Assembly: GCF_044324875.1 (NCBI RefSeq)
Contig: NZ_CP172185.1
DNA length: 64,000 nucleotides
Source of the DNA: Escherichia coli
Lineage (GTDB): Bacteria; Pseudomonadota; Gammaproteobacteria; Enterobacterales; Enterobacteriaceae
Direction: 5' to 3' (one strand)
In this document: piece after piece, positions 1 to 64,000 of the stretch
Position numbering within the stretch: the first letter of the stretch is position 1
Layout: the number at the start of each line of letters is the position of its first letter
Program-made: the position numbers and the translations under genes
The notes under the pieces: model-generated
Told to the model about the DNA's origin: nothing
The model's input: only the letters and a program-made list of their open reading frames with translations
Databases searched by the model: none

Positions 1-1346
1 CGTTTTTCGATACGTTCAGGCAGTTGTGCTGCAATTTGCGGCGTCGAATCGACTAGAATGATGCAGAATTCATCGCCACCGAGTCGGATGGCATAATCAC
101 TTTTACGAATCGACTGTTTAATCGCCTGAGCTAATAACGTAATCGCTAAATCCCCCTCCTGATGACCGAGGGTGTCATTTATTTGCTTTAACTTGTCCAT
201 GTCAATTGCAATAAACATCACCGAAGAACCGGATTGCACCAGTTTTTGCAACCGCTGCTCCAGTTCAGGGGTTAAAATTTTGCGATTATACAGTCCTGTC
301 ATCGCATCACTAATATTTTCTCGCGACACATTTTGGTATAAACGGAAGTGCATCCGCACCATATTCAGCAAAATTAACGCCGTCAAAATCCAGAACAGAA
401 CGCTTTTCCACGAAGACGTGATAAAGTAAAGAATATCAATGGATAACGAGACACGAATACCGCCCGGTAAGTCATGGACGTAACTGACATACTGGAACAG
501 ATTATCTTCGCTCTGGTTGATGATAATGTCGCGCCCCGAATCGGTATCGGTTAGCGTGACATTGAGAAAACGCCAGAGGAGAGGGCGGTCATGAGTGTAA
601 AAGATATTCCGCAGATTGTTTTTGTTAATATCCAGCAGCACAATCCCTTTTAGCTGCCCTGCGACATATACCGGCGTCAGCAAACTCATCACGTTCTGTT
701 TAGTACGCTGATCCTGGTAAATGCTCGATAAAACGGTACGCCCGGTAAATACCTTTTCAATATCTTTGCGATCGATGCCAATACTTCCTGACTGCAGGAA
801 AGACCAGTTATTCATCGCAAAGTATTCAACATTAACCGGCTCATAAAAATAGACATAGCGGTCATTGAGATCGAGATAATAGTGAAATTTCTCTTCGGCC
901 ATCCCAAGACCTGAACCGTAATCATCCTGGTGGCGGTTGCCTTCCACTGCCTGATCAAAAGCGGGTAATAGTGCTGCAGCTTCCACAATTGTGTCGCAGT
1001 CAGTGGATGCGGTTTGTAGTGTGCCGCGTAAGCCAGGGTATTTATGGGCAGTCAGGTTTAAGCCATGGGTATTATTGGCAGACTCAAAAGCCTCGCAGAT
1101 GGCGCGCCGCTGTTCTGGCGACACTTCCGACTGCTCAGCAGCGAGAGCGCGCATCACATGCGCGGCAATACTCTGATTCTGATACTTATCATAAAGAAAG
1201 GAGGAGTCTGCTCTCTGCACGATATAGCGCAGATAGGCACTCATTGCTCTGTCACTGGCGACAAGTTCAAAAATAAGGAAGGAAGATGTCAGCACAATGA
1301 CACTTGCGGCGATAAAATGCCGGAGCATTCTATGGTGCAATTTCAT
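1..1346 (-). CDS. dgcJ: Diguanylate cyclase DgcJ/YeaJ, partial (C-terminal end runs off the window start)
   Basis: Minus-strand frame starts at ATG 1344-1346 (MKLHHRMLRHF...) and stays open to position 1; GGDEF motif (RLGGDEF) is encoded near the window start; synteny next to yeaI. Not in the ORF track because it is open-ended. Confidence 0.85.
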   Translation of the reverse strand, partial: MKLHHRMLRHFIAASVIVLTSSFLIFELVASDRAMSAYLRYIVQRADSSFLYDKYQNQSIAAHVMRALAAEQSEVSPEQRRAICEAFESANNTHGLNLTAHKYPGLRGTLQTASTDCDTIVEAAALLPAFDQAVEGNRHQDDYGSGLGMAEEKFHYYLDLNDRYVYFYEPVNVEYFAMNNWSFLQSGSIGIDRKDIEKVFTGRTVLSSIYQDQRTKQNVMSLLTPVYVAGQLKGIVLLDINKNNLRNIFYTHDRPLLWRFLNVTLTDTDSGRDIIINQSEDNLFQYVSYVHDLPGGIRVSLSIDILYFITSSWKSVLFWILTALILLNMVRMHFRLYQNVSRENISDAMTGLYNRKILTPELEQRLQKLVQSGSSVMFIAIDMDKLKQINDTLGHQEGDLAITLLAQAIKQSIRKSDYAIRLGGDEFCIILVDSTPQIAAQLPERIEK

Positions 1347-1526
1347 GATAAATGGCACTCCTTCGGTTAGTGAAACGAGAAAACCAGATAAAGTTCGATT
1401 GCGGCCTGGCACAGGGGCGCTAATTATACTCATCTCTGCGCCGCTGGGGAGGGGAAATTTAGGGGTAATAGTAATAAATTGTATGCAAAAGCCACGCAAA
1501 AAGCATGGCTCTGAATATTTTTGCAC

Positions 1527-3002
1527 TTAAATATGATGAATAATCACTTTGTTGCCCCCCTCGCTTTTCGCTTCGCGTAAGGCTTTATCTGCTTCCGTCA
1601 TGACAAGCGAGATATTACGTGTGTCACCCGTTGAAAAAACCGTGCCAATACTGATGGTCATTTGCTCAGGAACATCATATCTGTTACTAAAGCCGGTCAG
1701 GAGTTCGACATTTTTACGCATACGTTCCGCAATGATTTTTGCCTGGGCACTATTCAGTTCGGTAAATAGCAAGCCAAACACCTCACCCTCCAGTCGCGCT
1801 AAAATATCATCGGGGCGGATGCTTTGCTGGATAATATCGACAATTGAAACCAGCACTTTATCACCCACACGATGTCCCCATTGGGCATTGATGCGTTTGA
1901 ACTGATTAATATCAACCAGCATGACACAGAAGTCCTTAACAACAGGTCGCGACAATAATGACTCTACGCTGTTGAAAAAGTAGCGCCGATTATAAATATT
2001 GGTCAGCACATCATGAACTGCCAGTTTGCTGGAGAGTTGCAGTTCCTGAAAAATGTTATAAATCAGAAAAGACACAACAAACAGTTTACTGGAGACTTCA
2101 ATCCCGCGACTGATATACCAGATGGTGTAATTATACTCATCCAGAGTTAGTAGAAGTAAGTTGCAGCATAGCGATGCCAGACATAATAATGCTATTAACG
2201 GCCATAGTTCGCTGGCTAATCGTGTACGCATGATAATAAAGAACAGTAAAAATGCCCACAGACAAACCAATATTTTTGTATAGTTGATTCCCCAGGTCGC
2301 AGTATGGTTGTCCGGACAGTAATCGACGACATACAAAGAATAGTCAGCGTTATAACTGCTCAGATTGTGTGCCAGAAGGGGAAAAACTAAAAAAGGAATC
2401 AGCGCCAGTAACAGAATGCCAGTTTTTTTCTTATTGTTGTCAAGGATGTTGTCTTTCCCATAACAAAAGAGCGCCAGCGAGGTTAAACAAATGAAACTGA
2501 GTTGGCGGAAAATATAGAAAATAGAAACATCATTCGACTTTGTCTGGATCAGTGTACTGCCGTTGATTGGTTTATGGATAATTACAATGGTTTCAACTAA
2601 ATAGATAAGGCCACTTAAAAATGCAAGGCTTAAAATGAGTGTTGGTAAAATTTGTTTGTTAGTGAAATACTTCATTAACATGAAAAGAAAAATGACGGCG
2701 TTAAGGAAAAACAAAGCCACAACAACCATCAGGTAATTCATCTGTGGGATGAGTTTTACATTCGTGTTTTCGTTATATAAGGTAGTAATGCAAAATAAAA
2801 TTAACGTCAGCAATAAGCTGAAAATAAAAAAGCCTTGAGCTTTTAATTTTTGTGTACCCATAGAAGCCATAAAAAGGAGAGCAATGTGAGTGCTGGATTT
2901 TATTGATGGCAGAGATATATAGTTTTGACCAGGATCAATTTTCGTTAACGATAAAAAATATTTAAAGAATAACCCCAGGGAAACACGTGTTGACCGAATC
3001 AT
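1527..3002 (-). CDS. cdgI: c-di-GMP-binding degenerate GGDEF protein CdgI/YeaI
   Basis: 491-aa ORF with N-terminal multi-pass membrane region and C-terminal GGDEF-like domain whose signature reads EGEVF; conserved position between yeaJ and yeaH. Confidence 0.9.
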   Translation of the reverse strand: MIRSTRVSLGLFFKYFLSLTKIDPGQNYISLPSIKSSTHIALLFMASMGTQKLKAQGFFIFSLLLTLILFCITTLYNENTNVKLIPQMNYLMVVVALFFLNAVIFLFMLMKYFTNKQILPTLILSLAFLSGLIYLVETIVIIHKPINGSTLIQTKSNDVSIFYIFRQLSFICLTSLALFCYGKDNILDNNKKKTGILLLALIPFLVFPLLAHNLSSYNADYSLYVVDYCPDNHTATWGINYTKILVCLWAFLLFFIIMRTRLASELWPLIALLCLASLCCNLLLLTLDEYNYTIWYISRGIEVSSKLFVVSFLIYNIFQELQLSSKLAVHDVLTNIYNRRYFFNSVESLLSRPVVKDFCVMLVDINQFKRINAQWGHRVGDKVLVSIVDIIQQSIRPDDILARLEGEVFGLLFTELNSAQAKIIAERMRKNVELLTGFSNRYDVPEQMTISIGTVFSTGDTRNISLVMTEADKALREAKSEGGNKVIIHHI

Positions 3003-3148
3003 TTTTCCGAATGATTGTTTTCTGGAACTAAATTGTGTAAAGGTTATGCTGTCATATTTAAAGCGATTGTAAGCTAATGTATGTAATAAATGAGATAATT
3101 TACAGTGAGCTAAAAATCAGCCAGGCGATAATGACCCGGCTGATAGTT

Positions 3149-4444
<1,296 letters not shown>

Positions 4445-4544
4445 CTACATTTGCCAACTGTATGCTACGCCTGTGTTGCCGCTTCTCTGGCCCACGGTTC
4501 GCTGTCGTTGTAGGCCCGGTAGCATGTGTACCGGGCCAGGGTTG

Positions 4545-6479
4545 TTAAGACGATTTACGTACGCGCAAATACCATTCGCACAGTAAACGCACCTGTTTAC
4601 GGGTGTAGCCTTTTTCCATCATACGGTCGACAAAATCGTCGTGTTTCTTCTGCTCGTCGGTTGACGTTTTGGCGTTAAACGAAATAACCGGCAACAGCTC
4701 CTCGGTATTGGAGAACATTTTCTTCTCAATAACCGTGCGCAGTTTTTCATAGCTGGTCCAGTTAGGATTGCGTCCGCTGTTATTCGCTCTGGCGCGCAGT
4801 ACGAAGTTAACAATCTCGTTGCGGAAATCTTTTGGATTACTGATCCCCGCCGGTTTCTCGATTTTCTCCAGCTCGGCGTTAAGAGACTCGCGGTCAAACA
4901 ACTGCCCGGTATCCGGATCGCGATACTCCTGATCCTGAATCCAGAAATCCGCGTAGGTAACATAACGGTCGAAAATGTTTTGCCCATATTCGGAATAGGA
5001 TTCAAGGTAGGCCGTCTGGATCTCTTTGCCGATAAACTCGGCATATTTCGGGATCAGATAACCTTTCAGGAACTCCAGATAGCGTTCTGCCTGCTCTTGC
5101 GGGAACTGCTCGCGCTCGATCTGCTGTTCCAGGACGTAGAACAGATGGACCGGGTTTGCCGCCACTTCTACATGATCGAAGTTGAACACGCGGGAGAGGA
5201 TCTTAAACGCAAAACGCGTCGACAGACCGTTCATCCCTTCATCGACACCGGCGTAGTCACGATATTCCTGATACGACTTGGCTTTGGGATCTGTGTCTTT
5301 CAGACTTTCGCCATCATAAACCCGCATCTTTGAATAAATGCTGGAGTTTTCTGGCTCTTTAAGGCGCGAAAGAATGGAAAAACGTGACAGCGTTTCCAGC
5401 GTGCCAGGGGCGCAGGGGGCGTGAGTCAATTCACTGTGATTAAGCAATTTCTCGTAGATTTTGATCTCTTCGGAAATGCGCAAGCAATACGGCACCTTCA
5501 CGATGTATACACGATCGAGGAAGGCTTCGTTGTTTTTGTTATTACGGAAAGTGACCCATTCGGATTCGTTCGAGTGGGCGAGAATAATCCCGTTGAACGG
5601 CAGGGCGGAGATACCTTCCGTCCCGTTGTAGTTACCTTCCTGAGTGGCGGTTAGCAAGGGATGCAGCACTTTAATCGGTGCTTTAAACATCTCAACGAAT
5701 TCCATGATCCCCTGATTGGCGCGGCACAGCGCACCGGAATAGCCGTAGGCGTCCGGGTCATTCTGCGCGTAGTGTTCGAGTTTACGAATATCGACTTTCC
5801 CAACCAGCGCGGAGATGTCCTGGTTGTTCTCATCACCGGGTTCCGTTTTGGCGATAGCAATTTGTTGCAGAATTGACGGCCAGACCTTCACTACCCGGAA
5901 CTTAGTGATATCGCCACCAAATTCATGCAGGCGTTTTGCCGCCCACGGCGACATGATGGTGCCGAGATAACGGCGAGGAATGCCATACTCTTTTTCCAGA
6001 ATCTGCGCATCTTCCTGCGGATTGAAAAGACAGAACGGATGATCGTTGACCGGGCTACGCTCACCGTTGGCGCTCAATACATAAATCGGTACGAGCTGCA
6101 TTAATGATTTCAGTCGCTCAGCAAGCGATGATTTACCCCCACCCACAGGCCCCAGCAGATACAGGATTTGTTTCTTCTCTTCCAGCCCCTGAGCCGCGTG
6201 TTTCAGATAAGAGACAATCTGTTCAATCGCGTCTTCCATGCCGTAAAACTCTTCAAATGCCGGATAACGTGCAATGACCCGGTTAGAAAAGAGTCGAGAA
6301 AGTCTGGGTTCCTGGGCTGTATCGACCATGACAGGCTCACCGATAGCCATCAATAGCCGCTCAGCCGCGTTGGCATAAGCACTGCGATCTTGCCGACAAG
6401 TGGTAAGAAACTCCTGCAGTGTGAACTCTTCGTCCTTGGCAGCTTCATATCGCTGGCGATAGTGATCGAATATATTCAT
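4545..6479 (-). CDS. yeaG: PrkA-family serine protein kinase YeaG
   Basis: 644-aa ORF with Walker-A-like GPVGGGKSS motif; recognised YeaG sequence. Confidence 0.92.
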   Translation of the reverse strand: MNIFDHYRQRYEAAKDEEFTLQEFLTTCRQDRSAYANAAERLLMAIGEPVMVDTAQEPRLSRLFSNRVIARYPAFEEFYGMEDAIEQIVSYLKHAAQGLEEKKQILYLLGPVGGGKSSLAERLKSLMQLVPIYVLSANGERSPVNDHPFCLFNPQEDAQILEKEYGIPRRYLGTIMSPWAAKRLHEFGGDITKFRVVKVWPSILQQIAIAKTEPGDENNQDISALVGKVDIRKLEHYAQNDPDAYGYSGALCRANQGIMEFVEMFKAPIKVLHPLLTATQEGNYNGTEGISALPFNGIILAHSNESEWVTFRNNKNNEAFLDRVYIVKVPYCLRISEEIKIYEKLLNHSELTHAPCAPGTLETLSRFSILSRLKEPENSSIYSKMRVYDGESLKDTDPKAKSYQEYRDYAGVDEGMNGLSTRFAFKILSRVFNFDHVEVAANPVHLFYVLEQQIEREQFPQEQAERYLEFLKGYLIPKYAEFIGKEIQTAYLESYSEYGQNIFDRYVTYADFWIQDQEYRDPDTGQLFDRESLNAELEKIEKPAGISNPKDFRNEIVNFVLRARANNSGRNPNWTSYEKLRTVIEKKMFSNTEELLPVISFNAKTSTDEQKKHDDFVDRMMEKGYTRKQVRLLCEWYLRVRKSS

Positions 6480-6914
6480 GGTATGCCGTCCTTTCGTTTT
6501 TTAGCACAGGTTAAGAGCCGTTCATATGAATAGTAGAGGCTCCCGGAAGAGGTAAACTGAACGACGTCTCTTGCTAAAACACAGCAACTCTCATGCCATT
6601 TTATCGACGATGAGAACAACGTGCCCGGTGATACACCTTCAAAATTAAGCGTAGATGGCAAATGGAAAACTTGCCTGCACGGCTTTCTTAATTTCAATGG
6701 CATATCAACAACTCATCCATAAATTTTGCATAATTAATGTAAAGACCAGGGTCGCCAGTAACGCTAAATTCATTTGGCTGTAAGCGCGGTGTCATCCGCG
6801 TCAGGAAAATTAAACAGTTACTTTAAAAAATGAAAACGTAAAAAGGTTGGGTTTCGATGTATTGACGGGTAAACTTTGTCGCCCGCTAAACATTTGTTTA
6901 AGGAATGATTAATT

Positions 6915-7661
6915 GTGACCAAACTCAAACTTCTGGCACTTGGAGTGCTTATCGCAACGTCTGCAGGCGTAGCGCACGCTGAAGGTAAATTTTCCCTGGG
7001 CGCAGGCGTAGGTGTCGTTGAACACCCATATAAAGATTACGATACCGATGTTTACCCAGTACCGGTAATCAACTATGAAGGCGATAACTTCTGGTTCCGT
7101 GGCTTAGGTGGTGGTTACTACCTGTGGAATGACGCAACGGACAAACTTTCAATTACCGCTTACTGGTCGCCGCTTTACTTCAAAGCTAAAGACAGTGGCG
7201 ATCACCAAATGCGTCACCTGGATGACCGTAAGAGCACCATGATGGCTGGTCTGTCTTATGCTCACTTTACCCAGTACGGTTACCTGCGTACCACCCTGGC
7301 TGGCGATACCCTGGATAACAGCAACGGCATTGTCTGGGATATGGCCTGGTTGTATCGTTACACCAACGGCGGCCTGACCGTGACTCCGGGTATTGGTGTG
7401 CAGTGGAACAGCGAAAACCAGAACGAATACTATTATGGCGTATCGCGCAAAGAGTCCGCTCGCAGCGGTCTGCGTGGCTATAACCCGAACGACAGCTGGA
7501 GCCCTTACCTGGAGCTGAGCGCCAGCTACAACTTCCTCGGCGACTGGAGTGTTTACGGTACCGCGCGCTACACCCGTCTGTCTGATGAAGTTACTGACAG
7601 CCCGATGGTGGATAAATCCTGGACTGGCCTGATTTCTACCGGGATCACCTACAAATTCTGA
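6915..7661 (+). CDS. mipA: MltA-interacting outer membrane protein MipA
   Basis: 248-aa ORF with signal peptide (MTKLKLLALGVLIATSAGVAHA), beta-barrel-like composition and C-terminal Phe; GTG start. Confidence 0.92.
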   Translation: MTKLKLLALGVLIATSAGVAHAEGKFSLGAGVGVVEHPYKDYDTDVYPVPVINYEGDNFWFRGLGGGYYLWNDATDKLSITAYWSPLYFKAKDSGDHQMRHLDDRKSTMMAGLSYAHFTQYGYLRTTLAGDTLDNSNGIVWDMAWLYRYTNGGLTVTPGIGVQWNSENQNEYYYGVSRKESARSGLRGYNPNDSWSPYLELSASYNFLGDWSVYGTARYTRLSDEVTDSPMVDKSWTGLISTGITYKF

Positions 7662-7692
7662 TAATGCATCTTTCCAGGGCATTTTGTGCATA

Positions 7693-7718
7693 AAAACAGG
7701 GCGTCACGCCCTGTTTTG
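7693..7718 (+). terminator. Rho-independent terminator downstream of mipA
   Basis: GC stem acagggcg/cgccctgt with 3-nt loop followed by TTTTG, about 30 bp after the mipA stop. Confidence 0.5.
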
Positions 7719-7750
7719 CATTACGGTGGTGCAATACCTGGGAGGAAACA

Positions 7751-8039
7751 ATGCAACAAAAAATGATTCAATTTAGTGGCGATGTCTCACTGCCAGCCAT
7801 AGGGCAGGGAACATGGTATATGGGCGAAGATGCCAGTCAGCGCAAAACAGAAGTAGCTGCACTACGCGCGGGCATTGAACTCGGTTTAACCCTCATTGAT
7901 ACCGCCGAAATGTATGCCGATGGTGGTGCCGAAAAGGTGGTTGGGGAAGCATTAACCGGTCTGCGAGAGAAGGTCTTTCTCGTCTCTAAAGTCTATCCGT
8001 GGAATGCTGGCGGGCAAAAAGCGATAAATGCATGCGAAG
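7751..8039 (+). pseudogene. yeaE: yeaE (aldo-keto reductase) 5' fragment, interrupted by IS insertion
   Basis: N-terminal 96 codons of YeaE (MQQKMIQFSGDVSLPAIGQGTWYMG...AINACE), then the frame runs into IS sequence and stops at 8056. Confidence 0.85.
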
Positions 8040-8241
8040 TGCAAAATGGCATCTGAATCGATCGCAGTTTGGCATTCGAATCGATCATGATTTGGCATCC
8101 ATCTCCGATCACAGTTTGGCATCACAATCGATCACGATTTGGCATGCTTCCGATCATTGATTGGCATCCTGCCAGTCACTCCGGGAATTAACTCTTTTCA
8201 CCACAGTCTCCATTGCCGTGTTTAAACCAGTGGAGACGTCA

Positions 8242-9807
8242 ATGTCCAGAAAGAGAAAATCCAGGAGCACTATGGAAACCTGTTTTAAGATCCTTCAGCT
8301 CAAGTTCGACAAGAAGCTGACTAACCGTTGTATCGGACTGACGTTACACATCAGCGCCTCAACCGTTTTTGAGGTTCTTGCCCGCTTCAAAGCCTCTTCT
8401 CTGTCATGGCCATTACCTGCTGATATATCCCATGACACGCTGGAGAAACTCATTTTTCCGCCCAAAGACACCTTTGCATCAGAGCTTGTAATGCCTGACA
8501 TGTTGTACTTCGATACGGAAATGAGAAAACCAGGTGTGACGCGGCAACTGTTGTGGATGGAATACAAGGCACAGGCGGGTAACAAAGCGATGGGATACTC
8601 GCACTTCTGCCGTTGCTACCGGGAGTGGAAAAAAACGCGACGTCTCTCCATGCGCCAGGAGCATCGTGCCGGCGAAAAGCTTTTTATCGACTTCTGTGGT
8701 CCTACGGTTCCTGTTATTAATCCGGACACCGGTGAGATACGCCGCGTGGCAATCTTCGTGGCCGTAATGGGGGCGTCCAACTATACCTACGTTGAAGCGT
8801 GCGAAGGTCAGGACATGATGTCATGGTTAAATGCCCACAGCCGTTGCCTGACCTTCCTGGGCGGCGTACCGAAGCTGCTCATCCCCGATAACCTCAGAAG
8901 CGCAGTGAAAAAGGCCGATCGATATGAGCCTGTCATCAACGACAGTTATCAGGCACTGGCTGAGCACTATGGCACGGTTATCATCCCGGCCCGACCACGC
9001 AAACCTAAAGATAAACCAAAAGCAGAAAACGGCGTCCTCATCGTTGAACGATGGCTTCTTGCCCGCATCCGTAATGAAACCTTCCACACGCTCAGGGCGC
9101 TGAATGCGCGCCTTAGGGAGTTACTGACAGACATGAATAACCGGCCAATGAAGGGGTACGGCAATCAAACCCGTGCAGAACGCTTCCGCATACTGGATGC
9201 GCCAGCACTCTCTCCGCTGCCTCTGGCACCTTATGAATACACGGAATACAAAGCTGTGAAGGTTGGCCCTGACTACCACGTTGAATATGCCCGTCACTGG
9301 TACTCCGTTCCACACGAACTGGTCGGTCAGCGTCTGTCACTGAAGGCGGGGCAGTCGGTGGTACAGCTCTGGCACAAGGGGCAGTGTGTGGCGCAACATC
9401 CGCGCAGCACACATGAATATAAACACACAACCAATCCGCTTCACATGCCAGAGCGCCACCGGCAGCACGGGACATGGACACCGGAACGCCTGATCGAGCA
9501 GGGAAAACGTACGGGCCCGTCCACAGGCCGGGTGGTTGAATCCATGCTGAAGGCAAAACCCCATCCGGAACTGGCTTATCGTGCAGTTCTGGGGCTGCTG
9601 GCACTTCAGAAAAAATACGGCCCGGAACGGCTGGAAAAGGCCTGTTACGTTGCCCTGCACTATAACGCCCCTGACAGACGCTTTATCGACAATCTGCTGC
9701 GTCACCATCGGGAGAACCTGGAGCTTCCATTATCCCGCCAGGGCGAACAACATCCGGCATATGCTTCAGAGCATGAAAACCTGCGTGGTCCGGGCTACTA
9801 CCACTGA
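8242..9807 (+). CDS. istA: IS21-family transposase IstA
   Basis: About 520-aa ORF with N-terminal HTH and DDE-type catalytic core typical of IstA; RBS GGAG upstream of ATG 8242; followed by istB. Confidence 0.85.
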   Translation: MSRKRKSRSTMETCFKILQLKFDKKLTNRCIGLTLHISASTVFEVLARFKASSLSWPLPADISHDTLEKLIFPPKDTFASELVMPDMLYFDTEMRKPGVTRQLLWMEYKAQAGNKAMGYSHFCRCYREWKKTRRLSMRQEHRAGEKLFIDFCGPTVPVINPDTGEIRRVAIFVAVMGASNYTYVEACEGQDMMSWLNAHSRCLTFLGGVPKLLIPDNLRSAVKKADRYEPVINDSYQALAEHYGTVIIPARPRKPKDKPKAENGVLIVERWLLARIRNETFHTLRALNARLRELLTDMNNRPMKGYGNQTRAERFRILDAPALSPLPLAPYEYTEYKAVKVGPDYHVEYARHWYSVPHELVGQRLSLKAGQSVVQLWHKGQCVAQHPRSTHEYKHTTNPLHMPERHRQHGTWTPERLIEQGKRTGPSTGRVVESMLKAKPHPELAYRAVLGLLALQKKYGPERLEKACYVALHYNAPDRRFIDNLLRHHRENLELPLSRQGEQHPAYASEHENLRGPGYYH

Positions 9808-9824
9808 CAGAAGGAACAACAGTA

Positions 9825-10579
9825 TGAGTGATAACCTGTTAAACAAACTGACCCAACTGAAACTCCCGGCGATGGCCGGGAGCCTGATACGGCAGCGGGA
9901 AACGCCTCAGACCTACGACGAACTGTCGTTCGAGGAAAGGCTGACGCTGCTGGTTGATGACGAGCTTCTGAGCAGGGAAAACAGCCGTGTGGCACGGTTG
10001 AGAAAAAATGCCGGCCTGAAATACCAGGCAACACCGGAAGGGCTGCGCTATCCGGCCTCAAGAGGTCTGCGGGCTGAACAGATGAGAGAACTGCTGAACG
10101 GCCACTACATAACCCACAGGAAAAACCTGCTGATAACCGGTCCGACAGGATGTGGCAAGAGCTGGATAGCCAATGCGCTGGGCGAACAGGCATGTCGACA
10201 GAAACACAGCGTCCGGTACTGTAGAACCGGGCGATTACTGGAACAACTGGCTCAGGGACGTGTTGATGGCAGCTGGCTGAAATATCTGAAACAGTTGCAA
10301 AAAATACAGGTTCTAATCCTGGACGATCTGGGGCTGGAACAGTTAAGTAACGCCCAGTGTAATGACCTTCTGGAGCTCATAGAGGATCGTTACGGACAAA
10401 GCAGCACGATAGTGGTAAGCCAGTTCCCGGTAGATAAATGGCATGGTCTGATGGAGAACCCAACAACAGCAGATGCCATCCTGGACAGACTGGTACATAA
10501 CTCACACCGAGTGGTCCTTCAGGGAGAGTCACTGAGGAAAAATCCCCCGGTAGTGGAAAGCAGCGAAAAAACGCGTTAA
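9825..10579 (+). CDS. istB: IS21-family ATP-binding helper IstB
   Basis: 251 aa from MSDNLLNKLTQLKLPAMAG...; Walker A GPTGCGKSW and Walker B ILDDLG; starts 15 bp after the istA stop. Confidence 0.88.
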
Positions 10580-10678
10580 AAAGCGGTAGAAAAAGTTAAG
10601 TTCCCGGTTGATCGAATGGATGCGAATCGCTGATCGGACTTCGATGCCAATCCGTGATCGAATAGAGCGGAATACGCA

Positions 10679-11249
10679 CGAAGCCAGTTTACGCCGTCTC
10701 AATACTGATTATCTCGATCTCTACTTATTACACTGGTCTGGCAGTTTCGCTCTCGAAGAGACTGTCGCAGCGATGGAAAAATTGATCGCCCAGGGCAAAA
10801 TCCGCCGCTGGGGCGTTTCTAACCTTGATTATGCCGATATGCAGGAACTCTGGCAGCTGCCGGGGGGGAATCAGTGTGCCACTAATCAGGTGCTTTACCA
10901 TCTCGGTTCACGAGGGATTGAGTACGATCTACTTCCCTGGTGCCAGAAACAGCAGATGCCGGTGATGGCTTACAGTCCGTTAGCTCAGGCCGGGCGGTTG
11001 CGCAATGGGCTGCTAAAAAACGCAGTAGTCAACGAAATTGCACATGCTCACAATATCAGCGCGGCACAAGTATTGTTAGCGTGGGTAATCAGCCATCAGG
11101 GTGTGATGGCGATTCCAAAAGCGGCCACGATTGCCCATGTCCAACAAAATGCGGCTGTGCTTGAGGTTGAATTTTCGTCAGCGGAATTAGCTATGCTGGA
11201 TAAGGCATATCCGGCACCAAAAGGAAAAACTGCGCTGGATATGGTGTGA
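10679..11249 (+). pseudogene. yeaE: yeaE 3' fragment (aldo-keto reductase C-terminal part)
   Basis: Frame resumes exactly at the target duplication with ASLRRLNTDYLDLYLLHW... through the YeaE C-terminus. Confidence 0.85.
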
Positions 11250-11299
11250 TATTGATACGTGCCGGATGCATCGCACCCGGCACACAACATTAACGCAAA

Positions 11300-12184
11300 T
11301 TAACGTTTCGCAACGCGAATGGATTGCGCCAGATGTGCAGGTTTTTCTTTGGTCACTTTTTGCGTTTCTGAAGCGTAAGCCGTTTCTACACAAACAAAGG
11401 TTTTGTAGCCATCGTCCGGCATATCGCCCATGCTAACTGAAAGCGCCGGTCCTGGGTTCCAGCCAACGACGTTCAGATGATGCTGGTGGCCTACGGCGAT
11501 AATACGATTCAACGCTTCGTCATTAATCACGCTGCAATCTTGCGGATTCAGATACACGCGATCGGTACGGTCAGGGAAGGTCTGAATACCGTCGGTCAGT
11601 ACATCTTCTTTCGCGTCATTCACTTTATCAATGAAGCGATCGCCCAGTCCACTGACGCTTACCTTAGTGATATCACCCACGTTAAAGTAGGTATGCAGGG
11701 CAGAGGTGGTTTCAAATTCGCCGTGTGCTTCAAGATCGATTTCACAGGCTTTACCCACGCGGAAATGCGCTAATAGCGTAAAGTCGTGCGGCCAGAATTT
11801 TTTCGTCTCTTCGCTTTGTGTCAATTCAAAAGTCAGCGCTACGCCATCAGCATCTTCACGATGTGATTTCAGCGTCCACGGCAGGTTGCGGGCAAAACCG
11901 TGCGCAGGCAGACCTTGTTGTGCAGCCGGACCAAACCACGGCCAGCAAACCGGTACGCCACCGCGAATAGCGACGCCATTTTTGAACGGTGTGTTATTGC
12001 TCAACCACAGAACTTCTTCTTCACCTGCAGGTTTCCATGAGAGAAGGTGTGCGCCCTGTAATGCAAAAGAGGCTTTTACCTGGGGATGATCGACCACAAT
12101 GAGGTCCAGTTCATCCAGTTTACGACGGGAGAGGACAGGGGAGATTTGTTCGATGACCGGAAGGGCAAAAATTTTCTTAATCAT
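11300..12184 (-). CDS. yeaD: Glucose-6-phosphate 1-epimerase YeaD
   Basis: Recognised YeaD sequence (MIKKIFALPVIEQISPVLSRRKLDELDLIVVDHPQ...); the track ORF extends 7 codons upstream to 12205. Confidence 0.9.
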   Translation of the reverse strand: MIKKIFALPVIEQISPVLSRRKLDELDLIVVDHPQVKASFALQGAHLLSWKPAGEEEVLWLSNNTPFKNGVAIRGGVPVCWPWFGPAAQQGLPAHGFARNLPWTLKSHREDADGVALTFELTQSEETKKFWPHDFTLLAHFRVGKACEIDLEAHGEFETTSALHTYFNVGDITKVSVSGLGDRFIDKVNDAKEDVLTDGIQTFPDRTDRVYLNPQDCSVINDEALNRIIAVGHQHHLNVVGWNPGPALSVSMGDMPDDGYKTFVCVETAYASETQKVTKEKPAHLAQSIRVAKR

Positions 12185-12212
12185 GACGCAGTCCTTTAAC
12201 TTCATTTTATCA

Positions 12213-12249
12213 GGTAAAAAAAAGAGCGACCGAAGTCGCTCTTTTTAGA
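12213..12249 (-). terminator. Rho-independent terminator after gapA (possibly bidirectional, also after yeaD)
   Basis: Hairpin agagcgac-cgaa-gtcgctct flanked by an A-run on one side and a T-run on the other, between convergent-like gapA and yeaD ends. Confidence 0.55.
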
Positions 12250-12267
12250 TCACAGTGTCATCTCAAC

Positions 12268-13275
<1,008 letters not shown>

Positions 13276-13306
13276 CTATTTGTTAGTGAATAAAAGGTTG
13301 CCTGTA

Positions 13307-13334
13307 AAATTACAAAAACCTTACGCAGCGTCAA
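13307..13334 (-). promoter_or_regulatory. Candidate sigma70 promoter for gapA
   Basis: On the minus strand TTGACG (-35), 16-bp spacer, TAATTT (-10), about 45-70 bp upstream of the gapA start. Confidence 0.35.
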
Positions 13335-13604
13335 GCGGAATCGTGTCAATCATTGCGACAAATCAATCCTGTGCCTAAGCATTACGCGACTGACTCGCCT
13401 CACTCTTCCTTTGGGCTTGAGACCACATGGGGTCGGCGTCCCGAATTTTAAAGGGCAATTACGATAAAAATGTGACTTTCATCACGATTTAGGTGCAGCC
13501 ATTTCGTCGAGATCAAGTTTAGGACAAAATTTTGCCAGTTGGTGTTAATGTTTTGTTAGAATCAGTCACGTAATGTGAGCACGATTAAAGTGAGATGTGA
13601 GCAA

Positions 13605-14018
13605 ATGGCTAATAAACCTTCGGCAGAAGAACTGAAAAAAAATTTGTCCGAGATGCAGTTCTACGTGACGCAGAATCATGGGACAGAGCCGCCATTTACG
13701 GGTCGTTTACTGCATAACAAGCGTGACGGCGTATATCACTGTTTGATCTGCGATGCCCCGCTGTTTCATTCCCAAACCAAGTATGATTCCGGCTGTGGCT
13801 GGCCCAGTTTCTACGAACCGGTGAGTGAAGAATCCATTCGTTATATCAAAGACTTGTCACATGGAATGCAGCGCATAGAAATTCGTTGCGGTAACTGTGA
13901 TGCCCATCTGGGGCATGTCTTCCCCGACGGGCCGCAGCCAACGGGTGAACGTTATTGTGTTAACTCTGCCTCTTTACGCTTTGCCGATGGCGAAAACGGC
14001 GAAGAAATCAACGGTTGA
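13605..14018 (+). CDS. msrB: Peptide methionine-(R)-S-oxide reductase MsrB
   Basis: 137 aa from [12 protein letters not shown]...; two CxxC zinc motifs and catalytic Cys region (RYCVNSASL); track ORF extends 10 codons upstream. Confidence 0.93.
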
Positions 14019-14059
14019 AAAAACGATTCAGCAACTTATTCCACAGGAGCGGAAAAATT

Positions 14060-14332
14060 ATGAATCTTGATGACATTATCAACAGCATGACGCCTGAGGT
14101 ATACCAGCGTTTGTCGACCGCCGTTGAATTGGGGAAATGGCCTGATGGCGTTGCGTTGACCGAGGAACAAAAAGAGAACTGCCTGCAACTGGTGATGCTG
14201 TGGCAAGCCCGCAATAATACCGAAGCACAGCATATGACAATTGACACAAATGGTCAGATGGTCATGAAGAGCAAACAACAGTTAAAAGAAGACTTTGGTA
14301 TCTCAGCAAAGCCTATTGCCATGTTTAAGTAA
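14060..14332 (+). CDS. yeaC: YeaC (DUF1315 family small protein)
   Basis: 90 aa from MNLDDIINSMTPEVYQRLSTAVELGKWPDG...; immediately downstream of msrB. Confidence 0.85.
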   Translation: MNLDDIINSMTPEVYQRLSTAVELGKWPDGVALTEEQKENCLQLVMLWQARNNTEAQHMTIDTNGQMVMKSKQQLKEDFGISAKPIAMFK

Positions 14333-14580
14333 GTGGTTTGTCCCCTTTTTGCCGCGGTTATAAAGGGGATAGCCAACAATAACCCACGACTCATCTCAAT
14401 TATCTCGTCACGACCAGGCTAAGTCCCAGCCCGGTCTCTTGCAGTCGCGTTCACGCCTGAATGACTTCTCCTGAACTTAAGTCTCAGACCTATTTGGCCG
14501 GTAATCCCTCTCAAATTTGCTCATTTTGCGTTCCGCCTTCCATCAACCTGTAACAGATCCAGCCATTTTCTGCGTAATTG

Positions 14581-14606
14581 TGATCTGAGTTGTAAAACGC
14601 AGATCA
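14581..14606. promoter_or_regulatory. Perfect 7-bp inverted repeat (GATCTGA...CAGATCA) upstream of ydjL; candidate operator
   Basis: tGATCTGagttgtaaaacgCAGATCa, about 95 bp upstream of the ydjL start; no coding assignment. Confidence 0.25.
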
Positions 14607-14700
14607 TTATCTGTGTTCTACAGATTTAATGTTGACCTCAAAAATCATGTGGGTAAGTATGATGACCATCTAAGCAAAACAAAACACAGAGGATGACGCA

Positions 14701-15777
14701 ATGAAAGCACTGGCTCGGTTTGGCAAAGCCTTTGGCGGCTACAAGATGATCGATGTCCCACAACCCATTTGTGGCCCGGAAGATGTAGTGATTGAAATTA
14801 AAGCCGCGGCAATCTGCGGCGCAGACATGAAGCACTACAATGTCGATAGCGGTTCTGATGAGTTTAACTCTATCCGCGGCCATGAGTTCGCAGGTTGTAT
14901 TGCGCAGGTTGGTGAAAAAGTCAAAGACTGGAAAGTGGGGCAACGCGTCGTGTCGGATAACAGCGGTCACGTCTGCGGCGTTTGTCCGGCCTGTGAACAA
15001 GGTGATTTTCTGTGTTGTACAGAAAAAGTAAACCTTGGTCTGGATAACAATACCTGGGGCGGTGGTTTTTCCAAATATTGTCTTGTTCCTGGTGAAATTC
15101 TCAAAATTCATCGTCATGCGTTGTGGGAAATCCCTGATGGTGTTGATTATGAGGACGCAGCCGTACTTGACCCTATCTGTAATGCCTACAAATCCATCGC
15201 GCAGCAATCGAAATTCCTTCCTGGTCAGGATGTGGTCGTCATCGGCACTGGCCCACTCGGGCTGTTCTCCGTACAAATGGCGCGGATTATGGGGGCGGTA
15301 AATATCGTCGTCGTTGGTCTGCAAGAAGATGTGGCGGTCAGCTTTCCGGTTGCAAAAGAACTGGGTGCGACGACTGTAGTAAATGGTTCTACCGAAGATG
15401 TGGTGGCGCGCTGCCAGCAAATTTGTGGCAAAGACAATCTGGGACTGGTGATTGAATGCTCCGGTGCCAATATCGCACTGAAACAAGCCATCGAAATGCT
15501 CCGTCCGAACGGGGAAGTGGTACGCGTTGGAATGGGCTTCAAACCTCTTGATTTCTCGATTAATGACATTACCGCCTGGAACAAAAGCATCATTGGGCAT
15601 ATGGCCTATGACTCCACCTCATGGCGTAACGCTCTCCGGCTATTAGCCAGCGGCGCTATCAACGTCAAACCGATGATCACGCATCGTATCGGCCTGTCGC
15701 AATGGCGCGAAGGGTTTGATGCGATGGTCGATAAAACCGCAATCAAAGTGATCATGACTTACGACTTTGATGAATAA
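14701..15777 (+). CDS. ydjL: Zn-dependent alcohol/polyol dehydrogenase YdjL
   Basis: 358-aa ORF with MDR-superfamily zinc ligands (CGADMKH, GHEFAG) and Rossmann motif VIGTGPLG. Confidence 0.88.
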   Translation: MKALARFGKAFGGYKMIDVPQPICGPEDVVIEIKAAAICGADMKHYNVDSGSDEFNSIRGHEFAGCIAQVGEKVKDWKVGQRVVSDNSGHVCGVCPACEQGDFLCCTEKVNLGLDNNTWGGGFSKYCLVPGEILKIHRHALWEIPDGVDYEDAAVLDPICNAYKSIAQQSKFLPGQDVVVIGTGPLGLFSVQMARIMGAVNIVVVGLQEDVAVSFPVAKELGATTVVNGSTEDVVARCQQICGKDNLGLVIECSGANIALKQAIEMLRPNGEVVRVGMGFKPLDFSINDITAWNKSIIGHMAYDSTSWRNALRLLASGAINVKPMITHRIGLSQWREGFDAMVDKTAIKVIMTYDFDE

Positions 15778-15803
15778 CTACTCTCCTGAAGGAACGTTAT
15801 CGC

Positions 15804-17183
15804 ATGGAACAGATAACAAAACCGCATTGTGGTGCACGGCTGGATCGCTTACCGGATTGCCGCTGGCATTCGTCAATGTTTGCCATCGTCGCGTTTGGCT
15901 TGCTTGTCTGCTGGAGTAATGCCGTTGGTGGCTTGATCCTCGCGCAGCTGAAAGAGTTGGGCTGGACAGATAATTCCACCACTGCCACATTCTCAGCAAT
16001 CACGACCGCCGGAATGTTTCTCGGTGCGCTGGTTGGCGGCATCATCGGTGACAAAACCGGTCGCAGAAATGCGTTCATCCTCTATGAGGCCATTCATATT
16101 GCCTCGATGGTGGTCGGTGCTTTTTCACCGAATATGGATTTCCTTATTGCCTGCCGTTTTGTGATGGGCGTTGGGCTGGGAGCTTTACTGGTGACGCTGT
16201 TTGCTGGTTTCACCGAATATATGCCCGGTAGAAATCGCGGAACGTGGTCCAGTCGGGTTTCTTTTATTGGCAACTGGTCATATCCGCTCTGTTCATTGAT
16301 TGCGATGGGACTCACGCCGCTGATTAGTGCAGAGTGGAACTGGCGGGTACAACTGCTTATCCCTGCAATATTGTCGCTTATCGCTACGGCGCTGGCCTGG
16401 CGCTACTTTCCTGAATCCCCGCGCTGGCTGGAATCGCGCGGACGGTATCAGGAAGCCGAGAAAGTCATGCGGAGTATAGAAGAAGGCGTCATACGCCAGA
16501 CGGGAAAACCTTTGCCGCCCGTGGTTATTGCTGATGACGGTAAAGCGCCACAAGCGGTGCCGTATTCAGCCTTACTGACAGGAGTATTACTGAAACGCGT
16601 GATATTAGGTTCTTGTGTGCTGATTGCCATGAACGTTGTGCAGTACACACTAATTAACTGGTTGCCAACAATATTCATGACCCAGGGGATTAATTTAAAA
16701 GACTCGATTGTTTTAAATACCATGAGTATGTTTGGTGCGCCATTTGGTATTTTTATTGCCATGCTGGTGATGGATAAAATTCCGCGTAAAACAATGGGTG
16801 TGGGGCTATTAATCCTGATTGCGGTGCTCGGATATATCTATTCACTGCAAACCAGTATGTTGCTCATAACGCTGATTGGTTTCTTCCTGATTACTTTCGT
16901 CTATATGTACGTTTGCTATGCCTCGGCAGTGTATGTCCCTGAGATCTGGCCGACAGAGGCCAAATTACGTGGCTCCGGTCTGGCGAATGCGGTAGGGCGA
17001 ATCAGTGGTATTGCCGCACCTTATGCCGTTGCAGTGCTGCTCAGTAGTTATGGCGTAACGGGAGTCTTTATTCTTCTGGGGGCTGTTTCAATTATTGTCG
17101 CAATTGCTATCGCCACCATTGGAATTGAAACTAAAGGTGTCTCCGTTGAAAGTTTAAGTATTGATGCAGTAGTCAATAAATAA
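15804..17183 (+). CDS. ydjK: MFS transporter YdjK
   Basis: 459-aa ORF, 12-TM MFS topology, GDKTGRR-type loop motif. Confidence 0.88.
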   Translation: MEQITKPHCGARLDRLPDCRWHSSMFAIVAFGLLVCWSNAVGGLILAQLKELGWTDNSTTATFSAITTAGMFLGALVGGIIGDKTGRRNAFILYEAIHIASMVVGAFSPNMDFLIACRFVMGVGLGALLVTLFAGFTEYMPGRNRGTWSSRVSFIGNWSYPLCSLIAMGLTPLISAEWNWRVQLLIPAILSLIATALAWRYFPESPRWLESRGRYQEAEKVMRSIEEGVIRQTGKPLPPVVIADDGKAPQAVPYSALLTGVLLKRVILGSCVLIAMNVVQYTLINWLPTIFMTQGINLKDSIVLNTMSMFGAPFGIFIAMLVMDKIPRKTMGVGLLILIAVLGYIYSLQTSMLLITLIGFFLITFVYMYVCYASAVYVPEIWPTEAKLRGSGLANAVGRISGIAAPYAVAVLLSSYGVTGVFILLGAVSIIVAIAIATIGIETKGVSVESLSIDAVVNK

Positions 17184-17199
17184 TACTGGTGGATTCAAA

Positions 17200-18243
17200 A
17201 TGAAAAATTCAAAAGCAATATTGCAGGTGCCGGGCATAATGAAAATTATTTCAGCAGAAATACCTGTGCCTAAAGAAGATGAAGTTTTGATTAAAGTGGA
17301 ATATGTCGGTATTTGTGGTTCAGATGTACATGGTTTTGAATCAGGCCCGTTTATTCCGCCTAAAGACCCAAATCAAGAAATTGGCCTGGGACATGAATGC
17401 GCCGGGACGGTTGTGGCTGTGGGAAGCCGTGTGCGCAAATTTAAAGCGGGGGATCGGGTAAATATCGAACCTGGCGTTCCTTGCGGTCACTGTCGTTACT
17501 GTCTGGAAGGCAAATATAACATCTGCCCGGACGTTGATTTTATGGCGACACAACCTAACTACCGCGGCGCATTAACGCACTATCTGTGTCATCCGGAGAG
17601 CTTTACTTACAAACTGCCCGACAATATGGACACGATGGAAGGGGCGCTGGTGGAGCCTGCCGCAGTCGGGATGCATGCCGCGATGCTGGCAGATGTTAAA
17701 CCGGGTAAGAAGATAATTATTCTGGGAGCGGGTTGTATTGGTTTGATGACGTTGCAAGCGTGCAAATGCCTGGGAGCTACGGATATTGCCGTCGTTGATG
17801 TACTGGAAAAACGTCTGACAATGGCGGAACAGCTCGGCGCGACAGTGGTTATTAACGGCGCAAAAGAAGACACTATTGCACGCTGTCAGCAATTTACCGA
17901 AGAAATGGGCGCAGATATTGTTTTCGAAACAGCGGGTTCTGCGGTCACCGTTAAACAGGCACCTTATCTGGTAATGCGCGGCGGTAAAATTATGATTGTT
18001 GGTACTGTACCGGGCGATTCGGCAATCAATTTCCTCAAAATCAATCGCGAAGTCACTATTCAGACAGTATTCCGCTATGCCAATCGTTATCCGGTCACGA
18101 TTGAAGCTATTTCCTCAGGGCGATTCGATGTGAAATCGATGGTGACACATATTTACGATTATCAGGATGTACAACAGGCATTTGAAGAGTCGGTTAACAA
18201 CAAACGCGACATTATTAAAGGCGTTATTAAAATTAGCGATTAA
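17200..18243 (+). CDS. ydjJ: Zn-dependent dehydrogenase YdjJ
   Basis: 347-aa ORF with MDR zinc motifs (CGSDVHGF, GHECAG) and Rossmann ILGAGCIG. Confidence 0.88.
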   Translation: MKNSKAILQVPGIMKIISAEIPVPKEDEVLIKVEYVGICGSDVHGFESGPFIPPKDPNQEIGLGHECAGTVVAVGSRVRKFKAGDRVNIEPGVPCGHCRYCLEGKYNICPDVDFMATQPNYRGALTHYLCHPESFTYKLPDNMDTMEGALVEPAAVGMHAAMLADVKPGKKIIILGAGCIGLMTLQACKCLGATDIAVVDVLEKRLTMAEQLGATVVINGAKEDTIARCQQFTEEMGADIVFETAGSAVTVKQAPYLVMRGGKIMIVGTVPGDSAINFLKINREVTIQTVFRYANRYPVTIEAISSGRFDVKSMVTHIYDYQDVQQAFEESVNNKRDIIKGVIKISD

Positions 18244-18263
18244 TTAATACGGGAGAACAGAAT

Positions 18264-19100
18264 ATGCTCGCAGATATCAGATATTGGGAAAACGATGCTA
18301 CAAATAAACATTATGCAATTGCCCATTTTAACGTATGGAATGCAGAAATGTTGATGGGCGTTATCGACGCAGCCGAAGAAGCGAAATCACCGGTTATTAT
18401 TTCTTTTGGTACAGGTTTTGTCGGGAACACCTCATTTGAAGATTTCTCTCACATGATGGTATCAATGGCAAAAAAAGCAACGGTGCCGGTAATAACTCAT
18501 TGGGATCATGGTCGGAGTATGGAAATTATTCATAACGCCTGGACTCATGGTATGAATTCATTAATGCGTGATGCTTCCGCATTTGATTTCGAAGAAAATA
18601 TTCGTTTAACCAAAGAGGCTGTTGATTTCTTCCATCCGCTGGGTATTCCGGTAGAGGCAGAATTAGGGCATGTCGGCAATGAAACCGTTTATGAAGAAGC
18701 GCTGGCGGGCTATCACTATACCGATCCTGACCAGGCGGCTGAATTTGTTGAACGTACGGGCTGTGACTCATTGGCTGTCGCCATCGGCAACCAGCATGGG
18801 GTTTATACGTCAGAGCCACAATTGAACTTTGAGGTCGTCAAACGCGTACGCGATGCTGTTTCTGTTCCGCTGGTTTTGCACGGCGCATCGGGGATCAGTG
18901 ATACCGACATTAAAACTGCAATTTCGTTGGGTATCGCGAAAATCAACATTCATACGGAGCTCTGTCAGGCCGCAATGGTAGCAGTGAAAGAAAACCAGGA
19001 TCAGCCTTTCCTGCATTTAGAACGTGAAGTACGTAAAGCTGTAAAAGAACGGGCATTGGAAAAAATTAAACTGTTCGGTTCTGATGGCAAAGCGGAATAA
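18264..19100 (+). CDS. ydjI: Class II (metal-dependent) ketose-bisphosphate aldolase YdjI
   Basis: 278-aa ORF with class II aldolase signatures (LVLHGASG, HTELC region). Confidence 0.88.
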   Translation: MLADIRYWENDATNKHYAIAHFNVWNAEMLMGVIDAAEEAKSPVIISFGTGFVGNTSFEDFSHMMVSMAKKATVPVITHWDHGRSMEIIHNAWTHGMNSLMRDASAFDFEENIRLTKEAVDFFHPLGIPVEAELGHVGNETVYEEALAGYHYTDPDQAAEFVERTGCDSLAVAIGNQHGVYTSEPQLNFEVVKRVRDAVSVPLVLHGASGISDTDIKTAISLGIAKINIHTELCQAAMVAVKENQDQPFLHLEREVRKAVKERALEKIKLFGSDGKAE

Positions 19101-19104
19101 TGAT

Positions 19105-20052
19105 ATGGATAATCTCGACGTTATTTGTATAGGTGCCGCTATTGTTGATATTCCATTGCAACCGGTCAGTAAAAATATCTTTGATGTGGATTCTTATCCT
19201 CTTGAAAGAATCGCAATGACCACCGGGGGTGATGCAATAAATGAAGCAACAATTATTTCTCGTCTGGGCCATCGCACAGCATTAATGAGTCGTGTTGGTA
19301 AAGATGCCGCAGGACAATTTATTCTCGACCATTGCCGCAAAGAGAATATTGATATTCAAAGCCTGAAGCAGGACGTCAGCATAGATACCTCTATTAACGT
19401 TGGACTGGTGACGGAGGATGGCGAGCGGACGTTTGTCACAAACCGTAACGGCAGTCTGTGGAAATTGAATATTGACGATGTTGATTTTGCGCGGTTTTCT
19501 CAGGCGAAATTATTATCACTGGCCAGTATTTTCAACAGTCCTCTATTGGATGGTAAAGCGCTAACAGAAATTTTTACGCAAGCTAAAGCCCGGCAGATGA
19601 TTATCTGTGCCGATATGATCAAACCACGGTTGAATGAAACGCTGGATGATATTTGCGAAGCATTGAGTTTTGTCGATTATCTATTTCCTAATTTTGCCGA
19701 GGCAAAATTACTCACCGGGAAAGAGACACTGGATGAAATTGCTGACTGCTTTCTTGCGTGCGGCGTAAAAACGGTGGTGATTAAAACGGGTAAAGACGGC
19801 TGCTTTATCAAGCGTGGTGACATGACGATGAAGGTGCCGGCGGTCGCAGGAATAACCGCCATCGACACCATTGGCGCGGGCGATAACTTTGCTTCAGGTT
19901 TTATTGCGGCACTGTTAGAAGGCAAAAATCTGCGTGAATGCGCACGCTTTGCCAATGCAACGGCGGCTATCTCGGTTCTAAGCGTCGGTGCCACCACCGG
20001 CGTAAAAAACAGAAAGCTGGTCGAACAATTGCTGGAAGAATACGAAGGATAA
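19105..20052 (+). CDS. ydjH: PfkB-family sugar kinase YdjH
   Basis: 315 aa from MDNLDVICIGAAIVD...; C-terminal PfkB motif DTIGAGDNF; track ORF extends 7 codons upstream. Confidence 0.85.
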   Translation: MDNLDVICIGAAIVDIPLQPVSKNIFDVDSYPLERIAMTTGGDAINEATIISRLGHRTALMSRVGKDAAGQFILDHCRKENIDIQSLKQDVSIDTSINVGLVTEDGERTFVTNRNGSLWKLNIDDVDFARFSQAKLLSLASIFNSPLLDGKALTEIFTQAKARQMIICADMIKPRLNETLDDICEALSFVDYLFPNFAEAKLLTGKETLDEIADCFLACGVKTVVIKTGKDGCFIKRGDMTMKVPAVAGITAIDTIGAGDNFASGFIAALLEGKNLRECARFANATAAISVLSVGATTGVKNRKLVEQLLEEYEG

Positions 20053-20061
20053 TGAAGGCAA

Positions 20062-21042
20062 ATGAAAAAGATACCTTTAGGCACAACGGATATTACGCTT
20101 TCGCGAATGGGGTTGGGGACATGGGCCATTGGCGGCGGTCCTGCATGGAATGGCGATCTCGATCAGCAAATATGTATTGATACGATTCTTGAAGCCCATC
20201 GTTGTGGCATTAATCTGATTGATACTGCGCCAGGATATAACTTTGGCAATAGTGAAGTTATCGTCGGTCAGGCGTTAAAAAAACTGCCCCGTGAACAGGT
20301 TGTAGTAGAAACCAAATGCGGCATTGTCTGGGAACGAAAAGGAAGTTTATTCAACAAAGTTGGCGATCGGCAGTTGTATAAAAACCTTTCCCCGGAATCT
20401 ATCCGCGAAGAGGTAGAAGCCAGCTTGCAACGTCTGGGTATTGATTACATCGATATCTACATGACGCACTGGCAGTCGGTGCCGCCATTTTTTACGCCGA
20501 TCGCTGAAACTGTCGCAGTGCTCAATGAGTTAAAGGCCGAAGGGAAAATTCGCGCTATAGGCGCTGCTAACGTCGATGCTGACCATATCCGCGAGTATCT
20601 GCAATATGGTGAACTGGATATTATTCAGGCGAAATACAGTATCCTCGACCGGGCAATGGAAAGCGAACTGCTGCCGCTATGTCGTGATAATGGCATTGTG
20701 GTACAGGTTTATTCCCCGTTAGAGCAGGGATTGTTGACCGGTACCATCACTCGTGATTACGTCCCGGGCGGCGCTCGGGCAAATAAAGTCTGGTTCCAGC
20801 GTGAAAACATGCTGAAAGTGATTGATATGCTTGAACAGTGGCAGCCACTCTGTGCTCGTTATCAGTGCACAATTCCCACTCTGGCACTGGCGTGGATATT
20901 AAAACAGAGTGATTTAATCTCCATTCTTAGTGGGGCTACTGCACCGGAACAGGTACGCGAAAATGTCGCGGCATTGAATATCAACTTATCGGATGCAGAC
21001 GCAACATTGATGAGGGAAATGGCAGAGGCCCTGGAGCGTTAA
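20062..21042 (+). CDS. ydjG: Aldo-keto reductase YdjG
   Basis: 326-aa ORF with AKR fold signatures (GTWAIGG, IDTAPGY). Confidence 0.88.
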   Translation: MKKIPLGTTDITLSRMGLGTWAIGGGPAWNGDLDQQICIDTILEAHRCGINLIDTAPGYNFGNSEVIVGQALKKLPREQVVVETKCGIVWERKGSLFNKVGDRQLYKNLSPESIREEVEASLQRLGIDYIDIYMTHWQSVPPFFTPIAETVAVLNELKAEGKIRAIGAANVDADHIREYLQYGELDIIQAKYSILDRAMESELLPLCRDNGIVVQVYSPLEQGLLTGTITRDYVPGGARANKVWFQRENMLKVIDMLEQWQPLCARYQCTIPTLALAWILKQSDLISILSGATAPEQVRENVAALNINLSDADATLMREMAEALER

Positions 21043-21178
21043 ATACTCAACACGATTCACCTCTGTTTCTGTGAAAACTGTGATGAAAATCTGTGATTCA
21101 AACAGGTTATTTTGAAAGTAAACATCAATTATGCGATAATCGCGCTAATGTGATGTAAAAAGATACAGGGGTGTAATC

Positions 21179-21937
21179 GTGGCGGCAAAAGACAGGATTC
21201 AGGCAATTAAGCAAATGGTTGCCAACGATAAAAAGGTGACAGTCTCAAATTTGAGTGGGATTTTTCAGGTAACCGAAGAAACCATTCGCCGCGATCTTGA
21301 GAAGCTGGAAGATGAAGGCTTTTTGACCAGAACCTATGGTGGTGCTGTTTTAAATACAGCGATGTTGACGGAGAATATCCATTTTTATAAGCGCGCTTCA
21401 TCGTTTTATGAAGAGAAGCAGCTTATTGCACGCAAGGCACTACCCTTTATCGACAATAAAACCACCATGGCAGCCGATTCCAGTAGTACCGTAATGGAAT
21501 TGCTCAAATTGTTACAGGACCGTAGTGACCTGACGTTGCTAACCAACTCGGCGGAAGCGATTCATGTTCTGGCTCAGTCAGAAATTAAAGTCGTTTCAAC
21601 GGGTGGGGAACTAAACAAAAATACACTTTCCCTGCAAGGAAGAATTACTAAAGAGATCATCAGCCGCTACCATGTCGATATCATGGTAATGAGTTGTAAA
21701 GGTCTAGATATTAACAGTGGCGCGCTGGACTCTAACGAAGCGGAAGCTGAAATCAAAAAGACAATGATCCGTCAGGCGACAGAGGTTGCGTTATTGGTTG
21801 ATCACTCTAAGTTTGATCGCAAAGCTTTTGTCCAGTTAGCTGACTTTAGTCATATTAATTACATAATAACTGATAAATCACCGGGTGCAGAGTGGATAGC
21901 ATTTTGCAAAGACAATAATATCCAGCTGGTGTGGTAA
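21179..21937 (+). CDS. ydjF: DeoR-family transcriptional regulator YdjF
   Basis: 252-aa ORF with GTG start; N-terminal DeoR HTH (VTVSNLSGIFQVTEETIRRDLEKLE) and C-terminal sugar-phosphate-binding domain. Confidence 0.88.
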   Translation: MAAKDRIQAIKQMVANDKKVTVSNLSGIFQVTEETIRRDLEKLEDEGFLTRTYGGAVLNTAMLTENIHFYKRASSFYEEKQLIARKALPFIDNKTTMAADSSSTVMELLKLLQDRSDLTLLTNSAEAIHVLAQSEIKVVSTGGELNKNTLSLQGRITKEIISRYHVDIMVMSCKGLDINSGALDSNEAEAEIKKTMIRQATEVALLVDHSKFDRKAFVQLADFSHINYIITDKSPGAEWIAFCKDNNIQLVW

Positions 21938-22054
21938 TTTAAGCACACGTTGTCAATATTATTTGTTCCTGCGCCTGGAAAATAAAATGATGGTAAAGAT
22001 GCGGCAAGTGAATTTGCCGCAATTGCTACCTTTTTAGCAAATCCGAGGCACCTA

Positions 22055-34850: not shown

Positions 34851-35471
34851 GTGCTAGACCGCCATCTTCATCCCCGGATTAAACCGTTGTTGCATCAGTG
34901 CGTGCGGGTTCTTGATAAACCGGGCATTACGCCAGATGGTTTAACATTAGTGGGATTTGCCATCGGCGTGCTGGCACTGCCGTTTCTGGCGCTGGGCTGG
35001 TATCTGACGGCGCTAGTCGTCATTTTGTTGAATCGTCTGCTTGATGGTCTGGATGGCGCACTGGCGCGGCGCAGAGGGCTTACCGACGCGGGCGGCTTTC
35101 TCGATATTTCTCTCGATTTTCTCTTTTACGCGCTGGTGCCGTTTGGTTTTATTCTTGCTGCACCGGAGCAAAATGCGCTGGCAGGCGGCTGGCTGCTGTT
35201 TGCGTTTATCGGTACGGGCAGCAGTTTTCTCGCCTTTGCTGCGCTGGCGACGAAACATCAGATTGATAATCCCGGTTATGCGCATAAATCGTTTTATTAT
35301 CTTGGCGGGTTAACCGAAGGCAGCGAGACGATTTTGCTGTTTGTTCTGAGTTGCCTCTTTCCGGCCTGTTTTCCGTGGTTTGCGTGGGTATTTGGTGCGC
35401 TGTGTTGGATGACGACCTTTACGCGGGTGTGGAGTGGGTATCTGACGCTGAAGTCGCTCCAGCGTCAGTAA
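34851..35471 (+). CDS. ynjF: CDP-alcohol phosphatidyltransferase-family membrane protein YnjF
   Basis: Membrane ORF with DG(x)2AR motif (DGLDGALARRRG); RBS AAGGAG 7 nt before GTG 34851 (the track lists an alternative GTG at 34845). Confidence 0.85.
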   Translation: MLDRHLHPRIKPLLHQCVRVLDKPGITPDGLTLVGFAIGVLALPFLALGWYLTALVVILLNRLLDGLDGALARRRGLTDAGGFLDISLDFLFYALVPFGFILAAPEQNALAGGWLLFAFIGTGSSFLAFAALATKHQIDNPGYAHKSFYYLGGLTEGSETILLFVLSCLFPACFPWFAWVFGALCWMTTFTRVWSGYLTLKSLQRQ

Positions 35472-35479
35472 TTGCAATG

Positions 35480-36787
35480 TTATTTGCTGCTGTCCGGGCC
35501 GCGTTCACCGGTTGCTACCGGATTTTTTGGATCGCTGCTCCATTCGTACCAGCCGCCGTCGTAAACGGAGACGTTATTCCAGCCCATTGCTCGTGCGTAC
35601 ATAAAGGTTTCGGACGCGCGCCAGCCGGTGCCGCAGTAGAATGAAACTTGCTGATCTGGTCTGATATTCCATGCTTTCCACATAGCCGTAATATCATCGG
35701 CGCTGCGCATGGTGCCATCCGGGTTATGGAAATCTTCCATATGCGTCGAGTCGCTACCTGCGTGTCCCCAACGTGCTCCGGCTATTTCACCTTTTGGTTT
35801 AATATAGCTGTAACCGCTGGTCGTACCGATAAATTCTGGCCACGAACGAATGCTCACCAGCGATGCATCCTGGCGATGCAGCAGTCCACGCGCCTGTTCC
35901 ATATCAAGCATCAGTTGCGGTTGTGCCGGGATCTTCACGCCGAAATCCGGTTCCGCTTTCACTTTCGGTGGCGTTCCGCGCTCAACGGGCAGTCCCGCGT
36001 CGGACCAGGTTTGCCAGCCGCCGTCCAGCAGGCGGACATCTTTCACGCCAGCGTAGAGCATAATTTGTGCCACACGCGCTGCAGCGTATATGTCACGCCC
36101 GTACAGAATGACCGTGGTGTCATGGCGAATGCCGTGTTTTGCCAGCATCGCTTTTAGTTGTTCATCAGAAACTTTGTTCCACAGCGGTTCGCTTTCTACT
36201 TCGTTGGTATCGATGTAGTCAGCGCCGGGAATATGGCTGATAAGGTAAAGCTTAGGAGCGCCCCAGGCCGCTTCAATGACTTTCCAGTCACCGGCAGGTT
36301 TCGCCGTAACCTCTTTACCTTGTTGCAGGTCGTGCAGCCATTGCGGATAAACCAGCTGCTCAAAGTGCGGCAGTTTTTGTAGACGGGAAGGTTCGCTTAG
36401 TGCGTCGCTCAAAATGGAGATATGCGTAAAACCTGCTTTTTGCAGTCGCGTTTTGACGGCATCGACATCTTTGTCATTACCGTACAGCGCCACCGGAGCA
36501 TCGGCTTTCAGGTTATGTTGCTTGATCCACTCGTTGAGCTGTTCGGTGCTCATTTTGTCGAGCCAGCTAGCAGAGAGGTTTAAGGCGGCAGGTTCATGAC
36601 CGGAAGGGCCATTTAAGGTTTGTGGCCAGCCGTTATAAAACGCGCTGGGGCGAGTATCAATCGCTTTGCCATTTTGTTGTTGAAGCTGGTCAAGTGTAAG
36701 AGGCTTCGCCAGTTCAGCGGCCCACGAAGAAGCGCAAGCCAGCCCTAAAGCCATTGCCAGCGCGGTCATTTGAGAAACACGTTTCAT
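35480..36787 (-). CDS. ynjE: Periplasmic thiosulfate sulfurtransferase (rhodanese) YnjE
   Basis: 435 aa from MKRVSQMTALAMALGLACASSWA (signal peptide); triple-rhodanese architecture with active-site CGTGWR. Confidence 0.88.
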   Translation of the reverse strand: MKRVSQMTALAMALGLACASSWAAELAKPLTLDQLQQQNGKAIDTRPSAFYNGWPQTLNGPSGHEPAALNLSASWLDKMSTEQLNEWIKQHNLKADAPVALYGNDKDVDAVKTRLQKAGFTHISILSDALSEPSRLQKLPHFEQLVYPQWLHDLQQGKEVTAKPAGDWKVIEAAWGAPKLYLISHIPGADYIDTNEVESEPLWNKVSDEQLKAMLAKHGIRHDTTVILYGRDIYAAARVAQIMLYAGVKDVRLLDGGWQTWSDAGLPVERGTPPKVKAEPDFGVKIPAQPQLMLDMEQARGLLHRQDASLVSIRSWPEFIGTTSGYSYIKPKGEIAGARWGHAGSDSTHMEDFHNPDGTMRSADDITAMWKAWNIRPDQQVSFYCGTGWRASETFMYARAMGWNNVSVYDGGWYEWSSDPKNPVATGERGPDSSK

Positions 36788-36853
36788 CGAAAATCCCGAC
36801 ATTGTAGTTTTGAGTGCGCCATTCTGAACTGACGCATTGAGAAAAACTTTGCG

Positions 36854-37507
36854 TTATCGCAGTTTGTTGTAATTTTCTGACCACTGCGCCATATCCAGAA
36901 CAGAACTATCAGCAGGAACATCCTGGAGATCGTGCGTTACCTGAACGACGGGGATCGCCAGGGCGCGAACTTCGCTAAATACCCACTGGCGAAAATTCTC
37001 GCGCAGAGCTACATCAAGACGGCTGAATGGCTCATCCAGTAGCAACGCTTTTGGCTGAGCGAGAAGAGCGCGAAGCAGAGCAACGCGCGCTCGCTGACCA
37101 CCGGACAGAGTAGCAGGATCATGATGGAACATACCGCCAAGCCCCGCACGCTCCAGCGCATCATTTACCGCATCGCGCCTTGCAATACCTTTGAGTGCCG
37201 CTGGCAGAGCCAGCAGTAAATTTTGCCCGACGCTGAACTGGTCAAATAACAGTGCATCCTGGAAAAGAATGCCAATCTGACGCTCTGCGGTGGGTAGCAT
37301 GTCAATCCGTTGCTCATTGAGCCATAGCTCACCTGTACAAGAAAACTGTCCGGCCAGCGCACCAATCATCCATGAAAACAGAGTGGATTTTCCACAGCCA
37401 GACGGCCCCATTAACGTGACAATGTCACATTTATCCACCGTAAAGTTAACGTTTGTCAGCAAGCGGCTTTCTGGTAAACGTAGCGAAACATTTTTCACGC
37501 AGAGCAT
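36854..37507 (-). CDS. ynjD: ABC transporter ATP-binding protein YnjD
   Basis: 217 aa from MLCVKNVSLRLP...; Walker A GPSGCGKST, signature LSGGQRARV; start ATG overlaps the ynjC stop by 1 nt. Confidence 0.88.
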   Translation of the reverse strand: MLCVKNVSLRLPESRLLTNVNFTVDKCDIVTLMGPSGCGKSTLFSWMIGALAGQFSCTGELWLNEQRIDMLPTAERQIGILFQDALLFDQFSVGQNLLLALPAALKGIARRDAVNDALERAGLGGMFHHDPATLSGGQRARVALLRALLAQPKALLLDEPFSRLDVALRENFRQWVFSEVRALAIPVVQVTHDLQDVPADSSVLDMAQWSENYNKLR

Positions 37508-39042
37508 TAGCGGAGTCCTTGTCTGACATAACCTACCCATTTTGCGACTAACGCGGTCAGGGCAAAAATAATAAGCGGTAATAGCAGTTGCCATAAAGCC
37601 TGGGCGGCGAGAATACCGTTGCTGCCGCCGCTGCTTAATGCCACCGCTTCAGTGGTGAGCGTCGGAAAACGCCCCGCGCCCAGCCACAGCGTCGGCATAT
37701 ACTGTGCAATACTGACTGAAAATCCCACCGCGAAGACAATCAGCGCAGGGCGTAGCATGAGTGGGCATTTCACGTAAAAGAAGATTTTGGCCCGCGACCA
37801 GCCCAGTGTTTGCGCAATCAAAATTAACCGTGAATCAATGCGCTGCCAGGCGGGTTGCAGGATAAACAGCATCCACGGCATTACCCACAGCAAATGCCCC
37901 CAGACCACCGCCGTCCAGCTCCCATCCAGGTTCAGCCAGAGCGCCAGCGTGTACTGGCCCGCCACCAGTGGCAGAGCGGGTAATAAAATGGGCAACCATA
38001 GCCAGAAGTGCCGACGTGACGATCCCCATTCCAGCCACGCCAGTATCAGGATTAAAGCGATAAACGTCGCGGTAAGTCCCATCGTCAGGCTATTGATGAG
38101 CGCTTCACTATTGATCGTCGACTGATCCGCGAGGATCGCCAACAGAACCACACACAGCACACCGGTCAAGGGTAAAAAACTCGCCAGCGTAATGCCTGGC
38201 AATAAAGGCGTGGCAGGCTTACGAACGCCATCTACGCGGGGAATAGTACGCCGCCAGCTACGCCATAGCAGATAGCCCAGCAAAACGTAGGCGGCGAGTA
38301 ACAGCATCAGCAGCAGGCTGGCGAGTGCGCCTTTCGTTTGTTGATCGGCGTCGCCCTGAGTTAACCACTGCCAGCTAATTACTGCCAGCGTCGGGGGATT
38401 ACCTGGCCCAAGGATAATCGCCACATCCACGACCGACAGCGACCAGGCGACAATCGCCAGCATCGCCATTGCCAGTGCAGGTGCGACGGAGGGCAACAAC
38501 AGCCAGTTCAGGCATTGCCAGCGGCTGTAGCCCAGCGAATCCAGTACAATAACTTGCTGCAACAGCCGTTTTTCGCTCAATACTGCCGCTAAGATCCACA
38601 GCAGAAATGCGCTTTCTTTCACTGCAAGGGTGAGGCTCAGACCGATGCCAAATCGGTCCATTGGCGGAGTGAAATACGGGAAATAGTCATAAAGCAGCCC
38701 TCCGTCAGCAAAGAGCAGAAGGGCGCTGGTGGCAAAAGCCACATGGGGAATGGCGAGCAGCCACGGCAGACGGGCGCACATACGCTGCCATTTCGGCCCA
38801 GGCCACAGCGCCACAATCACCAGCAGGGCAATCAACAACGCCCCGACCGCCGCGATGGTTGTCGACACCAGCGTTGCCAGTAATGCCTGCGGTAACTGTG
38901 GATCGGCAAATAACGTCTGCCAGTGTGTCAACGACAAAGCAGGCGATATCAGCGTGAGAGCTGCCGGGATCAGCGGTGCATAAATCACCGCCACCATCGC
39001 CCACAGCAAAAAGATTAATGCGTACCGTAACGGTGTAGCCAT
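37507..39042 (-). CDS. ynjC: ABC transporter permease YnjC
   Basis: About 511-aa polytopic membrane ORF with duplicated permease halves; operon with ynjB and ynjD. Confidence 0.85.
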   Translation of the reverse strand: MATPLRYALIFLLWAMVAVIYAPLIPAALTLISPALSLTHWQTLFADPQLPQALLATLVSTTIAAVGALLIALLVIVALWPGPKWQRMCARLPWLLAIPHVAFATSALLLFADGGLLYDYFPYFTPPMDRFGIGLSLTLAVKESAFLLWILAAVLSEKRLLQQVIVLDSLGYSRWQCLNWLLLPSVAPALAMAMLAIVAWSLSVVDVAIILGPGNPPTLAVISWQWLTQGDADQQTKGALASLLLMLLLAAYVLLGYLLWRSWRRTIPRVDGVRKPATPLLPGITLASFLPLTGVLCVVLLAILADQSTINSEALINSLTMGLTATFIALILILAWLEWGSSRRHFWLWLPILLPALPLVAGQYTLALWLNLDGSWTAVVWGHLLWVMPWMLFILQPAWQRIDSRLILIAQTLGWSRAKIFFYVKCPLMLRPALIVFAVGFSVSIAQYMPTLWLGAGRFPTLTTEAVALSSGGSNGILAAQALWQLLLPLIIFALTALVAKWVGYVRQGLR

Positions 39043-40181
39043 TCTTGTTCCAGCGCATTTACCCAACCTGCGTGCGGTTCAGCCAGTACCGGCGGCAGAT
39101 CCTGCGGCATTCTTGATTGCAATATTTCGCGCTGCCCGTCAGGCAGTTTTTGCGGATCGAGAACCGAAGGATCGCCCCAGACAGCAGGGTCTGCTTTACG
39201 CAGTTGTGCATCGGGTGAGAGCAGGAAATTGGCAACTACCTTCGCCGCAGCACTGGCATTCGCGTTGGCGGGAATGGTGACGAAATGCACGTTGCCAATC
39301 ATTCCCTCGCTAAAGCCAAAGCTGTAACTGCTGGCGGGTAAATCGCCGCTGGCGATTTTTTGCTGCGCATGCGCGGGATTAAAGGTCAGCGACAGGCGCA
39401 ATGTGCCGGCTTTCAGCAGAGCATCCATCCGCGCGGGCGAAGGCGGGAAATCCTTTCCTTCGCGCCACAAATACGGATGCAGCGCATCAAGATATTGCCA
39501 CAAGGGAGCAGTGACACGGGCGAAAGTCGCATCGTCCGGCGCTTCTTTTAATGCGGCGGGATCTGGCGTTAGCATAATCAGCAACTGTTCAAGAAACGCC
39601 GTGCCGGTAAAGTCCGGTGGGCGCGGATAGGTAACCGTACCGGGATTGGCTTTAGCAAACTCCAGTAAGGCTTGCGGCGTTTGTGGTGGCTGCGGCGTAA
39701 CATCGCGGCGGGCGATAAACGTCAGTTGCGCGCCCCCCCAGGGCGATTCCGCACCTTGCGTTGGCACTGAAAAATCTTCCCGCACCGGCAGTTGTGTATC
39801 GACATAACGCCAGTTTGGCAGAGTCTCAGCCCAGCCCGTTTGTAATAAATTGGCCTCTTTTAAGGTGCGGAAGTTTTCGCCGTTCACCCAGAGCAGATCC
39901 ACCGAGCCACCTGTTTTGCGTCCGGCAGCAGCTTCGGTCTGAATGCGCTTCACCGCGTCTGCGGCATCCGCGAGACGAACAATCTTCAGGTTTATAGCGT
40001 AATGGGTTTTCATCTCGCCGCTAACCCAGTCGAGATAGCGGTTAATTGCGGTATCGCCGCCCCAGGCGTTAAACCAGACGGTTTGTCCTTTGGCCTCATT
40101 TTTTATTTCCTGCCAGTCACTGGCATGTGTTGCCAAAGAAAACAGCGATAACAATCCCAGCAACCACCCACAATGGCGCAT
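39015..40181 (-). CDS. ynjB: ABC transporter periplasmic substrate-binding protein YnjB
   Basis: 388-aa ORF with signal peptide MRHCGWLLGLLSLFSLATHA; last recognisable core gene before the island. Confidence 0.88.
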   Translation of the reverse strand: MRHCGWLLGLLSLFSLATHASDWQEIKNEAKGQTVWFNAWGGDTAINRYLDWVSGEMKTHYAINLKIVRLADAADAVKRIQTEAAAGRKTGGSVDLLWVNGENFRTLKEANLLQTGWAETLPNWRYVDTQLPVREDFSVPTQGAESPWGGAQLTFIARRDVTPQPPQTPQALLEFAKANPGTVTYPRPPDFTGTAFLEQLLIMLTPDPAALKEAPDDATFARVTAPLWQYLDALHPYLWREGKDFPPSPARMDALLKAGTLRLSLTFNPAHAQQKIASGDLPASSYSFGFSEGMIGNVHFVTIPANANASAAAKVVANFLLSPDAQLRKADPAVWGDPSVLDPQKLPDGQREILQSRMPQDLPPVLAEPHAGWVNALEQEWLHRYGTH

Positions 40182-40411
40182 CTTCTCTCCTTAGGAATAA
40201 AACTAGATGTATAATCTATTGTTTTTTCATTTGTTGTTTTGTTTGTGTTTTTTAGGGGCCACCAATAAGGCCCCTTGCGCAGTTCGAATTCTTCTGGTGC
40301 TATTTTTCCTCTTTTTTCTGTCTTCCTCCATTATTCTGTTTGACTCGATGTTCTGTATTACGAAATCGAATTAGAGGGCAGATACTTAGAAATTACCAGT
40401 TCAGCTTTCCA

Positions 40412-41197
40412 TTAGTTCCGGATGTTTAAACGTGATATGCGCGGAGCCCTTCTTAAAGTATCTGATACTGAACATCTCATCTTCATAGCACTCTTTACCC
40501 TGAACAGACTGGATGTGCCATCCTGATGAATGGTTATGTTTTTCCCGTTGCCGGGGATGGGGGTGCCGCTGAACAGATGTAGCATTCTTTCCAGGTCGGC
40601 GAGTCGGTCAGTCTGTTGTCCGGTGATAAGATGAAATCCCCACCGGTCCCATCTCACCAGATTGTTGATAATGATTTTACTTCCAAATTTACAGGGAGAG
40701 TTGGTTTTATAATTCCAGCTCAGTTCCCTGAAGACGTTAATCACTCCCCGCTTAAACACCTCATCCTTGTTCTGGTGCACTTGTTCAAATGTGCTCAGAA
40801 TGTTCGCTTCACTGATTTCCGGAAAATTATCATATTCCAGTGACCTGTACCATGTATCACGTGCCTGTGCATCCATTAAGGAAAGCATCCCGGAACGCTG
40901 CATCAGGTTACGCCAGATTTCGCGGTCAAGATTCCGGGTAATGGCTTTCATTGCGGTTTCCTGTTTCTCCTTCAGCCAGCAGCCACAGCGAAAATCCTGT
41001 TTCATGGCCCAGTCCGGGGCGGTTTTACCTCCAATACTTTCCGTCAGAATTGAGATTTTAGCCAGTTGCCGGATAAGTGTGTCGATTGGCAACAGTGTAC
41101 TCTTTCGTACAGCCAGAATGTGGCAGACTGAGGTGGAACAGATAACGTCCGTATGCCCGCTGACCACCTCCGGGCGGGAGAGTGTGGTATCTGACAT
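40412..41197 (-). CDS. Island protein, DUF4942-like (gene commonly found after cbtA/yeeW in CP4-type islands)
   Basis: 261-aa ORF at the distal end of the toxin-antitoxin cassette; family assignment is from memory of typical cassette order, not a search. Confidence 0.5.
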   Translation of the reverse strand: MSDTTLSRPEVVSGHTDVICSTSVCHILAVRKSTLLPIDTLIRQLAKISILTESIGGKTAPDWAMKQDFRCGCWLKEKQETAMKAITRNLDREIWRNLMQRSGMLSLMDAQARDTWYRSLEYDNFPEISEANILSTFEQVHQNKDEVFKRGVINVFRELSWNYKTNSPCKFGSKIIINNLVRWDRWGFHLITGQQTDRLADLERMLHLFSGTPIPGNGKNITIHQDGTSSLFRVKSAMKMRCSVSDTLRRAPRISRLNIRN

Positions 41198-41281
41198 AAT
41201 CGTTTTTCCTTTTTGCAGATAAATGAAAACGCCAGCTCTGTTCAGGCTGGCGTCAGGAGAATGAAGTCTGGTGAGTGAGAT

Positions 41282-41707
41282 TCACCGGTTCTGGTGCAGA
41301 AGTTGCAGTTGGTGCAGGGTACGGATATCCTCCCTGGCCTGTTCGATACAGGGCAACAATGCTGCCGAATCCGTTTTATCCTCATCGTTGTCGAAAATAA
41401 TTCCGGACCCGCAGTCGATATTGTCCTGCAGCCACGCAATGAGGATATCCAGCGCTGTTTCAGTGGTTAATGGCATCACGCTCTGTATCACTGTATTGTC
41501 TTCCGGCAACTGATGAGAGCTGGCAGAAGTCGCCGGTGTTTCGGTAGCGTCACGTTCATCCACCACGCGGAGTGAATAACCGTATTCAGCGACCTTGTTA
41601 ATCAGTTCAGTGAGCTCAACACCATCAATGTCAACGACAATTCGCCCTATATTCAGTGCCTGTACGTTAACGCTGTCTGCTTCCAATGTCAGGGCCAGTT
41701 TCATCAT
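41282..41707 (-). CDS. YeeW-like protein (DUF5983-type)
   Basis: 141-aa acidic ORF whose start overlaps the cbtA-like stop (ATGA), as in yeeV-yeeW. Confidence 0.55.
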
Positions 41708-42078
41708 TTCGCCTCCGGATACTTACCCAGGGTAATGTTATTTACCGTTCTGTAATTGTCGCGGGTCATCAGGCCGGTCGCCCTGCGAGCCCGGAGGATA
41801 TCGATGCTGTTTATTAACTGAGAGCGGGTACAGGCGCTGAATCCCGGCTGGTCGGTACGCACCAGCGCGTATTTTTCCACGAGAAAGTTCACCGCATCAC
41901 ACAGTGAAATGCCTGCCTCAATATGCAGCTCAATCACGCGTTCATCCGCGAACGGTGTGTCATTCAGCGTAAGGCTGTAATGCTGGTCCAGTAACCGGGT
42001 GAGCAGTGTCTGCCAGATGGTGACGGGAGACGGGCAACACGATGCCTCCCGTACATGCGTGTCGGGTAATGTTTTCAT
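41704..42078 (-). CDS. cbtA: CbtA/YeeV-family toxin (type IV toxin-antitoxin system, cytoskeleton-binding toxin)
   Basis: 124-aa [37 protein letters not shown]... matching the YeeV/YkfI/YpjF family. Confidence 0.85.
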
Positions 42079-42167
42079 AATGAAGATTTTCCTGATATGC
42101 AGAGATAAAAAATGGGACAGTGGCGTGGTGAAAACACCAGGCCGGAGCAGAAGATTATTCTGATGAT

Positions 42168-42536
42168 TTACTTTTTCGTTTCGGGCGTCGGATAAACAGC
42201 CAGATAAACGTAACCACAGGAGCCGAGGGTGTCGGCTTCACAGGTCAGCCCCTTCGCATACAGTGTCACGGTATGCTGATGGCGGGGATTCAGTTCACCG
42301 CTGGTGAGCATGAGCTCCAGTTGTTTCATCGGCAGCGGAAAGGCCTGGTCCGGATGGTACGCATCCGCATCTCTGAACCGGCCTCTGATACCGGCACGGT
42401 CGGCAAGGTAATGCAACCGGTTACCCTCCTGCACCAGACGTGCCCCGAAACAGGGCGTCACGGTGCAGGGCAGTCCCCACCAGAGGCGGTCGTGATTGTC
42501 GTCGTGATGCGTTGTCCCGGGGAGTGTGTCTGACAC
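42168..42536 (-). CDS. cbeA: CbeA/YeeU-family antitoxin
   Basis: 122 aa from GTG 42534-42536 ([48 protein letters not shown]...); RBS GAGG about 10 nt upstream; the track ORF is extended upstream in frame. Confidence 0.85.
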
Positions 42537-42585
42537 GATAAAATCCTCACAGAAAATCGTTGAATGATAGTTTAACTTTGACAGG

Positions 42586-43230
42586 TCAGCCGGTGCGCAG
42601 ACCGGCTTCGGTGAAGGTGTATTCGTTGATGAGAAGGGCCTCATCCACAGGGGCATCTGAGGTCAGCCTGTTGTGCTCGTTTTCCAGTTGACGGTACAGC
42701 CAGAAGGCCAGGTCGCGCAGGGCTTCGCTGACAGCGGCTTCCGCATCTGTTGTCATAGTCTGACCAGTCGGACTGTTCCGGGTAACAGTGATATCCATGC
42801 TGTACGGATGGCAGTAGCGTCCCCGGCGGTGGATTTCAGCCTGCAGTTGCCAGAAGTTACGCTTCTGCACCGCCTGCAGGGCATCCGCGATACGATGGAG
42901 TTCATGCTCCTGTGGGGCATACTTCCGGATTATCCGGGCTGTCGCCGGCTGCCAGTGCCAGCGTCCTTCAAAACAGGCTCCGTCCCCCTGGCTGCAGCAT
43001 CCGCTGAACCAGATGCACGGCTCTTCCATAAACCTGCCGTTGCTGAGCCGGAAAACGCGCTGGCGGAGGTCAATTCCGAAAATGTCACAGACCGCCCTGA
43101 AGTCCTCATACACGTTTTCATACCAGTTGCTGTCAGCATGATGCTGACGGTACCCGTCGCGGGCTTTTCCCCGTACCGGGCAGGAAAGTTCATCCAGCGT
43201 ATACACTGTGATGGTGATAATGCTGCTCAT
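42586..43230 (-). CDS. Cysteine-rich hypothetical protein (214 aa), unrecognised family, inserted between the DUF987 and antitoxin genes
   Basis: ATG 43228-43230 with RBS AAGGGG 7 nt upstream, 18 bp after the DUF987 stop; 10 Cys including a CIWFSGCCSQGDGAC cluster; no family recognised by me. Confidence 0.5.
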   Translation of the reverse strand: MSSIITITVYTLDELSCPVRGKARDGYRQHHADSNWYENVYEDFRAVCDIFGIDLRQRVFRLSNGRFMEEPCIWFSGCCSQGDGACFEGRWHWQPATARIIRKYAPQEHELHRIADALQAVQKRNFWQLQAEIHRRGRYCHPYSMDITVTRNSPTGQTMTTDAEAAVSEALRDLAFWLYRQLENEHNRLTSDAPVDEALLINEYTFTEAGLRTG

Positions 43231-43248
43231 CAGAATCCCCTTTCTGAT

Positions 43249-43470
43249 TCAGTTCAGGGTGACGCTCATCAGCCGGACATACGGGCCAAAACTGTCCTTA
43301 CGGCGTTCAGCAAACACGGCCAGCACACCGGGAATATCCTGTACTTCACGACCGGTATACGTCTCAGCACTGCCGTGCCAGCGGTACTTACCGGTGCAGA
43401 ACGGAAATAGACGGGATGCAGGATGCTGTTGGTGAATACGCATGGCTTCACCACGGGTGATAATTTTCAT
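43249..43470 (-). CDS. YeeT/YkfH/YpjJ-family protein (DUF987)
   Basis: 73-aa ORF MKIITRGEAMRIHQQHPASRLFPFCTGKYRWHGSAETYTGREVQDIPGVLAVFAERRKDSFGPYVRLMSVTLN, near-identical to remembered YeeT. Confidence 0.85.
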   Translation of the reverse strand: MKIITRGEAMRIHQQHPASRLFPFCTGKYRWHGSAETYTGREVQDIPGVLAVFAERRKDSFGPYVRLMSVTLN

Positions 43471-43532
43471 AATGGGATACCTCTGAAGACAGAAGATAAA
43501 AGTGAAAACAGGTGTGATGTGGTTGTGACGGG

Positions 43533-44009
43533 TTAAAGCAGACCATGTTCGGCAAAGGAGAAAACCTGGCTGCCACCGACTATCAGATGGTCCGGCACCC
43601 GGATATCCACCAGGCCCAGTGCCTGTACCAGACGTTCCGTGATAAGGCGGTCTGCCTTGCTGGGTGTGACTTCACCGGACGGGTGATTGTGCGCCAGCAC
43701 CACGGCAGCGGCATTGTGGTACAGGGCGCGTTTAATCACTTCCCGGGGATGGACTTCCGTGCGGTTGATGGTGCCGGTGAAGAGGGTTTCACCGGCAATC
43801 AGCTGATTCTGGTTGTTCAGATACAGCACCCGGAATTCTTCACGCTCCAGTCCCGCCATGTTCAGAATCAGCCATTCCCGTGCCGCATGCGTGGAGGTGA
43901 AGGCCACGCCGGGTTCATGAAGATGGCGGTCCAGGGCTTTCAGGGCCCGCTGAATGAGGCTGCGCTCTCTGGTTGTCATTTCTCCGGGCAGAAAGGAAAT
44001 CTGTTGCAT
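43533..44009 (-). CDS. RadC-like JAB/MPN-domain protein (YeeS/YkfG/YfjY family)
   Basis: 158-aa ORF with JAMM motif HNHPSGEVTPSKAD. Confidence 0.88.
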   Translation of the reverse strand: MQQISFLPGEMTTRERSLIQRALKALDRHLHEPGVAFTSTHAAREWLILNMAGLEREEFRVLYLNNQNQLIAGETLFTGTINRTEVHPREVIKRALYHNAAAVVLAHNHPSGEVTPSKADRLITERLVQALGLVDIRVPDHLIVGGSQVFSFAEHGLL

Positions 44010-44024
44010 TGTTCCGGCCCCCTT

Positions 44025-44504
44025 TCAGTCAATGATGCGCATAATGGCGCTGCATTCCGGATGCTGCAGGGCGTAATCCCGCAGACGGTAATAATGAACC
44101 GTCATGGCATAACACTCCGTACGGCAGGCGTGATGACTGTACGTCATCAGACAGGCAGCAATGCCGGCGGCTTCCGGGCTCATTTCAGCGCGGTTACCGT
44201 TCATGGCATTGAACAGTACCCATGTTTCGTCATCATCATCATCCGGTTCGGGGGCCATAAATGCCCCGCCGTTGTTCAGGGTGTACAGATTCCAGATACC
44301 ACCGCAGTAGTCTTCGCACAGACGGTCCATCCAGCCGAAGACACTGGGCTCCAGGGTCACCCACTGTGGAATGAGGCCAAAATGCTGCGGCCAGAAGCTG
44401 ATGCGCTGTTCATCAGGGACGAGGCTGGCAACCAACTGAGGCGGATTATTCTCTGGTGTTGTAGCTGAATAAATTGTGGGGGTATTCTGAGAAACGGTTT
44501 TCAT
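44025..44504 (-). CDS. Antirestriction protein (KlcA/ArdB-like, YfjX/YafX family)
   Basis: 159-aa ORF with acidic stretch EPDDDDDE and the conserved C-terminal region of island antirestriction proteins. Confidence 0.85.
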   Translation of the reverse strand: MKTVSQNTPTIYSATTPENNPPQLVASLVPDEQRISFWPQHFGLIPQWVTLEPSVFGWMDRLCEDYCGGIWNLYTLNNGGAFMAPEPDDDDDETWVLFNAMNGNRAEMSPEAAGIAACLMTYSHHACRTECYAMTVHYYRLRDYALQHPECSAIMRIID

Positions 44505-44585
44505 GAGATAACGCCTTAAATAACAAATAAATGTGTGTTTTTCAGGAACGAAAGCTGAATGATTCCCTCACTCAGGGAAACGGCA

Positions 44586-45404
44586 TCAGCGCATGCTCTC
44601 CAGCAGCGTTTCTGCCATCACCCACAATGCGCGGTTGAGTTTTATATCGGTATCAATGCTGTGAATGGCCCGGGTATGGATACGTTTTCCTTTTGCACTG
44701 CGACCGGAAATCCCGCCTTTCAGCATATTCTCCTGGATGGTCTGATAAGCACTCCACAGGTCCTTACCGTAATCCTCCCGGCGTCGTGGTGTCAGAATGT
44801 CGGCGGTGGTGACGGGCTGATGTTCGTCACCATAACGGTAAGTCAGTGCCGCCTGTGCCAGCGCCTGGCGTGCCGGTGGCGGCAGGACCAGCGACTGCAT
44901 GGCATCACGCTTCTCCTCTATCCGGTCAAACACGCCCACCACCTCGTAAGCCCCTTCAATGACTCTGTCCACCACATTTCCCCGGTGCGGAACACGCACT
45001 TCCCCCCGAGACTGACCGCAGACGCATCCGTTCTGGCAGACGAACCTGAAGTAACCCGGCAGCATCTGGTAGCTGGAGGTACCGTCATGAGAGTTGAGCA
45101 GAATAATTTCAGGGACATGTTGTCCGTTTATCTCCCCGTCACGGCGCAGACGCAGCATGTGTTTGGTATACCCCCGGCGACCCGGGTCACGTACGCGGGT
45201 CTGGCAGGCGAAGAATGGCTGAAAGCCTTCCCGCTGCAGGCTTTCCAGCACGGTGATGGTGGGGATGTATGTATAGTTCCGGCTCCGGGAGGTGTGTTTA
45301 TCTTCCCCGAAAATCCCGGGCACATGGTGCATCAGCTCTTCACGGGTCAGCGGACGGTCACGGCGTATCTGGTTCGCATAACCAAAACGACTGGCTAATC
45401 GCAT
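44586..45404 (-). CDS. DUF932-family protein (YfjQ-like)
   Basis: 272-aa ORF, ATG with RBS GGAG; conserved first gene of the antirestriction-radC-TA cassette. Confidence 0.8.
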   Translation of the reverse strand: MRLASRFGYANQIRRDRPLTREELMHHVPGIFGEDKHTSRSRNYTYIPTITVLESLQREGFQPFFACQTRVRDPGRRGYTKHMLRLRRDGEINGQHVPEIILLNSHDGTSSYQMLPGYFRFVCQNGCVCGQSRGEVRVPHRGNVVDRVIEGAYEVVGVFDRIEEKRDAMQSLVLPPPARQALAQAALTYRYGDEHQPVTTADILTPRRREDYGKDLWSAYQTIQENMLKGGISGRSAKGKRIHTRAIHSIDTDIKLNRALWVMAETLLESMR

Positions 45405-45447
45405 ACTTTGCTCCTTATCAGTGGTTAAGACTGAATGACGTAATCAA

Positions 45448-45481
45448 TGAAAAAGCCGCGTCTCACGGAGAAGACGCGGCC
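45448..45481 (-). terminator. Rho-independent terminator after the secreted-protein/small-ORF pair
   Basis: Hairpin gccgcgtct-cacggaga-agacgcggc followed on the minus strand by T5. Confidence 0.5.
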
Positions 45482-45504
45482 TGATGGATGAAATGAATGA
45501 GGGT

Positions 45505-45657
45505 TTACCGAAGCCCTTCAGCATTGTGGTGACGCAACCGGAAATGCGTTCCCTGATCATCTTCAATAAGCACATTGCGGTAAGCTGTTGTGACAGCCAT
45601 CGCCTGTTCGCGTGAGAAAGGGCCTTCGGGCAATAAAACAGGGTGACAGTCCGACAT
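45505..45657 (-). CDS. Small ORF (50 aa), tightly coupled downstream of the 225-aa secreted protein
   Basis: ATG 6 bp after the upstream stop; [41 protein letters not shown]...; below the ORF-track length cut-off; resembles small island proteins but family not verified. Confidence 0.3.
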
Positions 45658-45662
45658 ACCGG

Positions 45663-46340
45663 CTATTTTCCGATAAATTCAACGCTGGCGCCGGTGGCAT
45701 TACCGTCAGCACCAACCGTGACGGTCACTTTGTCGTACGCACGGTCTTCAGGATTGAACACTTCAAACTCAACCTTATTGCCTTTTACTTCGTAAGAGCC
45801 AAAATCAGCGGTTTCTGTTATTTCCTCGTCATATTCCCGGGCGTATGCCTGCCGGGCAGCCTGCAGGACGGAATCTTTATTAATAGTGGTCGTCTGTTTC
45901 GGGGAAAAACCGGCAAGTGATGTGACAAATTTCGGACAGACCTTCAGCATATCACCGCGGGTGAATTCCATTCGTACACCAAATGCCTGTAAAACGGACA
46001 CATCACGCTCTGCTATGGAGTGAACGGCTTTTTTGACCATTTCCGGCGCCTGTCCGACTTCCACCTCAACAGCCCTGAATCCTGTCTGCTGATTACACAT
46101 TTGTGATGTGGGGATCAGGTTACCGTTAATACTGATACGGTTGCCCAGGAGCGTCTGTACGCCATTCGGGCATCCCTGCATCAGGCCGGTAATACCAATC
46201 GTGCCATTTTTCAGCATTACCAGCGCCTGACCATCTTCCGTCATGGTCTGACACCAGCCGTTTTTGACAGCCCAGTTGCCGGCGGAGGCGGAGAATGATG
46301 CCACAGTGAACAGCAGGGGAAAAAGAATTCTGGTATTCAT
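45663..46340 (-). CDS. Secreted/periplasmic hypothetical protein (225 aa) with signal peptide
   Basis: N-terminus [23 protein letters not shown] (signal peptide with AxA-type cleavage site); RBS GAGG; occupies the cargo slot between the GTPase and DUF932 genes. Confidence 0.6.
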
Positions 46341-46458
46341 GACTGACCTCTGAAATTAAAGAGCGTGTTATTGATAATGACAGACGGTATACGGCAGTGG
46401 TTACCGTAATCCGTTGTCGTGTAAAGGTATACGGTTGCCACGGGGGACTCCGGAGCGT

Positions 46459-47343
46459 TCAGAACAGGTGATCCCACAGAGTGACCAGCAGGTGGATAAT
46501 GCGGTCCCGGGTTTTGCGCAGAAGCTGTAACATCCAGGCCGGAAAACTGAAACGGGCAACGGCGTCGTCAAAACTTTTCCCGATGGTTTCACCAAAAGTC
46601 TGTTGTGCGTGTTTCTGGACCCGTTCAGAGCGGTTTTCCCCCCGGATATGTGAATAAACCGCGCTGGTTGCCTGTGGCGGCAGTGCGTGGATCATCAGTG
46701 ACACCAGTGCCGGAATATTCCAGCCGACAGGCGCGGCAACGGGGAGTACCGGAAATGATGAAGGGAACAGGGTTGCCACCCGGGCTGTCACCGTCGCCAG
46801 CGAGAGTTCCTGGTGACGGGACGGGCATTTTTCTGTGTCGTTCCATTCTTCAGCAGGAAATACGCGATCGGCATGGCTGAGAACAAACAGAAAACGCGAG
46901 GGATCTGCACCTTCATTCAGTAAAAACTGATGCATGGCGATGTCGGCAGCATACGCACGTTCATCAGCCCGCAGGATCCAGATAATCAGATCCAGTTCGG
47001 GCAGTAACTGACTGTAAAGTGCCCGGTATTCCTGATCATGCTGTGGTGTTTCGCCAGTGCCGGGCAGATCGACCAGCGTCATTCTTCGTTCACCGGGCTG
47101 AAAGGTAAGACGATGAGCCTGACGGGTGCAGCCGTTCAGCGGATGCGTGGCGCAGACACGGGACTGAAAAATGGCATTGCACAGGCTGCTTTTTCCGGCA
47201 CCGGATTTACCCATAATGCCAATCACGGGCTCGTAATGAATAACACTGTGGAGATGTTCAAGGATTTTCTGGCGAATTTCTTCAGGAAGAAACGTCAGAT
47301 ATGATTTCACTTGTGCGGAGAGGGAAGAATGGCTGAATGACAT
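46459..47343 (-). CDS. YeeP/YfjP/YkfA-family GTPase
   Basis: 294-aa ORF with P-loop GIMGKSGAGKSS and G3 motif DLPGTG; typical lead gene of CP4-type island cassettes. Confidence 0.85.
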   Translation of the reverse strand: MSFSHSSLSAQVKSYLTFLPEEIRQKILEHLHSVIHYEPVIGIMGKSGAGKSSLCNAIFQSRVCATHPLNGCTRQAHRLTFQPGERRMTLVDLPGTGETPQHDQEYRALYSQLLPELDLIIWILRADERAYAADIAMHQFLLNEGADPSRFLFVLSHADRVFPAEEWNDTEKCPSRHQELSLATVTARVATLFPSSFPVLPVAAPVGWNIPALVSLMIHALPPQATSAVYSHIRGENRSERVQKHAQQTFGETIGKSFDDAVARFSFPAWMLQLLRKTRDRIIHLLVTLWDHLF

Positions 47344-47448
47344 ACCGGTATCCTGTTGATTTCACTGAACCGGATCACACTAATCCGGTTTATCATTCAG
47401 GTAATATGGGCGTGAAAAAATCTGGAGTGACAAAGTTCGGGAGGAGTG

Positions 47449-48399
47449 ATGGCATCACTGTCGATTAATACGCTACGCCGAATGAGCATTTGTAAAAGTC
47501 AGGCCTGGAAAGATACCCAGCGAATACTGAAGCGTAGTGGACTTGTGTACAGAGGGGAACGGTCAGAATCGTTTGATCCTGAGAAACATTTTAATCGTTA
47601 TACGGTGCGTTATCTGTACCTGCTTAACATAATTGCGCTTAAGATAAGGTCGGTTAGTAAATTTTCCTGTTGGATCGAGGTGGGACAATGCCATCGTATG
47701 ACTGGTAAACATTTATCTCTTAATGCCCCGCCTTTTATGCTGATTCCGCGTAGTATCCGGAGAAAAGTGGATGGATTCAGACAGTCAAAAGGTGAAGCAA
47801 CCCCAAAATCGGCTCAACCGTTCACGGGCAGTTTGTATGAGGTTTTGAGAAAGGAGAGCGATTCAGCTAAGCTGGACGCATGGATTGCTGAACTGCCTCT
47901 GAACTTGCAGGAGGAGGGAAAGGAAATCTCAGTCATGGGATTTAGTCCACGGGCTGTGGCCCGACCTGTTCTTCGGTCAGCATCCCCGACGTTTGAACTG
48001 TTTTATCAGGAGTATCAATCCCTAAGATTAAAATCTGTTTTTAAATTTGAACCAAGATTTGAACAACTTTTAACAAGACTGAGCTTTAGAAAACAATCAA
48101 TTCTCAGAAAACAACAATACAGGGTTAAATCGCAATTACTGGAGAGACTGGGGAATGTGTTGTTTTTCACGTCGCTTTATAACCAGGGATGTTTAGAGGA
48201 GTTTATAAATGCACTTGTGGAAAAGGAGGACATTTATCTGAAAATGTCCCCTGGGGAGGAAAAGGTGAAAGCACACCAGAAAATGGTTAACTACATTGAA
48301 GCGTTCTGCAACAAAATGACGGAAAAATACCTGATGCCCGCAGCAAGCAGACACTACAAAAAGAAGAAAATCGCCAGGAGCGAAAGTGGTGAAAGTTAA
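47449..48399 (+). CDS. Hypothetical protein (316 aa), low GC, unrecognised family
   Basis: Strong RBS GGGAGGAG 4 nt before ATG 47449; divergent from the GTPase gene; basic and coiled-coil-rich; no motif I can assign. Confidence 0.55.
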   Translation: MASLSINTLRRMSICKSQAWKDTQRILKRSGLVYRGERSESFDPEKHFNRYTVRYLYLLNIIALKIRSVSKFSCWIEVGQCHRMTGKHLSLNAPPFMLIPRSIRRKVDGFRQSKGEATPKSAQPFTGSLYEVLRKESDSAKLDAWIAELPLNLQEEGKEISVMGFSPRAVARPVLRSASPTFELFYQEYQSLRLKSVFKFEPRFEQLLTRLSFRKQSILRKQQYRVKSQLLERLGNVLFFTSLYNQGCLEEFINALVEKEDIYLKMSPGEEKVKAHQKMVNYIEAFCNKMTEKYLMPAASRHYKKKKIARSESGES

Positions 48400-49184
48400 T
48401 CCAGTCTACCGTACAGAATCAGTTGTTCCAGAATAGCCTGCTGTGTTGTTTTCCGCTCTCTGGTCAGTCTGTCCAGAGCGCTTTTTGCGGATGGCGATAT
48501 CTTTACGTTGATTTGTACCCGTTTATCTTTTTTTCCATCGATAAACTGTTTTCTGAATGCATTGTGCATCTTGTCGAAAAATCTTTCTTTTGCAGCGAAT
48601 CCTAGGTGAAATTCTTTTGGCGTCAGTAAACAGGGTGTGTCTGTGGGGAATAACATTTTTAGTAAAACTACAATGGCAATATATCTTTCGTTATCATTTA
48701 CAGGATTAAACCAGGAAAGATATGTGGGTGAGATACGTGCATCAATATATTCCCATGCCCATTTCAGTTGTTCGGTATTCTTTTTAAGCCATTTGGCTTC
48801 GTTTCTCTTTTCGAGTCCCAGCCAGTTTTGATGCATTATTGAGATAATCCGATCTGCTTCCCCATAAAGGATTAACGCATTAATCCATTTCCCTATAACA
48901 TTCAGTCGTGTTTCATGACTTGAAGGAATAATTGTCATGGGGTTATCCTTCATAACGATCACCCCCTTCAAGGCAGAGTTGAACTCAGATTCATTATTAA
49001 GTTTAAGTTTTTCGGGAACTGTATGAGACATAATTAACCAGAACCAGAATGCTGCAATTTCATTTTTTCTGATCCATTCAGGTATGTGATTATCTGCCAG
49101 ATTATTATCATTCAATAAATGCTCAGTTGTTTTATTTTTCCAGTCATATCTATTCACGTTATAACCGCCTTTATATTGTTTCAT
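48396..49184 (-). CDS. Hypothetical protein (about 262 aa), low GC, C-terminal ribbon-helix-helix-like segment
   Basis: ATG 49184 with RBS GAGG 8 nt upstream (the track ORF starts 29 codons earlier); stop overlaps the convergent gene stop by 4 nt; C-terminus KISPSAKSALDRLTRERKTTQQAILEQLI resembles RHH DNA-binding folds. Confidence 0.5.
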   Translation of the reverse strand: MKQYKGGYNVNRYDWKNKTTEHLLNDNNLADNHIPEWIRKNEIAAFWFWLIMSHTVPEKLKLNNESEFNSALKGVIVMKDNPMTIIPSSHETRLNVIGKWINALILYGEADRIISIMHQNWLGLEKRNEAKWLKKNTEQLKWAWEYIDARISPTYLSWFNPVNDNERYIAIVVLLKMLFPTDTPCLLTPKEFHLGFAAKERFFDKMHNAFRKQFIDGKKDKRVQINVKISPSAKSALDRLTRERKTTQQAILEQLILYGRLD

Positions 49185-49804
49185 CTGATTACGCCTCAAT
49201 CGTTTTCTTTTCTGGTGATTTTCACCATCACATGTCAGTTGTATATGCAAGGGGATCAATAAAAATATCACCCTGCAAGCACTTCAAAGCTGATTATGGG
49301 GATATTCTAGAACTATTCACAAAACTATTCCAGACATATCAAGAACTATTTCTTGACCTATTCATAATAAAATAAAACATGCTATCAACTACGGCTCATA
49401 TTCTCCTTGGGGGTGTCGTTGTACTGTTCGACTGTTCTTGTGGTCAGATTAACAATCTGAAGAGTAAAAGCGACAGTAATCTGTCTGTTATAGTGGCGAT
49501 AAAAACACTGAATGCGCATCCTGTATGTGAAATCCTGTCATGTAGAGCAGTAAGCAATGACAGACATGCATGTTATATGTGAAGGGGGCCGGGAGACGAC
49601 ATAATCAGTATGGCTGTCATTCTGGTTGTAAAACGCGATCACTTTCCGGGGGTAAAAGATGATATGGAGGTTGACAAACGGTTTGCTTCGGATTGTCTTT
49701 TCTGGGGCCTGAAATACGAGGGCAGAAAAATAATTCCAGAGTAAATCTGCTCTGTTTTTAGGACAGAAAACTCCATGCTGGCTGTAAAAGTGAAAAATTA
49801 ACAC

Positions 49805-50881
49805 CCAGTATGTATGGAAGTCTGAAGATGTTGAGAATGTCGGTATGATACTATATACACATATTTTACTAAGTATTTTTACTAAGCATTTCAGTAAGTG
49901 TTATACACGTATTTTCTACTAAGTGTTTTACCAGACATACACGTGTTTTCATAAACAGCCCTATAAGTGTTTTCATTAAGCATTGCTGTACACATTGCTT
50001 TGTCTGAAACACATCCAGTTTAGTAAATCTTTACGTTAGCTAAAATCAGTTTAAAGCTGCTGTAAAACCTTTCTGTTTAAGCAATCAATCTGCTATTCGA
50101 TTTTACTGATGTTGCGTTTAACCTTTTCTGAGATTTCGAGTTTCGACGTTAGCATGAGAAAAGTATCTTTACGCTAAATCAACCCGAACTTTCCTGAAGT
50201 AATCTGACGTTTTTTTCGATGTGCTTACGACGATTCTGTTAAACGACTTTCTGGATGTTTTGATAACAATCAGATTGAGGCATTAACGATTCCTGACGTT
50301 TTCTTTTCCGTGTAAGGTCATTCTTTTTGTCATGAGGTTTCTTCTTGCATTGCGAAAGTGTGATGAACGGTTTTGGTGTTTTTGATTCAGATAAGGTTTA
50401 CGTTATCGATGGTTAATCGTTTTTATGGTGCGTAGTGAAACGTAACTTTTTCAGGATGAGAAAATCGATTCTGATGTTGGTGATTTTTGTTCTTGTGGCG
50501 GGGTTTATCTGTAAACAGGTTTTAAACGTGTCATTCACATCCGTGATTGAGTTGTGTGATTAAGCTGTAGGTTTTGGGGTTGTTGTTGATTTGCATTACC
50601 AGGAAGCGTTCTGGTTGCGTTTCTGGTGTTTTGTTCGAATGTTCTGTGGATCCTTTTCCCTTCTGACTTTTCTCGTTGTCCATGTCGTTTTTAAATCCAT
50701 TCGCTGTTCTTGAGTGTTTTTACCCTGCGTGTAGAATTATCTTTTCGTTCCGGGATGGTTTGTTCCGTTTCAATCACTCTTAATCAGAGAGTTGTAGCAT
50801 TGCTCAATGCCGGATGCCGTAAAGTTTTACCGCGGTGATTAATGATGTGAAGTCAATCCAAATCAACGGAGATCTCTCATC
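49805..50881. other. ORF-free, T-rich (plus strand) 1.08-kb non-coding region with repeated short motifs, upstream of the first gpII-like gene
   Basis: No ORF of 60 aa or more in any frame; strong T over A and G over C skew on the plus strand; repeated TAAGTGTTTT-like and TTTTCG/GTTT units. Confidence 0.5.
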
Positions 50882-51613
50882 ATGAATCAACCAATACATA
50901 ATGCTTACTGGTTATCCCGTTTTGACAGCCTTCTCGACAGTGCCCTGGCGCAGCACCGTGCCGTCTCGTTAATCCGGGTGGATTTACGTTTCCCTGAGTA
51001 TATGCCTGTCACCATCATGGATCCCGATCCGGATTCAGCGGTGATTTCTCGTTTTTTTGCATCCCTGAAAGCCAAAATTCAGGCTTACCAGCGGAAAAAA
51101 AGATGTGCCAATCAGCGTGTGCATGCAACCAGCCTGCGTTATTTCTGGTGCCGGGAGTTCGGCAAGGAAAAAGGCAGGAAACATTATCACGTGATATTAC
51201 TGCTCAACAAAGATACCTGGTGCTCGCCAGGGGATTTCACCGTTCCTTCTTCGCTGGCGACACTGATCAAGCTGGCATGGTGTAGCGCTCTGCATCTTGA
51301 GCCCTGGCAGGGTAATGGACTGGTTCATTTTTCCAGGCGGACGCCTTTCCGTAAACCGGCATCATCTGATGCTCGCCCTTCTTCCGATGATACGCCTTTG
51401 TCGGGTGGATGTTCTGATACCAGGAAGGCTTCAGAAAAAAAGCCGGGTGAAGCCGCTGTTCTCTGGATCAAGCGTGGTGATGTGGAAGCGCTGCAGAAAG
51501 CCCGGAACAGAGCCAGTTATCTCGTGAAATATGAGACGAAGCAGCATGACGGTTCCGGGCAACGTAATTATGGTTGCAGTCGTGGGCCGGGGCGTCTGCT
51601 GGATGGCAGGTGA
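50882..51613 (+). CDS. Inovirus gpII-like (YagK/YfjJ-family) protein, putative HUH-type replication initiator
   Basis: 243-aa ORF with HYHVILLL (His-hydrophobic-His) motif; family typical of P4/CP4-like islands. Confidence 0.65.
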   Translation: MNQPIHNAYWLSRFDSLLDSALAQHRAVSLIRVDLRFPEYMPVTIMDPDPDSAVISRFFASLKAKIQAYQRKKRCANQRVHATSLRYFWCREFGKEKGRKHYHVILLLNKDTWCSPGDFTVPSSLATLIKLAWCSALHLEPWQGNGLVHFSRRTPFRKPASSDARPSSDDTPLSGGCSDTRKASEKKPGEAAVLWIKRGDVEALQKARNRASYLVKYETKQHDGSGQRNYGCSRGPGRLLDGR

Positions 51614-51939
51614 GCCCTGTAAAACGACATCCGGTGCCTGAGCTTATGCTACAGGACGTTGGCTGACGCCCTTAGCTCGTTTTCTGAAAAAGTCGTCCTG
51701 AAGTCATGCAACGGTATTTTTCTCTGCTTTCGCTCCTGGAAACACTCCGTCGGTAAAACCTTACTGTCCTGCTTAATGATGTGAACCGAAGTCAACGGAG
51801 ATCATTCATTCTGAACCTGCATCCGGTGTTCTGTCCCTTGTCGGTTACCTGATCTTCCCGTTCTGCCGCGGTTTTTCACTTATTCCATCAACCCCATACG
51901 CAAGCCATAACACGTCAGCGCATCCACGGGCAGGACGCG

Positions 51940-52542
51940 TTGTGGGCTGCGTATAACGGAACATATCTTATGAATGCTATCCCTTATTTCGACTATAGCA
52001 TGGCGCCCTTCTGGCCATCTTATCAGAACAAAATCATCGGCGTTCTCAACCGTGTGTTGCGCGAGCAGTCCTGCTCCCGAATACGGCGGATCCTGCTTCG
52101 TCTGCCGGGGGAACATGGCAACATCTTCAGCGACAGAAAAACCTGGTTCGGTATGGCCTTTATCGAAACCGTCAGTGCGCTGATGAATGCAACCCCCGGA
52201 CGCGACCTCTGCTGGCTCCTGACCCGTCATCCTGAAAAACCGGAATACCACGTGGTGCTGTGCGTCAGACAGGAATATTTCGACGGCCCTGAGCTGGACC
52301 GGTTGATTCTGGATGCCTGGAGCAACGTACTGGGCTTCGCGTCACCGGGTGAAGCAGCACCGTACCAGAAACAGATAACCCGGGATGTGGTGCTGGACAG
52401 TTGTTCACCGGACTGCGAAGAGAGACTCAAAGAGCTGATATGGGCGTTCAGTGATTTCGCCCGCGATCGTCGTGGTGTGCGCGATCCGGAAGCCCGTTAC
52501 CTCGCCGGTAATCCCTGGTATCCCGTAGCAGGCCAGCTCTGA
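51940..52542 (+). CDS. Inovirus gpII-like (YagK/YfjJ-family) paralog
   Basis: 200-aa ORF with EYHVVLCV motif and a similar upstream sequence motif to the 50882 gene. Confidence 0.6.
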   Translation: MWAAYNGTYLMNAIPYFDYSMAPFWPSYQNKIIGVLNRVLREQSCSRIRRILLRLPGEHGNIFSDRKTWFGMAFIETVSALMNATPGRDLCWLLTRHPEKPEYHVVLCVRQEYFDGPELDRLILDAWSNVLGFASPGEAAPYQKQITRDVVLDSCSPDCEERLKELIWAFSDFARDRRGVRDPEARYLAGNPWYPVAGQL

Positions 52543-52610
52543 AAGCTCAGCTCAGCAGATTCACCCGCATTTGCCCAACATTCATAAATCTCACAGAGGA
52601 CATTCTGACC

Positions 52611-52847
52611 ATGTTGACCTCAATGACAGGTCACGACAGCGTATTGCTGCGTGCCGACGATCCCCTGATCGACATGAACTACATCACCAGCTTCACTGGT
52701 ATGACCGACAAATGGTTTTACAAGCTGATCAGTGAAGGCCATTTCCCTAAACCCATCAAACTGGGGCGCAGCAGCCGCTGGTACAAAAGTGAAGTGGAGC
52801 AGTGGATGCAGCAACGAATCGAGGCATCACGAGGGGCAGCAGCATGA
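52611..52847 (+). CDS. alpA: AlpA-family prophage transcriptional regulator (P4-type)
   Basis: 78-aa ORF with MerR-like HTH (ITSFTGMTDKWFYKLISEGHFPKPIKLGRSSRWYKSEVEQWM). Confidence 0.8.
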   Translation: MLTSMTGHDSVLLRADDPLIDMNYITSFTGMTDKWFYKLISEGHFPKPIKLGRSSRWYKSEVEQWMQQRIEASRGAAA

Positions 52848-53596
52848 AACGTGTTGTAATGCCGGTACGCTGGCAATGTGCAAAATACCAGCGTTGGTAT
52901 TGTGGAAATCAGCCCTGTCCCTGGTGCTGGCGACCTGCTGCCCCCGTCTGTCATTCCTCGTTCTTCGCTGTAACAGGCATCGTACCGGTCTCGGCGTGCT
53001 TTCCTGCGTACCGACACCGGTTCAGCAACATTCAAGGGGATCAAATCGTGCAAATAACCGAAACCGTACTTTCAGAGCCGGTGGAAATCCGGCGTTTTAT
53101 TCAGCAGGCGGTGGATCACTGGCCGCGTCTGCTGGCCGTCCACTTCACACTCCATTCGGCAGAAGGAAACATCAACGGACAACAGATTCATGCATTCTGT
53201 ACTTCCTTTTACCGACAGGTGCACGAGCGTATTACTGAACGTAATCACACGGCCAGTCCAGCACCACCGGTGGTATTACGCTGGTTGCGGGAACAACATG
53301 GAGGAGCAACAATGCGATGCCTGTTGCTGCTCAGCCAGACGAGCATTTGCCATCCACGGGTCAGTGCCACGGTTGATGAAGAATGTTCGCAACGGGTGGA
53401 TTTATTGCAACAGACATGGCGGGTGATAAGTGCTGACGGACAATGCCGGGTGGAAAGGTGTTTTCAGGCTGCCCGGGGTGATACATCCGGCCAGTATATT
53501 GCGTTAAAAACAGTTGCATTGTCTCTGGGGTTACCGGTTGTGACCGGTATTACCCATCGCCCGGTACAGCGCTGTACATTGATTACAGCTCAGTGA
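52844..53596 (+). CDS. Hypothetical protein (250 aa), translationally coupled to alpA; possibly a third gpII-like paralog
   Basis: ATGA overlap with the alpA stop; contains AVHFTLHS in a context resembling the other two paralogs; Cys/Trp-rich N-terminus. Confidence 0.45.
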   Translation: MKRVVMPVRWQCAKYQRWYCGNQPCPWCWRPAAPVCHSSFFAVTGIVPVSACFPAYRHRFSNIQGDQIVQITETVLSEPVEIRRFIQQAVDHWPRLLAVHFTLHSAEGNINGQQIHAFCTSFYRQVHERITERNHTASPAPPVVLRWLREQHGGATMRCLLLLSQTSICHPRVSATVDEECSQRVDLLQQTWRVISADGQCRVERCFQAARGDTSGQYIALKTVALSLGLPVVTGITHRPVQRCTLITAQ

Positions 53597-53613
53597 ACAG
53601 CGCTGTTGTGCAG

Positions 53614-53916
53614 TCAACGAGGTTTTCTGTCTTTTCGTCGGTCATTCAGCATCATTAAACGGGTCTCTGCCTCTTTCTGTTCCTGTGGTGTCACTTCCCC
53701 GCACGGCTGACCGTTCAGGTTGTAACGGGCGCCACCTGCTATTAACGCACGGTAATAGCGCGGAGACTGCACATAAGACGCCACTGCTGCATGTAATGTA
53801 CCAGCGCCAAACGCCAGTTCTCGGATGGCGATATCCTGTATCAGGTCGTCAGGTATCCCCACTTTAAGTGGTTTTGTTTTTTTCCCGGTTGAATGACTCA
53901 GGCCAGAGTTCCACAA
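53614..53916 (-). CDS. Hypothetical small protein (100 aa); uncertain, possibly a remnant
   Basis: ORF convergent with the alpA module; an adjacent 64-aa ORF (53931-54125) lies on the same strand, so both may be fragments of one decayed gene. Confidence 0.25.
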   Translation of the reverse strand: MWNSGLSHSTGKKTKPLKVGIPDDLIQDIAIRELAFGAGTLHAAVASYVQSPRYYRALIAGGARYNLNGQPCGEVTPQEQKEAETRLMMLNDRRKDRKPR

Positions 53917-54510
53917 GACGAATAATGCGCTTACGGTTTTTGCTCTGGCGTTTTGTCATGTCGCCACGGTGTTTTATCAGCAGGTTTCTGTTTATCGTTC
54001 AACTGTGGTATCTGGTCACCGGCCTTCATTTTGTATGCTGTGTCCGTTTTATCCTGCAGCGGCGTTGCCGGTGATTTACTGAAAATACCCTGCGGTTTAC
54101 GGTTAATGGTCAGAGTTACCATCAATTTTGTTACCTCGCGCTGTCAATGGAAGTAGTACCTCATCCGATATCTGAAAATGTTTTCCGGTGGATGTTACAG
54201 CGAATTTCATGTAAGACATGTTGTTGTCGGTATTGTTCAGTACTGTGCGTTGTGAGCGTATTCGTTATCAGACAGAGGGGCAGGGAACAAACGTCAGAGG
54301 TTAAGGATATCCGGGAACAAATGGCGTAAACGGACATCTCAGTGCCTGAGAAACAGTACAGGTCAGGCCATCATGGCCTGCAAACAGAGCCCTGGCGACC
54401 CCGTGGCCGAAAACGAAACAATAACCCGCGCGCAGTGCGAGGAATCCGGATGTGAAGCAATCAGCAGGTAATATTAATGGCAGGACCAGCAGGTTCTTTA
54501 AACAAACGAA

Positions 54511-55273
54511 GGTGGTGACTCCAATTAGTAGAACATATATTTTTCGATAAAGGCACCGATGACTTTTTCATGAAGTTCTACAGAGCGCGAGAAACAGATA
54601 GTTCTGCGGGCCAGACGTTTGATTCGGGTTCTCAGAGGTAGATGTTGCGCTCAATGCGCTGAGTAAAAATCTTACCAGTCAGATGCTTCTCCTTCGGTAA
54701 CTCTCTGGTGTAACTACCCCATTCGTCAGTGGTCAACATACCGATGGTAAAAGGGCAAGCAGCGCCAGCAATTCACGACAGGTTTAATCAGTCCGTAGGC
54801 CAAAAGTGTAGGCCAGAACGCCACCAGTTTTCGTGTTGTACGTGTACCAGAGCCAGTGCTGTCGCGCTTTACTGCCGACAAAACTCCATTGCTCATCAAG
54901 TTCGCAGATGAGTGCCATATCAGCATGAGCGACCGGGTATGACGTTATTCTTCGTGGCGAGAGTTTTTTAAAGTCCGGATGACAGTATTAATGCCGATTT
55001 TCAGCGTACGGGCAGTATCGCGAACTCCGGCACCGTTGAAAGCCATTTCAGTGATTTGCTCTTTAACTCCCGGTTTACGGGCCTCGTAACGGTAAGTGAG
55101 CTGAAGCACTCGATGACAGTCACGGCAGCGAAATCGATCATGTCCTTTGGGTTCTTCCCGTGACGGTAAACCTGAACGGACTGGCAACAGGAGCAATGAA
55201 GGTTAACTGTGACCATGAAAGAACCTTAAAAGTGGCTATTATACTCCTAATTCAACTAATTGGAGTCATTACC
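54511..55273 (-). mobile_element. IS1-family insertion sequence (divergent isoform), apparently defective
   Basis: 763 bp; terminal repeats GGTGGTGACTCCAATTAGTAG (left) and AATTGGAGTCATTACC (right); InsA-like and InsB-like coding on the minus strand, each split across two frames. Confidence 0.8.
54945..55216 (-). pseudogene. insA: insA-like gene with internal frameshift
   Basis: Zn-finger N-terminus (MVTVNLHCSCCQSVQVYRHGKNPK) is in one frame and the HTH C-terminus (GHDRFRCRDCHRVLQLTY...AFNGAGVRDTARTLKIGINTVIRTLKNS) in another; downstream InsB-like sequence (...RTRIKRLARRTICFSRSVELHEKVIGAFIEKYMFY) is also split. Confidence 0.6.
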
Positions 55274-55281
55274 GTATTCAT

Positions 55282-55452
55282 AATGGATTAGGTTCAGCAG
55301 TTGCTGAAGTGCTTGTAGAAACTTGTCCTGTGCCCATGCGTCGGGTGGGGGTTAAAGAGCGGTATGGCCAGGTTGAAACTCAGGACTTTTTACAGAGAGA
55401 GTACGGGTTAACCGCGCAAGCTATTGTGGCGGCAGCCAGAGAGCTATTGTAA
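55282..55452 (+). pseudogene. Transketolase C-terminal-domain remnant, truncated by the IS1 insertion
   Basis: Frame encodes ...GLGSAVAEVLVETCPVPMRRVGVKERYGQVETQDFLQREYGLTAQAIVAAARELL-stop, a typical transketolase C-terminal tail, beginning immediately after the IS1 right end with no upstream gene body. Confidence 0.55.
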
Positions 55453-55653
55453 TTCATGGAGTTTGTTTACCATTCTGTTTTTCTTAAAAGTGAGTGTCTG
55501 TGCGGTCACTAAACTCGGTAATAAAGCAGTTCATTGCAGGATAAGAAGCGTTTGGTTGTGTCGTTTTACCGTAAGAACCGACCGCCGTATGTATCCATTA
55601 AGCCAGTATTGGTAACGTAGGTGCCCACCTTTTCAAACTGGTGGGCGCCTGTT

Positions 55654-55826
55654 ATGGAGCAAAAACATTATCCGCAGAACCCCGCAGATCATTTTCAAAT
55701 GAGTTAAACTTCAAATGGTTAAACTGGTTTTGCAACCAGGAGCCTCTGTTGCCCGTATTGCCCGGGAACACGATATCAATGATAACCTCCTGTTCAAATG
55801 GCTCAGACTCTGGCAGAACGTAAGGT
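55654..55826 (+). pseudogene. Transposase helper (HTH OrfA-type) remnant of an unidentified IS
   Basis: Short frames encoding MEQKHYPQNPADHFQMS-stop and ...LQPGASVARIAREHDINDNLLFKWLRLWQ, resembling IS OrfA HTH segments; interrupted by stops. Confidence 0.3.
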
Positions 55827-55904
55827 AAAGGGAGATGAAAAAGGCAATAGCAGAACTGAGTGACAGTGAAACCATTCTGGCGTACAGGGTTGGATGGTGA
55901 AACT

Positions 55905-55938
55905 GATAAAAAACCCTCTGAAAATTCTGTCAGAGGGT
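55905..55938 (-). terminator. Candidate rho-independent terminator (minus strand)
   Basis: Perfect 8-bp stem ccctctga/tcagaggg with 8-nt loop, followed on the minus strand by T6. Confidence 0.35.
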
Positions 55939-56649
55939 GTAGTCAAAAATGGTAGATATTTACGATGCAGTAATGCTTTCACTCCGGTAATTAATTTCCG
56001 TGATTAACTGCTTTCGATCAATAAAGGAATTGCAAAAGTGTGATCTTGTTCACGACATTGTGGATGATAATATGCCTGATGTCTGAATCCGGAAACAGTG
56101 ATCTGGCGGTTTCATGTGAAGTTGACGGATAAAAAATCCGCACGACCAGACAGACGTGCGGTTTACGAAATTCGTAACAAGAGGCTTTTCTACGGATCAC
56201 GTGGTGCGTGCCACGTGAAATTTTTGTAGCGCAAAATGTGTGATGTGTAAATACAAGGAAGGAAAAAAGTTAAATCGGTGGAAGTCCATGCCTGCCACAT
56301 GTATGTCTGCATTCCTCGTTTTGAACAGAATTCTCACCAGACATCGTGAATTTCTCATTCAATCATCAGAGATATTACCCAGGATTTTTATTGTTTTGTG
56401 ATAGCAGTACTTTAAATGTTCAGATGCTAAAATAAGCGCGCTTATTATAATTATAGTTATGATGTTTTATCTGTATGTATTTTAATGATTTTCGCGTCAT
56501 TGCTTTTCTGCTGCTTAAATTGAAGGCGCATATTATACACAATAATATTCCTGGCATTATTAAATTAATAAAAGAGGATTCTTATCACTGTATTTTTGCT
56601 CCGCACTACCGTTCTGGCTGGTGAAGTAATAATACAGGAGAATAACAGA

Positions 56650-58197
56650 ATGCTTAAAAGACGTGATGCTTTTTTAAAGAAAAGCGCGCTGGCAGTGAGT
56701 GTGGCCCTGCTGCTCTCGGCTCAGGCTCAGGCTCAGGATATTTTAATCGGACCGATTGAACCTGGCGAAGATAATAGCTTTCTTGTTGGAGAATCAGTAG
56801 CTGGCCGTTCGATTGATAAAGTAAGAAATGTATGGTTGATTGGTGATGATTCTTTTTTATTAGACTCAAACAGGACTGTGCTTTTGGGGAATAATTCTGA
56901 TGTTGTGAACTCTCCGGGAAGTGTGAGTCTGGGGCATGATGCACTTATTGCTGACTCTGAATGGGGGACTGTTGCAGGAAAAGAAGCGTCACTTATTTCT
57001 TCTCGTCAGAGCTCGGCAATTGGTGCGTTTTCATCTGTGCAGGATTCTACCAGTTCTGTAGCTCTGGGCCATGGCTCACAGGTGTCGGGAGAAAATAACG
57101 TGGTATCTGTTGGTGCCGGGCCTGAGGGATATGGAGAGAGTGTCAAAGGAGCACCGGAAACCCGCCGGATTATAAATGTGTCTGATGGTATCAATAACAC
57201 AGATGCAGCGACGGTAGGGCAACTGAATGAACGATTTGATGATGCACAGGTCTTTTTGTTGCAGACGAATGAAAGAATTGACGAGACAGATAAACGTCTT
57301 TCAACAGTTCATGCTGAACTCAGCAGGGATATTATTGCAGGCACATCGGCAGCGGTGACGTATACAGATGTAACAGCGCTTGCACTTCAGGATGAGATAA
57401 AGGATGGGACGAACAAAGTACGTGATGAGTTGAAATCACAGGGAGACAGTCTGCGTGGTGAGATAGGCGGTGTATACAGAGATGCCCGTGCTCATACTGA
57501 CAGTCAGGTCACAGCAGTACGTGATGAACTGAAGGCAGAGGGAGACAGTCTGCGCGGTGAGATAGGCGGTGTATACAGAGATGCCCGTGCTCATACTGAC
57601 AGTCAGGTTACAGCAGTACGTGATGAACTCAGCAGGGATATTATTGCAGGCACATCGGCAGCGGTGGCGTATACGGATGCATCTTCTCTTGCTCTTCAGG
57701 ATGAAATAAAAGAAAAAGCGGATGAAACAGTTCAGGTTTCCCGGGCTTATACAGATAAAAGTGTACGGGATGCCCGTAAAGAAGCGAAAAGCCAGGCAGA
57801 ACATCTCAGCGATGTGCTTGTGAAGAACAGGGCGCAGACGGATGCAGCAATAGCCTCAAATACAGCAGCGATAAGGAATAACAGTCATCGTCTGGATTTG
57901 ACGGAAGCCTGGCAGAAGATGGCGACAGAGAGAATGAATAATATGCAGGAGCAGATTAAAGAGAACCGGAAGGAGTTAAGGGAGAGTGCAGCCCAGAGCG
58001 CGGCACTGGCAGGTCTTTTCCAGCCATACAGTGTTGGAAAATTTAACGCGACAGCAGCCGTTGGTGGTTACCGTGATGAGCAGGCCATTGCGGTGGGCGT
58101 GGGCTACCGTTTCACAGAGAATGTGGCAGGAAAAGTTGCAGTTGCTGCAGGTGGGTCATCCGCATCGTGGAATGCTGGTGTGAATTTTGAGTTCTGA
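56650..58197 (+). CDS. YadA-type trimeric autotransporter adhesin (515 aa; Eib/Saa-like size class)
   Basis: Signal peptide [29 protein letters not shown], repetitive coiled-coil stalk, and C-terminal YadA-like anchor ending ...[19 protein letters not shown] 9 nt upstream; AT-rich 5' region. Confidence 0.8.
57313..57730 (+). repeat. In-frame tandem and nested repeats inside the adhesin stalk
   Basis: A 105-bp unit (...[33 protein letters not shown]) occurs twice in tandem (about 57424-57528 and 57529-57633), flanked by two copies of a second roughly 100-bp unit ([16 protein letters not shown]...ALQDEIK) at 57313 and 57625. Confidence 0.7.
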
Positions 58198-58258
58198 CAG
58201 GTCAGGATTTAGATATCTGTCCCGGGGGGAGTCCCCCGGGATATAATGAGGTACAGAG

Positions 58259-58714
58259 ATGCTGGATATAATCCTGGCGACGAGAGATATTTATTTTGAA
58301 AAAGCCCTGCGAGAGATATTTGGAACCGTAAGCAGTCGAATCAGATATATAGAAGATGCCATATCAGACAGAAGAAGGGTGCAGTCAGGCAGGTCATTCA
58401 GATATTATTTTGTATTCTGTGATGATGAGTATACAGATATTGTTCGTATTCTTTTTACCGGAGAGGCCTGCTGTATTCTGAATAAGTCGATGCTGAATCT
58501 GAGAGCGGCCGGAGGTGTGTTGACGCTGGAAGAGCGCAGAGCGGTACTGAACCGGTATTACAGAGGTTTAAGTATTGCGGAGATTACAGAAGAGACGGGG
58601 CAGAATGACAAGACGGTATACGGTCATCTTCGTCGTGCACTGCAGCGGTCTGGATTCCGGAAGGGGCGTTTTATAAAGGGGAGAGAAGCGGCGGGGGATT
58701 CAGGTGTTGAATAA
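58259..58714 (+). CDS. Putative transcriptional regulator with C-terminal sigma-70 region 4 / LuxR-type HTH
   Basis: 151-aa ORF; C-terminal LTLEERRAVLNRYYRGLSIAEITEETGQNDKTVYGHLRRALQ resembles sigma region 4/GerE-type HTH; 60 bp downstream of the adhesin gene. Confidence 0.45.
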   Translation: MLDIILATRDIYFEKALREIFGTVSSRIRYIEDAISDRRRVQSGRSFRYYFVFCDDEYTDIVRILFTGEACCILNKSMLNLRAAGGVLTLEERRAVLNRYYRGLSIAEITEETGQNDKTVYGHLRRALQRSGFRKGRFIKGREAAGDSGVE

Positions 58715-58788
58715 TGTATCTTATATTGTGATATTGAACCGCCCCGGGAATCCTGGAGACTAAACTCCCTGAGAAAGAGGTAAACAGA

Positions 58789-59115
58789 ATGACTAAAAAT
58801 ACTCGTTTTTCCCCCGAAGTCCGTCAGAGGGCGATTCGTATGGTTCTGGAAAGTCAGGGCGAATATGACTCACAGTGGGCGGCAATTTGTTCCATTGCCC
58901 CAAAGATTGGCTGTACACCGGAGACTCTGCGTGTCTGGGTACGCCAGCATGAGCGGGATACCGGAGGCGGTGATGGCGGGCTCACCACCGCTGAACGTCA
59001 GCGTCTGAAAGAGCTGGAACGTGAAAATCGTGAACTGCGCCGCAGTAACGATATCCTTCGCCAGGCTTCCGCTTATTTTGCGAAGGCGGAGTTCGACCGC
59101 CTCTGGAAAAAGTGA
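58789..59115 (+). CDS. IS629 transposase OrfA
   Basis: 108-aa [63 protein letters not shown]... matching IS629 OrfA. Confidence 0.9.
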
Positions 59116-60002
59116 TGCCACTGCTGGATAAGCTGCGTAAGCTGTACGGGGTCGGACCGGTATGCAGTGAACTACATATTGCCCCGTCAACGTATTACCA
59201 CTGTCAGCAACAGCGACATCATCCTGATAAACGCAGTGCCCGTGCGCAGCGCGATGACTGGCTGAAGAAAGAGATACTGCGCGTATACGATGGGAATCAT
59301 CAGGTATACGGTGTGCGTAAAGTCTGGCGTCAGTTGTTACGGGAAGGAATCAGGGTAGCCAGATGTACAGTGGCGCGCCTCATGGCGGTTATGGGACTTG
59401 CCGGTGTTCTCCGGGGTAAAAAGGTCCGCACTACCGTCAGCCGGAAAGCCGTTGCCGCAGGCGACCGCGTAAACCGTCAGTTTGTGGCAGAACGTCCTGA
59501 CCAGTTGTGGGTGGCTGATTTTACTTACGTCAGCACATGGCAGGGGGTCGTCTATGTGGCGTTCATCATTGATGTGTTTGCCGGATACATCGTGGGGTGG
59601 CGGGTCTCATCGTCTATGGAAACGACATTCGTGCTGGATGCTCTGGAGCAGGCGTTATGGGCCCGTCGACCGTCCGGCACAGTCCATCACAGTGATAAAG
59701 GTTCTCAGTATGTATCGCTGGCCTACACACAGCGGCTTAAGGAAGCCGGATTACTGGCATCAACAGGAAGTACTGGTGACTCGTATGACAACGCGATGGC
59801 GGAGAGCATCAATGGCCTTTACAAAGCGGAGGTAATACACCGTAAGAGCTGGAAAAACCGGACAGAAGTGGAGCTGGCCACACTCACGTGGGTGGACTGG
59901 TATAACAATCGACGATTGCTGGAAAGGCTGGGCCATATCCCACCGGCAGAAGCAGAAAAAGCTTATTATGCTTCCATCGGAAACGATGATCTGGCAGCCT
60001 GA
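59112..60002 (+). CDS. IS629 transposase OrfB (DDE integrase core)
   Basis: 296-aa ORF overlapping orfA by 4 nt; motifs [16 protein letters not shown] and [15 protein letters not shown]. Confidence 0.9.
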
Positions 60003-60410
60003 GTTCACAGATAAAACACTCTCCAGGAAACCCGGGGCGGTTCATATCGGTGCTGCTGCTGTTATTTTTTGTTGTATTTGTGACGAATGGTTAAGAATAA
60101 AACATGAGTTGGTGATTATCAGGACAGGTTGCTTGTATATGAAGATAACAAAGGCGGCATTTATTTTTGCGCTGTCAGTGTGGAGTGTTGCTGTGATATG
60201 TCTTTTATTATTTGTACTGGTTGTTCTGGGATAGCTATAGTGGAATTATTATTTTTTTAAGACTATGGTTTATATTTTTATTCGGCAATATTTCTGTAAA
60301 CAATTAAATATCAGAAAGGCGTGTTGTATGCGTGAACACGCCTGAGTATGTATACAGAGATTGTTAATTTGGAGAGAATAATTACAGTTGTTATTTATTT
60401 GACGTCCTGA

Positions 60411-60695
60411 TTAGTGAAAAAACCAGTCATCAGCAGTTTCCCAGACTTCCTGCAGCGTTTCCTGTATGAACTTCTGAGCGTTTTCTTTATCTACGGCTCT
60501 TAAAATGGTCAGTCCGTCATTACTGGCGGATTTTACTATAACCTCCACATCGTCATATCGTTTTCTGGTACGGCGAGACATTTCCTGTTGTAGAGCAGGT
60601 ACAGAGCCTTTTGGCATTTTGCTGAATTTTTCTTTAGCGATACAGATCTCAATACGAATAAAAGTCCCTCTGCACTGTGTTATTTTTATCTGCAT
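60411..60695 (-). CDS. DinI-family protein (DNA-damage-inducible protein I-like)
   Basis: C-terminus [18 protein letters not shown] matches the DinI signature [25 protein letters not shown] resembles the DinI N-terminus MRIEVTIAK; true start within the 94-aa track ORF is uncertain. Confidence 0.6.
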
Positions 60696-61541
60696 GAATA
60701 AACAGTGTCAATAGATAAGATTGGTTGTAAGGAATCAATGGAGCATGTATGGGACATTTTTAACCGACTAAATTCACAGAAGTTCGTAGGCATCGAAAAC
60801 GAATCATCTGTCCAACCCTTTAAAAACGGCTCTCTTGGACGATTTTCGTCGTTTTTTAAAATGCAACAAGTACGTTGTTCATATGATTTCATTCCATCTC
60901 ATGGGACTGGCGCTACCTTTGTTTGATCTCCCTTGGTATGAGAATTTTTCTGAAATTTTTGGACATTTAGTAGGGTTCTGGTCCATTGAAATTGTTCGCA
61001 GATATTTACGAAACAGAATTACTCATGAGCCAGACCTTGAGATCCATTTAGGCTCAAACAGATAATGTATTGAATTATAAAAATGGCGCAAATACAGTGC
61101 CATTTTTATGGGGTAAATGTTACTTATTTCCTTCTGATACAGGAGAAAAAAGGTCTGATGCAGGTAGCCAATGAGCCTGTAACTCCACTTCGATACTGTA
61201 GAACTGGAGATTTCTACGGAGGAAGACACGTTGTTGCTGGAAGTGAGGAGAAATCTCGGGTGATGTTGAATCATGTTAATACATCAGTAGCACTGGATAT
61301 CGGGAGAACGGTACTACCAGAGGGACAGCATACGCCCGCTACAGTTTGGCGGGCGTAAGGGCATTAAGATTTTTAGAGAGAGCGTTCAGAATTCTGTGTC
61401 ACGTTAAAAATTCTACAGTGTCATCACAGTATTCAGTCGCCCTTCAAAATAAATGGCTAACTGCGACAATGTCAAATTCCAGCTCTGGATCGGCATTGTC
61501 CATTTTTTCTGTACGTTCATCAGCCCCAGATAAAGCAGCTT

Positions 61542-61981
61542 CTACAGACTATTTTCATTCGGGAAAGCACCTTTGGTTTTGGTCAGTTTCCTGAACTGGC
61601 GATGGACTGATTCAATCGCATTTGTGGTGTAAATGACCTTGCGGATATTTGCCGGATAGCGGAAGTATGCTGACAGGTTTTCCCACTTGCGACGCCACGA
61701 CTGAAGCACCACCGGATATTGCTGGCCCCATTTCGCCTCCAGCTCATCCAGCGCCGTTTCTGCGGCTTCTTTCGACACCGCGCGATATACCGGCTTCAGG
61801 TCGGCCATGAACGCTTTGTGGTGTTTTGCCCTCCAGATTCAGCGCCAGCACCGTGTAAACGACCTTGCTCTGGTAGCGGCCATCCTCCCTGATTTTATAG
61901 TGAATGGCATCCAGCCATACGAAGGGGTAAACCTTCTCCAGCGGGCGCTGTTGCCACTGTTTTAACTCAGGAATGACCTTA
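61542..61981 (-). pseudogene. IS256-family (mutator-type) transposase remnant, internally deleted and truncated by the IS66-family insertion
   Basis: Minus-strand frames encode ...IPELKQWQQRPLEKVYPFVWLDAIHYKIREDGRYQSKVVYTVLALNLEGK and, in another frame, MADLKPVYRAVSKEAAETALDELEAKWGQQYPVVLQSWRRKWENLSAYFRYPANIRKVIYTTNAIESVHRQFRKLTKTKGAFPNENSL; the segment between them is too short. Confidence 0.7.
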
Positions 61982-62018
61982 GTAAGCGTACAGCGAGGGC
62001 CGTATTGACGGGGATGTG

Positions 62019-63557
62019 TTATTCAGCTGGCAGTGCTATGCGCCACGGAAGCAGTTCGCTGACCCGGTTGACCGGCCAGTCTGCTATGACGCCAAGCACA
62101 TGGCGAAGGTAGCTTTCTGGATCCACGTCATTCAGTTTGCACGTCCCTATCAGGCTGTACAGTAGCGCTCCCCGCTCACCACCATGGCCAGAGCCGAAGA
62201 ACAGGAAGTTTTTACGACCCAGACTTACCGCCCGCAGGGCATTTTCAGCGATGTTGTTGTCGATTTCCACCCAGCCATCGTTCGCATAGTACGTCAGTGC
62301 CGGCCACTGGTTAAGTGCGTACGCGAACGCCTTCGCCAACTCTGAGTGTCGCGACAGGGTCTTCATCTTTTCACGCAACCAGCTTTCCAGGGATTTCAAC
62401 AGCGGTTTCGTTTTTCGCTGACGTTCAGCAAGCCGCTGCTCTGCCGGCATTCCCCTTATATCCGCCTCTATGGCGTACAACTGACCGATCTGCTCCAGGG
62501 CTTCTTCCGTCAGTGCTGACGGGATGCGGACGTGCACATCGTGGATCTTTCGGCGGGCATGAGCCCAGCAGGCAGCTTCCGTTATCCCACCATTGCGATA
62601 CAGCTCGTTGAACCCGGCGTACGCATCCGCTTGCAGCACACCGCTGAAGCAAGCAAGATGAGTCTGCGGATGGATGCCTTTTCTGTCCGGGCTGTAAGCG
62701 AACCACACTGCAGGTGCCAACGCTGACCCGGCATTGCGGTCATCACGAACATACGCCCACAACCGCCCGGTCTTCGTCTTCTTATTACCCGGCATCAGTA
62801 CCTGGACCGGGGTATCATCGGCATGGAGTTTGCCGTCAGTCATGACATAGCCATGAAGCGCCTCTTCCAGCGGAGACAGCAGCCGGCAGCATGCATCCAC
62901 CCAGCCCGACAGCAGTGAACGGCTCAGCTCCACACCTTGCCGGCCGTATATTTCTGACTGGCGATACAGCGGGGTGTGCTCTGCATACTTCGAGGTCAGC
63001 ACGCGGGCCAGCAGCCCCGGTCCGGCGATACCCCGCTCGATGGGCCGCGAAGGTGCAGGTGCCTGCACGATGGCATCGCACTGAGTACAGGCATGTTTTT
63101 CCCGTACCGTCCGGATAACCCGGAAGGCGCTACGCATCAACTCCAGCTGTTCGGCGGTATCCTCGCCCAGATAGCTCAGTGAACCGCCGCAGTTCGGGCA
63201 GCACGGCGCCGCAGGCAACAGTCGCTTTTCGTCACGGGGTAGTGATTCAGGGAACGGCTTACGGATGCGGGTCTGACGCAACGGACGCTGTACTGCCGGG
63301 TCATACACCCTACCAGTCAGCGTATCGCTCTCTTTCTGAAGCCGGTTCAGATCGGCTTCCATTTGTGCGATACGGCGGGAGACTTTTTCGGAACGACTGC
63401 CGAAGTTCATCCGGCGGAGTTTATCCAGCTGCGCCTGCAGATGGTCTATTTCGCGCTCCCGGTTGCTCAGCTTTTCCTGCAGGGCGTGGATCAGCGCTTC
63501 CTGTTCGGCCAGGCGCTGTTTCAGCAGGAAGATGTCGTCAGAAGAGATGTCGTTCAT
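62019..63557 (-). CDS. IS66-family transposase (large ORF)
   Basis: 512-aa ORF with N-terminal coiled coil ([20 protein letters not shown]), zinc-finger CCPNCGG...CTQCD and DDE core typical of IS66 transposases. Confidence 0.85.
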
Positions 63558-63606
63558 AAGCCCGTATTTTACCGGGCTTATTCTGTGACAACCAGGATAA
63601 AGAGAT

Positions 63607-63954
63607 TTACAGCATGGTCAGGGAGGTCAGCAGCCGCTTAGGCTGTCGCCAGTCGATACCTTCCAGCAGCATCGCCAGCTGCGCCTGTGTAAGGAACACT
63701 TTGCCATCACGGGCTGACGGCCAGGCGAAGCGCCCACGCTCCAGCCGTTTGGTCAGGAGGCACAGTCCGTCACCGGTGGACCACAGCAGTTTAACCTGAC
63801 TGCCGCTGCGGCCCCGGAAAATGAAAACATGGCCGGACATGGGATCGTCTTTCAGCGCCGTCTGTACTTTCGCAGCCAGGCCGTTGAAGCCATTTCTCAT
63901 ATCGGTGATACCGGCAACCAGCCAAATTTTGGTCCCGGAAGGTAAAGGGATCAT
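63607..63954 (-). CDS. IS66-family accessory protein TnpB (orf2)
   Basis: 115-aa [34 protein letters not shown]...[36 protein letters not shown] matching IS66 Orf2. Confidence 0.88.
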
Positions 63955-64000
63955 CGCTTCAGTTCCTGTATCAGCAGAGTCAGGAGCTTTTCGCTGACAT
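63951..64000 (-). CDS. IS66-family orf1 (TnpA helper), C-terminal end only; rest lies beyond the window
   Basis: Minus-strand frame ending ...[12 protein letters not shown] with TGA overlapping the tnpB ATG (ATGA), the standard IS66 orf1/orf2 coupling. Confidence 0.5.
   Translation of the reverse strand, partial: VSEKLLTLLIQELKR

Follow-up and report, generated by a model that had tools for sequence, protein, structure and literature searches.

The closest described counterparts of the locus analyzed here lie in the CP4-type islands of Escherichia coli. In MG1655, CP4-44 has the gene order yeeP-isrC-flu(Ag43)-yeeR-yeeS, confirming the premise of the original prediction that the counterpart position, directly after the gene for the YeeP GTPase, holds the autotransporter Ag43. 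In CP4-57, yfjP adjoins yfjQ, a DUF932 gene. The same island family (CP4-57 and CP4-6) also encodes small exported proteins with no assigned function, YfjS, YfjT, and YafY, and in CP4-57 the genes for YfjS and YfjT are located downstream of that for the regulator YfjR. The locus considered here lies in a 64-kb window (64,000 nucleotides, the whole stretch of DNA that was analyzed) corresponding to an E. coli island of the CP4/P4 type; coordinates refer to this window, and all of the features discussed are on its minus strand. A gene for a YeeP/YfjP-type GTPase (46459–47343; 294 aa, with NCBIfam small-GTPase domain matches) is followed by an ORF of 225 aa with an ATG start (45663–46340; WP_001097365.1, annotated as hypothetical protein), here called X225, by a second ATG-initiated ORF of 50 aa (45505–45657; WP_001696589.1) that is a truncated DUF905/UPF0401 gene, and by a DUF932 gene (44586–45404), which was assigned from the ORF list and the annotation of E. 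coli SCU-115. Beyond DUF932 are genes for antirestriction, RadC/JAB, DUF987, CbeA, and CbtA proteins. The 225-aa and 50-aa ORFs were both found, closely spaced, as originally described; the spacer between the TAG stop codon of the former and the ATG of the latter measures 5 nt (CCGGT) rather than the 6 bp reported. A 1,061-bp region is 100% identical in SCU-115, where the locus derives from a rectal swab of a healthy student and the three products are labeled “GTPase family protein,” “hypothetical protein” (WP_001097365.1), and “DUF905 family protein” (WP_001696589.1). The best overall explanation of this locus, to which we assign roughly even probability, is that X225 is a predicted periplasmic protein of a binding or inhibitor type, encoded in the slot between the GTPase and DUF932 genes and accompanied by a DUF905 gene truncated by a deletion.

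The X225 gene is preceded by a 118-nt intergenic leader (46341–46458), in which the sequence GAGG is located 7 nt 5′ of the ATG and a repeat search identified two direct copies of GGTATACGG (46386–46394 and 46426–46434). No minus-strand match to the sigma-70 consensus was found within these 118 nt. In other lineages, the position of the leader is occupied by a gene for a YfjR-like WYL regulator. At the other end, 22 nt past the stop codon of the small ORF, is a Rho-independent terminator (45453–45482) composed of a 12-bp stem with seven GC pairs followed by UUUUUCAUU. Its folding energy of −21.5 kcal/mol (z = −5.55 against dinucleotide shuffles) and its combination of a GC-rich hairpin and a U-tract, with a stability above that of the shuffled sequences, agree with the clean terminator proposed at first. 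DNA alignment showed that the stem is kept in E. coli loci with an intact DUF905 gene, and in Klebsiella an analogous terminator lies directly 3′ of the 225-aa gene. An Rfam search of the 40–50-kb part of the window returned no RNA family. These sequence features indicate that the terminator closes the X225–DUF905 unit. X225 and DUF905 would be expressed as one transcription unit that may include readthrough from the GTPase gene and that ends at this hairpin. Elsewhere on the same island are several pseudogenes, namely a frameshifted DUF4942 gene, a partial DUF5983 gene, and a 214-aa ORF with an internal stop codon.

The 50-aa product had been suggested to be a small island protein of the DUF957 type. 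This identity was rejected, as the Pfam scan returned DUF905 (PF06006) alone, with an i-Evalue of 2.5e-14 and 53.5 bits; the DUF957 gene of the island is a separate gene located further downstream (16982–17179 in locus L001). The PF06006 match spans only positions 2–42 of the 70 in the model, the complete domain thus being absent. With phmmer, residues 6–48 aligned to residues 4–46 of YkfF (PDB 2hjj; E = 7.1e-14), and PHROG 8779 was matched at 3.1e-10. The likeness to the described DUF905/UPF0401 proteins (YkfF and YubL of plasmid F) therefore covers the first ~48 residues, and the 50-aa ORF differs in lacking the C-terminal WRCWNFEPDAG... segment of the 77-aa allele present in most E. coli. 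That intact allele occupies the same position in two E. coli loci (L007 and L008) as a gene of 234 bp encoding 77 aa. Alignment with two E. coli loci carrying the intact gene placed the junction of an internal deletion, in which ~80 bp were lost, at 45498–45513; the deletion creates a new TAA stop codon (45505–45507) and spares the terminator. Among 5,426 complete E. coli genomes, 94–95 contain the junction sequence and 1,887 the intact DUF905 3′ end. The 50-aa ORF is thus a minority allele of the 77-aa DUF905 gene, shortened by an ~80-bp deletion, and the truncated copy is probably non-functional or inactivated here.

Hydropathy analysis revealed no hydrophobic segment in the 50-aa protein. 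As a DUF905 protein lacking such a segment, it is neither an exported partner of X225 nor a DUF957 protein, and by sequence it is classed as a cytoplasmic-type leading-region gene. The proposal of a two-gene operon of exported cargo was consequently retained in part: two real genes are tightly spaced and the first carries a signal peptide, but the second is of the cytoplasmic DUF905 type. DUF905 genes are present in >5,000 plasmid records, mostly of conjugative plasmids, and in leading regions they are grouped close to psiB/psiA (PMC12826799). The association with X225 is not obligatory, since Klebsiella loci consist of the 225-aa gene, the terminator, and DUF932, without DUF905. In the lineage of locus L013, DUF905 is located after a 223-aa gene; this gene was considered as a paralogue of X225 and discarded, being unrelated on comparison.

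X225 itself was assigned to no described family, as had been anticipated: nothing was found with Pfam, NCBIfam, or PADLOC or among PDB sequences. No Pfam model was matched by X225 even at E ≤ 10, and the same result was obtained for 18 homologues; the isolated C-domain likewise gave no Pfam match. Searches against NCBIfam and PHROGs yielded no match to X225, and neither X225 nor the DUF905 ORF matched a family among the PADLOC anti-phage models, for which the neighboring GTPase produced sub-threshold P-loop matches only. No PDB sequence was found with phmmer or with profiles of the N- and C-domains, and none of the Pfam, NCBIfam, PADLOC, or PDB searches revealed an enzyme signature. A literature search with the protein accessions, DUF905, and YfjR retrieved no functional study of X225. 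These searches indicate that X225 represents, in E. coli, an uncharacterized family without a Pfam model.

The gene is widespread in E. coli. It was found in 1,833 of the 5,426 complete genomes (34%), always annotated as hypothetical and including that of the uropathogenic strain UPEC 536, whereas K-12 lacks it. Its places number 2,406 in total, with as many as five in a single genome, and nearly all share ≥95% identity. The concern that X225 might be a common, characterized island gene was therefore justified with respect to its abundance but not to its characterization. An exhaustive search with HMMER across 1.84 billion cluster representatives gave only 58 matches, from which two large repeat proteins (P0098 and P0108) were set aside as spurious, low-complexity matches. 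All organism-named homologues are from genera of the Enterobacterales, and a profile of the N-domain, searched against a set of 5.8 billion proteins, found no members outside the Enterobacterales “hypothetical proteins.” Databases also hold many fragmentary X225 ORFs.

If the pair were decaying, functionless baggage that hitch-hikes with the CbtA/CbeA toxin–antitoxin genes and the rest of the island, the truncation of DUF905 at this locus, the pseudogenes elsewhere on the island, and the fragmentary X225 ORFs in databases would all be expected. The signs of constraint on X225 argue against this reading, which we consider highly unlikely for the pair. The full 225-aa ORF of X225 is preserved at the vast majority of its 2,406 places, and its synteny is kept across genera. 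Among 21 homologues (55–98% identity), 60 alignment columns are invariant, and cysteines and sequence motifs remain invariant across ~18–60% identity, with W23, C30, C57, N72, C82, and C135 unchanged down to ~18%. Between the E. coli and Klebsiella genes, dN/dS is ~0.13–0.22, and changes at the third codon position dominate (124 versus 54 and 48 at the other two); within E. coli, dN/dS is uninformative, given only 2–8 substitutions. This pattern supports the view that X225 is a real, constrained gene that is coding beyond chance. For the 50-aa DUF905 alone, baggage is the favored reading.

Residues 1–20 of X225 (46281–46340) have the n-, h-, and c-regions of a signal peptide and conform to the −3/−1 Ala rule. 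The n-region is MNTR, the h-region comprises 12 residues with a mean Kyte–Doolittle value of 2.27, and the c-region reads SASA, cleavage being predicted to occur before G21 (GNW). The n-region is thus charged, the h-region falls within the 7–15 residues expected for a substrate of signal peptidase I (SPase I), and the residues at −3 and −1 are small. No second hydrophobic or transmembrane segment was found in X225, the maximal 19-residue hydropathy of the mature part being 0.99, and AlphaFold assigned residues 1–15 a pLDDT of <50. Of 20 aligned signal peptides, 17 retain the A-x-A|GNW site, while the sequence of the h-region drifts. The signal peptide called in the original prediction is thus credible, and so is the predicted export of X225 by Sec with cleavage by SPase I, which would leave a mature protein of ~22 kDa with a pI of ~5.2. 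Long, distant homologues have a lipobox, L-[TS]-G-C, at the position of the cleavage site, mostly with Asp as the next residue. X225 lacks a lipobox: Gly follows the predicted cleavage site, and no Cys is encountered before residue 30.

This architecture bears on the possible kinship with YfjS and YfjT, which had been named as a finding that would refute the original prediction. The YfjS/YfjT/YafY proteins resemble X225 in being small, exported, function-unassigned products of the same island family, and a YfjR homologue precedes relatives of X225 in other genomes. They differ in that X225 has an SPase-I site instead of a lipobox and is encoded upstream rather than downstream of DUF932. Homology was tested and rejected, as BLASTP produced no alignment with YfjS and only an E of 0.56 with YfjT, and hhalign gave a probability of 0.1%.

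The AlphaFold model of full-length X225 has a pLDDT of 77.6, and the isolated N-domain (residues 20–142), modeled with a diverse alignment, reaches a pLDDT of 91.6 and a pTM of 0.85. Two domains are predicted: an N-terminal β-rich domain (residues ~21–142; 45915–46280), which contains W23, C30, C57, N72, C82, and C135 and has a predicted fold like that of IalB, and a C-terminal α+β domain (residues ~153–225; 45666–45884) with a predicted cystatin/PepSY-like fold. A Foldseek search of AFDB50 with X225 recovered uncharacterized relatives and weak matches labeled lipocalin, META, and IalB. In these models, the likenesses to IalB and to cystatin/PepSY domains are at the level of fold, with 5–17% sequence identity, and do not amount to family membership. 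Compared with IalB of Bartonella (invasion-associated locus B protein; PDB 3dtd; PF06776), X225 shows 5–9% identity, and the arrangement of the four cysteines, together with the NGWCQT and NGN motifs, belongs to the X225 family alone. With respect to the PepSY/cystatin-like inhibitory domains (those of YpeB, YpmB, and M4 propeptides; cystatins; and Cmi, the immunity protein for colicin M), X225 matches no sequence model significantly; PepSY (PF03413) did not match X225 and was matched by one distant family member at 3.3e-3 only.

The resemblance to IalB raises the alternative that X225 is an IalB-like host-interaction or virulence factor, carried on pathogenicity islands and involved in invasion or colonization. 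Such a role appears most unlikely. Identity to IalB in this comparison is 5%, with no Pfam IalB match at E ≤ 10, and one in three E. coli carries the gene, commensals included, the identical locus from the swab of a healthy student being a case in point. It is, moreover, not evident how an SPase-I-processed periplasmic protein would reach the cell surface. To our knowledge, IalB has no known molecular mechanism, and the likeness in fold therefore transfers none to X225.

The composition of the N-domain is pertinent to another possibility, that X225 is an envelope or biofilm accessory that binds carbohydrate or peptidoglycan and alters the surface rather than inhibiting a protein, as a positional analogue of the YfjR-controlled ypjK-yfjS-yfjT genes of CP4-57 and of Ag43 in CP4-44. 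Among the invariant residues of the N-domain, Trp, Asn, Gln, Thr, Ser, and Gly predominate (NGWCQT, QGCPNG, and NGN..PTSQ.CNQQTG), a make-up typical of sugar-binding surfaces. Ag43 fills the same slot in CP4-44, directly after the YeeP GTPase gene, and is likewise exported. X225 differs from this 1,039-aa autotransporter adhesin in having 225 aa and a predicted soluble, two-domain structure: Pfam returned no match to an autotransporter domain in X225, and the model consists of two small globular domains without a β-barrel or passenger. The gene for a YfjR-like WYL regulator, 43% identical to K-12 YfjR, is directly 5′ of X225 homologues in several lineages, and the yfjR operon has been tied to biofilm formation by gSELEX (PMC8249747), which was counted in favor of a biofilm role. 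On balance, we judge this accessory role to be unlikely.

The genomic context of 11 homologues was then compared; two were on contigs too short to include neighbors, which left nine informative lineages. In seven of the nine, the homologue is located upstream of DUF932, zero to two genes away, in the slot from the GTPase gene to DUF932. This arrangement was seen in E. coli (L007 and L008, 98–99% identity), Klebsiella (P0015, 61%), K. aerogenes (P0070, 38%), Serratia fonticola (P0077, 33%), a metagenome (P0103, 26%), and a genome assembly (P0100, 24%), and in a further metagenomic case (P0084, 32%) the homologue is upstream of DUF932 on a fetched stretch that contains no GTPase gene. In these slot cases, the YfjR-like WYL regulator is often encoded immediately 5′ of the homologue. 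The other two informative lineages are both metagenomic. One (P0106, 33% identity) is a related island with genes for AlpA, REP_ORF2-G2P, and a WYL regulator, on a contig that stops before any DUF932 gene. The other (P0074, 35% identity) is on a phage-like contig (L021) of 32 kb with dense, co-directional ORFans and an endolysin-like gene, for which no relative was found among known phages; tblastn searches with X225 and P0074 gave no match in 50,697 phage records. Since homologues with as little as 24% identity keep the same slot in most of the lineages checked, the label of cargo given to the gene at the outset does not fit, and X225 belongs to a slot-specific, semi-backbone family rather than to idiosyncratic cargo. 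As judged from these comparisons, the family is specific to this slot of islands of the CP4/P4-integrase type.

The constancy of this position beside DUF932 might also be explained if X225 assisted the transfer or establishment of the island from the periplasm, as an adaptor to the type IV secretion system (T4SS) of a helper conjugative element or to the envelope of the recipient. The neighborhood is suggestive in this respect, as the module resembles a leading region in combining DUF905 with DUF932, antirestriction, and RadC genes, and DUF905 itself occurs near psiB/psiA and in >5,000 plasmids, most of them conjugative. X225, on the other hand, is almost absent from plasmids, where a T4SS-interacting part would be expected (five of 72,556 records, some apparently chromosome-sized). 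No T4SS genes were present on the islands in the loci inspected, and VirB8-like scores were below the cystatin/PepSY scores. We therefore regard a function in transfer as quite unlikely.

X225 diverges faster than its neighbors between lineages, with 26–37% identity versus 50–76% for the GTPase and DUF932 proteins, and its architecture shifts from secreted protein to lipoprotein and acquires extra domains. Within E. coli, X225 DNA is ~99% identical between islands whose flanks are 71–95% identical, and dS is 0.02 for X225 versus 0.17–0.55 for the flanks. The near identity of X225 amid diverged flanks marks the islands as mosaics and suggests recent exchange of the X225 segment among E. coli islands.

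Returning to the preferred reading of X225 as a periplasmic binding or inhibitor-type protein, the following sequence of events is envisaged. X225 would be exported via Sec, cleaved by SPase I, and released as a soluble protein into the periplasm, where its four cysteines may form two disulfides. The longer relatives would be lipoproteins and probably tethered to the inner membrane, because Asp is at position +2. X225 would act by binding rather than by catalysis, most likely sequestering or inhibiting a protein that acts on the envelope, such as a hydrolase, a toxin, or an entry machinery, and it would thereby protect the host of the island in an immunity-like or exclusion-like manner. A protective binder is preferred because of the inhibitor-like fold predicted for the C-domain, the switch between periplasmic protein and lipoprotein, and the fast divergence between lineages combined with carriage on a mobile element. 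Fast divergence and changes in architecture are typical of envelope proteins that engage variable partners. No partner, toxin, or hydrolase gene is adjacent to X225 at this locus, and X225 differs from the PepSY/cystatin inhibitors in having no cognate protease, hydrolase, or toxin gene next to it; the idea of a binder or inhibitor therefore draws only on a weak fold analogy at 5–14% identity, and helix-on-sheet folds are very common. The presence of up to five near-identical copies in one genome counts against a strong role in self-exclusion.

A more specific and doubtful version of this proposal is that X225 represents a new class of island-encoded periplasmic protective factors, secreted or lipid-anchored, that combine an IalB-like sensor or binding domain with a PepSY/cystatin-like inhibitory domain. 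A factor of this kind would neutralize a phage entry hydrolase, a colicin, or a type VI secretion system (T6SS) effector that targets peptidoglycan or lipid II. If this were true, cryptic CP4-type islands would provide a selectable benefit through a gene present in a third of E. coli, and the faster evolution of X225 relative to its neighbors between lineages would be explained.

CP4-type cryptic islands are among the commonest accessory elements in E. coli and its relatives, and most of their conserved genes have no assigned function. As a sequence, X225 is common and already catalogued as a “hypothetical protein,” and its presence on a genomic island is no surprise. The annotation logic of the locus is corrected by identification of the small ORF as a truncated DUF905 gene and not a secreted partner. 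As biology, X225 stands for an uncharacterized family whose genomic signature is clear and whose structural model is good, and this conserved, slot-specific family with a confident N-domain model is a concrete and cheap target for functional work. If X225 turned out to confer immunity or exclusion at the envelope, it would help explain the persistence of these decaying islands; otherwise, it would be one more hypothetical periplasmic protein.

The window at 40412-43230 shows signs of island decay. The annotation of the identical locus of E. coli strain SCU-115 marks the 214-aa ORF (42586-43230) as a pseudogene interrupted by an internal stop, and lists a frameshifted DUF4942 and a partial DUF5983. 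On the other side of the gene for the 225-aa exported protein (X225), the GTPase gene is adjoined by two convergent ORFs of 317 aa (47446-48399, + strand) and 291 aa (48396-49271, - strand) that share overlapping 3' ends. Both are annotated as hypothetical proteins in SCU-115, and neither matched any PADLOC entry. On its far side, the island encodes a YadA-like trimeric autotransporter adhesin (56596-58197), together with IS3- and IS66-family transposases (59112-60002 and 62019-63557), and collinearity with SCU-115 is lost beyond approximately 58.7 kb.

A repeat search of the 118-nt leader that separates the GTPase and X225 genes revealed the direct repeat GGTATACGG, present in two exact copies (46386-46394 and 46426-46434) spaced 40 nt apart. 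The pair could represent an operator. A 9-mer repeat within 118 nt is expected by chance in only a few per cent of cases. In several lineages, X225 homologues are preceded, at a distance of one or two genes, by a gene encoding a WYL/HTH regulator of 226-229 aa (L008, 2224-2904; L009, 5250-5939; L014, 1760-2443; L022, 4269-4952; L023, 3767-4453). These regulators are approximately 50% identical among themselves and 43% identical to YfjR of K-12; the window lacks this gene.

Seven X225 homologues of 377-491 aa (P0084, P0093, P0096, P0100, P0103, P0105, and P0110; loci L013, L014, and L022) contain an extra C-terminal domain of approximately 120 aa with the motif NAFCTLDNGK...FHY...RFNKG.YDY...HEC, for which no Pfam match was found, and some of these long homologues also contain a second PepSY-like module. 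P0084 and P0093 retain an SPase-I type signal peptide, and the other five are predicted lipoproteins. Most of these five have an Asp at position +2, implying retention in the inner membrane. Another distant homologue with 35% identity, P0074 (L021, 5001-5693), is not encoded in the island slot between GTPase and DUF932 genes. Its 32-kb metagenomic contig looks phage-like, with closely spaced, co-directional ORFans and an endolysin-like Hydrolase_2 gene; no match to this contig was found among 50,697 phage records.

The segment encompassing the X225 gene (window 44500-47400) was compared with two E. coli island loci, L007 and L008, and proved to be a mosaic. At the DNA level, these islands share 98-100% identity in the X225 gene, whereas the adjoining sequences are far more diverged, with 87-99% identity in the neighbouring GTPase gene and 71-87% in the 5' half of the DUF932 gene; dS is 0.02 for the X225 gene versus 0.17-0.55 for the flanking genes. 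Such a near-identical gene within diverged flanks suggests that the X225 segment has spread recently by recombination.

Follow-up and report, generated by a model that had tools for sequence, protein, structure and literature searches.

Gene pair and its surroundings

Within the window, that is, the whole 64-kb stretch of Escherichia coli DNA analysed here, two genes converge on each other. The gene orfA lies on the plus strand at 47449-48399 and encodes 316 aa from the ATG at 47449 (the ORF is listed as 47446/47449-48399). Its partner orfB lies on the minus strand at 48396-49184 and encodes 262 aa from the ATG at 49184, inside an enclosing ORF at 48396-49271. RefSeq has coding sequences at exactly these coordinates, WP_000157733.1 for OrfA and WP_000816188.1 for OrfB, both termed “hypothetical protein”. 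The stop codons overlap by 4 nt in the sequence TTAA (48396-48399), a palindrome that reads as TAA on each strand, and the same overlap is found in the related loci L002, L006, L009, L021, L024, L025 and L026. Predicted ribosome-binding sites are GGGAGGAGTGATG for orfA and TGAGGCGTAATCAGATG for orfB. The exact orfA sequence and the exact orfB sequence are each present on approximately 1000 contigs or more.

On one side the pair is flanked by a GTPase gene, and on the other by gpII (“inovirus Gp2 family”) and AlpA-like HTH genes, with 1.7 kb between orfB and gpII, which are on opposite strands. In terms of composition, orfA has 43.0% GC, orfB 37.4% and the spacer towards gpII 38.2%, compared with 53.4% in the GTPase gene, 57.3% in DUF932 and 51.9% in gpII. 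A preliminary description of this DNA had listed two substantial ORFs, of 316 aa and about 262 aa, placed tail-to-tail with stops overlapping by 4 nt, preceded by good ribosome-binding sites, located between a GTPase module and gpII/AlpA, and more AT-rich than their flanks. The ORF list, the RefSeq coding sequences, the annotated neighbours and the GC values agree with it on all of these points.

We found no terminator hairpin at the orfA/orfB junction, where RNA folding is no better than in shuffled sequences (z = +1.2). As the genes are convergent with no terminator between them, antisense read-through is expected each way. Two terminator-like hairpins with T-runs, both pattern matches only, are located on the orfB strand inside the last orfA codons (48383-48371 and 48354-48334). 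A search of Rfam over 46000-53000 returned one sub-threshold PhotoRC-I match inside gpII, taken as chance.

Distribution

The pair is convergent and adjoins a YfjP/YeeP-type GTPase gene in all 12 loci that extend far enough to include this neighbour, while four shorter contigs have the pair alone or, where the GTPase gene would be, a cut gene. The neighbourhood check proposed for Escherichia thus found the arrangement kept, and it holds down to 23-30% protein identity where contigs are long enough. The convergent partner is also present on shorter contigs of distant relatives, and the named sources in the clusters of these relatives are Citrobacter, Hafnia, Serratia, Lelliottia and Enterobacter.

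Among 5426 complete E. coli genomes, orfA was found at 813 places and the end of orfB encoding the ribbon-helix-helix (RHH) segment at 801 (605 of type 1 and 196 of type 2). The pair is carried by 741 of these genomes (approximately 14%), including CFT073 and ST131 strains. As for the islands themselves, 813 of 2502 GTPase places, or about a third of the GTPase-bearing islands, have this pair. Two sampled islands without it, those of CE10 and O157 86-24, have a related orfA-like gene at the same spot. The right part of the spacer together with gpII is much more widespread, with 3249 places against approximately 800 for orfB. A scan of species-representative genomes returned one locus, because the single peptide pattern used was too narrow.

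Outside of chromosomes, 2 to 4 of 72,556 plasmid records matched, and none of 50,697 phage records matched orfA or orfB. The one informative plasmid (IncI) has a block composed of orfA, orfB, the spacer, gpII and YfjI. In K-12 CP4-57, the anti-phage genes abpAB and rnlAB are found at the equivalent place, from the gpII-like yfjJ to the GTPase gene yfjP, so this position can carry defence cargo. Furthermore, the O157 island has a restriction endonuclease just past gpII.

Family and structure searches

No family in PADLOC, NCBIfam, PHROGs, Pfam or the PDB sequences matched OrfA or OrfB. Searches of PADLOC, NCBIfam and PHROGs with both proteins and ten relatives gave nothing significant, and the same is true for Pfam with both proteins, all members of alignments A5 and A6 and the 407-aa CE10 protein, and for PDB profile searches with alignments A1, A2, A5, A6 and A7. 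The sole low E-value in the PDB profiles, to a de novo TIM barrel, was discarded as a repeat artefact with no scoring stretch. No PADLOC-DB v2 model matched OrfA or OrfB at E-values up to 1, and among five relatives of each protein there was a single chance-level match, of an OrfA relative to JetA (E 0.011, 12.7 bits). Alignment and pattern checks revealed no conserved motif of a nuclease, NTPase or other enzyme. A kinship with YfjH, YfjL/AbpA or YfjM of K-12 CP4-57 was also considered and dropped, since the OrfA and OrfB profiles match nothing in CP4-57.

The profile searches that the preliminary description had called for therefore give no confident match to any characterised family, in line with its statement that neither protein belongs to a recognised one. 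Literature searches by accession, CP4-57 gene names and island gene families found no study of OrfA or OrfB. In the records and literature examined, the two are “hypothetical” or of “no similarity”.

OrfA

OrfA is a basic protein (pI 9.9). Its N-terminal domain (approximately residues 1-145, 47449-47883, plus strand) is the conserved part, with 67-81% identity among E. coli alleles, compared with values down to 40% in the C-terminal half. Three motifs stand out in alignment A6: S-x-AW-x-x-TQ-x-x-LKRSG, IVP-x-x-IRRK-x-D-x-F-x-Q and GSLY. The proteins at the orfA position in CE10 (407 aa) and O157 86-24 (376 aa) contain this domain as well (hhalign probability 94.6%, hmmsearch E 1e-7 to 5e-12).

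The C-terminal half (47884-48396, plus strand) is helical, ends in a basic tail and varies as one block with the adjoining RHH segment of OrfB. Identity to the window in this half is 79-81% for L021, L016 and L006 and 40-42% for L002 and L024; the OrfB segment follows it, with 81-95% and 40%, respectively. The proposed Foldseek check was run with the confident OrfA model against AFDB50 and returned no structural neighbour outside of its own family, which makes OrfA an orphan fold as far as the predicted model goes.

The divergent intergenic region between the GTPase gene and orfA (47344-47448) has an inverted repeat with arms at 47333-47348 and 47385-47400. It also contains an invariant GGTAATATGGGCGTGAAAAA at 47400-47419, likely the -10 region of orfA. 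Islands with an orfA-like gene of either type keep this region, and the Citrobacter-type locus L009 keeps part of it.

OrfB and the DNA upstream of its gene

OrfB has a pI of 9.5 and is rich in tryptophan. Residues 1-205 (48570-49184, minus strand) form a helical, hypervariable and allele-specific N-terminal domain, in which W37, W47, W100, W121, W132, W142 and W144 are invariant. The remaining residues, 206-262 (48399-48569, minus strand), have the order RVQINVKIS, helix, TTQQ, helix. More precisely, the tail RVQINVKIS-PSAKSALDRLTRE-RKTTQQAILEQLIL fits a strand-helix-helix pattern in which polar residues alternate along the strand and helix B has a T/S N-cap.

Several profiles match residues 215-257 below threshold: RHH_1 (E 0.14), RepB-RCR_reg (E 0.32), the RHH protein AvtR in the PDB (E 0.23) and the NCBIfam model RepA/CopB (PRK13702; E 0.027, 14.5 bits against a cutoff of 87). 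RHH_1 is found at E-values up to 0.1 in 3 of 9 family members, more distant homologues have a precomputed PF10723 assignment, and relatives have weak Arc-like and HicB-like PHROG matches. Five independent weak matches, none of them significant, thus fall on the same 40 residues. The AF2 monomer has helices at 231-244 and 248-257, with the strand region 219-226 unstructured (pLDDT < 50). Taken together, these sub-threshold matches point to a probable RHH DNA-binding segment at the C-terminal end, as had been suggested from the sequence. The closest profiles are those of plasmid replication repressors, and the next gene, gpII, is rolling-circle initiator-like (REP_ORF2-G2P).

Upstream of orfB there are four tandem repeats of the GAATAGTT type (49311-49363, minus strand), with start-to-start distances of 12, 21 and 12 nt, in agreement with the direct repeats reported earlier. 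We propose them as a candidate OrfB operator. The only two exact GAATAGTT copies of the window are both within this array; allowing up to one mismatch, there are four copies in these 53 nt and 51 matches in the whole window on both strands. Arrays with 11-12-nt spacing are also present upstream of orfB in L021, L016 and L006, where the surrounding DNA is 30-50% identical, and in L009 a direct pair of this type is overlapped by inverted copies. The repeats of L002, and less fully those of L024, are of a GAATATTT/AAATATTT variant. The shift of the motif to this variant accompanies a change in the RHH strand, with ISALIS in place of INVKIS (RVQISALIS in these two loci). No clear array was found upstream of orfB in L012, L013 and L015.

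A sigma-70-like candidate promoter of orfB (49293-49322, minus strand; TTGTGA, 18 nt, CATAAT) has its -35 hexamer inside the repeat array; it is a weak consensus match only, in a region with fewer sigma-70-like matches than shuffled sequences. Just upstream of the repeats, a conserved TTGATAGCATGTTTTA element (49373-49388, minus strand) is shared by the window, L021, L016 and L006, and variants of it that contain GCATGT are present in L015, L012 and L009; the DNA around it is otherwise unalignable. A small plus-strand ORF at 49379-49582 was considered as a conserved gene and rejected, as a hand translation has the first three residues alone in common with L006. The conserved element is, judging from this comparison, DNA and not protein. 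The spacer is conserved and gene-poor, with a 13-nt tandem array.

Alleles and recombination

Between alleles, dN/dS is 0.29-0.54, with dS saturated, and full-length relatives with intact pairs and conserved motifs are found in Enterobacterales down to 23% identity. These values indicate that orfA and orfB are real genes under purifying selection and not chance ORFs, a point on which the preliminary description had asked for a conservation test.

The age of the alleles differs from that of their surroundings. Backbone genes are 89-97% identical between islands, with a dS of 0.16-0.25 for the GTPase gene and gpII. The OrfB N-terminal domain, on the other hand, is 22-68% identical among E. coli alleles. 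For distant alleles, OrfB is 28-49% identical overall and 22-37% in this domain, with a dS of 1.4-2.8. In some alleles the RHH is 91-95% identical and the N-terminal domain 32-37%. At the DNA level, identity drops to 30-60% over the N-terminal domain, with sharp edges at approximately 48554 and 49425, and the window has a pS of 0.63-0.89 against L006 within this domain. In residues 51-100, pN is at or above pS for the two closest alleles. By these sequence comparisons, old alleles make up a mosaic at this locus, inside a young backbone.

We also looked at whether the C-terminal half of OrfA and the N-terminal domain of OrfB co-vary strictly, as in a cognate toxin-immunity pair. This was not seen (79-81% versus 32-37% identity). 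Since OrfA and the N-terminal domain of OrfB vary independently of each other, there is no support for a specific contact between the two proteins through that domain.

These results bear on the earlier suggestion that the pair was acquired separately and occupies a variable cargo slot. Its AT-rich composition stands, and so does the description of the slot as a position for defence cargo in related elements, as seen with abpAB/rnlAB in K-12 CP4-57. The variable part fits poorly with a fixed position and orientation, near one-to-one co-occurrence, almost no plasmids and no phages: we observed neither presence independent of the backbone, nor a spread over other element types, nor an unfixed position. 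It is still the case that approximately two thirds of the GTPase-bearing islands lack this pair. Likewise, the separate acquisition does not hold as one recent event, since it is very old alleles, brought into a young backbone by recombination, that have the low GC. The results do not support, as written, a cargo acquired once and carried occasionally.

A possible regulator of the island

Our tentative reading, that we hold as plausible though somewhat short of probable, is that orfA and orfB form an obligate, island-intrinsic sensor/repressor module of the CP4-57/SRL-type integrative islands of Enterobacterales. In these islands, GTPase, DUF932, antirestriction, RadC and CbeA/CbtA genes are on one side, and gpII-like Rep and AlpA genes on the other. 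OrfB would be a putative DNA-binding repressor, whose CopG/RepB-regulator-like RHH dimerises and binds the tandem GAATAGTT repeats, one helical turn apart and overlapping the -35 of the putative orfB promoter. It would regulate its own expression and probably keep the excision/rolling-circle module off, because the repeats overlap this putative promoter and lie, in compact islands, in the divergent region between orfB and alpA/gpII. In the compact locus L009, for instance, they are between orfB and alpA. In the window, 1.5 kb separate the repeats from gpII, and the case for control of gpII/alpA is therefore made from the compact relatives alone.

The 200-residue, Trp-rich N-terminal domain of OrfB may serve as the input, as sensor or for oligomerisation, and exists as several very old alleles swapped by recombination. 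OrfA, with its N-terminal domain as a fixed feature of the island, could bind nucleic acid as a partner or antagonist of OrfB. Since the transcription of each gene would read antisense into the other, their expression could be mutually antagonistic.

A bolder version, that we regard as unlikely, is that the various alleles of OrfB act as helper-sensing master repressors in a large, unrecognised family of inducible Enterobacterales islands. Each N-terminal allele would recognise a different phage or plasmid protein, and its capture would lift the RHH repression and allow AlpA/gpII excision and rolling-circle replication, with OrfA as a built-in antagonist of new fold. If true, many “cryptic” pathogenicity-island ends in UPEC, ST131 and EHEC would in fact be alive and respond to signals.

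A defence or exclusion system would account just as well for old alleles that recombine and have a variable “sensor”. The pair could be a new conflict system made of two genes, whether for defence against phages or plasmids, for abortive infection or of a toxin-antitoxin-like type, a possibility that we find rather doubtful, with OrfB as sensor/regulator and OrfA as effector on nucleic acid or another essential target. Here the variable domain would recognise an invader component, and the RHH would autoregulate like the antitoxin HicB. This would suit the anti-phage genes in the same slot of CP4-57, the endonuclease past gpII in the O157 island, the strong divergence of the alleles with pN at or above pS at residues 51-100, and the obligate co-occurrence of the two genes. 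Low GC, two proteins without a known fold match and the weak HicB-like and Arc-like matches on the RHH of relatives can be added. However, PADLOC has nothing for either protein or for five relatives of each beyond the chance-level JetA match, no conserved catalytic or NTPase motif was seen, and the genes are convergent and not co-transcribed. Defence cargo is usually exchanged between phages, plasmids and islands, whereas this pair is confined to its island backbone in the plasmid and phage records searched, and the OrfA N-terminal domain occupies the same spot even without orfB in CE10 and O157 86-24.

RHH accessory proteins are the usual partners of rolling-circle initiators and relaxases, and the pair might instead belong to the DNA-processing machinery of the island. 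OrfB would then be a TraY-, NikA- or CopG-like accessory factor of a relaxosome or replisome, bending origin DNA in the AT-rich spacer for gpII, and OrfA a DNA-binding cofactor. The closest profiles (RepB-RCR_reg and RepA/CopB), gpII with its REP_ORF2-G2P domain as the next gene, the joint move of orfA, orfB, spacer and gpII onto an IncI plasmid, the conserved spacer with its tandem array and the basic nature of both proteins are consistent with this. We nevertheless judge it quite improbable: gpII is in many more islands than orfB and therefore needs no OrfB, a hypervariable 200-residue domain is unexpected in an accessory factor for a conserved origin, and no nick site or origin was identified. 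As for the genes being decaying or selfish remnants, conserved through the recent spread of a few island clones, there are truncated or frameshifted copies (P0041, P0075 and P0111), neighbouring island genes are often pseudogenes, and many copies are at least 99% identical. This reading is already disfavoured and seems to us highly improbable in view of the dN/dS across alleles with saturated dS, the intact pairs with conserved motifs across Enterobacterales, and the retention of both the stop overlap and the upstream repeats.

The pair sits in a conserved end-module of pathogenicity islands and offers several handles for experiments: a regulator that probably binds DNA and has a candidate operator, a domain of 200 residues with old exchangeable alleles, and in OrfA a confident model with no structural neighbour outside its own family. 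As a regulator, the pair would be without a described precedent in this island family and would matter for how mobile and how stable virulence islands are. If it is a conflict system instead, it would be a new one, with a new effector fold.

Comparison with known systems

The CopG, RepB-RCR_reg and CopB (RepA2) repressors are the best, sub-threshold, matches of the last ~45 residues of OrfB. The predicted order strand-helix-helix, the short repeats at its own putative promoter and a nearby rolling-circle-initiator-like gene are shared with these repressors. These proteins are, however, small (45-86 aa) and co-transcribed with rep, whereas OrfB has 262 aa, an unrelated 200-residue N-terminal domain and converges on an unrelated gene, which places it outside of this class of copy-control proteins.

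A functional analogy can be drawn with the SaPI Stl repressors and phage immunity regions. OrfB similarly combines a conserved, probably DNA-binding end with a divergent, allele-specific domain (91-95% versus 32-37% identity, the first half of what defines an Stl-like protein), its old alleles are shuffled by recombination within a conserved mobile-element backbone, and in compact relatives the gene is divergent from the AlpA/replication genes. Stl is an HTH protein, to which OrfB has no sequence or fold relation, and OrfB has no known helper or inducer.

Like the RHH antitoxin HicB, OrfB has its probable RHH at the C-terminal end, after a larger N-terminal domain. As in type II toxin-antitoxin systems, orfB is always found with one partner gene, on an island rich in such systems (CbtA/CbeA). 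Unlike in those systems, the partner is convergent and not in an operon, and is a 316-aa protein; neither protein matches a toxin or antitoxin family in PADLOC, NCBIfam or Pfam.

Lastly, AbpAB and RnlAB of K-12 CP4-57 occupy the same slot, from yfjJ to yfjP. They contain a helicase or RNase, neither of which is seen in OrfA or OrfB, and there is no homology between them. In the SRL island of Shigella flexneri, orf42-orf45 are reported as ORFs with “no similarity” between Vis/AlpA (orf41) and the YfjP/YeeP GTPase gene (orf46) (PMC6980539). This is the orfA/orfB slot in the same island family, and by position orf44 and orf45 would correspond to orfB and orfA.

Gene pair and neighbourhood

The two genes studied here converge. 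orfA (47449-48399, + strand) encodes 316 aa, and orfB (48396-49184, - strand) encodes 262 aa counted from its ATG at 49184, with an open frame extending beyond it to a GTG at 49271. Both are reported in RefSeq as "hypothetical protein" (WP_000157733.1 and WP_000816188.1). One TTAA at 48396-48399 is common to both stop codons, and a Shine-Dalgarno-like sequence precedes each start codon. On one side lie, in order, a YfjP/YeeP-type GTPase, DUF932, an antirestriction gene, RadC, DUF987 and CbeA/CbtA. A gene of the "inovirus Gp2 family" (gpII) and an AlpA-like HTH gene occupy the opposite side. GC content is 43.0% in orfA, 37.4% in orfB and 38.2% in the 1.7-kb spacer that follows, and higher in the flanks (GTPase 53.4%, DUF932 57.3%, gpII 51.9%). 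The ORF listing and RefSeq CDSs agree with the preliminary description in positions, lengths and 4-nt stop overlap, and its good ribosome-binding sites, neighbouring modules and AT-rich composition were found as well.

The GTPase gene is intact in the window (46459-47343, 294 aa) and frameshifted in strain 135 (locus L001, 11161-12044), where several other backbone genes are pseudogenes and orfA and orfB are intact. The divergent GTPase-orfA intergenic region (47333-47448) contains a 16-nt inverted repeat (47333-47348, 47385-47400), three CCGG motifs and an invariant GGTAATATGGGCGTGAAAAA at 47400-47419. These elements persist whichever type of orfA-like gene an island has, and are partly retained in the Citrobacter-type locus.

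Of 5426 complete E. coli genomes, 1876 retain the gene-poor spacer between orfB and gpII (49185-50881, 38% GC), at 3249 places, a wider conservation than that of orfA or orfB; the right-hand portion (about 49720-50880) goes along with gpII. Within the spacer lie a tandem array of five 13-nt units, TTTTACTAAGTAT (49864-49929), and a 50-aa ORF (50531-50683, - strand), a hypothetical protein in some RefSeq genomes (WP_012139175.1, strain 135) and unannotated in others. The spacer possibly serves as an origin or transfer site. An Rfam PhotoRC-I match inside the gpII coding region (51305-51372, + strand) scores 24.3 bits, below the gathering score of 45, and is most likely due to chance.

Position and distribution

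In every examined locus long enough to show the neighbour, the convergent pair adjoins the GTPase, which answers the question of neighbourhood conservation raised earlier, and most of these loci have the same 4-nt stop overlap. Across the 5426 complete E. coli genomes, the N-terminal half of orfA is present at 813 places (741 genomes). The two sequence types of the ribbon-helix-helix (RHH) segment of orfB are present at 605 (type 1) and 196 (type 2) places, and since their sum, 801, is near the orfA count, orfA and orfB come together. The GTPase of window type was found at 2502 places, and about one third of the islands with it also have orfA and orfB.

Two sampled islands without the pair, in CE10 and O157:H7 86-24, have no orfB at the slot between the GTPase and the gpII/AlpA module. 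At the orfA position they encode hypothetical proteins of 407 aa (CE10 locus L017, 7295-8518) and 376 aa (86-24 locus L018, 7379-8509), each with the OrfA N-terminal domain and a different C-terminal part. K-12 CP4-57 has no relative of OrfA or OrfB, and its slot (locus L019, 6352-12356, yfjJ to yfjP) is composed of abpB, abpA, yfjM, rnlA and rnlB, which include known anti-phage and toxin-antitoxin genes.

Either gene is present in just 2 to 4 of 72,556 plasmid records, and neither was found in phage records. The IncI plasmid pNDM5_LS003 (NZ_OP290546.1) carries, at 6408-13417, the block orfA-orfB-spacer-gpII-...-YfjI family. This fragment, without the GTPase module, adjoins repA on a conjugative NDM-5 plasmid, and the proteins it encodes match those of strain NC22 exactly.

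A variable cargo slot had been proposed; the slot can indeed hold defence cargo (abpAB and rnlAB in K-12), but this pair behaves as a module that the island family has long had in a fixed position.

Allelic variation and selection

Compared with the window, proteins of three E. coli islands (L002, L006 and L016) are 90-93% identical for the GTPase, 90% for DUF932, 89-92% for gpII and 96-97% for RadC, with 56-75% for OrfA and 28-49% for OrfB. Sharp edges mark the DNA identity profile, and three blocks vary separately. The OrfA N-terminal domain is 67-81% identical. The OrfA C-terminal half varies jointly with the OrfB RHH: where it is about 80% identical the RHH is at 81-95%, and where it is about 40% the RHH is at 40%. 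The third block is the OrfB N-terminal domain and the region upstream of it, with values of 68, 37, 32, 24 and 22%. dS between orfB alleles is 1.4-2.8, against 0.16-0.25 in the backbone genes measured, so old allelic lineages have recombined into a young backbone. This takes the place of the separate acquisition that composition had suggested, and the same values led us to reject recent fast evolution of orfB alleles. Between the two closest alleles, pN equals or exceeds pS in one stretch only, the low-confidence loop formed by OrfB residues 51-100.

orfA and orfB are real genes. Between alleles, dN/dS lies at 0.41-0.54 in OrfA and at 0.29-0.50 in OrfB, compared with 0.16-0.27 in the GTPase and gpII genes, and each exact protein sequence is present on at least about 1000 contigs. 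An exhaustive profile search found around 15 full-length OrfA relatives with 23-30% identity, in clusters whose named members are Citrobacter, Hafnia, Serratia, Lelliottia and Enterobacter; Foldseek added a Salmonella relative. Conservation, on which the preliminary description had left the ORFs open to doubt, speaks for them (dN/dS 0.29-0.54, relatives down to 23% identity).

Families, folds and candidate operator

Neither protein, relatives included, has a significant match in PADLOC, NCBIfam, PHROGs, Pfam or PDB sequence profiles, bearing out the earlier impression that no recognised family is involved. Alignment and pattern checks revealed no conserved catalytic motif, whether of an NTPase, a nuclease or another kind, and no paper on these proteins turned up in the literature searched. 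Both are basic (pI 9.9 for OrfA, 9.5 for OrfB). The OrfA model is confident (pLDDT 83.6, pTM 0.82, from a 20-sequence alignment) and comprises an alpha/beta domain at the N-terminus and a helical domain after it. The structural comparison proposed earlier, run for OrfA with Foldseek against AFDB50, matched solely its own uncharacterised family.

Every weak profile match of OrfB falls on residues 215-257: RHH_1 (E 0.14), RepB-RCR_reg (E 0.32), NCBIfam RepA/CopB (E 0.027) and the PDB RHH protein AvtR (E 0.23). On the same segment, OrfB relatives weakly match Arc-like and HicB-like PHROG families, and distant ones have precomputed PF10723 matches. The strand-helix-helix pattern usual for RHH is present (RVQINVKIS / PSAKSALDRLTRE / TTQQAILEQLIL), with both helices in the structure model. 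An RHH at the OrfB C-terminus, as first noticed, is therefore probable, not proven.

The direct repeats reported upstream of orfB are four GAATAGTT-type copies (49311-49363; start-to-start spacings 12, 21 and 12 nt). The array holds the sole two exact copies within 64 kb and overlaps the -35 of the sole promoter-like site on the orfB strand. Arrays of the same motif with 11-12-nt spacing lie upstream of orfB in L021 (four copies), L016 and L006, and DNA around the repeats in E. coli loci is just 30-50% identical to the window. The Citrobacter-type locus L009 has a direct repeat pair and overlapping inverted copies. In L002, and less completely in L024, the RHH strand is RVQISALIS and the repeat GAATATTT/AAATATTT. 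Judged by sequence, these repeats look as an autoregulated RHH operator would, and OrfB may bind to them.

Possible function

On the most economical reading, which is tentative, the two genes would form a regulatory module intrinsic to the island. In it, OrfB would act as an RHH repressor on the repeats of its own promoter, which in compact relatives such as L009 lie within the orfB-alpA/gpII divergent region, and its exchangeable N-terminal domain would be an input domain. OrfA would be the basic partner, its N-terminal domain a fixed part of the island. There is no terminator at the orfA/orfB junction and the sole terminator-like hairpins sit inside the partner gene's coding sequence, hence convergent transcription could couple the two genes negatively.

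The slot and the allelic diversity would suit a new defence, abortive-infection or TA-like system, but we consider such a system rather unlikely, because it comes without any supporting signature and leaves confinement to one backbone unexplained. A replication or transfer accessory is less likely again, and non-functional remnants are highly improbable.

Comparison with known systems

Pathogenic E. coli commonly carry this entirely uncharacterised pair, which has become amenable to experiment and whose function we infer. In the Shigella SRL island, four "no similarity" ORFs are found in the same slot (PMC6980539). We regard the pair as a putative regulatory module of a mobile element that is based on an RHH and assembled from two novel domains together with a partner of orphan fold. 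In sequence, the OrfB tail comes closest to CopG, RepB-regulator and CopB-type repressors, although OrfB lacks the small size and operon structure that define them. In function, and by analogy only, the nearest counterparts would be the SaPI Stl repressors and phage immunity regions.

Follow-up and report, generated by a model that had tools for sequence, protein, structure and literature searches.

Genomic context of the locus

The window, that is, the whole 64-kb stretch of DNA that was analysed, carries an E. coli genomic island inserted next to ynjB. Within the region 1.8 kb is 100% identical to many avian and human isolates, and 14 kb is 99.5% identical to strain SCU-115. Strain ATCC 11775, a 99.2% match, is another carrier of the locus. 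Most E. coli genomes have the backbone of the island (GTPase, antirestriction, RadC, CbtA/CbeA, yfjJ, alpA): part of the 14-kb query is matched by 4818 of 5426. The putative regulator module described here occurs in approximately 10% of these genomes (549/5426). The genes around it are as follows.

46459-47343, - strand: GTPase family gene (Era-like, MMR_HSR1-type)
47449..48399, + strand: convergent partner gene (hypothetical protein of 316 aa), with a 4-bp overlap between its 3' end and the 262-aa gene
48396..49184, - strand: gene of the 262-aa protein, WP_000816188.1 (RefSeq start; GAGG precedes the ATG)
48396..48542, - strand: coding region of the ribbon-helix-helix (RHH) segment, aa 215-262 KDKRVQINVKISPSAKSALDRLTRERKTTQQAILEQLILYGRLD
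50882-51613, + strand: 'inovirus Gp2 / YagK_YfjJ_C' gene (yfjJ-like Rep-family, PF23343)
between the yfjJ-like and AlpA-family genes: gene for a hypothetical protein of 190-200 aa
52611-52847, + strand: AlpA-family gene

The 1.7 kb upstream of the 262-aa gene is without annotated genes. The 316-aa partner accompanies the 262-aa gene in E. coli and at most of the distant loci. Its 68 homologue clusters are all described as hypothetical, nearly all from E. coli/Enterobacteriaceae, and it has no match in Pfam, NCBIfam or PADLOC. PADLOC and NCBIfam also returned nothing useful for the 262-aa protein, and no description of this protein or of the repeats upstream of its gene was found in the literature.

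A phased array of direct repeats

An earlier note on this DNA had reported four direct repeats upstream of the 262-aa gene. All four were recovered in place, all on the + strand. They lie 126-181 bp upstream of the ATG (49184, - strand), and their starts are spaced 12, 21 and 12 bp. Two weaker copies of the core occupy the apparent gaps and read GAATATCC and GATATGTC on the - strand.

49310-49320, + strand: repeat 1, GAACTATTCAC
49322-49331, + strand: repeat 2, AAACTATTCC
49343-49352, + strand: repeat 3, GAACTATTTC
49355-49364, + strand: repeat 4, GACCTATTCA
49300-49307, + strand: weak core GGATATTC
49311-49318 and again 49323-49330, + strand: strong core AACTATTC
49333-49340, + strand: weak core GACATATC
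49344-49351, + strand: strong core AACTATTT
49356-49363, + strand: strong core ACCTATTC
49300..49364, - strand: the array, 5-6 direct units (4 strong and 2 weak) with a period of approximately 11 bp
49374..49388, - strand: conserved 15-mer TTGATAGCATGTTTT (AAAACATGCTATCAA on the + strand), approximately 10 bp from the first unit

In the sense of the gene (- strand) the unit is GAATAG(T/A)T(C)nn, which corresponds to GAATAGTT plus three variable bases. The full chain in the window consists of 5-6 units with spacings of 12, 10, 11, 12 and 10 bp.

Such clustering greatly exceeds what chance would give. With up to one mismatch GAACTATTC has 13 matches on both strands of the 64 kb, where chance predicts a total of 12.3, and four of the 13 fall within 54 bp on one strand to form the sole cluster in the window. 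Three or more matches within 60 bp were seen in none of 600 simulated 64-kb sequences (Markov-1; two background compositions), and a Poisson estimate gives approximately 2e-6 such clusters per 64-kb window. A chain of 5 units was likewise absent from all 200 shuffles of the 450-bp upstream region.

The array across E. coli alleles

Of 5426 E. coli genomes, 549 have a relative of the 371-bp region, and the identities fall into bands near 98-100%, near 81% and below. Representatives of four allele classes of the 262-aa gene were compared.

Window type: L001, L002, L020
70%-identical protein: L003-L005; 4 units in L003 and L004, spaced exactly 11 bp; 3 units at 11-bp spacing in L005, which has a clean 11-bp deletion relative to L003
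~50%-identical protein: L006, L007; 2 units at 11-bp spacing, with two further weak units beyond
45%-identical protein: L017, L018; 3 units in L017, spaced 10 and 11 bp

All four classes keep 2-4 units in unchanged orientation beside the common 15-mer. The 15-mer is found in the window, L003-L007, L017 and L020, and in L017 it is kept despite flanks that are 36-47% identical. The geometry of the array is constant relative to this 15-mer, which lies on its far side, and not relative to the start codon; the distance from array to ATG varies among the alleles from 117 to 190 bp. The 200 bp around the array in L006 and L017 are only 36-51% identical to the window. By sequence comparison, the GAATAGTT units persist inside otherwise nearly unalignable sequence. 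Two units with up to one mismatch would be expected 10-12 bp apart in a given 80 bp with a chance of approximately 1e-4.

The divergence has sharp boundaries. A sliding profile of the window against L006 and L017 gives 37-63% identity over 48560-49375, which covers the N-terminal ~210 codons and the leader with the array. On one side of this segment the RHH-coding 3' end is 91-95% identical at the DNA level, and on the other side L006 is 96-100% identical to the window from 49459 onward. The boundaries are those of a mosaic, in which 48560-49375 is hypervariable and identity is 85-100% in the RHH-coding 3' end, the 3' part of the partner gene and the GTPase gene. The pattern suggests that cassette-like recombination takes place or that the N-terminal domain is under diversifying selection.

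Four control islands (L021, L142-L144) share the backbone (GTPase, yfjJ-like, AlpA-like and WYL genes) but have a single gene of 376-407 aa in place of the two-gene pair. Both the array and the 15-mer are missing from all four, which ties the array to the two-gene module. The presence of AlpA, the yfjJ-like protein, the GTPase and the WYL regulator in these controls argues against each of them as the binder. The 316-aa partner accompanies the array equally well in E. coli, so co-occurrence alone cannot single out the RHH protein.

A unit profile was built from 18 units at 5 loci. Its information content is 1.2-2.0 bits at positions 1-6 and 8, 0.6-0.7 bits at positions 7 and 9, and only 0.2 bits at positions 10-11. 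A conserved core of 8-9 bp with free positions 10-11 is the signature of a protein-binding site rather than of a recent tandem duplication. Slippage during replication, or tandem duplication, could still have produced the repeats in an AT-rich leader without giving them a function. Indeed, the unit number ranges from 2 to 6 across alleles, and the clean deletion that separates L005 from L003 indicates that slippage does happen at the array. We nevertheless consider slippage as the whole explanation very unlikely because conservation holds in the core but not at positions 10-11, the array survives in alleles with unalignable flanks, its placement beside the 15-mer is fixed and it is missing from the control islands.

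The repeats might also be coding or part of an RNA. An 82-aa ORF with a TTG start does span them (+ strand, 49127..49375, ...ELFTKLFQTYQELFLDLFIIK). However, this ORF runs across the start of the annotated gene on the other strand, is unannotated in all genomes inspected and is broken by 11-bp indels between alleles, and on the RNA side there is no Rfam match (49100-51000, E up to 1). Either function is extremely unlikely.

The 262-aa protein

The earlier note had also read the end of the adjacent gene as a putative RHH segment, and Pfam RHH matches, matches of family members and an extended segment followed by two helices in the AlphaFold2 (AF2) model bear this out. The last 54 aa match RHH_1 (E 0.0047) and RepB-RCR_reg (E 0.0095; aa 215-257) in Pfam, both sub-threshold by the Pfam cut-off. 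Among 42 aligned family members RepB-RCR_reg is matched by nine (best E 7e-6) and RHH_1 by five (best E 6e-5); RHH_10 and RHH_5 are also matched, and 14 of the 42 have significant RHH-family matches. The AF2 model from the 42-sequence alignment (pLDDT 80, pTM 0.75) ends in an extended segment (217-230) and two helices (231-244 and 248-258). A model from 8 sequences was poor (pLDDT 60). Together the profile matches and the predicted structure make the C-terminal RHH well supported.

The protein consists of a variable N-terminal region (approximately aa 1-135), a putative MatP-like helical bundle (approximately aa 139-216) and the C-terminal RHH. The bundle is itself variable between alleles up to approximately aa 210. 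Conservation is highest in the RHH segment, which is near-identical in alleles that are 45-70% identical overall; at the DNA level this segment is 91-95% identical between alleles and the remainder of the gene 37-63%. Its beta-strand, RVQINVKIS, hardly changes among the E. coli alleles. A near-invariant RHH fits the invariant core of the motif. The protein stops 4 residues past the second RHH helix and is without a C-terminal coiled coil of the MatP type.

The likeness to MatP emerged from profile comparisons. The query alone had no match in the PDB. The family profile found MatP (4d8j) as its best match, with an E value of 0.002 over 117 positions that run from a WxWxY motif through the helical region to the RHH, and CopG (2cpg, 1b01) ranked lower. 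An hhalign comparison with E. coli MatP gave 78% probability; the MatP sequence used agrees with that in the profile alignment. MatP also recurs among weak structural matches. A MatP-like bundle-plus-RHH module is likely but not proven from these alignments.

A word-indexed search for homologues returned nine clusters, all from E. coli. An exhaustive profile search extended the family to 70 cluster representatives, many of them full-length at 17-32% identity. No family homologues were found in the phage collection. The plasmid collection yielded only an E. coli record at 70% identity, a second record with a short fragment, and two large Klebsiella entries labelled as plasmids.

Candidate promoters and the leader

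Read toward the 262-aa gene, the 15-mer contains TGaTAGCAT, in which the critical A (position 2) and T (position 6) are present. No -35 accompanies it. Judged from these letters, the 15-mer may be an extended -10 directed at the 262-aa gene, or a further binding site, as it contains GATAG. If it is a promoter, the transcript would start near 49372 and the array would lie at about +9 to +72. Such a position would suit repression of the protein's own gene through a variable leader of approximately 190 nt.

The scan for promoters returned a single sigma-70-like match over the repeats, TTGTGA-18-CATAAT (49322..49293, - strand), which overlaps units 4-6. It is not conserved in L003-L005 (the 81%-identical allele). 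A -35-like hexamer, TTGCAT (49245..49250, - strand), was picked out by eye as a candidate. Every allele class has TTGCAT or TTGCAC; three of the four have it 56-60 nt before the ATG, and in L017, whose annotated start appears shifted, it is farther upstream. As no acceptable -10 follows, this hexamer was set aside. TTGATA as a -35 has no -10 in L006 or L017, and TGcTATCAA, read rightwards as a -10, is without the -7 T. The scan and manual reading thus yielded no convincing promoter in either direction.

The leader contains a 13-bp palindrome, GGTGAAAATCACC (49214-49226), which is 30-42 bp upstream of the start codon. It has one change in L003-L005 and is missing from L006 and L017. Beyond it GGTGA recurs at 49272..49268 (- strand).

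These features bear on the possibility that a different protein, such as the 316-aa partner, a host nucleoid protein or another island regulator, binds the array and that the RHH protein acts elsewhere. All E. coli alleles combine the partner with the array, the geometry of a promoter for autoregulation is not clear-cut, and the palindrome GGTGAAAATCACC is nearer the start codon and more like a MatP site in form. On the other hand, the partner has no recognisable DNA-binding domain and varies between alleles (50-93%) while the motif is constant. The AlpA, WYL and yfjJ-like proteins are also encoded in the control islands that are without the array, and the two alleles without the palindrome have an identical RHH. 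We regard a different binder as unlikely, and prefer the RHH protein as the candidate ligand.

The conserved non-coding block and neighbouring sequences

The array lies at the left edge of a non-coding block of approximately 335 bp (49376..49709) that is 96-100% identical between alleles. This block occurs only with the RHH gene family (539 records). The sequence to the right of approximately 49709 is far more widely shared, and a 1.8-kb query matches 1749 records. RNA folding of 49390-49762 was no more stable than that of shuffles on either strand (z -1.0 and -0.2). The only Rfam match in the window is an IS3-family transposase frameshift element, an ALIL pseudoknot at 59070-59186 (116 bits).

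A 44-aa ORF at 49610-49744 is annotated in some genomes as the hypothetical protein WP_000268384.1. It ends in a hairpin (49737-49760) with T-runs on both strands, which resembles a bidirectional terminator. In L004 this ORF has a 2-nt deletion and, approximately 50 nt away, a 2-nt insertion, a pattern that speaks against conserved coding.

Another repeat cluster, unrelated to the array, occupies 49850-49990 in widely shared backbone sequence, approximately 900 bp upstream of the yfjJ-like gene. It consists of TAAGYRTTTY units (49870, 49883, 49895, 49920, 49964, 49977) and ACACRTRTTTT units (49856, 49905, 49939). L003 and L007 have an extra 44-bp insertion that bears copies. This cluster may be a binding array for a backbone protein.

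Distant homologues

The order of genes at the distant loci is yfjJ-like (-), alpA (-), an intergenic region, the RHH-family gene (+), the partner (-), the GTPase (+) and WYL (+). In Klebsiella a longer RHH-family member is followed directly by the GTPase, and the partner gene is missing. In L145 (K. pneumoniae) and L146 (K. aerogenes) the RHH-family gene lies between a divergent alpA and the GTPase; its product is 365 aa in L146 and is split in two in L145. Comparison of these loci shows the predicted RHH family to be a backbone component across genera. The conserved order places the RHH gene as the recurrent head of a putative transcription unit that diverges from the alpA/yfjJ side.

The array is not so widely distributed. 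In L010, whose homologue is 25% identical, the copies ACTATTTT, ACTATTTT and ACTAGTTA occur at 11-bp spacing approximately 100 bp upstream of the start, immediately upstream of an extended -10, TGTATAAT. The motif has the opposite orientation relative to the gene from that in E. coli. This reversal would be tolerable if the site is pseudo-symmetric, as AACTAGTT is a perfect palindrome and the E. coli unit matches it at 6 of 8 positions in either orientation. A de novo search for phased repeats found only 3-unit chains (P 0.05-0.13) in L009, L010, L011 and L019, and none upstream of L008, L013, L015 and L016. Nor did L145 and L146 show anything systematic; by eye, CTATT words occur there at about chance level. 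A clear array is missing in most distant homologues (L008, L009, L013, L015, L016, L145, L146), and the putative link of motif and protein is established only for the E. coli clade and L010. Contigs were also scanned for GAATAGN5GAATAGN5GAATAG. The scan matched at least 120 unrelated loci (Collinsella, MAGs and others); hmmsearch of six-frame ORFs found no family member among the matches listed, and the scan is uninformative for the family.

Proposed role of the array

The earlier note had described the repeats as typical operator or iteron sites. The first part of this description is supported in that the array behaves like a protein-binding site: its core is conserved, it is kept in four alleles and it is absent without the gene. 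The second part is not supported. Iteron origins have iterons of 17-22 bp, an adjacent Rep initiator, a DnaA box and an AT-rich unwinding element. At this locus the unit length is 11 bp, 48224-55668 contains no DnaA box (up to one mismatch), and the adjacent protein is predicted to be an RHH protein and not a winged-helix Rep, so an iteron-type origin is unlikely.

A broader structural role deserves separate consideration. The RHH protein could bind the array chiefly as a centromere-like or pairing site, in the manner of parC or matS, or at an origin of the excised island. The 11-bp direct repeats have the unit length of parC, the protein resembles MatP, which is a site-specific organiser of DNA, and the unit number differs among alleles as it does in centromeres. 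An AT-rich stretch (49365-49378) and the yfjJ-like Rep-family gene (PF23343) are also nearby, although the stretch beside the array is only 14 bp. No ParM-, ParA- or TubZ-type partner was found, however, as the neighbours are an Era-like GTPase and proteins of no assigned function. The MatP-type coiled coil is lacking, no matS-like site (up to two mismatches) occurs in 47459-55859, the units are half the typical iteron length and there is a single array in the 64 kb. For these reasons a chiefly structural role is quite unlikely.

As to matS elsewhere, the only perfect copy in the window, GTGACAATGTCAC (37416-37428), is in the chromosomal part (ynjD region), and a copy with one mismatch lies at 24823-24835. 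Words like matS and the DnaA box are somewhat over-represented in the window as a whole.

The reading that we favour, and which is probable if far from certain, is that the array is a multi-site operator, bound by RHH dimers, one per unit, along one helix face in the divergent control region. We infer binding, cooperativity, the position of the promoter and the sign of regulation as follows. The 262-aa protein would dimerise through its C-terminal RHH, as expected of the fold class. Each dimer would put a two-stranded beta-ribbon (RVQINVKIS) into the major groove of one GAATAG(T/A)T unit, and the MatP-like helical bundle may contribute flanking contacts. Because the units recur every ~11 bp, 3-6 dimers could align on one face of the helix and bind cooperatively, as ParR does on the 11-bp iterons of parC and as Arc, Mnt, CopG and MetJ do on their tandem sites. 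The RHH gene and the yfjJ/alpA side of the island are separated by a divergent control region, which the complex would occupy, beginning approximately 10 bp downstream of the extended -10-like TGaTAGCAT that points at the RHH gene. The most likely output would be negative autoregulation, with RNA polymerase blocked at or just past the start site. An influence on rightward transcription is also possible. Autoregulation by the RHH protein, which the earlier note had thought plausible, is in our assessment plausible but unproven.

A more far-reaching version of the operator reading makes the 262-aa protein the master repressor of this E. coli/Klebsiella island family, with the hypervariable N-terminal ~210 aa as a diversifying sensor. 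The invariant RHH would hold the invariant operator, and the DNA would be released when the sensor met an inducer, for example a protein of a phage or plasmid. Such a switch would follow the logic of SaPI Stl, built on a MatP-like scaffold. It is suggested by the position of the gene at the head of an operon that diverges from the alpA/yfjJ excision-replication genes, and by the sharp mosaic boundaries. We think this extension unlikely.

RHH regulators with phased tandem sites are already a well-known kind. What is new is a family without a Pfam or NCBIfam model whose architecture is probably MatP-like, with a C-terminal RHH, and a mosaic of an invariant DNA-binding end and operator versus a hypervariable remainder. 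The locus provides a candidate operator for experiments (the GAATAG(T/A)T unit with its 11-bp period), a predicted DNA-binding protein from an unannotated family with approximately 70 cluster representatives, and a sharply bounded hypervariable domain. If the homology is true, the MatP-type bundle-plus-RHH module extends beyond chromosome organisation.

Comparison with known systems

MatP of the MatP-matS system (4d8j, 3vea, 7nyw) is the best PDB match of the family profile, over a stretch that takes in the WxWxY-containing helical bundle and the RHH. MatP binds a single 13-bp palindrome, GTGACRNYGTCAC, and bridges its sites via a C-terminal coiled coil. The 262-aa protein is not MatP itself because it has no such coiled coil, has an extra N-terminal region of approximately 135 aa and adjoins direct repeats unrelated to GTGACRNYGTCAC.

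ParR-parC of plasmid R1, a type II partition system, resembles the locus in its runs of 11-bp direct repeats beside the gene of an RHH protein. ParR is small and its RHH is N-terminal. The RHH of the island protein is at the C-terminus of 262 aa, and no sequence similarity between the two was detected. The parC site has two sets of five repeats that flank the promoter, whereas the island array has 2-6 units on one side of the 15-mer. In addition, parC works with the actin-like ATPase ParM; the island locus has no ParM and in this respect departs from ParMRC systems. Approximately one RHH ParR dimer binds per 11-bp direct repeat of R1 parC, cooperatively and on one helix face, and the parC iterons double as the operator for parMR autoregulation (PMC2241845).

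The third comparison is with the small RHH repressors, namely Arc and Mnt of P22, CopG of pMV158, MetJ, omega and IncFII CopB/RepB-RCR_reg, which share the RHH fold with the 262-aa protein. The operators of Arc, Mnt, CopG, MetJ, omega (pSM19035) and IncFII CopB consist of short repeated sites approximately one helical turn apart. The small repressors are 45-90 aa with little beyond the RHH. In the 262-aa protein the RHH makes up only the last fifth, at the C-terminus, and the N-terminal part differs greatly from allele to allele. The array itself has the layout of an RHH tandem operator, with short sites approximately one helical turn apart beside the gene of the putative regulator.

Follow-up and report, generated by a model that had tools for sequence, protein, structure and literature searches.

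A non-coding, T-rich region upstream of a yagJ-type HUH gene in Escherichia coli islands and its possible role in cis-acting control

The stretch at positions 49805-50881 of the 64-kb Escherichia coli sequence analyzed here (the window) is non-coding in every allele examined, and with roughly even confidence we read it as the cis-acting upstream control region of a yagJ-type HUH gene, carried in the backbone of widespread E. coli islands. Its functional content would lie mostly at its two ends. At the left end, beyond a box conserved across the gene family (box 1), a second conserved sequence (box 2) that overlaps sigma-70-like -35 and -10 elements would form the promoter of the yagJ-type gene with an embedded operator, and an array of direct repeats, probably bound by a protein of the module (the HUH protein or a regulator), would thereby set the output of this promoter. 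The right end would contribute an 80-nt conserved block that combines an inverted TTTACG pair with a ribosome-binding site. The middle of about 800 nt, which is T-rich, unstructured and apparently devoid of sequence-specific function, would most likely be a long 5' leader transcribed from the box-2 promoter and, judging from its 37% G+C, is likely covered by a silencer of the H-NS type. Box 1 as a family-wide boundary, box 2, and a copy-number-variable array in this lineage are new observations.

A non-coding unit directly upstream of a yagJ-type gene

E. coli SCU-115 (NZ_CP054368.1) matches the window at 100% identity. RefSeq annotates no feature over the 1,697 nt at 49185-50881; no other gap in the 41-kb locus is as long, and this one is bordered by a hypothetical gene on the minus strand (48396-49184) and by the yagJ-type YagK/YfjJ ('inovirus Gp2') gene on the plus strand (50882-51613). 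The conserved unit corresponds to 49730-50881 and not to the whole gap: homology between alleles begins at about 49713-49721, including alleles whose protein is 64-76% identical, and the DNA at 49185-49729, between the hypothetical gene and box 1, lies outside the unit, is allele-specific and could not be aligned between alleles (pi 0.40-0.50, with many gaps). Of 5,426 complete E. coli genomes, 1,877 carry the unit, at 3,289 places in total, and every copy abuts a yagJ-type YagK/YfjJ gene. Its length is 1,053-1,212 nt in 51 of 54 alleles (within about 7%) despite 93 indel events. Three alleles lack 253 nt, and in 'insert-type' alleles the 332 nt at 50397-50728 are swapped for about 1.2 kb carrying a convergent gene. 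At K-12 yagJ the region was lost through insertion of IS1C, which lies about 100 bp upstream of the gene.

The yagJ-type product (243 aa) is a predicted HUH nickase. It matches Pfam YagK_YfjJ_C (2e-34) and REP_ORF2-G2P (2e-8), and displays an HUH fold with an intact HYH motif and a conserved Tyr; the original prediction, which placed the region directly upstream of a putative HUH-type initiator gene, is thus borne out by the Pfam hits and the fold. The same rightward module includes a plus-strand gene at 52611-52847, annotated as HTH/AlpA and with a weak match to TIGR01764, whose AlpA/excisionase-like HTH product is 68-69% identical to the AlpA proteins that follow Gp2 homologues in Brenneria and in a Logan contig, where Gp2 itself is about 42% identical. 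Neighbouring hypothetical proteins gave no significant NCBIfam, PADLOC or PHROG match, and the two genes downstream of Gp2 gave no significant match to Pfam YagK/YfjJ (E = 0.46 and none). To our knowledge, YagK/YfjJ ('inovirus Gp2') genes count among the uncharacterised y-genes of K-12; a search for functional literature on yagJ, yagK, yfjJ and PF11726 returned none.

The host islands are chromosomal and of the P4-integrase type, with cargo that changes directly after Gp2-AlpA and that comprises virulence (aerobactin in this window) and defence functions. A divergent layout, in which a GTPase/antirestriction/DUF932 operon runs leftward and Gp2-AlpA rightward, is shared by Providencia, Morganellaceae, Brenneria and Jinshanibacter, where the gap inside it measures 0.4-1.4 kb. 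Similarity searches yielded no match to any phage record and, among plasmids, four from E. coli only; a scan of genome contigs with the protein as query gave just two loci.

ORFs overlapping 49805-50881 are at most 50 aa long, in agreement with the earlier claim that none of 60 aa or more occurs over more than 1 kb. Over the last 1,160 nt, the longest run without a stop spans 62 codons, which falls within the 5-95% range of composition-matched shuffles (58-116), indicating that the sequence is no more stop-rich than random and is simply non-coding. No intact ORF was present among 54 distinct allele sequences plus variants, six-frame translations matched nothing in PHROGs below E = 0.05, and PGAP annotated no pseudogene at 18 RefSeq loci. 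In the allele alignment, 16 of the 93 indel events are multiples of 3, and allele variation carries no period-3 signal. With no protein remnant, no periodicity, frame-blind indels and no intact allele copy, a pseudogene was rejected.

Boxes, promoter-like sites and a repeat array

Box 1 (ATAATTCCAGAGTAA, plus strand, 49730-49744; family consensus TAAYTNNAGAGTAA) marks the left homology boundary of the unit, with every other conserved element further in. In a k-mer search of the intergenic regions of the family, no k-mer common to all regions exceeded chance at k = 8-9, and a lead at k = 7, TCCAGAG, led to this box. It lies upstream of family genes across Enterobacterales and in IMG/VR loci; the regular expression TAA[CT]T..[AG]GAGT gave 23 matches on the coding strand in the 1.5 kb upstream at 31 family loci, versus a single match on the minus strand upstream and 0 and 0 on either strand downstream, in control sets of about 46 kb each. 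Within E. coli alleles, box 1 varies solely at the N and Y positions of the family consensus. A two-box pattern (CAGAGT-N40-70-GGTAWTATAT) searched in IMG/VR recovered the gene at 1 of 80 returned loci, the pattern being too loose for the size of the collection. A consensus scan also detected a terminator-like hairpin with a T-run (CAGAG-TAAATCTG-CTCTG, plus strand, 49737-49759), whose 5' arm is inside box 1. The T-run is kept in other E. coli alleles but the 3' arm of the stem (49737-49754) is not, so the hairpin is probably not a functional feature.

Box 2 (GTCGGTATGATACTATATAC, plus strand, 49839-49858; consensus GTYGG-W-TA-K-R-TAWTATATA) is located, in nearly all lineages, 55-131 nt 3' of box 1 (about 95 nt here), and carries TATAAT/TATATA. 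Its mean mismatch to the consensus is 3.7, versus 6.6 in shuffles, and the block is nearly invariant between E. coli alleles. It is included in a promoter-like element on the plus strand (49831-49859), in which TTGAGA (49831-49836) is separated by 15/17 nt from TATATA/TATACA; in a position-weight-matrix scan, TTGAGA-17-TATACA was recovered at the score cut-off in 31 of 54 alleles, with a weak -10. The corresponding box of yagK reads TTTAGA-16-TATAAT. Box 2 of yfjJ lies 73 nt from the ATG, within an intergenic region of 152 nt that must hold the promoter, and its presence there counts in favor of the promoter reading. Lineages differ in how far box 2 lies from the ATG (73-1,040 nt), which indicates that the intervening DNA is a length-tolerant leader or spacer. 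The variable distance between the two boxes, with no fixed helical phase, would be unusual for a classical activator site.

A second promoter-like site (TTTAGT-16-TAAAAT, plus strand, 50019-50046) was identified by consensus match alone; it is present in 30 of 54 alleles with a mean score of 9.2 and falls in a low-diversity patch (pi about 0.07). A generic promoter scan called 2 sites, versus 5.4 in shuffles, and did not call the promoter-like element at box 2; a weak terminator-like site was detected on the plus strand at 50602-50634. Since the insert-type alleles carry a convergent gene within the presumed leader and K-12 has IS1C close to the gene, a gene-proximal promoter may exist; it was looked for and not found.

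The direct-repeat array (plus strand, 49852-49990) takes up about 140 of the 1,077 nt and is built from two unit types, ATACAC(R)T(R)TTT and (N)AYTAAG(Y)(R)TT, which are heterogeneous and spaced by 12-50 nt. Tandem Repeats Finder reported a period of 13 with 5.2 copies at 49864-49929, and four of the five TAAGYRTTT matches of the window fall within 49870-49972. The 54 sequences hold 42 distinct array alleles of 119-238 nt, with units retained even in the most diverged one. The reiterated motifs that the original prediction had noticed around 49850-49980 are thus substantiated as an iteron-like, copy-number-variable direct-repeat array; the recurrent TTTTCG/GTTTT blocks noticed along with them occurred no more often than dinucleotide composition predicts. 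Outside E. coli, Providencia (L138) and Jinshanibacter (L141, 5 x 36 nt) have comparable arrays after box 2; most other lineages have none. An iteron-type theta origin is not supported, given the heterogeneous units, the lack of a DnaA box in 49185-50881 and an adjoining protein that is an HUH nuclease and not a winged-helix Rep. As side observations, ACACATTTTA repeats in Brenneria resemble the E. coli ATACACATATTTT units, and a comparison of box 2 with the CRESS-virus nonanucleotide showed TAATATTAC exactly once, in lineage L145; both likenesses are unproven leads.

A possible but doubtful alternative, which is compatible with a promoter, is that the region is a rolling-circle-type origin or nickase target, where box 1 and/or box 2 would hold the nick site of YagJ, the repeats would act as 'iterons' and the T-rich DNA would be auxiliary. 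Origins of pMV158-type plasmids carry nic and bind loci, and those of CRESS-DNA viruses carry iterons and a nonanucleotide. Given the HUH fold with intact HYH and Tyr, a specific DNA target of the gene product must exist. The boxes are kept across proteins that are just 29-50% identical and are strictly oriented to the gene, as a catalytically constrained nick sequence would be, and with box 1 the conserved module ends on its outer side. In some lineages box 2, which is AT-rich, is palindromic (GGTAATATATA-TTG-TATATATTACC in L149, GGTATAT-GTA-ATATACC in L165), and the sequences of the arrays located directly after it in E. coli, Providencia and Jinshanibacter vary along with those of the proteins. 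However, tandem arrays occur in 5 of 21 lineage intervals versus 2 of 21 controls, with three strong cases. Presentation of a nick site by a conserved hairpin or cruciform loop was not apparent, there being no conserved hairpin at box 1 in E. coli alleles and no local inverted repeat in 49700-50900 of the window allele; the missing DnaA box also speaks against an origin, and we found no literature on an activity of the family and no sign that the islands replicate after excision. In addition, transcription offers a simpler account of the promoter-like content and of where box 2 is placed, and the boxes fit a promoter/operator at least as well as they fit an origin. We regard as improbable, in turn, the specific proposal that box 1, box 2 and the array are together the target of the YagK/YfjJ HUH protein, by which CP4-like islands, or the cargo-bearing module rightward of box 1, could replicate or be mobilised by rolling circle after excision.

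The T-rich spacer and the gene-proximal block

The base composition of the region (A 0.247, C 0.166, G 0.206, T 0.382) confirms the T and G bias predicted for the plus strand, with T at 38% versus A at 25%, an AT skew of -0.25 and a GC skew of +0.11 over 49805-50881, and local peaks of -0.47 and +0.39. An AT skew this strong occurs in 12 of the 630 one-kb windows of the 64 kb, of which 7 are here and 5 at 34.6-35.1 kb; this other T-skewed place is the ynjC/ynjD ABC-transporter coding region. The skew persists at -0.26 to -0.32 in 54 of 54 alleles. The 4-fold sites of the gene also have T in excess of A, but codon usage confounds this comparison. Ongoing strand-biased mutation was ruled against as the source, since per-base substitution rates are symmetric (C>T 0.35, G>A 0.38) and the net flux of low-frequency substitutions erodes the skew. 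G+C content is about 37% overall and 32-42% across 49850-50900, versus 50-57% in the flanking island genes; over several hundred bp it thus falls well short of the host average, as in targets of the H-NS type. Curved DNA was rejected, the T-tracts lacking the 10-11-bp phasing of the helix.

The T/G-rich spacer or untranslated leader (plus strand, 49991-50800) contains three conserved direct TTTACG sites on the plus strand, at 50029-50035, 50167-50173 and 50396-50402; CTTTACG occurs 3 times versus 0.14 expected (P = 5e-4). Nucleotide diversity in the spacer is 0.03-0.25, with a mean of about 0.12, and pi for the drifting sequence of the unit is 0.12-0.16, versus 0.095 at the 4-fold sites of the gene. 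The spacer thus drifts at about the neutral rate, with short patches well under neutral diversity (pi 0.03-0.07). The refuting condition set in the original prediction, a lack of conservation as the mark of decayed coding sequence, gave a divided answer: presence, length and composition of the unit are kept, but most of its sequence drifts neutrally. At 50800 the diversity falls from 0.24 to 0.08, and the gene-proximal block that follows (plus strand, 50801-50881) is 93-98% identical among 18 annotated alleles. It carries the inverted TTTACG pair CGTAAAG-TTTTACC (50818-50831) and a Shine-Dalgarno GGAG (50868-50871); the search anchor fixes the final 31 nt, whose diversity is therefore not informative.

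It is also conceivable, if quite unlikely, that the T-rich bulk (about 50000-50800) is a functionless relic, perhaps a decayed gene, trapped between functional elements. Drift at or above the 4-fold-site rate, the count of indels in multiples of 3 and the lack of an RNA structure signal would all suit a relic, as would the erosion of the skew by low-frequency substitutions, which indicates that the skew is ancestral and is not being made now. The 253 nt absent from three alleles and the 332 nt replaced in the insert-type alleles point the same way, and 73-400 nt suffices in other lineages of the family. Moreover, the sole other equally T-skewed place lies in coding sequence for an ABC transporter, and genes for membrane proteins typically have a T-rich sense strand. 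Against this stand the lack of an intact ORF in 54 alleles plus variants, of a PHROG match, of a PGAP pseudogene and of a period-3 signal, as well as the low-diversity patches and the conservation of the TTTACG sites. The length maintained in 51 of 54 alleles, over an allele divergence several-fold above the norm for E. coli core genes, would also be unexpected for junk under bacterial deletion bias. The control-region reading, which we prefer, meets a related difficulty: a plain leader or spacer explains neither the skew kept in all alleles against erosion by low-frequency substitutions nor the held length.

A long structured non-coding RNA or a riboswitch-like leader on either strand would suit the length, the lack of ORFs, the conserved position and the strand asymmetry of the region. 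This reading, of which the original prediction had named a structured leader and a non-coding RNA, is very improbable: the covariance-model scan that the prediction had proposed returned nothing from Rfam in 47000-53000 at E <= 1 (at the gathering score, the only match in the whole window was an IS3 frameshift pseudoknot, elsewhere), sliding MFE z-scores on both strands ranged from -2.7 to +1.8 and were mostly about 0, RNAalifold on 28 diverse alleles gave -1 to -13 kcal/mol per 150 nt (z about 0 against column shuffles) and no consensus structure, indels are scattered throughout the region, and a minus-strand RNA would be almost structure-free.

Meaning and likeness to known systems

Islands with this unit in their backbone are found in about a third of complete E. 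coli genomes, frequently as several copies, and the conspicuous 1-kb T-rich stretch of the unit does not appear to be an RNA gene. YagK/YfjJ genes gain a concrete cis partner, namely two boxes that precede family members in fixed order and orientation, from E. coli through to Morganellaceae and in IMG/VR contigs. If the boxes are a promoter/operator, they amount to ordinary regulatory anatomy; if they hold a nick site, they bear on island maintenance and cargo exchange. A rolling-circle target would provide a mechanism of cargo exchange at a hot spot of defence and virulence genes, and a first function for K-12 yagJ, yagK and yfjJ.

The region is reminiscent of the origins of pMV158-family plasmids (nic, 'bind' repeats, copG-repB promoter), which are likewise non-coding, lie directly upstream of an HUH initiator gene and combine a short family-conserved sequence with lineage-specific direct repeats about 100 nt away. 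Unlike these origins, it is chromosomal, resides in islands of the P4-integrase type and has ten times their length, including a T-rich spacer of 800 nt; it has no conserved hairpin with a putative nick site, and its repeats are absent in most lineages. The intergenic region of Ff phages is also long and non-coding (about 500 nt in Ff), T-rich on the plus strand and located immediately upstream of a gpII-type HUH gene, and Pfam ties the yagJ-type protein to G2P (REP_ORF2-G2P, 2e-8). However, strong hairpins (packaging signal, minus origin, plus origin) crowd the Ff region and none is seen here, and our region has neither similarity to phage records nor virion genes nearby.

With the long, H-NS-silenced AT-rich regulatory regions and leaders of master regulators that enterobacteria acquired horizontally it shares low G+C (37%), a length of about 1 kb, a position upstream of a regulatory operon (Gp2 and AlpA), and weak sequence constraint with kept composition and length, but it differs from H-NS targets in the strong asymmetry of its strands (T over A, G over C) and in its unphased T-tracts. 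In K-12, yfjJ (CP4-57; TTAATTTAAGAGT ... TGATAGGTAATATATA, 128 nt from box 1 to ATG) and yagK (CP4-6; CTAATTGCAGAGT ... GGATAGGTATTATATA, 261 nt from box 1 to ATG) carry the same boxes in the same order and orientation and, unlike the SCU-115-type region, have no repeat array and no T-rich spacer.

A conserved non-coding unit in a genomic island

The 64-kb window is 100% identical to the E. coli SCU-115 chromosome (NZ_CP054368.1), and the T-rich region sits inside a genomic island. The left flank consists of minus-strand genes of the usual 'CP4-like' backbone (DUF4942, a CbtA/YeeU toxin-antitoxin pair, RadC-like JAB, antirestriction, DUF932 and GTPase); the right flank starts, on the plus strand, with an 'inovirus Gp2 family' gene (50882-51613), followed by a hypothetical gene and an AlpA/excisionase-like HTH gene, and continues into IS debris and the aerobactin operon. 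The interval 49185-50881 lacks any RefSeq annotation and, at 1,697 nt, is the longest gap of the 41-kb locus.

We confirmed the original prediction that 49805-50881 is ORF-free, skewed and repeat-bearing. No overlapping ORF exceeds 50 aa, and no stretch free of stop codons is longer than 62 codons, which lies within the range for composition-matched shuffles (58-116). The T and G bias is evident in the composition (A 24.7, C 16.6, G 20.6, T 38.2%) and in an AT skew of -0.25, equalled by only one other locus of the window, with local extremes of -0.47 (AT) and +0.39 (GC). The reiterated motifs include a real direct-repeat array (Tandem Repeats Finder period 13, 5.2 copies, 49864-49929), and 4 of the window's 5 TAAGYRTTT matches fall within about 100 nt; the recurrent GTTTT/TTTTCG blocks are explained by composition only, and T-tracts displayed no helical phasing.

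Comparison across related islands, including 18 annotated loci, showed that the region is a real, widespread and conserved non-coding unit. Copies of it number 3,289, spread over 1,877 of the 5,426 complete E. coli genomes (median 2 and maximum 8 per genome), and nearly all are chromosomal. It was also found in 4 plasmids, and in no phage record. Its predicted location upstream of a gpII-like gene holds in all 18 annotated loci, where it abuts the Gp2-family gene, while its opposite flank carries genes from at least three unrelated cassettes. In the alignment the left homology edge is sharp (about 49713-49730) in all alleles, including those with 64-76% protein identity, and the conserved unit thus spans about 49730-50881; the 545 nt on its left side are specific to each allele.

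At least three unrelated gene cassettes occupy the interval from the GTPase gene to box 1, the motif at the left end of the unit, in different E. coli alleles (window 47446-49184; compared loci L009 879-2009, L014 819-2042 and L010 732-1586). The 262-aa minus-strand protein of the window cassette has a weak C-terminal RHH/RepB-RCR_reg match (E 0.14-0.32), and another record gives the name 'replication regulatory RepB family protein' to a homologue 26% identical to it. The DNA directly after Gp2(-AlpA) is a cargo hot spot of locus-specific content, often anti-phage defence genes, in several genera (window 51614 onward; restriction endonuclease in L005, L008 and L015; ireA in L004; NACHT in L139; TIR, Cap4 nuclease and type I RM in L141 and L142). 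Two hypothetical genes (51970-52542 and 53048-53596) flank the AlpA-like gene; the N-termini of their products have a loose by-eye likeness to the YagK/YfjJ N-terminal region, and they could be very diverged paralogues, with no significant YagK/YfjJ match in Pfam (E 0.46 and none). At 59070-59186 (+), an ALIL pseudoknot, a frameshift signal of the IS3 family, scores well over the Rfam gathering score.

Boxes 1 and 2, the repeat array and the HUH gene

The 243-aa Gp2-family protein, a predicted HUH nickase, matches YagK_YfjJ_C (2e-34) and REP_ORF2-G2P (2e-8) in Pfam, and H-Y-H at 101-103 and Tyr213 are retained in relatives down to 33% identity. This 243-aa type is found in E. coli alone, its next relatives being 35-50% identical; we found no functional literature on the YagK/YfjJ family. 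Judged by length and position, the K-12 orthologue is yagJ (CP4-6, L021 4635-5500), where IS1C, about 100 bp upstream, replaces the upstream region, and K-12 therefore lacks the whole putative control region. In yagJ-type proteins, about 35 aa (residues about 154-190, window 51341-51450) form a low-complexity insert rich in Ser, Pro and Asp, which no other YagK/YfjJ member has and whose model pLDDT is below 50. A sub-threshold PhotoRC-I match within the coding sequence (51305-51372 (+), 24 bits versus a gathering score of 45) is probably due to chance.

The divergent layout is kept in Providencia, Morganellaceae, Brenneria, Jinshanibacter and Logan and ENA contigs: the backbone operon points leftward and Gp2 then AlpA point rightward across an intergenic gap of 0.4-1.4 kb, and the cargo beyond them changes and often consists of defence genes. 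A common 7-mer led to the 13-mer ATAAYTCCAGAGT (box 1), which is found upstream of the Gp2 gene on the same strand in every lineage, and in the window it lies at 49730, exactly the homology boundary. In a test on 31 family loci, 22 of them from IMG/VR with 29-38% identity, TAA[CT]T..[AG]GAGT gave 23 upstream coding-strand matches versus 1, 0 and 0 in three equal-sized control compartments. Box 2 (consensus GTYGG-W-TA-K-R-TAWTATATA; GTCGGTATGATACTATATAC at 49839-49858) is located 55-131 nt 3' of box 1 in nearly all lineages and is nearly invariant among E. coli alleles. Box 2 looks like a promoter; the window's copy overlaps TTGAGA-15/17-TATATA/TATACA, that of yagK is TTTAGA-16-TATAAT, and that of yfjJ lies 73 nt before the start codon, within a 152-nt intergenic region. 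Depending on the lineage, box 2 lies anywhere from 73 nt to 1,040 nt before the start codon. In the literature that could be searched, neither family-wide box seems to have been described. The motif scan also surfaced a tandem run of the 8-mer ATAGTGCC in K-12 CP4-57 (L020, about 10427-10467 (-)), at or just 3' of yfjM (locus 10514-10777) and upstream of rnlA, unrelated to the T-rich unit.

The array (49852-49990) begins where box 2 ends and is present as 42 distinct alleles of 119-238 nt among 54 sequences, both unit types surviving even where divergence is greatest. A similar array is also seen after box 2 in Providencia and in Jinshanibacter (the latter 5 x 36 nt and containing palindromes); tandem arrays occur in 5/21 lineage intervals versus 2/21 controls, and most lineages have none.

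On the simplest account, the unit may be a control region with functional information at both ends and a leader or spacer between them, a reading on which our confidence is evenly balanced. At the left, boxes 1 and 2 and the array would form the promoter/operator of the yagJ-alpA module; at the right, the last 80 nt would hold a second operator-like dyad and a ribosome-binding site. The main rival, which is compatible with a control region, takes the boxes as the nick and binding site of the HUH protein. A DNA target must exist for such a protein, and the conservation and orientation of the boxes are as expected of one, but they are not carried by a conserved hairpin, the arrays are not general across lineages, and island replication lacks supporting evidence; we consider this rival rather unlikely.

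The drifting T-rich middle

Fifty-four distinct full-length alleles, drawn from genomes and from 80 gut-metagenome loci, were aligned. Identity is 90-98% in the Gp2 gene versus 61-93% in the upstream DNA, and the mean pairwise difference is 0.164 upstream versus 0.095 at Gp2 4-fold sites. Along the unit pi ranges from 0.03 to 0.25, with low values at 49841-49860, 50021-50060, 50101-50120 and 50401-50440 and a conserved block from 50801. CTTTACG occurs three times in the T-rich stretch, at conserved sites (50029, 50167 and 50396), versus 0.14 expected (P = 5e-4), and an inverted pair of such sites (50818-50831) precedes the start codon by about 50-65 nt.

Length is 1,053-1,212 nt in 51/54 alleles, the other three sharing a 253-nt deletion, and AT skew is -0.26 to -0.32 in all 54. 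Substitutions of low frequency affect both strands alike (C>T 0.35 per C, G>A 0.38 per G), and their net effect erodes the skew, which rules out current mutation as its source and indicates that it is inherited or selected. The combination of drifting sequence with kept length and skew is notable. Other lineages have no counterpart of the roughly 800-nt T-rich stretch, and among their intervals only that of Providencia shares the skew. In 'insert-type' E. coli alleles, IAI39 among them (L007 4568-5897, L018 4078-5407, L019, L134 2592-3789), 50397-50728 (332 nt) is swapped for about 1.2 kb with a 176-aa minus-strand ORF, for which no family match was obtained (best, PHROG 323, E 0.003).

That the T-rich part is a functionless relic seems improbable to us. 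Decayed coding sequence, the alternative that the original prediction names, finds no support: a conserved long ORF is absent from all 54 alleles, the alignment carries no period-3 signal, only 16 of 93 indel events are multiples of three, six-frame translations match no PHROG family, and PGAP, NCBI's genome annotation pipeline, calls no pseudogene in the records examined. The suggested structured leader or non-coding RNA is very improbable; the Rfam covariance scan gave no match in the region, MFE z-scores are about zero on either strand, and the RNAalifold consensus of 28 diverse alleles (-1 to -13 kcal/mol per 150 nt) is equalled by column shuffles. The unit is thus neither an RNA gene nor a recognisable pseudogene.

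Under the control-region reading, the middle would be an AT-rich, length-tolerant leader or spacer that has no sequence-specific function; it would probably be transcribed from box 2 and, judging by composition alone, probably be a target of H-NS-type silencing. RNA made from the minus strand of 50260-50500 would be rich in A and C, with C>G, and would have almost no structure (MFE -9 to -13 kcal/mol per 160 nt); because such a composition is typical of Rho loading sites, this segment might act as a one-way barrier against antisense transcription.

Relation to known systems

We favour reading the unit as the control region, and perhaps the nickase target too, of a yagJ-type HUH gene, and the family-wide boxes 1 and 2 are open to direct test. 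If they were nick and binding sites, their architecture would be similar to that of the nic and bind loci of pMV158-type plasmids and of the iteron-bearing origins of CRESS-DNA viruses.

What the first reader, a model, noticed from the sequence alone, without database searches (positions are those of the whole stretch)
50821..51806. Shared upstream sequence motif in front of paralogous gpII-like genes
The sequence TTAATGATGTGAA...GTCAA...CAACGGAGATC occurs at 50839-50874 immediately before the first gpII-like gene and again at 51773-51803 before the second. A 9-mer (GTTTTACCG) present at 50824-50832 recurs in inverse orientation (CGGTAAAAC) at 51751-51759. This suggests a duplicated regulatory or recognition cassette, for example a shared promoter/operator or nick-site-like sequence for HUH proteins.
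Basis: seen in the sequence. Interest (0 to 1): 0.4.

Follow-up and report, generated by a model that had tools for sequence, protein, structure and literature searches.

The report
Conserved DNA element before two Rep-like genes
A roughly 70-base sequence (a short palindrome plus two fixed boxes) sits in front of two neighbouring, distantly related rolling-circle-replication-type genes in an E. coli pathogenicity island. It is kept nearly unchanged in thousands of strains, so it is most likely a protein-binding control site, but which protein binds it and what it does remain untested.

Summary
Copy c1 (50817-50886) and copy c2 (51751-51815) form a co-linear repeat of about 65-70 nt with one 5-nt indel (local alignment 41 against 17.0 +/- 2.3 in shuffles).

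Two corrections apply:
- The "inverted 9-mer" is an imperfect palindrome (CNGTAA-N4-TTACNG) present in both copies in direct register.
- c2 lies 165 nt upstream of gene 2, not immediately before it.

Gene 1 is an intact HUH-fold, gpII-like protein. Gene 2 is a very divergent paralogue (hhalign 98%) that has lost the first His and the Tyr.

The element occurs in about 1,900 of 5,426 complete E. coli genomes and in 120 metagenome contigs, and only in two forms. c1 ends 7 nt before the gene-1 ATG. c2 heads the gene 2-alpA-UCP030791 block. Each copy is more conserved than its flanks, and c2 stays fixed across two upstream contexts and three different leaders. No c1/c2 hybrids were seen. This indicates a selected cis-element, not a relic.

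No sigma-70 promoter lies on the gene strand, there is no Rfam match, no RNA covariation and no unusual single-strand folding.

Best reading: a double-stranded DNA binding site (operator) for an island-encoded protein. A Rep-recognition or origin role is the main rival. Interest is moderate to low. The element is undescribed, but its kind is familiar.

The parts
50817..50886 (+). Copy c1 of the shared element. It contains the palindrome CCGTAAAGTTTTACCG (50817-50832), box A TTAATGATGTGAA (50839-50851), an 11-nt spacer, box B TCAACGGAGATC (50863-50874, including GGAG, which serves as the Shine-Dalgarno sequence of gene 1), and the ATG at 50882.
   Evidence: It is nearly invariant among loci found through the protein. 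In 59 unique sequences its per-column identity is 0.92-1.0, against about 0.92 in the coding sequence and below 0.85 upstream.
51735..51815 (+). Copy c2 of the shared element. It contains a c2-specific conserved 5' part CCTGGAAACACTCCGT (51735-51750), the palindrome CGGTAAAACCTTACTG (51751-51766), box A (51773-51785), a 6-nt spacer, box B (51792-51803), and CTGAA (51811-51815) where c1 has ATGAA.
   Evidence: It forms a conserved island (0.86-0.97) inside a variable leader (0.3-0.8, with many indels).
50882..51613 (+). Gene 1: a 243-aa HUH-type, gpII-like (YagK/YfjJ) protein with H101-Y-H103 and Y213-L-V-K-Y217.
51970..52542 (+). Gene 2: a 190-aa divergent, probably catalytically inactive paralogue of gene 1. 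It has EYH instead of HYH and Asp where the Tyr residues align.
   Evidence: It has no Pfam hit of its own. hhalign against the YagK/YfjJ alignment gives 98.2% probability, E = 4e-14. A relative 36% identical to it matches PF11726. ATG/GTG variation at 51970 supports the start.
52611..52847 (+). AlpA-family helix-turn-helix (excisionase/regulator) gene, one candidate binder of the palindrome.
   Evidence: It matches PF05930 (E = 2e-10), PHROG excisionase/regulator families and the PDB AlpA-family protein 8c3t.
53048..53596 (+). UCP030791-family gene, the last gene of the block that always follows c2.
   Evidence: RefSeq annotation, PF27752 on a homologue, and synteny in 25 of 25 two-copy loci.
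50710..50737 (+). Predicted sigma-70 promoter TTGAGT-16-TAGAAT, the likely gene-1 promoter. Copy c1 would then lie in the transcribed leader, 80-150 nt downstream.
   Evidence: It is the only promoter-like site in 50300-53100 and has the top PWM score, 11.5. It is a local conservation peak (0.71-0.85) in an otherwise variable upstream region.
51653..51672 (+). Hairpin downstream of gene 1 (AGGACGT-TGGCTG-ACGCCCT), a weak terminator-like structure that separates the gene-1 module from c2.
   Evidence: It did not pass the terminator scan.

Best explanation
The repeat is a functional cis-acting DNA element of about 70 bp, under purifying selection. It belongs to the conserved backbone of CP4-like E. 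coli pathogenicity islands.

It has three parts: a dyad-symmetric site (core GTAA-N4-TTAC, full form CNGTAA-N4-TTACNG), then 8 bp later box A (TTAATGATGTGAA), then 6 or 11 bp later box B (TCAACGGAGATC).

One copy lies between the predicted gene-1 promoter and the gene-1 start codon. The other lies at the head of the gene 2-alpA-UCP030791 block.

My best reading is that it is an operator: a double-stranded binding site for an island-encoded DNA-binding protein. The candidates are the HUH-fold gp2-like proteins themselves, whose fold is an origin-binding domain, or the AlpA-type HTH protein. A bound protein would block or modulate transcription running into gene 1 and into the gene 2-alpA block, so that the two units are controlled together.

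Shown here: the repeat, its distribution, its conservation above its flanks, its fixed position and orientation, and the paralogy of the two genes. Inferred: that it acts as double-stranded DNA, that a protein binds it, and which protein that is.
For: 1. The homology is real.

2. There is selection on each copy.
- The 76-nt c1 query is at least 95% identical in 1,852 of 1,895 E. coli records. For the 1.4-kb region, most records fall at 80-95%.
- In unique sequences, c1 columns that the search pattern did not fix score 0.92-1.0.
- c2 is a conserved island of 0.86-0.97 in a leader that otherwise scores 0.3-0.8.
- c2 stays constant while the sequence upstream of it is either the tail of the 243-aa gene or a 188-aa paralogue, and while the sequence downstream takes three different leader forms.

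3. All 144 c1/c2 copies in the 120 metagenome contigs (145 pattern matches; the other, L078 with a 14-nt gap, is a chance match) are of type c1 or type c2. There are no hybrids, so gene conversion does not explain the similarity.

4. The coding regions share no detectable DNA similarity and only 16% protein identity, yet the element is about 77-85% identical between the copies.

5. The dyad core is invariant, while the outer arm positions vary without compensation. That pattern fits protein recognition and not a hairpin.

6. Related dyads occur in the same module elsewhere.
- CTGTAAGTTATTACCG lies about 80 nt upstream of the 188-aa gp2 paralogue.
- CTGTAAAGTTTTACCCGG lies between gp2 and alpA in Providencia, whose gp2 is only 39% identical.

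7. A conserved promoter-like site lies upstream of c1.

8. Gene 1 has the fold of origin-binding nickase domains.
Against: - No binding protein is identified, and no expression data were available.
- No promoter was found upstream of c2. In the 188-aa context c2 follows the preceding stop codon by about 45 nt, so its regulatory logic rests on read-through transcription, which is an assumption.
- The conserved stretch is long for one operator. It includes an SD-like GGAG and a (C/A)TGAA that have no obvious role in double-stranded DNA at c2.
- The metagenome sample was selected by exact box A and box B. Conservation of the boxes themselves therefore rests on the smaller protein-anchored set and on the BLAST identity bands.
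- The sequences are mostly E. coli and closely related, so some of the conservation is shared ancestry.
Confidence: 0.45

Rival explanations
1. The element is a Rep recognition sequence, meaning a rolling-circle origin or nick site, or a vestige still bound by the proteins. The HUH protein of gene 1 would bind the dyad and boxes and nick nearby, as inovirus gpII does at the (+) origin that lies just upstream of gene II. c2 would be a second binding or termination site.
For: - Gene 1 keeps H-Y-H and the conserved Tyr, and models as an HUH nickase/origin-binding fold.
- The element abuts the rep-like gene and is not promoter-like on that strand.
- Its dyad-plus-flanking-boxes layout resembles the layout of HUH origins. 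This comparison rests on established knowledge, not on a test here.
- The two direct copies bracket gene 1 plus 0-10 kb of variable genes.
Against: - Two same-orientation origins on one replicon would generate deletions or mini-circles. This follows from established knowledge of f1 double-origin plasmids.
- c2 travels with gene 2, which lacks the first His and the Tyr, and not with gene 1. Many loci have gene 1 and c1 without c2 nearby.
- Single-strand DNA folding is unremarkable, with z between +0.1 and -1.95.
- The hairpin loop would be only 4 nt, and the arms show no compensatory change.
- There is no evidence that these islands replicate.
Confidence: 0.2
2. The element acts at the RNA level or through an antisense transcript. 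It could be a leader structure in which box A (AUGAUG) pairs with a downstream CAUCA to enclose the SD. Alternatively it could be the shared target or promoter of an antisense RNA, possibly working with the adjacent ProQ/FinO-family protein.
For: - In c1 the minimum-free-energy fold pairs box A with the start-codon region.
- In c2 leaders, UGAUG/CAUCA and GAACYG/CRGUUC can pair, with one C-G to U-A double change in 6 sequences.
- A weak promoter-like arrangement on the minus strand is present in both copies: -35 TTCACA, the complement of box A, followed after 16-17 nt by TAAGTT, TAAGGT or AAAACT within the dyad.
- A ProQ/FinO gene lies next to the module.
Against: - There is no Rfam match.
- Folding z-scores are only -1.6 to -1.95.
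- Covariation does not exceed shuffles (128 of 500), and only one pair shows it.
- PWM scores of 7.7-8.5 occur about 1.9 times per kb per strand by chance.
- No terminator for an antisense RNA was found.
- The ProQ/FinO gene is frameshifted in this strain.
Confidence: 0.15
3. c2 is a non-functional relic. It would be the leftover 5' end of a decayed third gp2-type gene, or a passive duplicate, and its similarity to c1 has no function.
For: - c2 has CTG where c1 has ATG, and it keeps an SD-like GGAG with no ORF behind it.
- The islands are mosaic and rich in pseudogenes.
Against: - c2 is more conserved than the leader on either side. It persists across two upstream contexts and three downstream leader variants.
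- Its own 5' part, which is not shared with c1, is equally conserved.
- No c1/c2 hybrids exist that would indicate homogenisation by gene conversion.
Confidence: 0.08

Closest known systems
Intergenic (+) origin of Ff/inovirus phages, just upstream of gene II, and similar HUH origins (pMV158 dso with RepB; parvovirus/AAV Rep-binding elements)
   Same: - A non-promoter element of about 70 bp, with dyad symmetry and flanking conserved boxes, lies directly in front of a gpII-like HUH gene.
- In AAV the same Rep-binding element occurs at more than one place, in the terminal repeats and in the p5 promoter, and serves both replication and autoregulation. This is established knowledge.
- The gene-1 model is closest in fold to those origin-binding nickase domains.
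   Different: - No sequence relationship to any known origin was shown.
- The dyad has 6-bp arms and a 4-nt centre, too small to present a nick site in a loop.
- There are two direct copies per island, and one of them is tied to a paralogue without catalytic residues.
- No replication of these islands is known, and nicking is untested.
Palindromic operators shared by co-regulated neighbouring transcription units (classical repressor/operator arrangement)
   Same: - It has dyad symmetry with an invariant core.
- It recurs at two adjacent units in the same orientation.
- It lies downstream of a predicted promoter.
- It is conserved above its flanks.
   Different: - No cognate regulator is known.
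- The conserved block (about 70 bp) is far longer than one operator.
- No promoter was detected for the second unit.
LexA (SOS) box CTGT-N8-ACAG
   Same: The spacing and outline of the dyad are the same (CNGT-N8-ACNG). K-12 CP4-6 carries a perfect CTGTAATTTATTACAG in the equivalent module upstream of yagM, and the 188-aa paralogue has CTGTAAGTTATTACCG.
   Different: c1 (CCGT...ACCG) and c2 (CGGT...ACTG, or ACCG in other strains) lack the T and A of the CTG/CAG triplets. By established knowledge LexA needs these, so c1 and c2 do not qualify as SOS boxes.
Antisense-RNA control of replication-initiator leaders with FinO-domain chaperones (FinP/traJ; Inc RNA/repZ with FopA)
   Same: A Rep-like gene has a conserved leader, a ProQ/FinO-family gene lies next to the module, and a weak convergent promoter-like site lies inside the element.
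   Different: There is no evidence of an antisense transcript, no terminator and no covariation. The ProQ/FinO gene is a pseudogene here.

Membership tests
HUH endonuclease / inovirus gpII-like Rep (YagK/YfjJ, PF11726): gene 1 | Family profile match above the curated cut-off | tested here: met
   PF11726 scores 121.3 bits against a cut-off of 25.8. PF23343 scores 39.1 bits against 27.8.
HUH endonuclease / inovirus gpII-like Rep: gene 1 | HUH metal-binding motif and a conserved catalytic Tyr | tested here: met
   H101 and H103 are invariant in a 17-sequence alignment, and the consensus is YLAKxxTK. Gene 1 has HYHVILLL and SYLVKYETK. Catalysis itself was not tested.
HUH endonuclease / inovirus gpII-like Rep: gene 1 | HUH nuclease fold | tested here: met
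HUH endonuclease / inovirus gpII-like Rep: gene 2 | Homology to the family | tested here: met
   hhalign of A2 against A3 gives 98.2% probability and E = 4.3e-14 over 151 columns. A relative, P0197, matches PF11726 at 41.8 bits. Gene 2 itself has no Pfam hit.
HUH endonuclease / inovirus gpII-like Rep: gene 2 | HUH motif and catalytic Tyr | tested here: not met
   Gene 2 has E92-Y93-H94 in place of H-Y-H, and Asp residues align with Y213 and Y217 of gene 1. It is a homologue, but probably not a nuclease.
Rolling-circle origin / HUH nick site | Lies next to the gene of its initiator | tested here: met
   c1 ends 7 nt before the gene-1 ATG in every one of 71 copies.
Rolling-circle origin / HUH nick site | Single-strand hairpin or other structure presenting the nick site, maintained in evolution | tested here: inconclusive
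   A 6-bp dyad with a 4-nt centre is present. Arm changes are not compensated. Single-strand DNA folding z-scores range from +0.1 to -1.95.
Rolling-circle origin / HUH nick site | One functional origin per replicon (direct duplicates are unstable) | tested here: not met
   Two co-oriented copies lie 0.9-10 kb apart in 25 loci.
Rolling-circle origin / HUH nick site | Site-specific nicking by the cognate protein | not testable with these tools
   This needs purified protein and oligonucleotide or plasmid substrates.
Sigma-70 promoter | -35 and -10 hexamers at 16-18 bp spacing on the gene strand | tested here: not met
   The consensus scan finds only 50710-50737. A PWM scan finds nothing within c1 or c2 on the + strand. 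The minus-strand sites score 7.7-8.5, which is the background level of 1.9 per kb per strand.
Palindromic transcription-factor operator | Dyad symmetry with a conserved core, recurring at co-regulated units, conserved above its flanks | tested here: met
   The core GTAA-N4-TTAC is near-invariant across the 144 c1/c2 copies. It lies upstream of both units.
Palindromic transcription-factor operator | A cognate DNA-binding protein and a regulatory effect | not testable with these tools
   The candidates are the gene-1 and gene-2 proteins, the AlpA-like HTH protein and UCP030791. No binding or expression data were available.
Curated cis-regulatory RNA / sRNA (Rfam) | Covariance-model match or covariation-supported structure | tested here: not met
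   No Rfam match covers the element at E <= 1 in 44000-60000. RNAalifold finds 1 covarying pair of 38. For the named helices, 128 of 500 shuffles reach the observed covariation score.
LexA (SOS) box | CTGT-N8-ACAG | tested here: not met
   c1 reads CCGT-N8-ACCG and c2 reads CGGT-N8-ACTG or ACCG.

The most novel reading that the evidence does not exclude
The c-elements are the recognition or nick sites of a domesticated family of HUH (gpII-like) proteins in E. coli pathogenicity islands. Initiation at c1 and termination at c2 would release or copy the segment between them. That segment is gene 1 plus 0-10 kb of variable cargo, which differs between strains exactly at this interval. This would be a rolling-circle cassette-exchange mechanism inside genomic islands, with the catalytically dead paralogue (gene 2) and AlpA acting as regulators.
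Probability: 0.08. Interest if true: 0.8.

Novelty: new member of a known kind. Interest (0 to 1): 0.35.

Why it matters
The gp2-gene 2-alpA-UCP030791 block is part of the backbone of a very common class of E. coli and Shigella genomic islands, present in roughly a third of complete E. coli genomes here. None of its genes has a known function. A sharply defined, strongly conserved 70-bp site placed in front of both HUH-type paralogues gives a concrete experimental handle. It can be used as bait for the binding protein, as a reporter target, and as a substrate for nicking assays. If it is an operator, it defines the regulatory circuit of the module. If it is a Rep site, these "cryptic" islands would have a rolling-circle activity that could explain why cargo varies at this interval.

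Tried and rejected
1. A general YagK/YfjJ upstream motif: K-12 yagK and yfjJ upstream regions lack it, and K-12 YagJ (also 243 aa) is unrelated.

2. Species-representative genome scan with the gene-1 protein: it returned only 2 loci, both E. coli-like. This route did not give a cross-genus upstream comparison.

3. Distant gp2-alpA modules (Providencia, Morganellaceae, Brenneria, unnamed metagenome contigs): no box A or box B was found, and there was no consistent shared motif between the gp2 and alpA upstream regions. The exception is the Providencia dyad.

4. Viral-contig scan for the dyad GTAAAGTTTTACCSSG: it gave 73 hits, about the number expected by chance, and none lay next to gp2 or alpA genes. 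The box pattern found one viral contig, of c2 type.

5. nhmmer profile of the element against all fetched loci: no extra diverged copies appeared inside the cargo, so there is no attC-like array.

6. Coding potential of c2: rejected because of the stop after 13 codons and indels that are not multiples of 3.

7. RNA structure: the anti-SD CUCCGU/ACGGAG helix, the dyad hairpin and the box A helices all pair, but only because they are conserved. Covariation is not above the controls.

8. Other recalled consensus sequences (CRP, Fur, sigma-28, sigma-54, sigma-E, IHF, and the phiX174 and f1 nick sites) were compared by eye only. Partial resemblances were not shared by both copies or were not testable, and I give them no weight. 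Examples are TAAAGTTT in c1 and CTTGAT..TAAT in many c2 copies.

9. Literature: nothing was found on this element or on the function of these gp2-like proteins. The P. aeruginosa AlpA antiterminator is a different, larger protein with a GGGACG site.

10. PDB sequence search: it found no solved relative of the gp2 family.
Full report
**Where the window comes from**

The window matches E. coli chromosomes almost exactly. It is 99.9% identical to strain SCU-115 (NZ_CP054368.1) over the queried 2.8 kb. The finding lies in the backbone of a CP4-like pathogenicity island next to ynjB. One side of the island carries the YeeP-type GTPase, DUF932, KlcA, RadC, YeeU and CbtA block. The other side carries IS remnants, the aerobactin (iuc) genes and the sit genes.

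The local gene order on the + strand is:
- 1.6 kb without credible genes
- gene 1 (50882-51613)
- gene 2 (51970-52542)
- an AlpA-family HTH gene (52611-52847)
- a UCP030791-family gene (53048-53596)
- a ProQ/FinO-family pseudogene on the opposite strand

**Checking the observation**

Box A (TTAATGATGTGAA) and box B (TCAACGGAGATC) have no other exact copy in the 64 kb.

The repeat is longer than reported. Copy c1 runs about 50817-50886 and copy c2 about 51751-51815. They are co-linear, about 77% identical, with one 5-nt indel between the boxes. A local alignment scores 41. Dinucleotide shuffles give 17.0 +/- 2.3 with a maximum of 30, and none of 1000 reaches 41.

The "inverted 9-mer" is not a separate feature. 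Each copy begins with an imperfect palindrome, CCGTAAAGTTTTACCG in c1 and CGGTAAAACCTTACTG in c2, and the two align in direct register. In other strains the palindromes are perfect: GCGGTAAAGTTTTACCGC and CGGTAAAAACTTACCG.

Copy c1 runs straight into the gene-1 start. The GGAG of box B is the Shine-Dalgarno sequence, and the ATG follows 7 nt after the box. Copy c2 lies 165 nt upstream of the gene-2 start. It has CTG where c1 has ATG, and the sequence after it is non-coding: a stop follows after 13 codons, and other strains have 12-13-nt indels there.

**The genes**

Gene 1 is a clear YagK/YfjJ ("inovirus Gp2") protein.
- It matches PF11726 at E = 5e-35 and PF23343 at E = 9e-10, and PHROG replication-initiation families.
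- It keeps H101-Y-H103 and the conserved Tyr of the family consensus YLAKxxTK.
- No solved structure is related by sequence.

Gene 2 has no Pfam hit and shows no significant BLASTP similarity to gene 1. Even so, a profile of its few relatives matches the YagK/YfjJ profile at 98.2% probability, E = 4e-14. One relative, 36% identical, matches PF11726 directly. Gene 2 is therefore a true but very old paralogue. It has EYH in place of HYH, and Asp where the Tyr residues align, so it is probably not a nuclease.

**Distribution and anatomy of the element**

Both copies are widespread in E. coli. Copy c1 is found in 1,894 of 5,426 complete genomes and c2 in 1,876, with up to 7 places per genome, nearly all on chromosomes.

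A pattern scan of metagenome contigs (box A, 4-14 nt, then the first 9 nt of box B) returned 120 contigs with 145 pattern matches. All but one fall into just two types. One has an 11-nt spacer (c1) and one has a 6-nt spacer (c2). The exception, in L078 with a 14-nt gap, is a chance match.
- Copy c1 always sits 7 nt before the ATG of a 243-aa-type gp2 gene.
- Copy c2 always sits about 185-220 nt before gene 2, which is followed by alpA and UCP030791.
- The two copies always have the same orientation.

An nhmmer profile found no further diverged copies in any fetched locus. K-12 yagK and yfjJ do not have the element, so it is specific to this sub-branch of the family.

The window shows only one of the possible arrangements. 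In 13 of the 25 two-copy contigs, c1 and c2 are about 930 nt apart, as here. In the other 12 they are 4-10 kb apart. The interval then holds unrelated genes, followed by a third, 188-aa gp2 paralogue that ends about 45 nt before c2.

Other islands have gene 1 and c1 followed by unrelated cargo and no c2 nearby. Homology breaks at ...CTTCCG| after gene 1 and resumes at |CTCCTGGAAAC before c2. Copy c2 therefore belongs with gene 2, not with gene 1.

**Is it selected?**

The evidence says yes, for each copy separately.
- In loci found through the protein, and so without bias towards the motif, c1 is nearly invariant, while the sequence further upstream drops to 0.4-0.7 identity.
- In BLAST, c1 is at least 95% identical in 1,852 of 1,895 records, whereas the surrounding 1.4 kb is mostly 80-95% identical.
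- In 59 unique c1 sequences, the columns not fixed by the search pattern (dyad, 11-nt spacer, the 3' part) score 0.92-1.0. The coding sequence scores about 0.92.
- In 65 unique c2 sequences, the element and a c2-specific 5' extension (CCTGGAAACACTCCGT) form an island of 0.86-0.97 in a leader that otherwise scores 0.3-0.8 and is full of indels.
- One group of strains has an essentially different leader after ...TCATTCACC but an unchanged c2.

No c1/c2 hybrid exists, so ongoing gene conversion does not explain the similarity. The proteins have diverged beyond BLAST detection while the element remains 77-85% identical. Passive inheritance is therefore very unlikely.

**What kind of element is it?**

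Several options were tested.
- Promoter. No sigma-70-like promoter lies on the gene strand within either copy. The only good site in the region is TTGAGT-16-TAGAAT at 50710-50737, which is also a local conservation peak. That places c1 in the transcribed leader of gene 1.
- Antisense promoter. A weak site on the minus strand occurs in the same register in both copies. Its -35 is TTCACA, the complement of box A, and its -10 lies inside the dyad. However, such scores occur about 1.9 times per kb per strand.
- Known RNA. No Rfam family matches the element.
- RNA structure. RNA folds are unremarkable, with z-scores of -1.6 to -1.95. RNAalifold finds one covarying pair. For the helices I named (anti-SD with box B, the dyad hairpin, box A with CAUCA, and GAACYG with CRGUUC), pairing is high only because the columns are conserved. 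Covariation does not exceed shuffles, with 128 of 500 reaching the observed score.
- Single-strand DNA structure. Folding is not unusual.
- The dyad. The GTAA-N4-TTAC core is near-invariant. Outer arm positions change without compensation, giving variants such as TTACCA, TTACTG, TTACCT, TAGTAA and CAGTAA. This pattern fits recognition of double-stranded DNA by a protein and not a hairpin.

Related dyads occur in equivalent positions elsewhere:
- CTGTAAGTTATTACCG lies about 80 nt upstream of the 188-aa paralogue.
- CTGTAAAGTTTTACCCGG lies between gp2 and alpA in Providencia, sharing a 13-mer with c1. That is very unlikely by chance in a 150-nt spacer.
- A perfect CTGTAATTTATTACAG lies upstream of yagM in K-12 CP4-6.

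In more distant genera the ancestral pair is gp2 followed directly by alpA. Gene 2 with its c2 leader therefore looks like an Escherichia-lineage insertion ahead of alpA.

**Interpretation**

I commit to a cis-acting, double-stranded DNA binding site (operator) recognised by an island-encoded protein. One copy lies between the gene-1 promoter and its start codon. The other lies at the entry to the gene 2-alpA-UCP030791 block, so the two units would be controlled together (confidence about 0.45).

The candidate binders are the HUH-fold proteins themselves, whose fold is an origin-binding domain and whose inactive paralogue could act as a pure DNA binder, or the AlpA-type HTH protein. Binding, and the identity of the binder, are inferred and not shown.

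The rivals, in order of confidence:
1. A Rep recognition or origin function (about 0.2). The intact HUH protein and the "directly upstream of the gpII-like gene" position favour it. Against it are the two direct copies per island, the association of c2 with the catalytically dead paralogue, and the absence of any single-strand structure signal.
2. An RNA leader or antisense mechanism (about 0.15). It is possible but has no positive statistical support.
3. A relic (about 0.08). The conservation pattern contradicts it.

**Novelty and score**

I found no description of this element in Rfam or in the searchable literature. It is an undescribed member of a familiar kind: a conserved protein-binding or regulatory site shared by paralogous genes. 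It is useful mainly as an experimental handle on a very common but functionally blank island module. Interest is 0.35.

The most novel reading not excluded is that c1 and c2 are HUH sites that bracket and mobilise gene 1 plus variable cargo by a rolling-circle mechanism. I give it about 0.08 probability and high interest if true.

**Caveats**
- The metagenome sample was ascertained by exact boxes, so box conservation rests on the smaller unbiased set and on the BLAST identity bands.
- Nearly all sequences are from E. coli, so relatedness inflates conservation.
- Only the best BLAST place per genome could be retrieved.

Noticed in passing
window 49272-50881: This is 1.6 kb with no credible ORF, upstream of gene 1. 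It is AT-rich. It has iteron-like direct repeats at 49852-49990 (families D3, D4 and D8) and a GTAAATCTTTAC palindrome at 50023. A conserved sigma-70-like promoter lies at 50710-50737. It could be a regulatory, H-NS-bound or origin-like region.
   Followed up: partly
window 51653-51672 (compare L017, L010, L013): This is the hairpin after gene 1 (AGGACGT-TGGCTG-ACGCCCT). In other loci the stem is the same, but the loop is the exact reverse complement (TCAGCCAA against TTGGCTGA). That is the signature of quasi-palindrome template-switch inversion.
   Followed up: no
between window 51730 and the equivalent of c2 in L039, L044, L059, L065, L068, L073, L081, L082, L086, L093, L096, L124: In other strains the interval between gene 1 and c2 holds 3-10 kb of unrelated genes plus a third, 188-aa gp2 paralogue. 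The break points recur, at ...CTTCCG| and |CTCCTGGAAAC. This interval is a hotspot for cargo variation in the island backbone.
   Followed up: partly
window 53614-54122 (-): A ProQ/FinO-family gene lies next to the module and is frameshifted in this strain. It is intact in L004. It hints at RNA-level control somewhere in the module.
   Followed up: no
L007 8907-8926 (E. coli K-12 CP4-6, about 110 nt upstream of yagM): A perfect palindrome, CTGTAATTTATTACAG, fits the LexA-box outline CTGT-N8-ACAG. It is related in form to the dyads of c1, c2 and the 188-aa paralogue.
   Followed up: no
L019 4616-4633 (Providencia heimbachae, between gp2 and alpA): CTGTAAAGTTTTACCCGG shares the 13-mer GTAAAGTTTTACC with E. 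coli c1, although the gp2 proteins are only 39% identical. In this and other distant genera, gp2 is followed directly by alpA, with no gene 2 between them.
   Followed up: partly
window 59070-59186 (+): An ALIL pseudoknot (RF01497, 116 bits), the programmed-frameshift signal of an IS3-family transposase. It is unrelated to the finding.
   Followed up: no
window 51955-51975: The ribosome-binding region of gene 2 (AACGGAACATATCTTATGAAT; AACGGAG in many strains) resembles box B plus the start of c1 (AACGGAGATCTCTCATCATGAAT). It may be a partial third copy, or the original translation signal displaced by about 160 nt of inserted leader.
   Followed up: no

Follow-up and report, generated by a model that had tools for sequence, protein, structure and literature searches.

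Our analysis suggests that the regulatory and replication-like core of an Escherichia coli chromosomal island comprises an AlpA-family regulator accompanied by one intact and two apparently non-catalytic Rep-like paralogs, with alpA coupled to a small ORF, a reading to which we would give a probability of about 0.6. In the window, by which we mean the whole 64,000-nucleotide stretch of DNA that was analysed, alpA is flanked by three strongly diverged copies of the YagK/YfjJ (Rep-like) family. The region is a CP4/P4-like island, and the module is an ordinary one, partly decayed and derived by deletion. The ORFs, peptide strings and ATGA overlap quoted in an earlier note on this DNA are all present in the sequence, and its view of the three ORFs as divergent paralogs of one family is borne out, directly for ORF1 and through profile-profile comparisons and intermediates for ORF2 and ORF3. 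The features concerned are the following.

50819-50886, + strand: leader of ORF1, with an imperfect palindrome GTAAAGTTTTAC, TTAATGATGTGAA and an SD-like ACGGAGATC, then ATG
50882-51613, + strand: ORF1, 243 aa, Rep-like protein of the YagK/YfjJ ("inovirus Gp2") family, catalytic motifs intact
51753-51815, + strand: second leader copy, with CTG where the ORF1 copy has ATG
51970-52542 (open frame from 51940), + strand: ORF2, 190 aa, divergent YagK/YfjJ-fold paralog
52611-52847, + strand: alpA, 78 aa, AlpA/Vis-type HTH excision regulator
52844-52933, + strand: initial 30 codons of a small Cys-rich ORF; its ATG and the alpA stop overlap (ATGA)
52934-53047, + strand: rest of the alpA-ORF3 spacer, its distal part being the conserved ORF3 upstream region with an SD-like AAGGGGA
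53048-53596, + strand: ORF3, 182 aa, GTG start; Pfam UCP030791 (PF27752)
53614-54122, - strand: ProQ/FinO-family gene, convergent, here a frameshifted pseudogene ("frameshifted" in RefSeq)

ORF1 matches PF11726 with 121.3 bits (E 5.2e-35, profile positions 2-170; gathering score 25.8 bits) and PF23343 with E 9e-10, and the best PDB matches of its predicted fold are HUH nucleases, the fold for which the earlier note proposed to test. Its HYHVILLL string (residues 101-108, nt 51182-51205) belongs to a set of motifs comprising motif I (30-LIRVDLRFP-38), W89-x-R-E92, H101-Y-H103 and R210-ASY213-LVK-x3-K220. Both H101-Y-H103 and Y213 (within R-x2-Y-L-x-K-x3-K) are invariant in 16 diverse homologues. 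Y213, the putative catalytic Tyr, falls within a predicted helix (201-214), and residues 153-189 form a disordered insertion found in E. coli copies only. Judged by its motifs, ORF1 alone retains the family's metal-binding H-U-H, its conserved acidic residue and its conserved Tyr.

Homology of all three ORFs to YagK/YfjJ Rep-like proteins, at the family or superfamily level, is supported by profile comparisons. Pairwise BLASTP between the three gave E values of 0.1-0.4 only, ORF2 and ORF3, scanned directly against Pfam and NCBIfam, gave nothing significant, and a PDB sequence search with either profile returned zero matches. Comparison with PF11726, which the earlier note had proposed for all three proteins, succeeded directly for ORF1 and failed for ORF2 (11.7 bits, E 0.26, below the gathering score) and ORF3 (no match). 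For ORF2, hhalign against the ORF1 family gave Prob 87% and E 4.2e-6 over 106 columns. A profile search of the whole library found 44 representatives, including P0317 (E 4e-18), an intermediate that itself matches PF11726 with 41.8 bits (E 1.4e-10; cutoff 25.8). Three aberrant high scores appeared in a column-shuffle control for ORF2, which was left unused. The ORF2 family has so far been annotated as hypothetical.

The link between the ORF3 and ORF1 families is significant with broader profiles only: a narrow ORF3 alignment against the narrow ORF1 family gave an hhalign E of 0.014, with one of 100 shuffles equally good, and hhalign of ORF3 against ORF2 was not significant. When distant members of the ORF3 family were included, the comparison with the ORF1 family reached E 2.3e-9 (Prob 96%), which supports homology of the third ORF at superfamily level. 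PF11726 was matched by two of 40 ORF3 family members (best E 0.003), and a distant member from island locus L030 scored 22.9 bits on it, slightly below the cutoff. The model of ORF3, of low confidence (pLDDT 57), has SIRV1 Rep among its best structural matches, the others being generic palm or ferredoxin-like folds, and a Foldseek search of BFVD with it gave no significant match, several of the weak ones being Rep or NS1 proteins. It could be argued that UCP030791 is unrelated to YagK/YfjJ, that the likeness is a chance ferredoxin-like one, and that its true partner is the ProQ/FinO gene in an RNA-centred function. We consider this very unlikely. Broader hhalign comparisons, with family diversity included, aligned 144 columns in a single consistent register at Prob 96-97% and E 2e-9 to 2e-11, the broad-profile score of ORF3 was 34.6 against 13.9 +/- 2.6 for shuffles, and an intermediate 29% identical to ORF3 matches PF11726 at profile positions 2-152 with E 9e-5. 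The predicted order of secondary structure in ORF3 is that of ORF1, the W-x-R-E and LLLLN/S strands coincide between ORF3 and the YagK/YfjJ family, and a protein identical to ORF3 is named "YagK/YfjJ domain-containing" in RefSeq. The pairing of UCP030791 with ProQ/FinO (found in L008 and L012-L019, the ProQ/FinO gene being absent from L004-L007 and L009) is compatible with this homology. PF27752 is precomputed on 120 of 120 homologues of ORF3 among the matches listed, including those 98-100% identical, and the naming of UCP030791 has so far been inconsistent.

ORF2 and ORF3 keep the fold-defining core of the family, namely the motif I strand, the W-x-R-E/D strand, the hydrophobic HUH strand and the AW helix, and by alignment have lost the catalytic residues. 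In ORF2 motif I reads 38-IRRILLRLP-46, the EYHVVLCV string (nt 52243-52266) places E92-Y-H94 at the HUH position, where relatives have C-Y-H or F-Y-H, and the only nearby Tyr (in EARYLAGN) varies between Y, C and H and is Ala in P0317 and P0323. ORF2 is probably non-catalytic. In ORF3, W79-L-R-E82 corresponds to the W-x-R-E of ORF1, T88-M-R90 (T88-M/I-R90) stands at the HUH position with T-L-H or E-C-G in relatives, and S159 aligns with ORF1 Y213; Y150, nine residues upstream of S159, is not conserved in the L028 member. The HFTLH segment (residues 32-36, nt 53141-53155; pattern H-x3-H), which had been taken as related to the HUH motif, aligns instead with motif I (RVDLRFP of ORF1) in every profile alignment. 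These alignments indicate that ORF3 is a remote, non-catalytic YagK/YfjJ-fold paralog. The earlier note had credited two ORFs with a His-hydrophobic-His motif, and of these ORF1 has it whereas ORF2 has E-Y-H; the conserved Tyr for which it proposed to look is likewise present and invariant in ORF1, is variable in ORF2 and is replaced by serine in ORF3. The description of three HUH-motif paralogs fails because only ORF1 has both the HUH motif and the conserved Tyr.

Degenerate motifs of this kind might reflect pseudogenisation, with ORF2 and ORF3 being functionless, decaying remnants in a dead island. The missing catalytic residues would fit such a view, as would the pN/pS of ORF3, the numerous truncated or frameshifted variants, the frameshifted ProQ/FinO neighbour, the IS elements close by, and the lack of 4.9 kb of the module from the window copy. 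We nevertheless think it unlikely, as the frames of ORF2 and ORF3 are intact in the window and in most copies, and pN/pS, in crude pairwise estimates, is well under 1 (alpA 0.06, ORF2 0.21, ORF3 0.45), with ORF2 constrained like the HUH-intact 188-aa paralog (0.20). Both genes are still under purifying selection, with constraint relaxed in ORF3. Islands so distant that their proteins are only 25-30% identical show the same degenerate motifs and gene order, and the non-catalytic forms have therefore been retained in the long term. The order is alpA, a Rep-like gene, one opposite-strand gene, an ORF2-like gene and UCP030791 in L028; alpA, a YfjJ-like gene, an ORF2-like gene and UCP030791 in L030; and the 188-aa YagK-like gene, ORF2, alpA and UCP030791 in E. 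coli islands. Distant islands keep the intact Rep-like, ORF2-like and UCP030791 genes as a consecutive triad, and alpA is variable in position, upstream of all three in these islands and between the paralogs in those of E. coli. The ORF3 clade of the family is narrow, since a GTDB species scan gave two loci only.

The product of alpA matches PF05930 with 40.8 bits (cutoff 21; E 2e-10) and a PHROG described as "excisionase and transcriptional regulator" (E 6e-10). Its ATGA overlap (52844-52847) is invariant in 10 lineages and points to translational coupling with the small Cys-rich ORF and not, as the earlier note had held, with ORF3. In relatives this small ORF consists of MKRVVMPVRWQCAKCRRWYCGNQPCPWCWRH and a short variable tail, with a total of 37-51 codons, and its frame has a pN/pS of 0.28 versus 0.69 and 0.70 in the other two frames (10 distinct sequences). 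In the window it carries a C15Y change and is fused in frame to ORF3 through a deletion, giving an open frame from the ATGA start of 250 codons (52844-53596) that includes ORF3. Of 5426 complete E. coli genomes, 99 have the fused junction and 2452 have the alpA 3' end with the next 88 nt; in every lineage but the fused one the ATGA-started frame ends after 26-51 codons. The alpA-ORF3 spacer is 200 nt here compared with 256-278 nt in relatives (net 65 nt shorter), and its length differences are not multiples of 3. The continuous 250-codon frame is, by this comparison, a by-product of a net 65-nt deletion in a minority lineage. Coupling of alpA to ORF3 in the conserved arrangement was rejected because ORF3 starts at a GTG of its own, has separate conserved upstream DNA, and occurs without alpA: RefSeq places ORF3 at 53048-53596, its homologues begin at a GTG or ATG equivalent to 53048 (MQITEAL...), and the 120 nt upstream are conserved in loci lacking alpA (L011, L013, L017 and L019). 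Gene models are corrected accordingly, with the ORF3 start at GTG 53048 and an alpA-coupled small ORF that is largely unannotated, appearing once in RefSeq (WP_001342704.1). A Pfam scan of the small ORF gave no match, and against an HMM built on the Zn_ribbon_11 segments of neighbouring DUF7828 proteins it scored 9-11 bits, with 300 shuffles at or below 7.7, which is suggestive only of a zinc-ribbon-like character. A hydrophobic peptide in another post-alpA frame (MCKMPALVLW...; WP_000277549.1, annotated once) is less likely to be a gene, and was rejected on a pN/pS of 0.70, on its variation in length and on the lack of its ATG from some lineages.

A diversified replication or mobilisation module built of three active HUH nickase paralogs, in which alpA is translationally coupled to the third, would accord with the family homology of all three ORFs, with a real and invariant ATGA overlap and with a window frame that is open through ORF3. 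Such an arrangement is nonetheless hardly credible when ORF2 and ORF3 have other residues at the catalytic positions, HFTLH aligns with motif I, those 99 genomes alone have the long frame, which stops interrupt in all other lineages, and ORF3 is found without alpA.

Under the reading that we prefer, with one intact and two non-catalytic Rep-like paralogs, AlpA-promoted excision of the island would come first. The intact copy, ORF1, might then nick the island DNA at a site by way of a covalent Tyr-DNA intermediate, and this nick could prime rolling-circle replication or mobilisation, with ORF2 and ORF3 as non-catalytic DNA-binding or regulatory partners. The activities of ORF1 are suggested by its fold and motifs, and the roles of ORF2 and ORF3 by analogy; we found no published activity test of any YagK/YfjJ protein in the literature. 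More speculatively, and in our view rather doubtfully, one intact and two dead HUH-fold paralogs, AlpA, an AlpA-coupled 37-residue zinc-ribbon-like microprotein and, in many E. coli copies, a convergent ProQ/FinO RNA chaperone may together form an unrecognised conserved control circuit for excision or replication of P4-type islands, in which the dead paralogs would regulate the active nickase as pseudo-enzymes or select its sites. Parts of this set occur in ~45% of complete E. coli genomes.

The closest known relatives are YfjJ and YagK of E. coli K-12 (cryptic prophages CP4-57 and CP4-6; PF11726 YagK_YfjJ_C, formerly "Inovirus_Gp2"; RefSeq "inovirus Gp2 family protein"). Over the full length of ORF1, identity to YfjJ is 31%, and the RVDL, W-x-RE, HYH, Y-x2-K-x3-K and GCS motifs are shared; in CP4-57 YfjJ lies close to alpA, as ORF1 does here. 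ORF1 differs from YfjJ in its ~40-residue disordered insertion, while ORF2 and ORF3 have diverged much further and have neither the HUH nor the Tyr. K-12 has a single YfjJ downstream of alpA-yfjI, whereas here alpA is embedded between three paralogs; a YfjI (DUF3987) gene, as in K-12, is present in fuller copies of the island and absent from the window. The AlpA of CP4-57 and Vis of satellite phage P4 are, like the window AlpA, small HTH proteins of the PF05930 family in P4-like integrative elements; the window AlpA is 25% identical to that of K-12, whose alpA lacks the small overlapping Cys-rich ORF. HUH Reps such as the parvovirus NS1/AAV Rep nuclease domains, SIRV1 ORF119 Rep, pMV158 RepB and Helitron Rep (PF23343 REP_ORF2-G2P) are 9-17% identical in sequence, and in contrast to the Reps of that superfamily there is no attached helicase domain here. 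The SV40 large T antigen OBD and the papillomavirus E1 DBD are non-catalytic proteins of the same HUH fold, and offer an analogy for ORF2 and ORF3 with no sequence similarity. In the genomic islands of enterobacteria and Pseudomonas, YagK/YfjJ genes are among the commonest uncharacterised ones and adjoin AlpA, and divergent members are here added to this known family. Recognition of ORF2 and UCP030791 as degenerate Rep-fold relatives travelling with an intact copy yields concrete hypotheses, namely a possible nickase role for the active copy and a possible role as DNA-binding partners for the dead ones, which bears on island replication and mobilisation after excision. The practical significance is modest, as nothing here is mechanistically unprecedented.

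Comparison with a fuller island shows that 4.9 kb, containing YfjI and a fourth paralog, is missing from the window between ORF1 and ORF2, so that the window has three paralogs and fuller islands four. The deletion end lies at window 51647-51730, just upstream of the second leader copy, and the juxtaposition of ORF1 and ORF2 is by this comparison a deletion product. The two leader copies were recognised as direct repeats D2/D3. In alignment the ORF1 leader is homologous to a conserved element that every locus has ~200 nt ahead of ORF2. The second copy precedes the ORF2 start by 155 nt, and in other islands too it is conserved ahead of ORF2. No convincing candidate nick site was seen among the inverted and direct repeats, and no origin or nick site was found. 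There is no integrase within the annotated stretch of the island copy. Gp2-like genes and alpA recur among the core genes of integrase-bearing islands (bioRxiv 10.1101/2024.08.29.610337; SRL PAI, PMC6980539), and AlpA is described as an activator of the integrase gene (bioRxiv 10.1101/2024.08.29.610337). PADLOC gave no defence-system match except a weak AlpA-like one, an Rfam scan of 49500-55000 gave only a sub-threshold PhotoRC-I match inside ORF1 that was taken as chance, and a promoter/terminator scan found sites no more numerous than in shuffles. A 100-aa fragment of the ProQ/FinO pseudogene matches PF04352 (E 5e-17), and in most of the E. coli loci that were examined an intact version of 158-165 aa follows the UCP030791 gene. 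Frameshifted copies are common for ORF1, ORF3 and the ProQ/FinO gene, and IS elements are abundant in the window island copy.

HUH proteins nick single-stranded DNA through a metal held by two histidines and a tyrosine nucleophile, and the earlier note had proposed three paralogs with this motif (inovirus gpII-like) around alpA. The ORFs, the quoted peptide strings and the ATGA overlap at the end of alpA are all present in the sequence, arranged as follows.

Features of the region
47446-48399, +: hypothetical gene, 317 aa, convergent with the next
48396-49271, -: hypothetical gene, 291 aa
50819-50886: leader copy upstream of ORF1
50882-51613: ORF1, Rep-like
51753-51815: leader copy about 200 nt upstream of ORF2
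51970-52542: ORF2
52611-52847: alpA, HTH excision regulator
52844-52847: ATGA overlap
53048-53596, +: ORF3, RefSeq start GTG 53048, 182 aa
53614-54122, -: ProQ/FinO gene, frameshifted

In RefSeq the neighbourhood is a CP4/P4-like island adjoining ynjB, in which cbtA/yeeU, an antirestriction gene, DUF932, a YfjP-like GTPase and the two hypothetical genes precede ORF1, itself annotated as an "inovirus Gp2 family protein". ORF2 is a hypothetical protein there, alpA an HTH regulator and ORF3 another hypothetical protein; the frameshifted ProQ/FinO gene comes next, and beyond it lie IS elements, a YadA-like adhesin and the aerobactin operon. Identity to the E. coli SCU-115 chromosome is 99.9% over the 3.5 kb surrounding the finding; of 5426 complete E. 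coli genomes, 2858 contain pieces of this stretch, and 239 of these cover at least 80% of it at one place. No family match was found for the 317-aa or 291-aa gene, the latter having a C-terminus weakly like ribbon-helix-helix or RepA-RepB regulators (E 0.03-0.1).

By sequence, ORF1 belongs unambiguously to the YagK/YfjJ family. It matches PF11726 (E 5e-35) and, above the gathering score, PF23343 (REP_ORF2-G2P; E 9e-10), shares 31% identity with K-12 YfjJ over its full length, and finds weak matches to replication-initiation proteins in PHROG. Residues invariant among 16 homologues, down to 41% identity, include R32-V-D-L-R36, W89, E92, H101, H103, R210, Y213, K216 and K220; HYHVILLL (residues 101-108) contains the HUH motif, as proposed, and Y213 is a conserved candidate for the catalytic tyrosine. 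On this evidence ORF1 has the predicted HUH fold and a complete motif set. A PDB sequence search with the profiles returned no solved structure for the YagK/YfjJ family, and we found no publication testing its activity. Residues 153-189 (51338-51448) form an insertion of about 40 residues that is predicted to be disordered and is missing in homologues from other genera; frameshifts in or near it give 214-aa variants in many E. coli copies.

The second proposed motif fared less well. EYHVVLCV, in the ORF that RefSeq begins at ATG 51970 (ORF2), reads E-Y-H and holds no His-hydrophobic-His, and the direct match of ORF2 to PF11726 is insignificant (E 0.26), though its register is correct. The ORF2 family is tiny: a word-indexed search gave 62 proteins, of which every named one is from E. 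coli, and 44 turned up when 1.84 billion representatives were searched exhaustively with a profile. Profile-profile alignment with the ORF1 family covers 106 columns (Prob 87%, E 4e-6), pairing RILLRLP with RVDLRFP, PEYHVVLCVR with KHYHVILLLN and LILDAWSNVL with LIKLAWCSAL. The exhaustive search also yielded two distant full-length relatives, P0317 and P0323, of which P0317 matches both the ORF2 profile (E 4e-18) and, above threshold, PF11726 (41.8 bits, E 1.4e-10). The alignment and this intermediate together identify ORF2, at the level of sequence, as a divergent YagK/YfjJ domain. Canonical HUH catalysis would not be expected of it, since the first histidine is replaced by E, C or F across the family, and the lone nearby tyrosine is Y, C or H within E. 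coli and alanine in P0317 and P0323. ORF2 is under purifying selection, with a pN/pS of 0.21, next to 0.20 for an HUH-intact 188-aa paralog and 0.06 for alpA.

For ORF3, the identical protein WP_001167455.1 bears three RefSeq names (NZ_CP054368, NZ_CP135671, NZ_CP133856), "hypothetical", "UCP030791 family putative phage-derived protein" and "YagK/YfjJ domain-containing protein", and its homologues are assigned to a new Pfam family, PF27752 (UCP030791). Nearly all of these open with MQITEAL at the position equivalent to 53048, and the upstream extensions given by gene callers differ in frame among themselves. The start is GTG in 12 loci, preceded by an SD-like AAGGA or AGGGG, and conservation extends about 120 nt upstream of it, including in loci without alpA. 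The E. coli alignment (Neff 1.5) reached E 0.014 against the narrow ORF1 family, equalled by 1 of 100 column shuffles, and E 1.2e-4 against a broader YagK-type profile (score 34.6 versus 13.9 +/- 2.6, maximum 20.9, in 80 shuffles). The decisive step was synteny: islands carrying the distant ORF2 relatives encode UCP030791 proteins immediately downstream. The one from distant island L030, 157 aa long, shares 29% identity with ORF3 (E 7e-12) and matches PF11726 over positions 2-152, slightly below cutoff (E 9e-5). With two distant members added, hhalign aligned the ORF3 profile to the ORF1 family over 144 columns (Prob 96%, E 2.3e-9) and to the broad profile (Prob 97%, E 2.3e-11). One register holds throughout: HFTLH falls on the strand of motif I (RVDLRFP), W79-L-R-E82 aligns with W89-x-R-E92 of ORF1, T88-M-R90 occupies the position of H101-Y-H103, and S159 that of Y213. 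The frame from ATG 52844 is indeed open to 53596 with HFTLH inside, but this segment is H-x3-H and not HUH.

The claim that alpA is translationally coupled to the third paralog does not survive comparison. The ATGA overlap is the same in each of 10 distinct lineages, yet the frame that it opens ends after 26-51 codons (commonest 37) in every lineage except that of the window, and the fused junction occurs in 99 of 5426 genomes, as against 2452 with the alpA end and an 88-nt block. In the window, 200 nt separate alpA from ORF3, versus 256-278 nt in relatives, and the net 65-nt loss has placed a small Cys-rich ORF in frame with ORF3. In relatives this small ORF has 37-51 codons and encodes MKRVVMPVRWQCAKCRRWYCGNQPCPWCWRH followed by a short tail that varies, the cysteines being spaced CxxC-x9-CxxC; the window copy has lost the second cysteine (C15Y). 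Among codons 1-31, ten vary synonymously, three of them for cysteine, and pN/pS is 0.28, the other two frames giving 0.69 and 0.70. The ORF is found in the window (52844-52933) and in comparison loci L004-L010, L014 and L022-L027, and is almost never annotated, PGAP having called it in at least one genome (WP_001342704.1). Its W-x-C-x2-C-x3-Y-x-G-x3-C-x2-C bears a weak likeness to the Zn_ribbon_11 knuckles of DUF7828 proteins from the same neighbourhoods (9-11 bits, where 300 shuffles reached 7.7 at most). If alpA is coupled to anything, it is to this small ORF.

Gene orders in E. coli and distant islands identify the conserved unit as a triad in which one paralog is intact and two are degenerate, with alpA in variable position. 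Other E. coli islands read 188-aa YagK-like gene (F-H-A-H-A and LHYLAKEEQK intact), ORF2, alpA, UCP030791, and a fuller copy of the same island in strain H9Ecoli reads ORF1-type, IS110 fragment, YfjI (DUF3987), 188-aa YagK-like, ORF2, alpA, ORF3, ProQ/FinO. Compared with a fuller copy, L031 (NZ_CP029180.1), 4.9 kb are missing from the window between ORF1 and ORF2 (break at 51647-51730), comprising the IS110 fragment, YfjI (DUF3987) and the 188-aa gene, a fourth, HUH-intact paralog. In distant islands L028 and L030 (42-44% GC), alpA lies upstream of an intact Rep-like gene, an ORF2-like gene and UCP030791 in a row. In another island type (L014-L016, 1628-2194), a 188-aa PF11726 protein whose HUH is degenerate (P-Y-L-M) is encoded two genes before UCP030791 and itself follows a pair of DUF7828/Zn_ribbon_11 genes, and loss of the HUH motif thus seems to have been repeated within the family.

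Homology, presence or absence of motifs, purifying selection, synteny and the predicted ORF1 fold are established by these comparisons, and we give the identity statements a probability of about 0.85. The Gp2-like/AlpA pairing was already known as a recurrent core of integrase islands (bioRxiv 10.1101/2024.08.29.610337; PMC6980539), and in CP4-57-type elements both integrase expression and excision are activated by AlpA-family proteins (as cited in bioRxiv 10.1101/2024.08.29.610337). On the excised island ORF1, with the 188-aa paralog in full islands, might act as a nickase for rolling-circle replication or mobilisation, and ORF2 and ORF3 might be non-catalytic DNA-binding or regulatory partners. 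A parallel for the latter two is the origin-binding domain of SV40 T antigen and papillomavirus E1, which has the same fold minus the catalytic residues. A specific role in replication or mobilisation is tentative and, in our estimation, less likely than not. Family names for ORF1 and ORF3 were already in public annotation; new here are the assignment of ORF2 to the YagK/YfjJ family, the predicted catalytic degeneracy of ORF2 and ORF3, and the conservation of the triad across distant islands. The outcome is additional members and some structure for a known, uncharacterised family, and no new kind of system.

Between the 291-aa gene and ORF1 lies a 1.6-kb AT-rich stretch with no annotated gene (49272-50881; 33-44% GC), whose counterparts in 628-1876 E. 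coli genomes are 80-95% identical. It holds a 13-nt array of five copies, TTTTACTAAGTAT, at 49864-49929, with more short direct repeats up to 49990. It might serve as an origin, as an iteron region or as regulatory DNA that is silenced. The two leader copies, of 65-70 nt, share a palindromic GTAAA-N2-TTTAC, TTAATGATGTGAA and ACGGAGATC; the second is conserved upstream of ORF2 in every island examined, and the pair may be left over from a gene duplication or act as a shared operator or promoter. A convergent ProQ/FinO-family gene of 158-165 aa follows UCP030791 within about 20 nt in most of the E. coli loci examined (L008, L012-L019). The pairing persists without alpA, and L004-L007 and L009 have no ProQ/FinO gene; the overlapping 3' ends suggest an RNA-level link.
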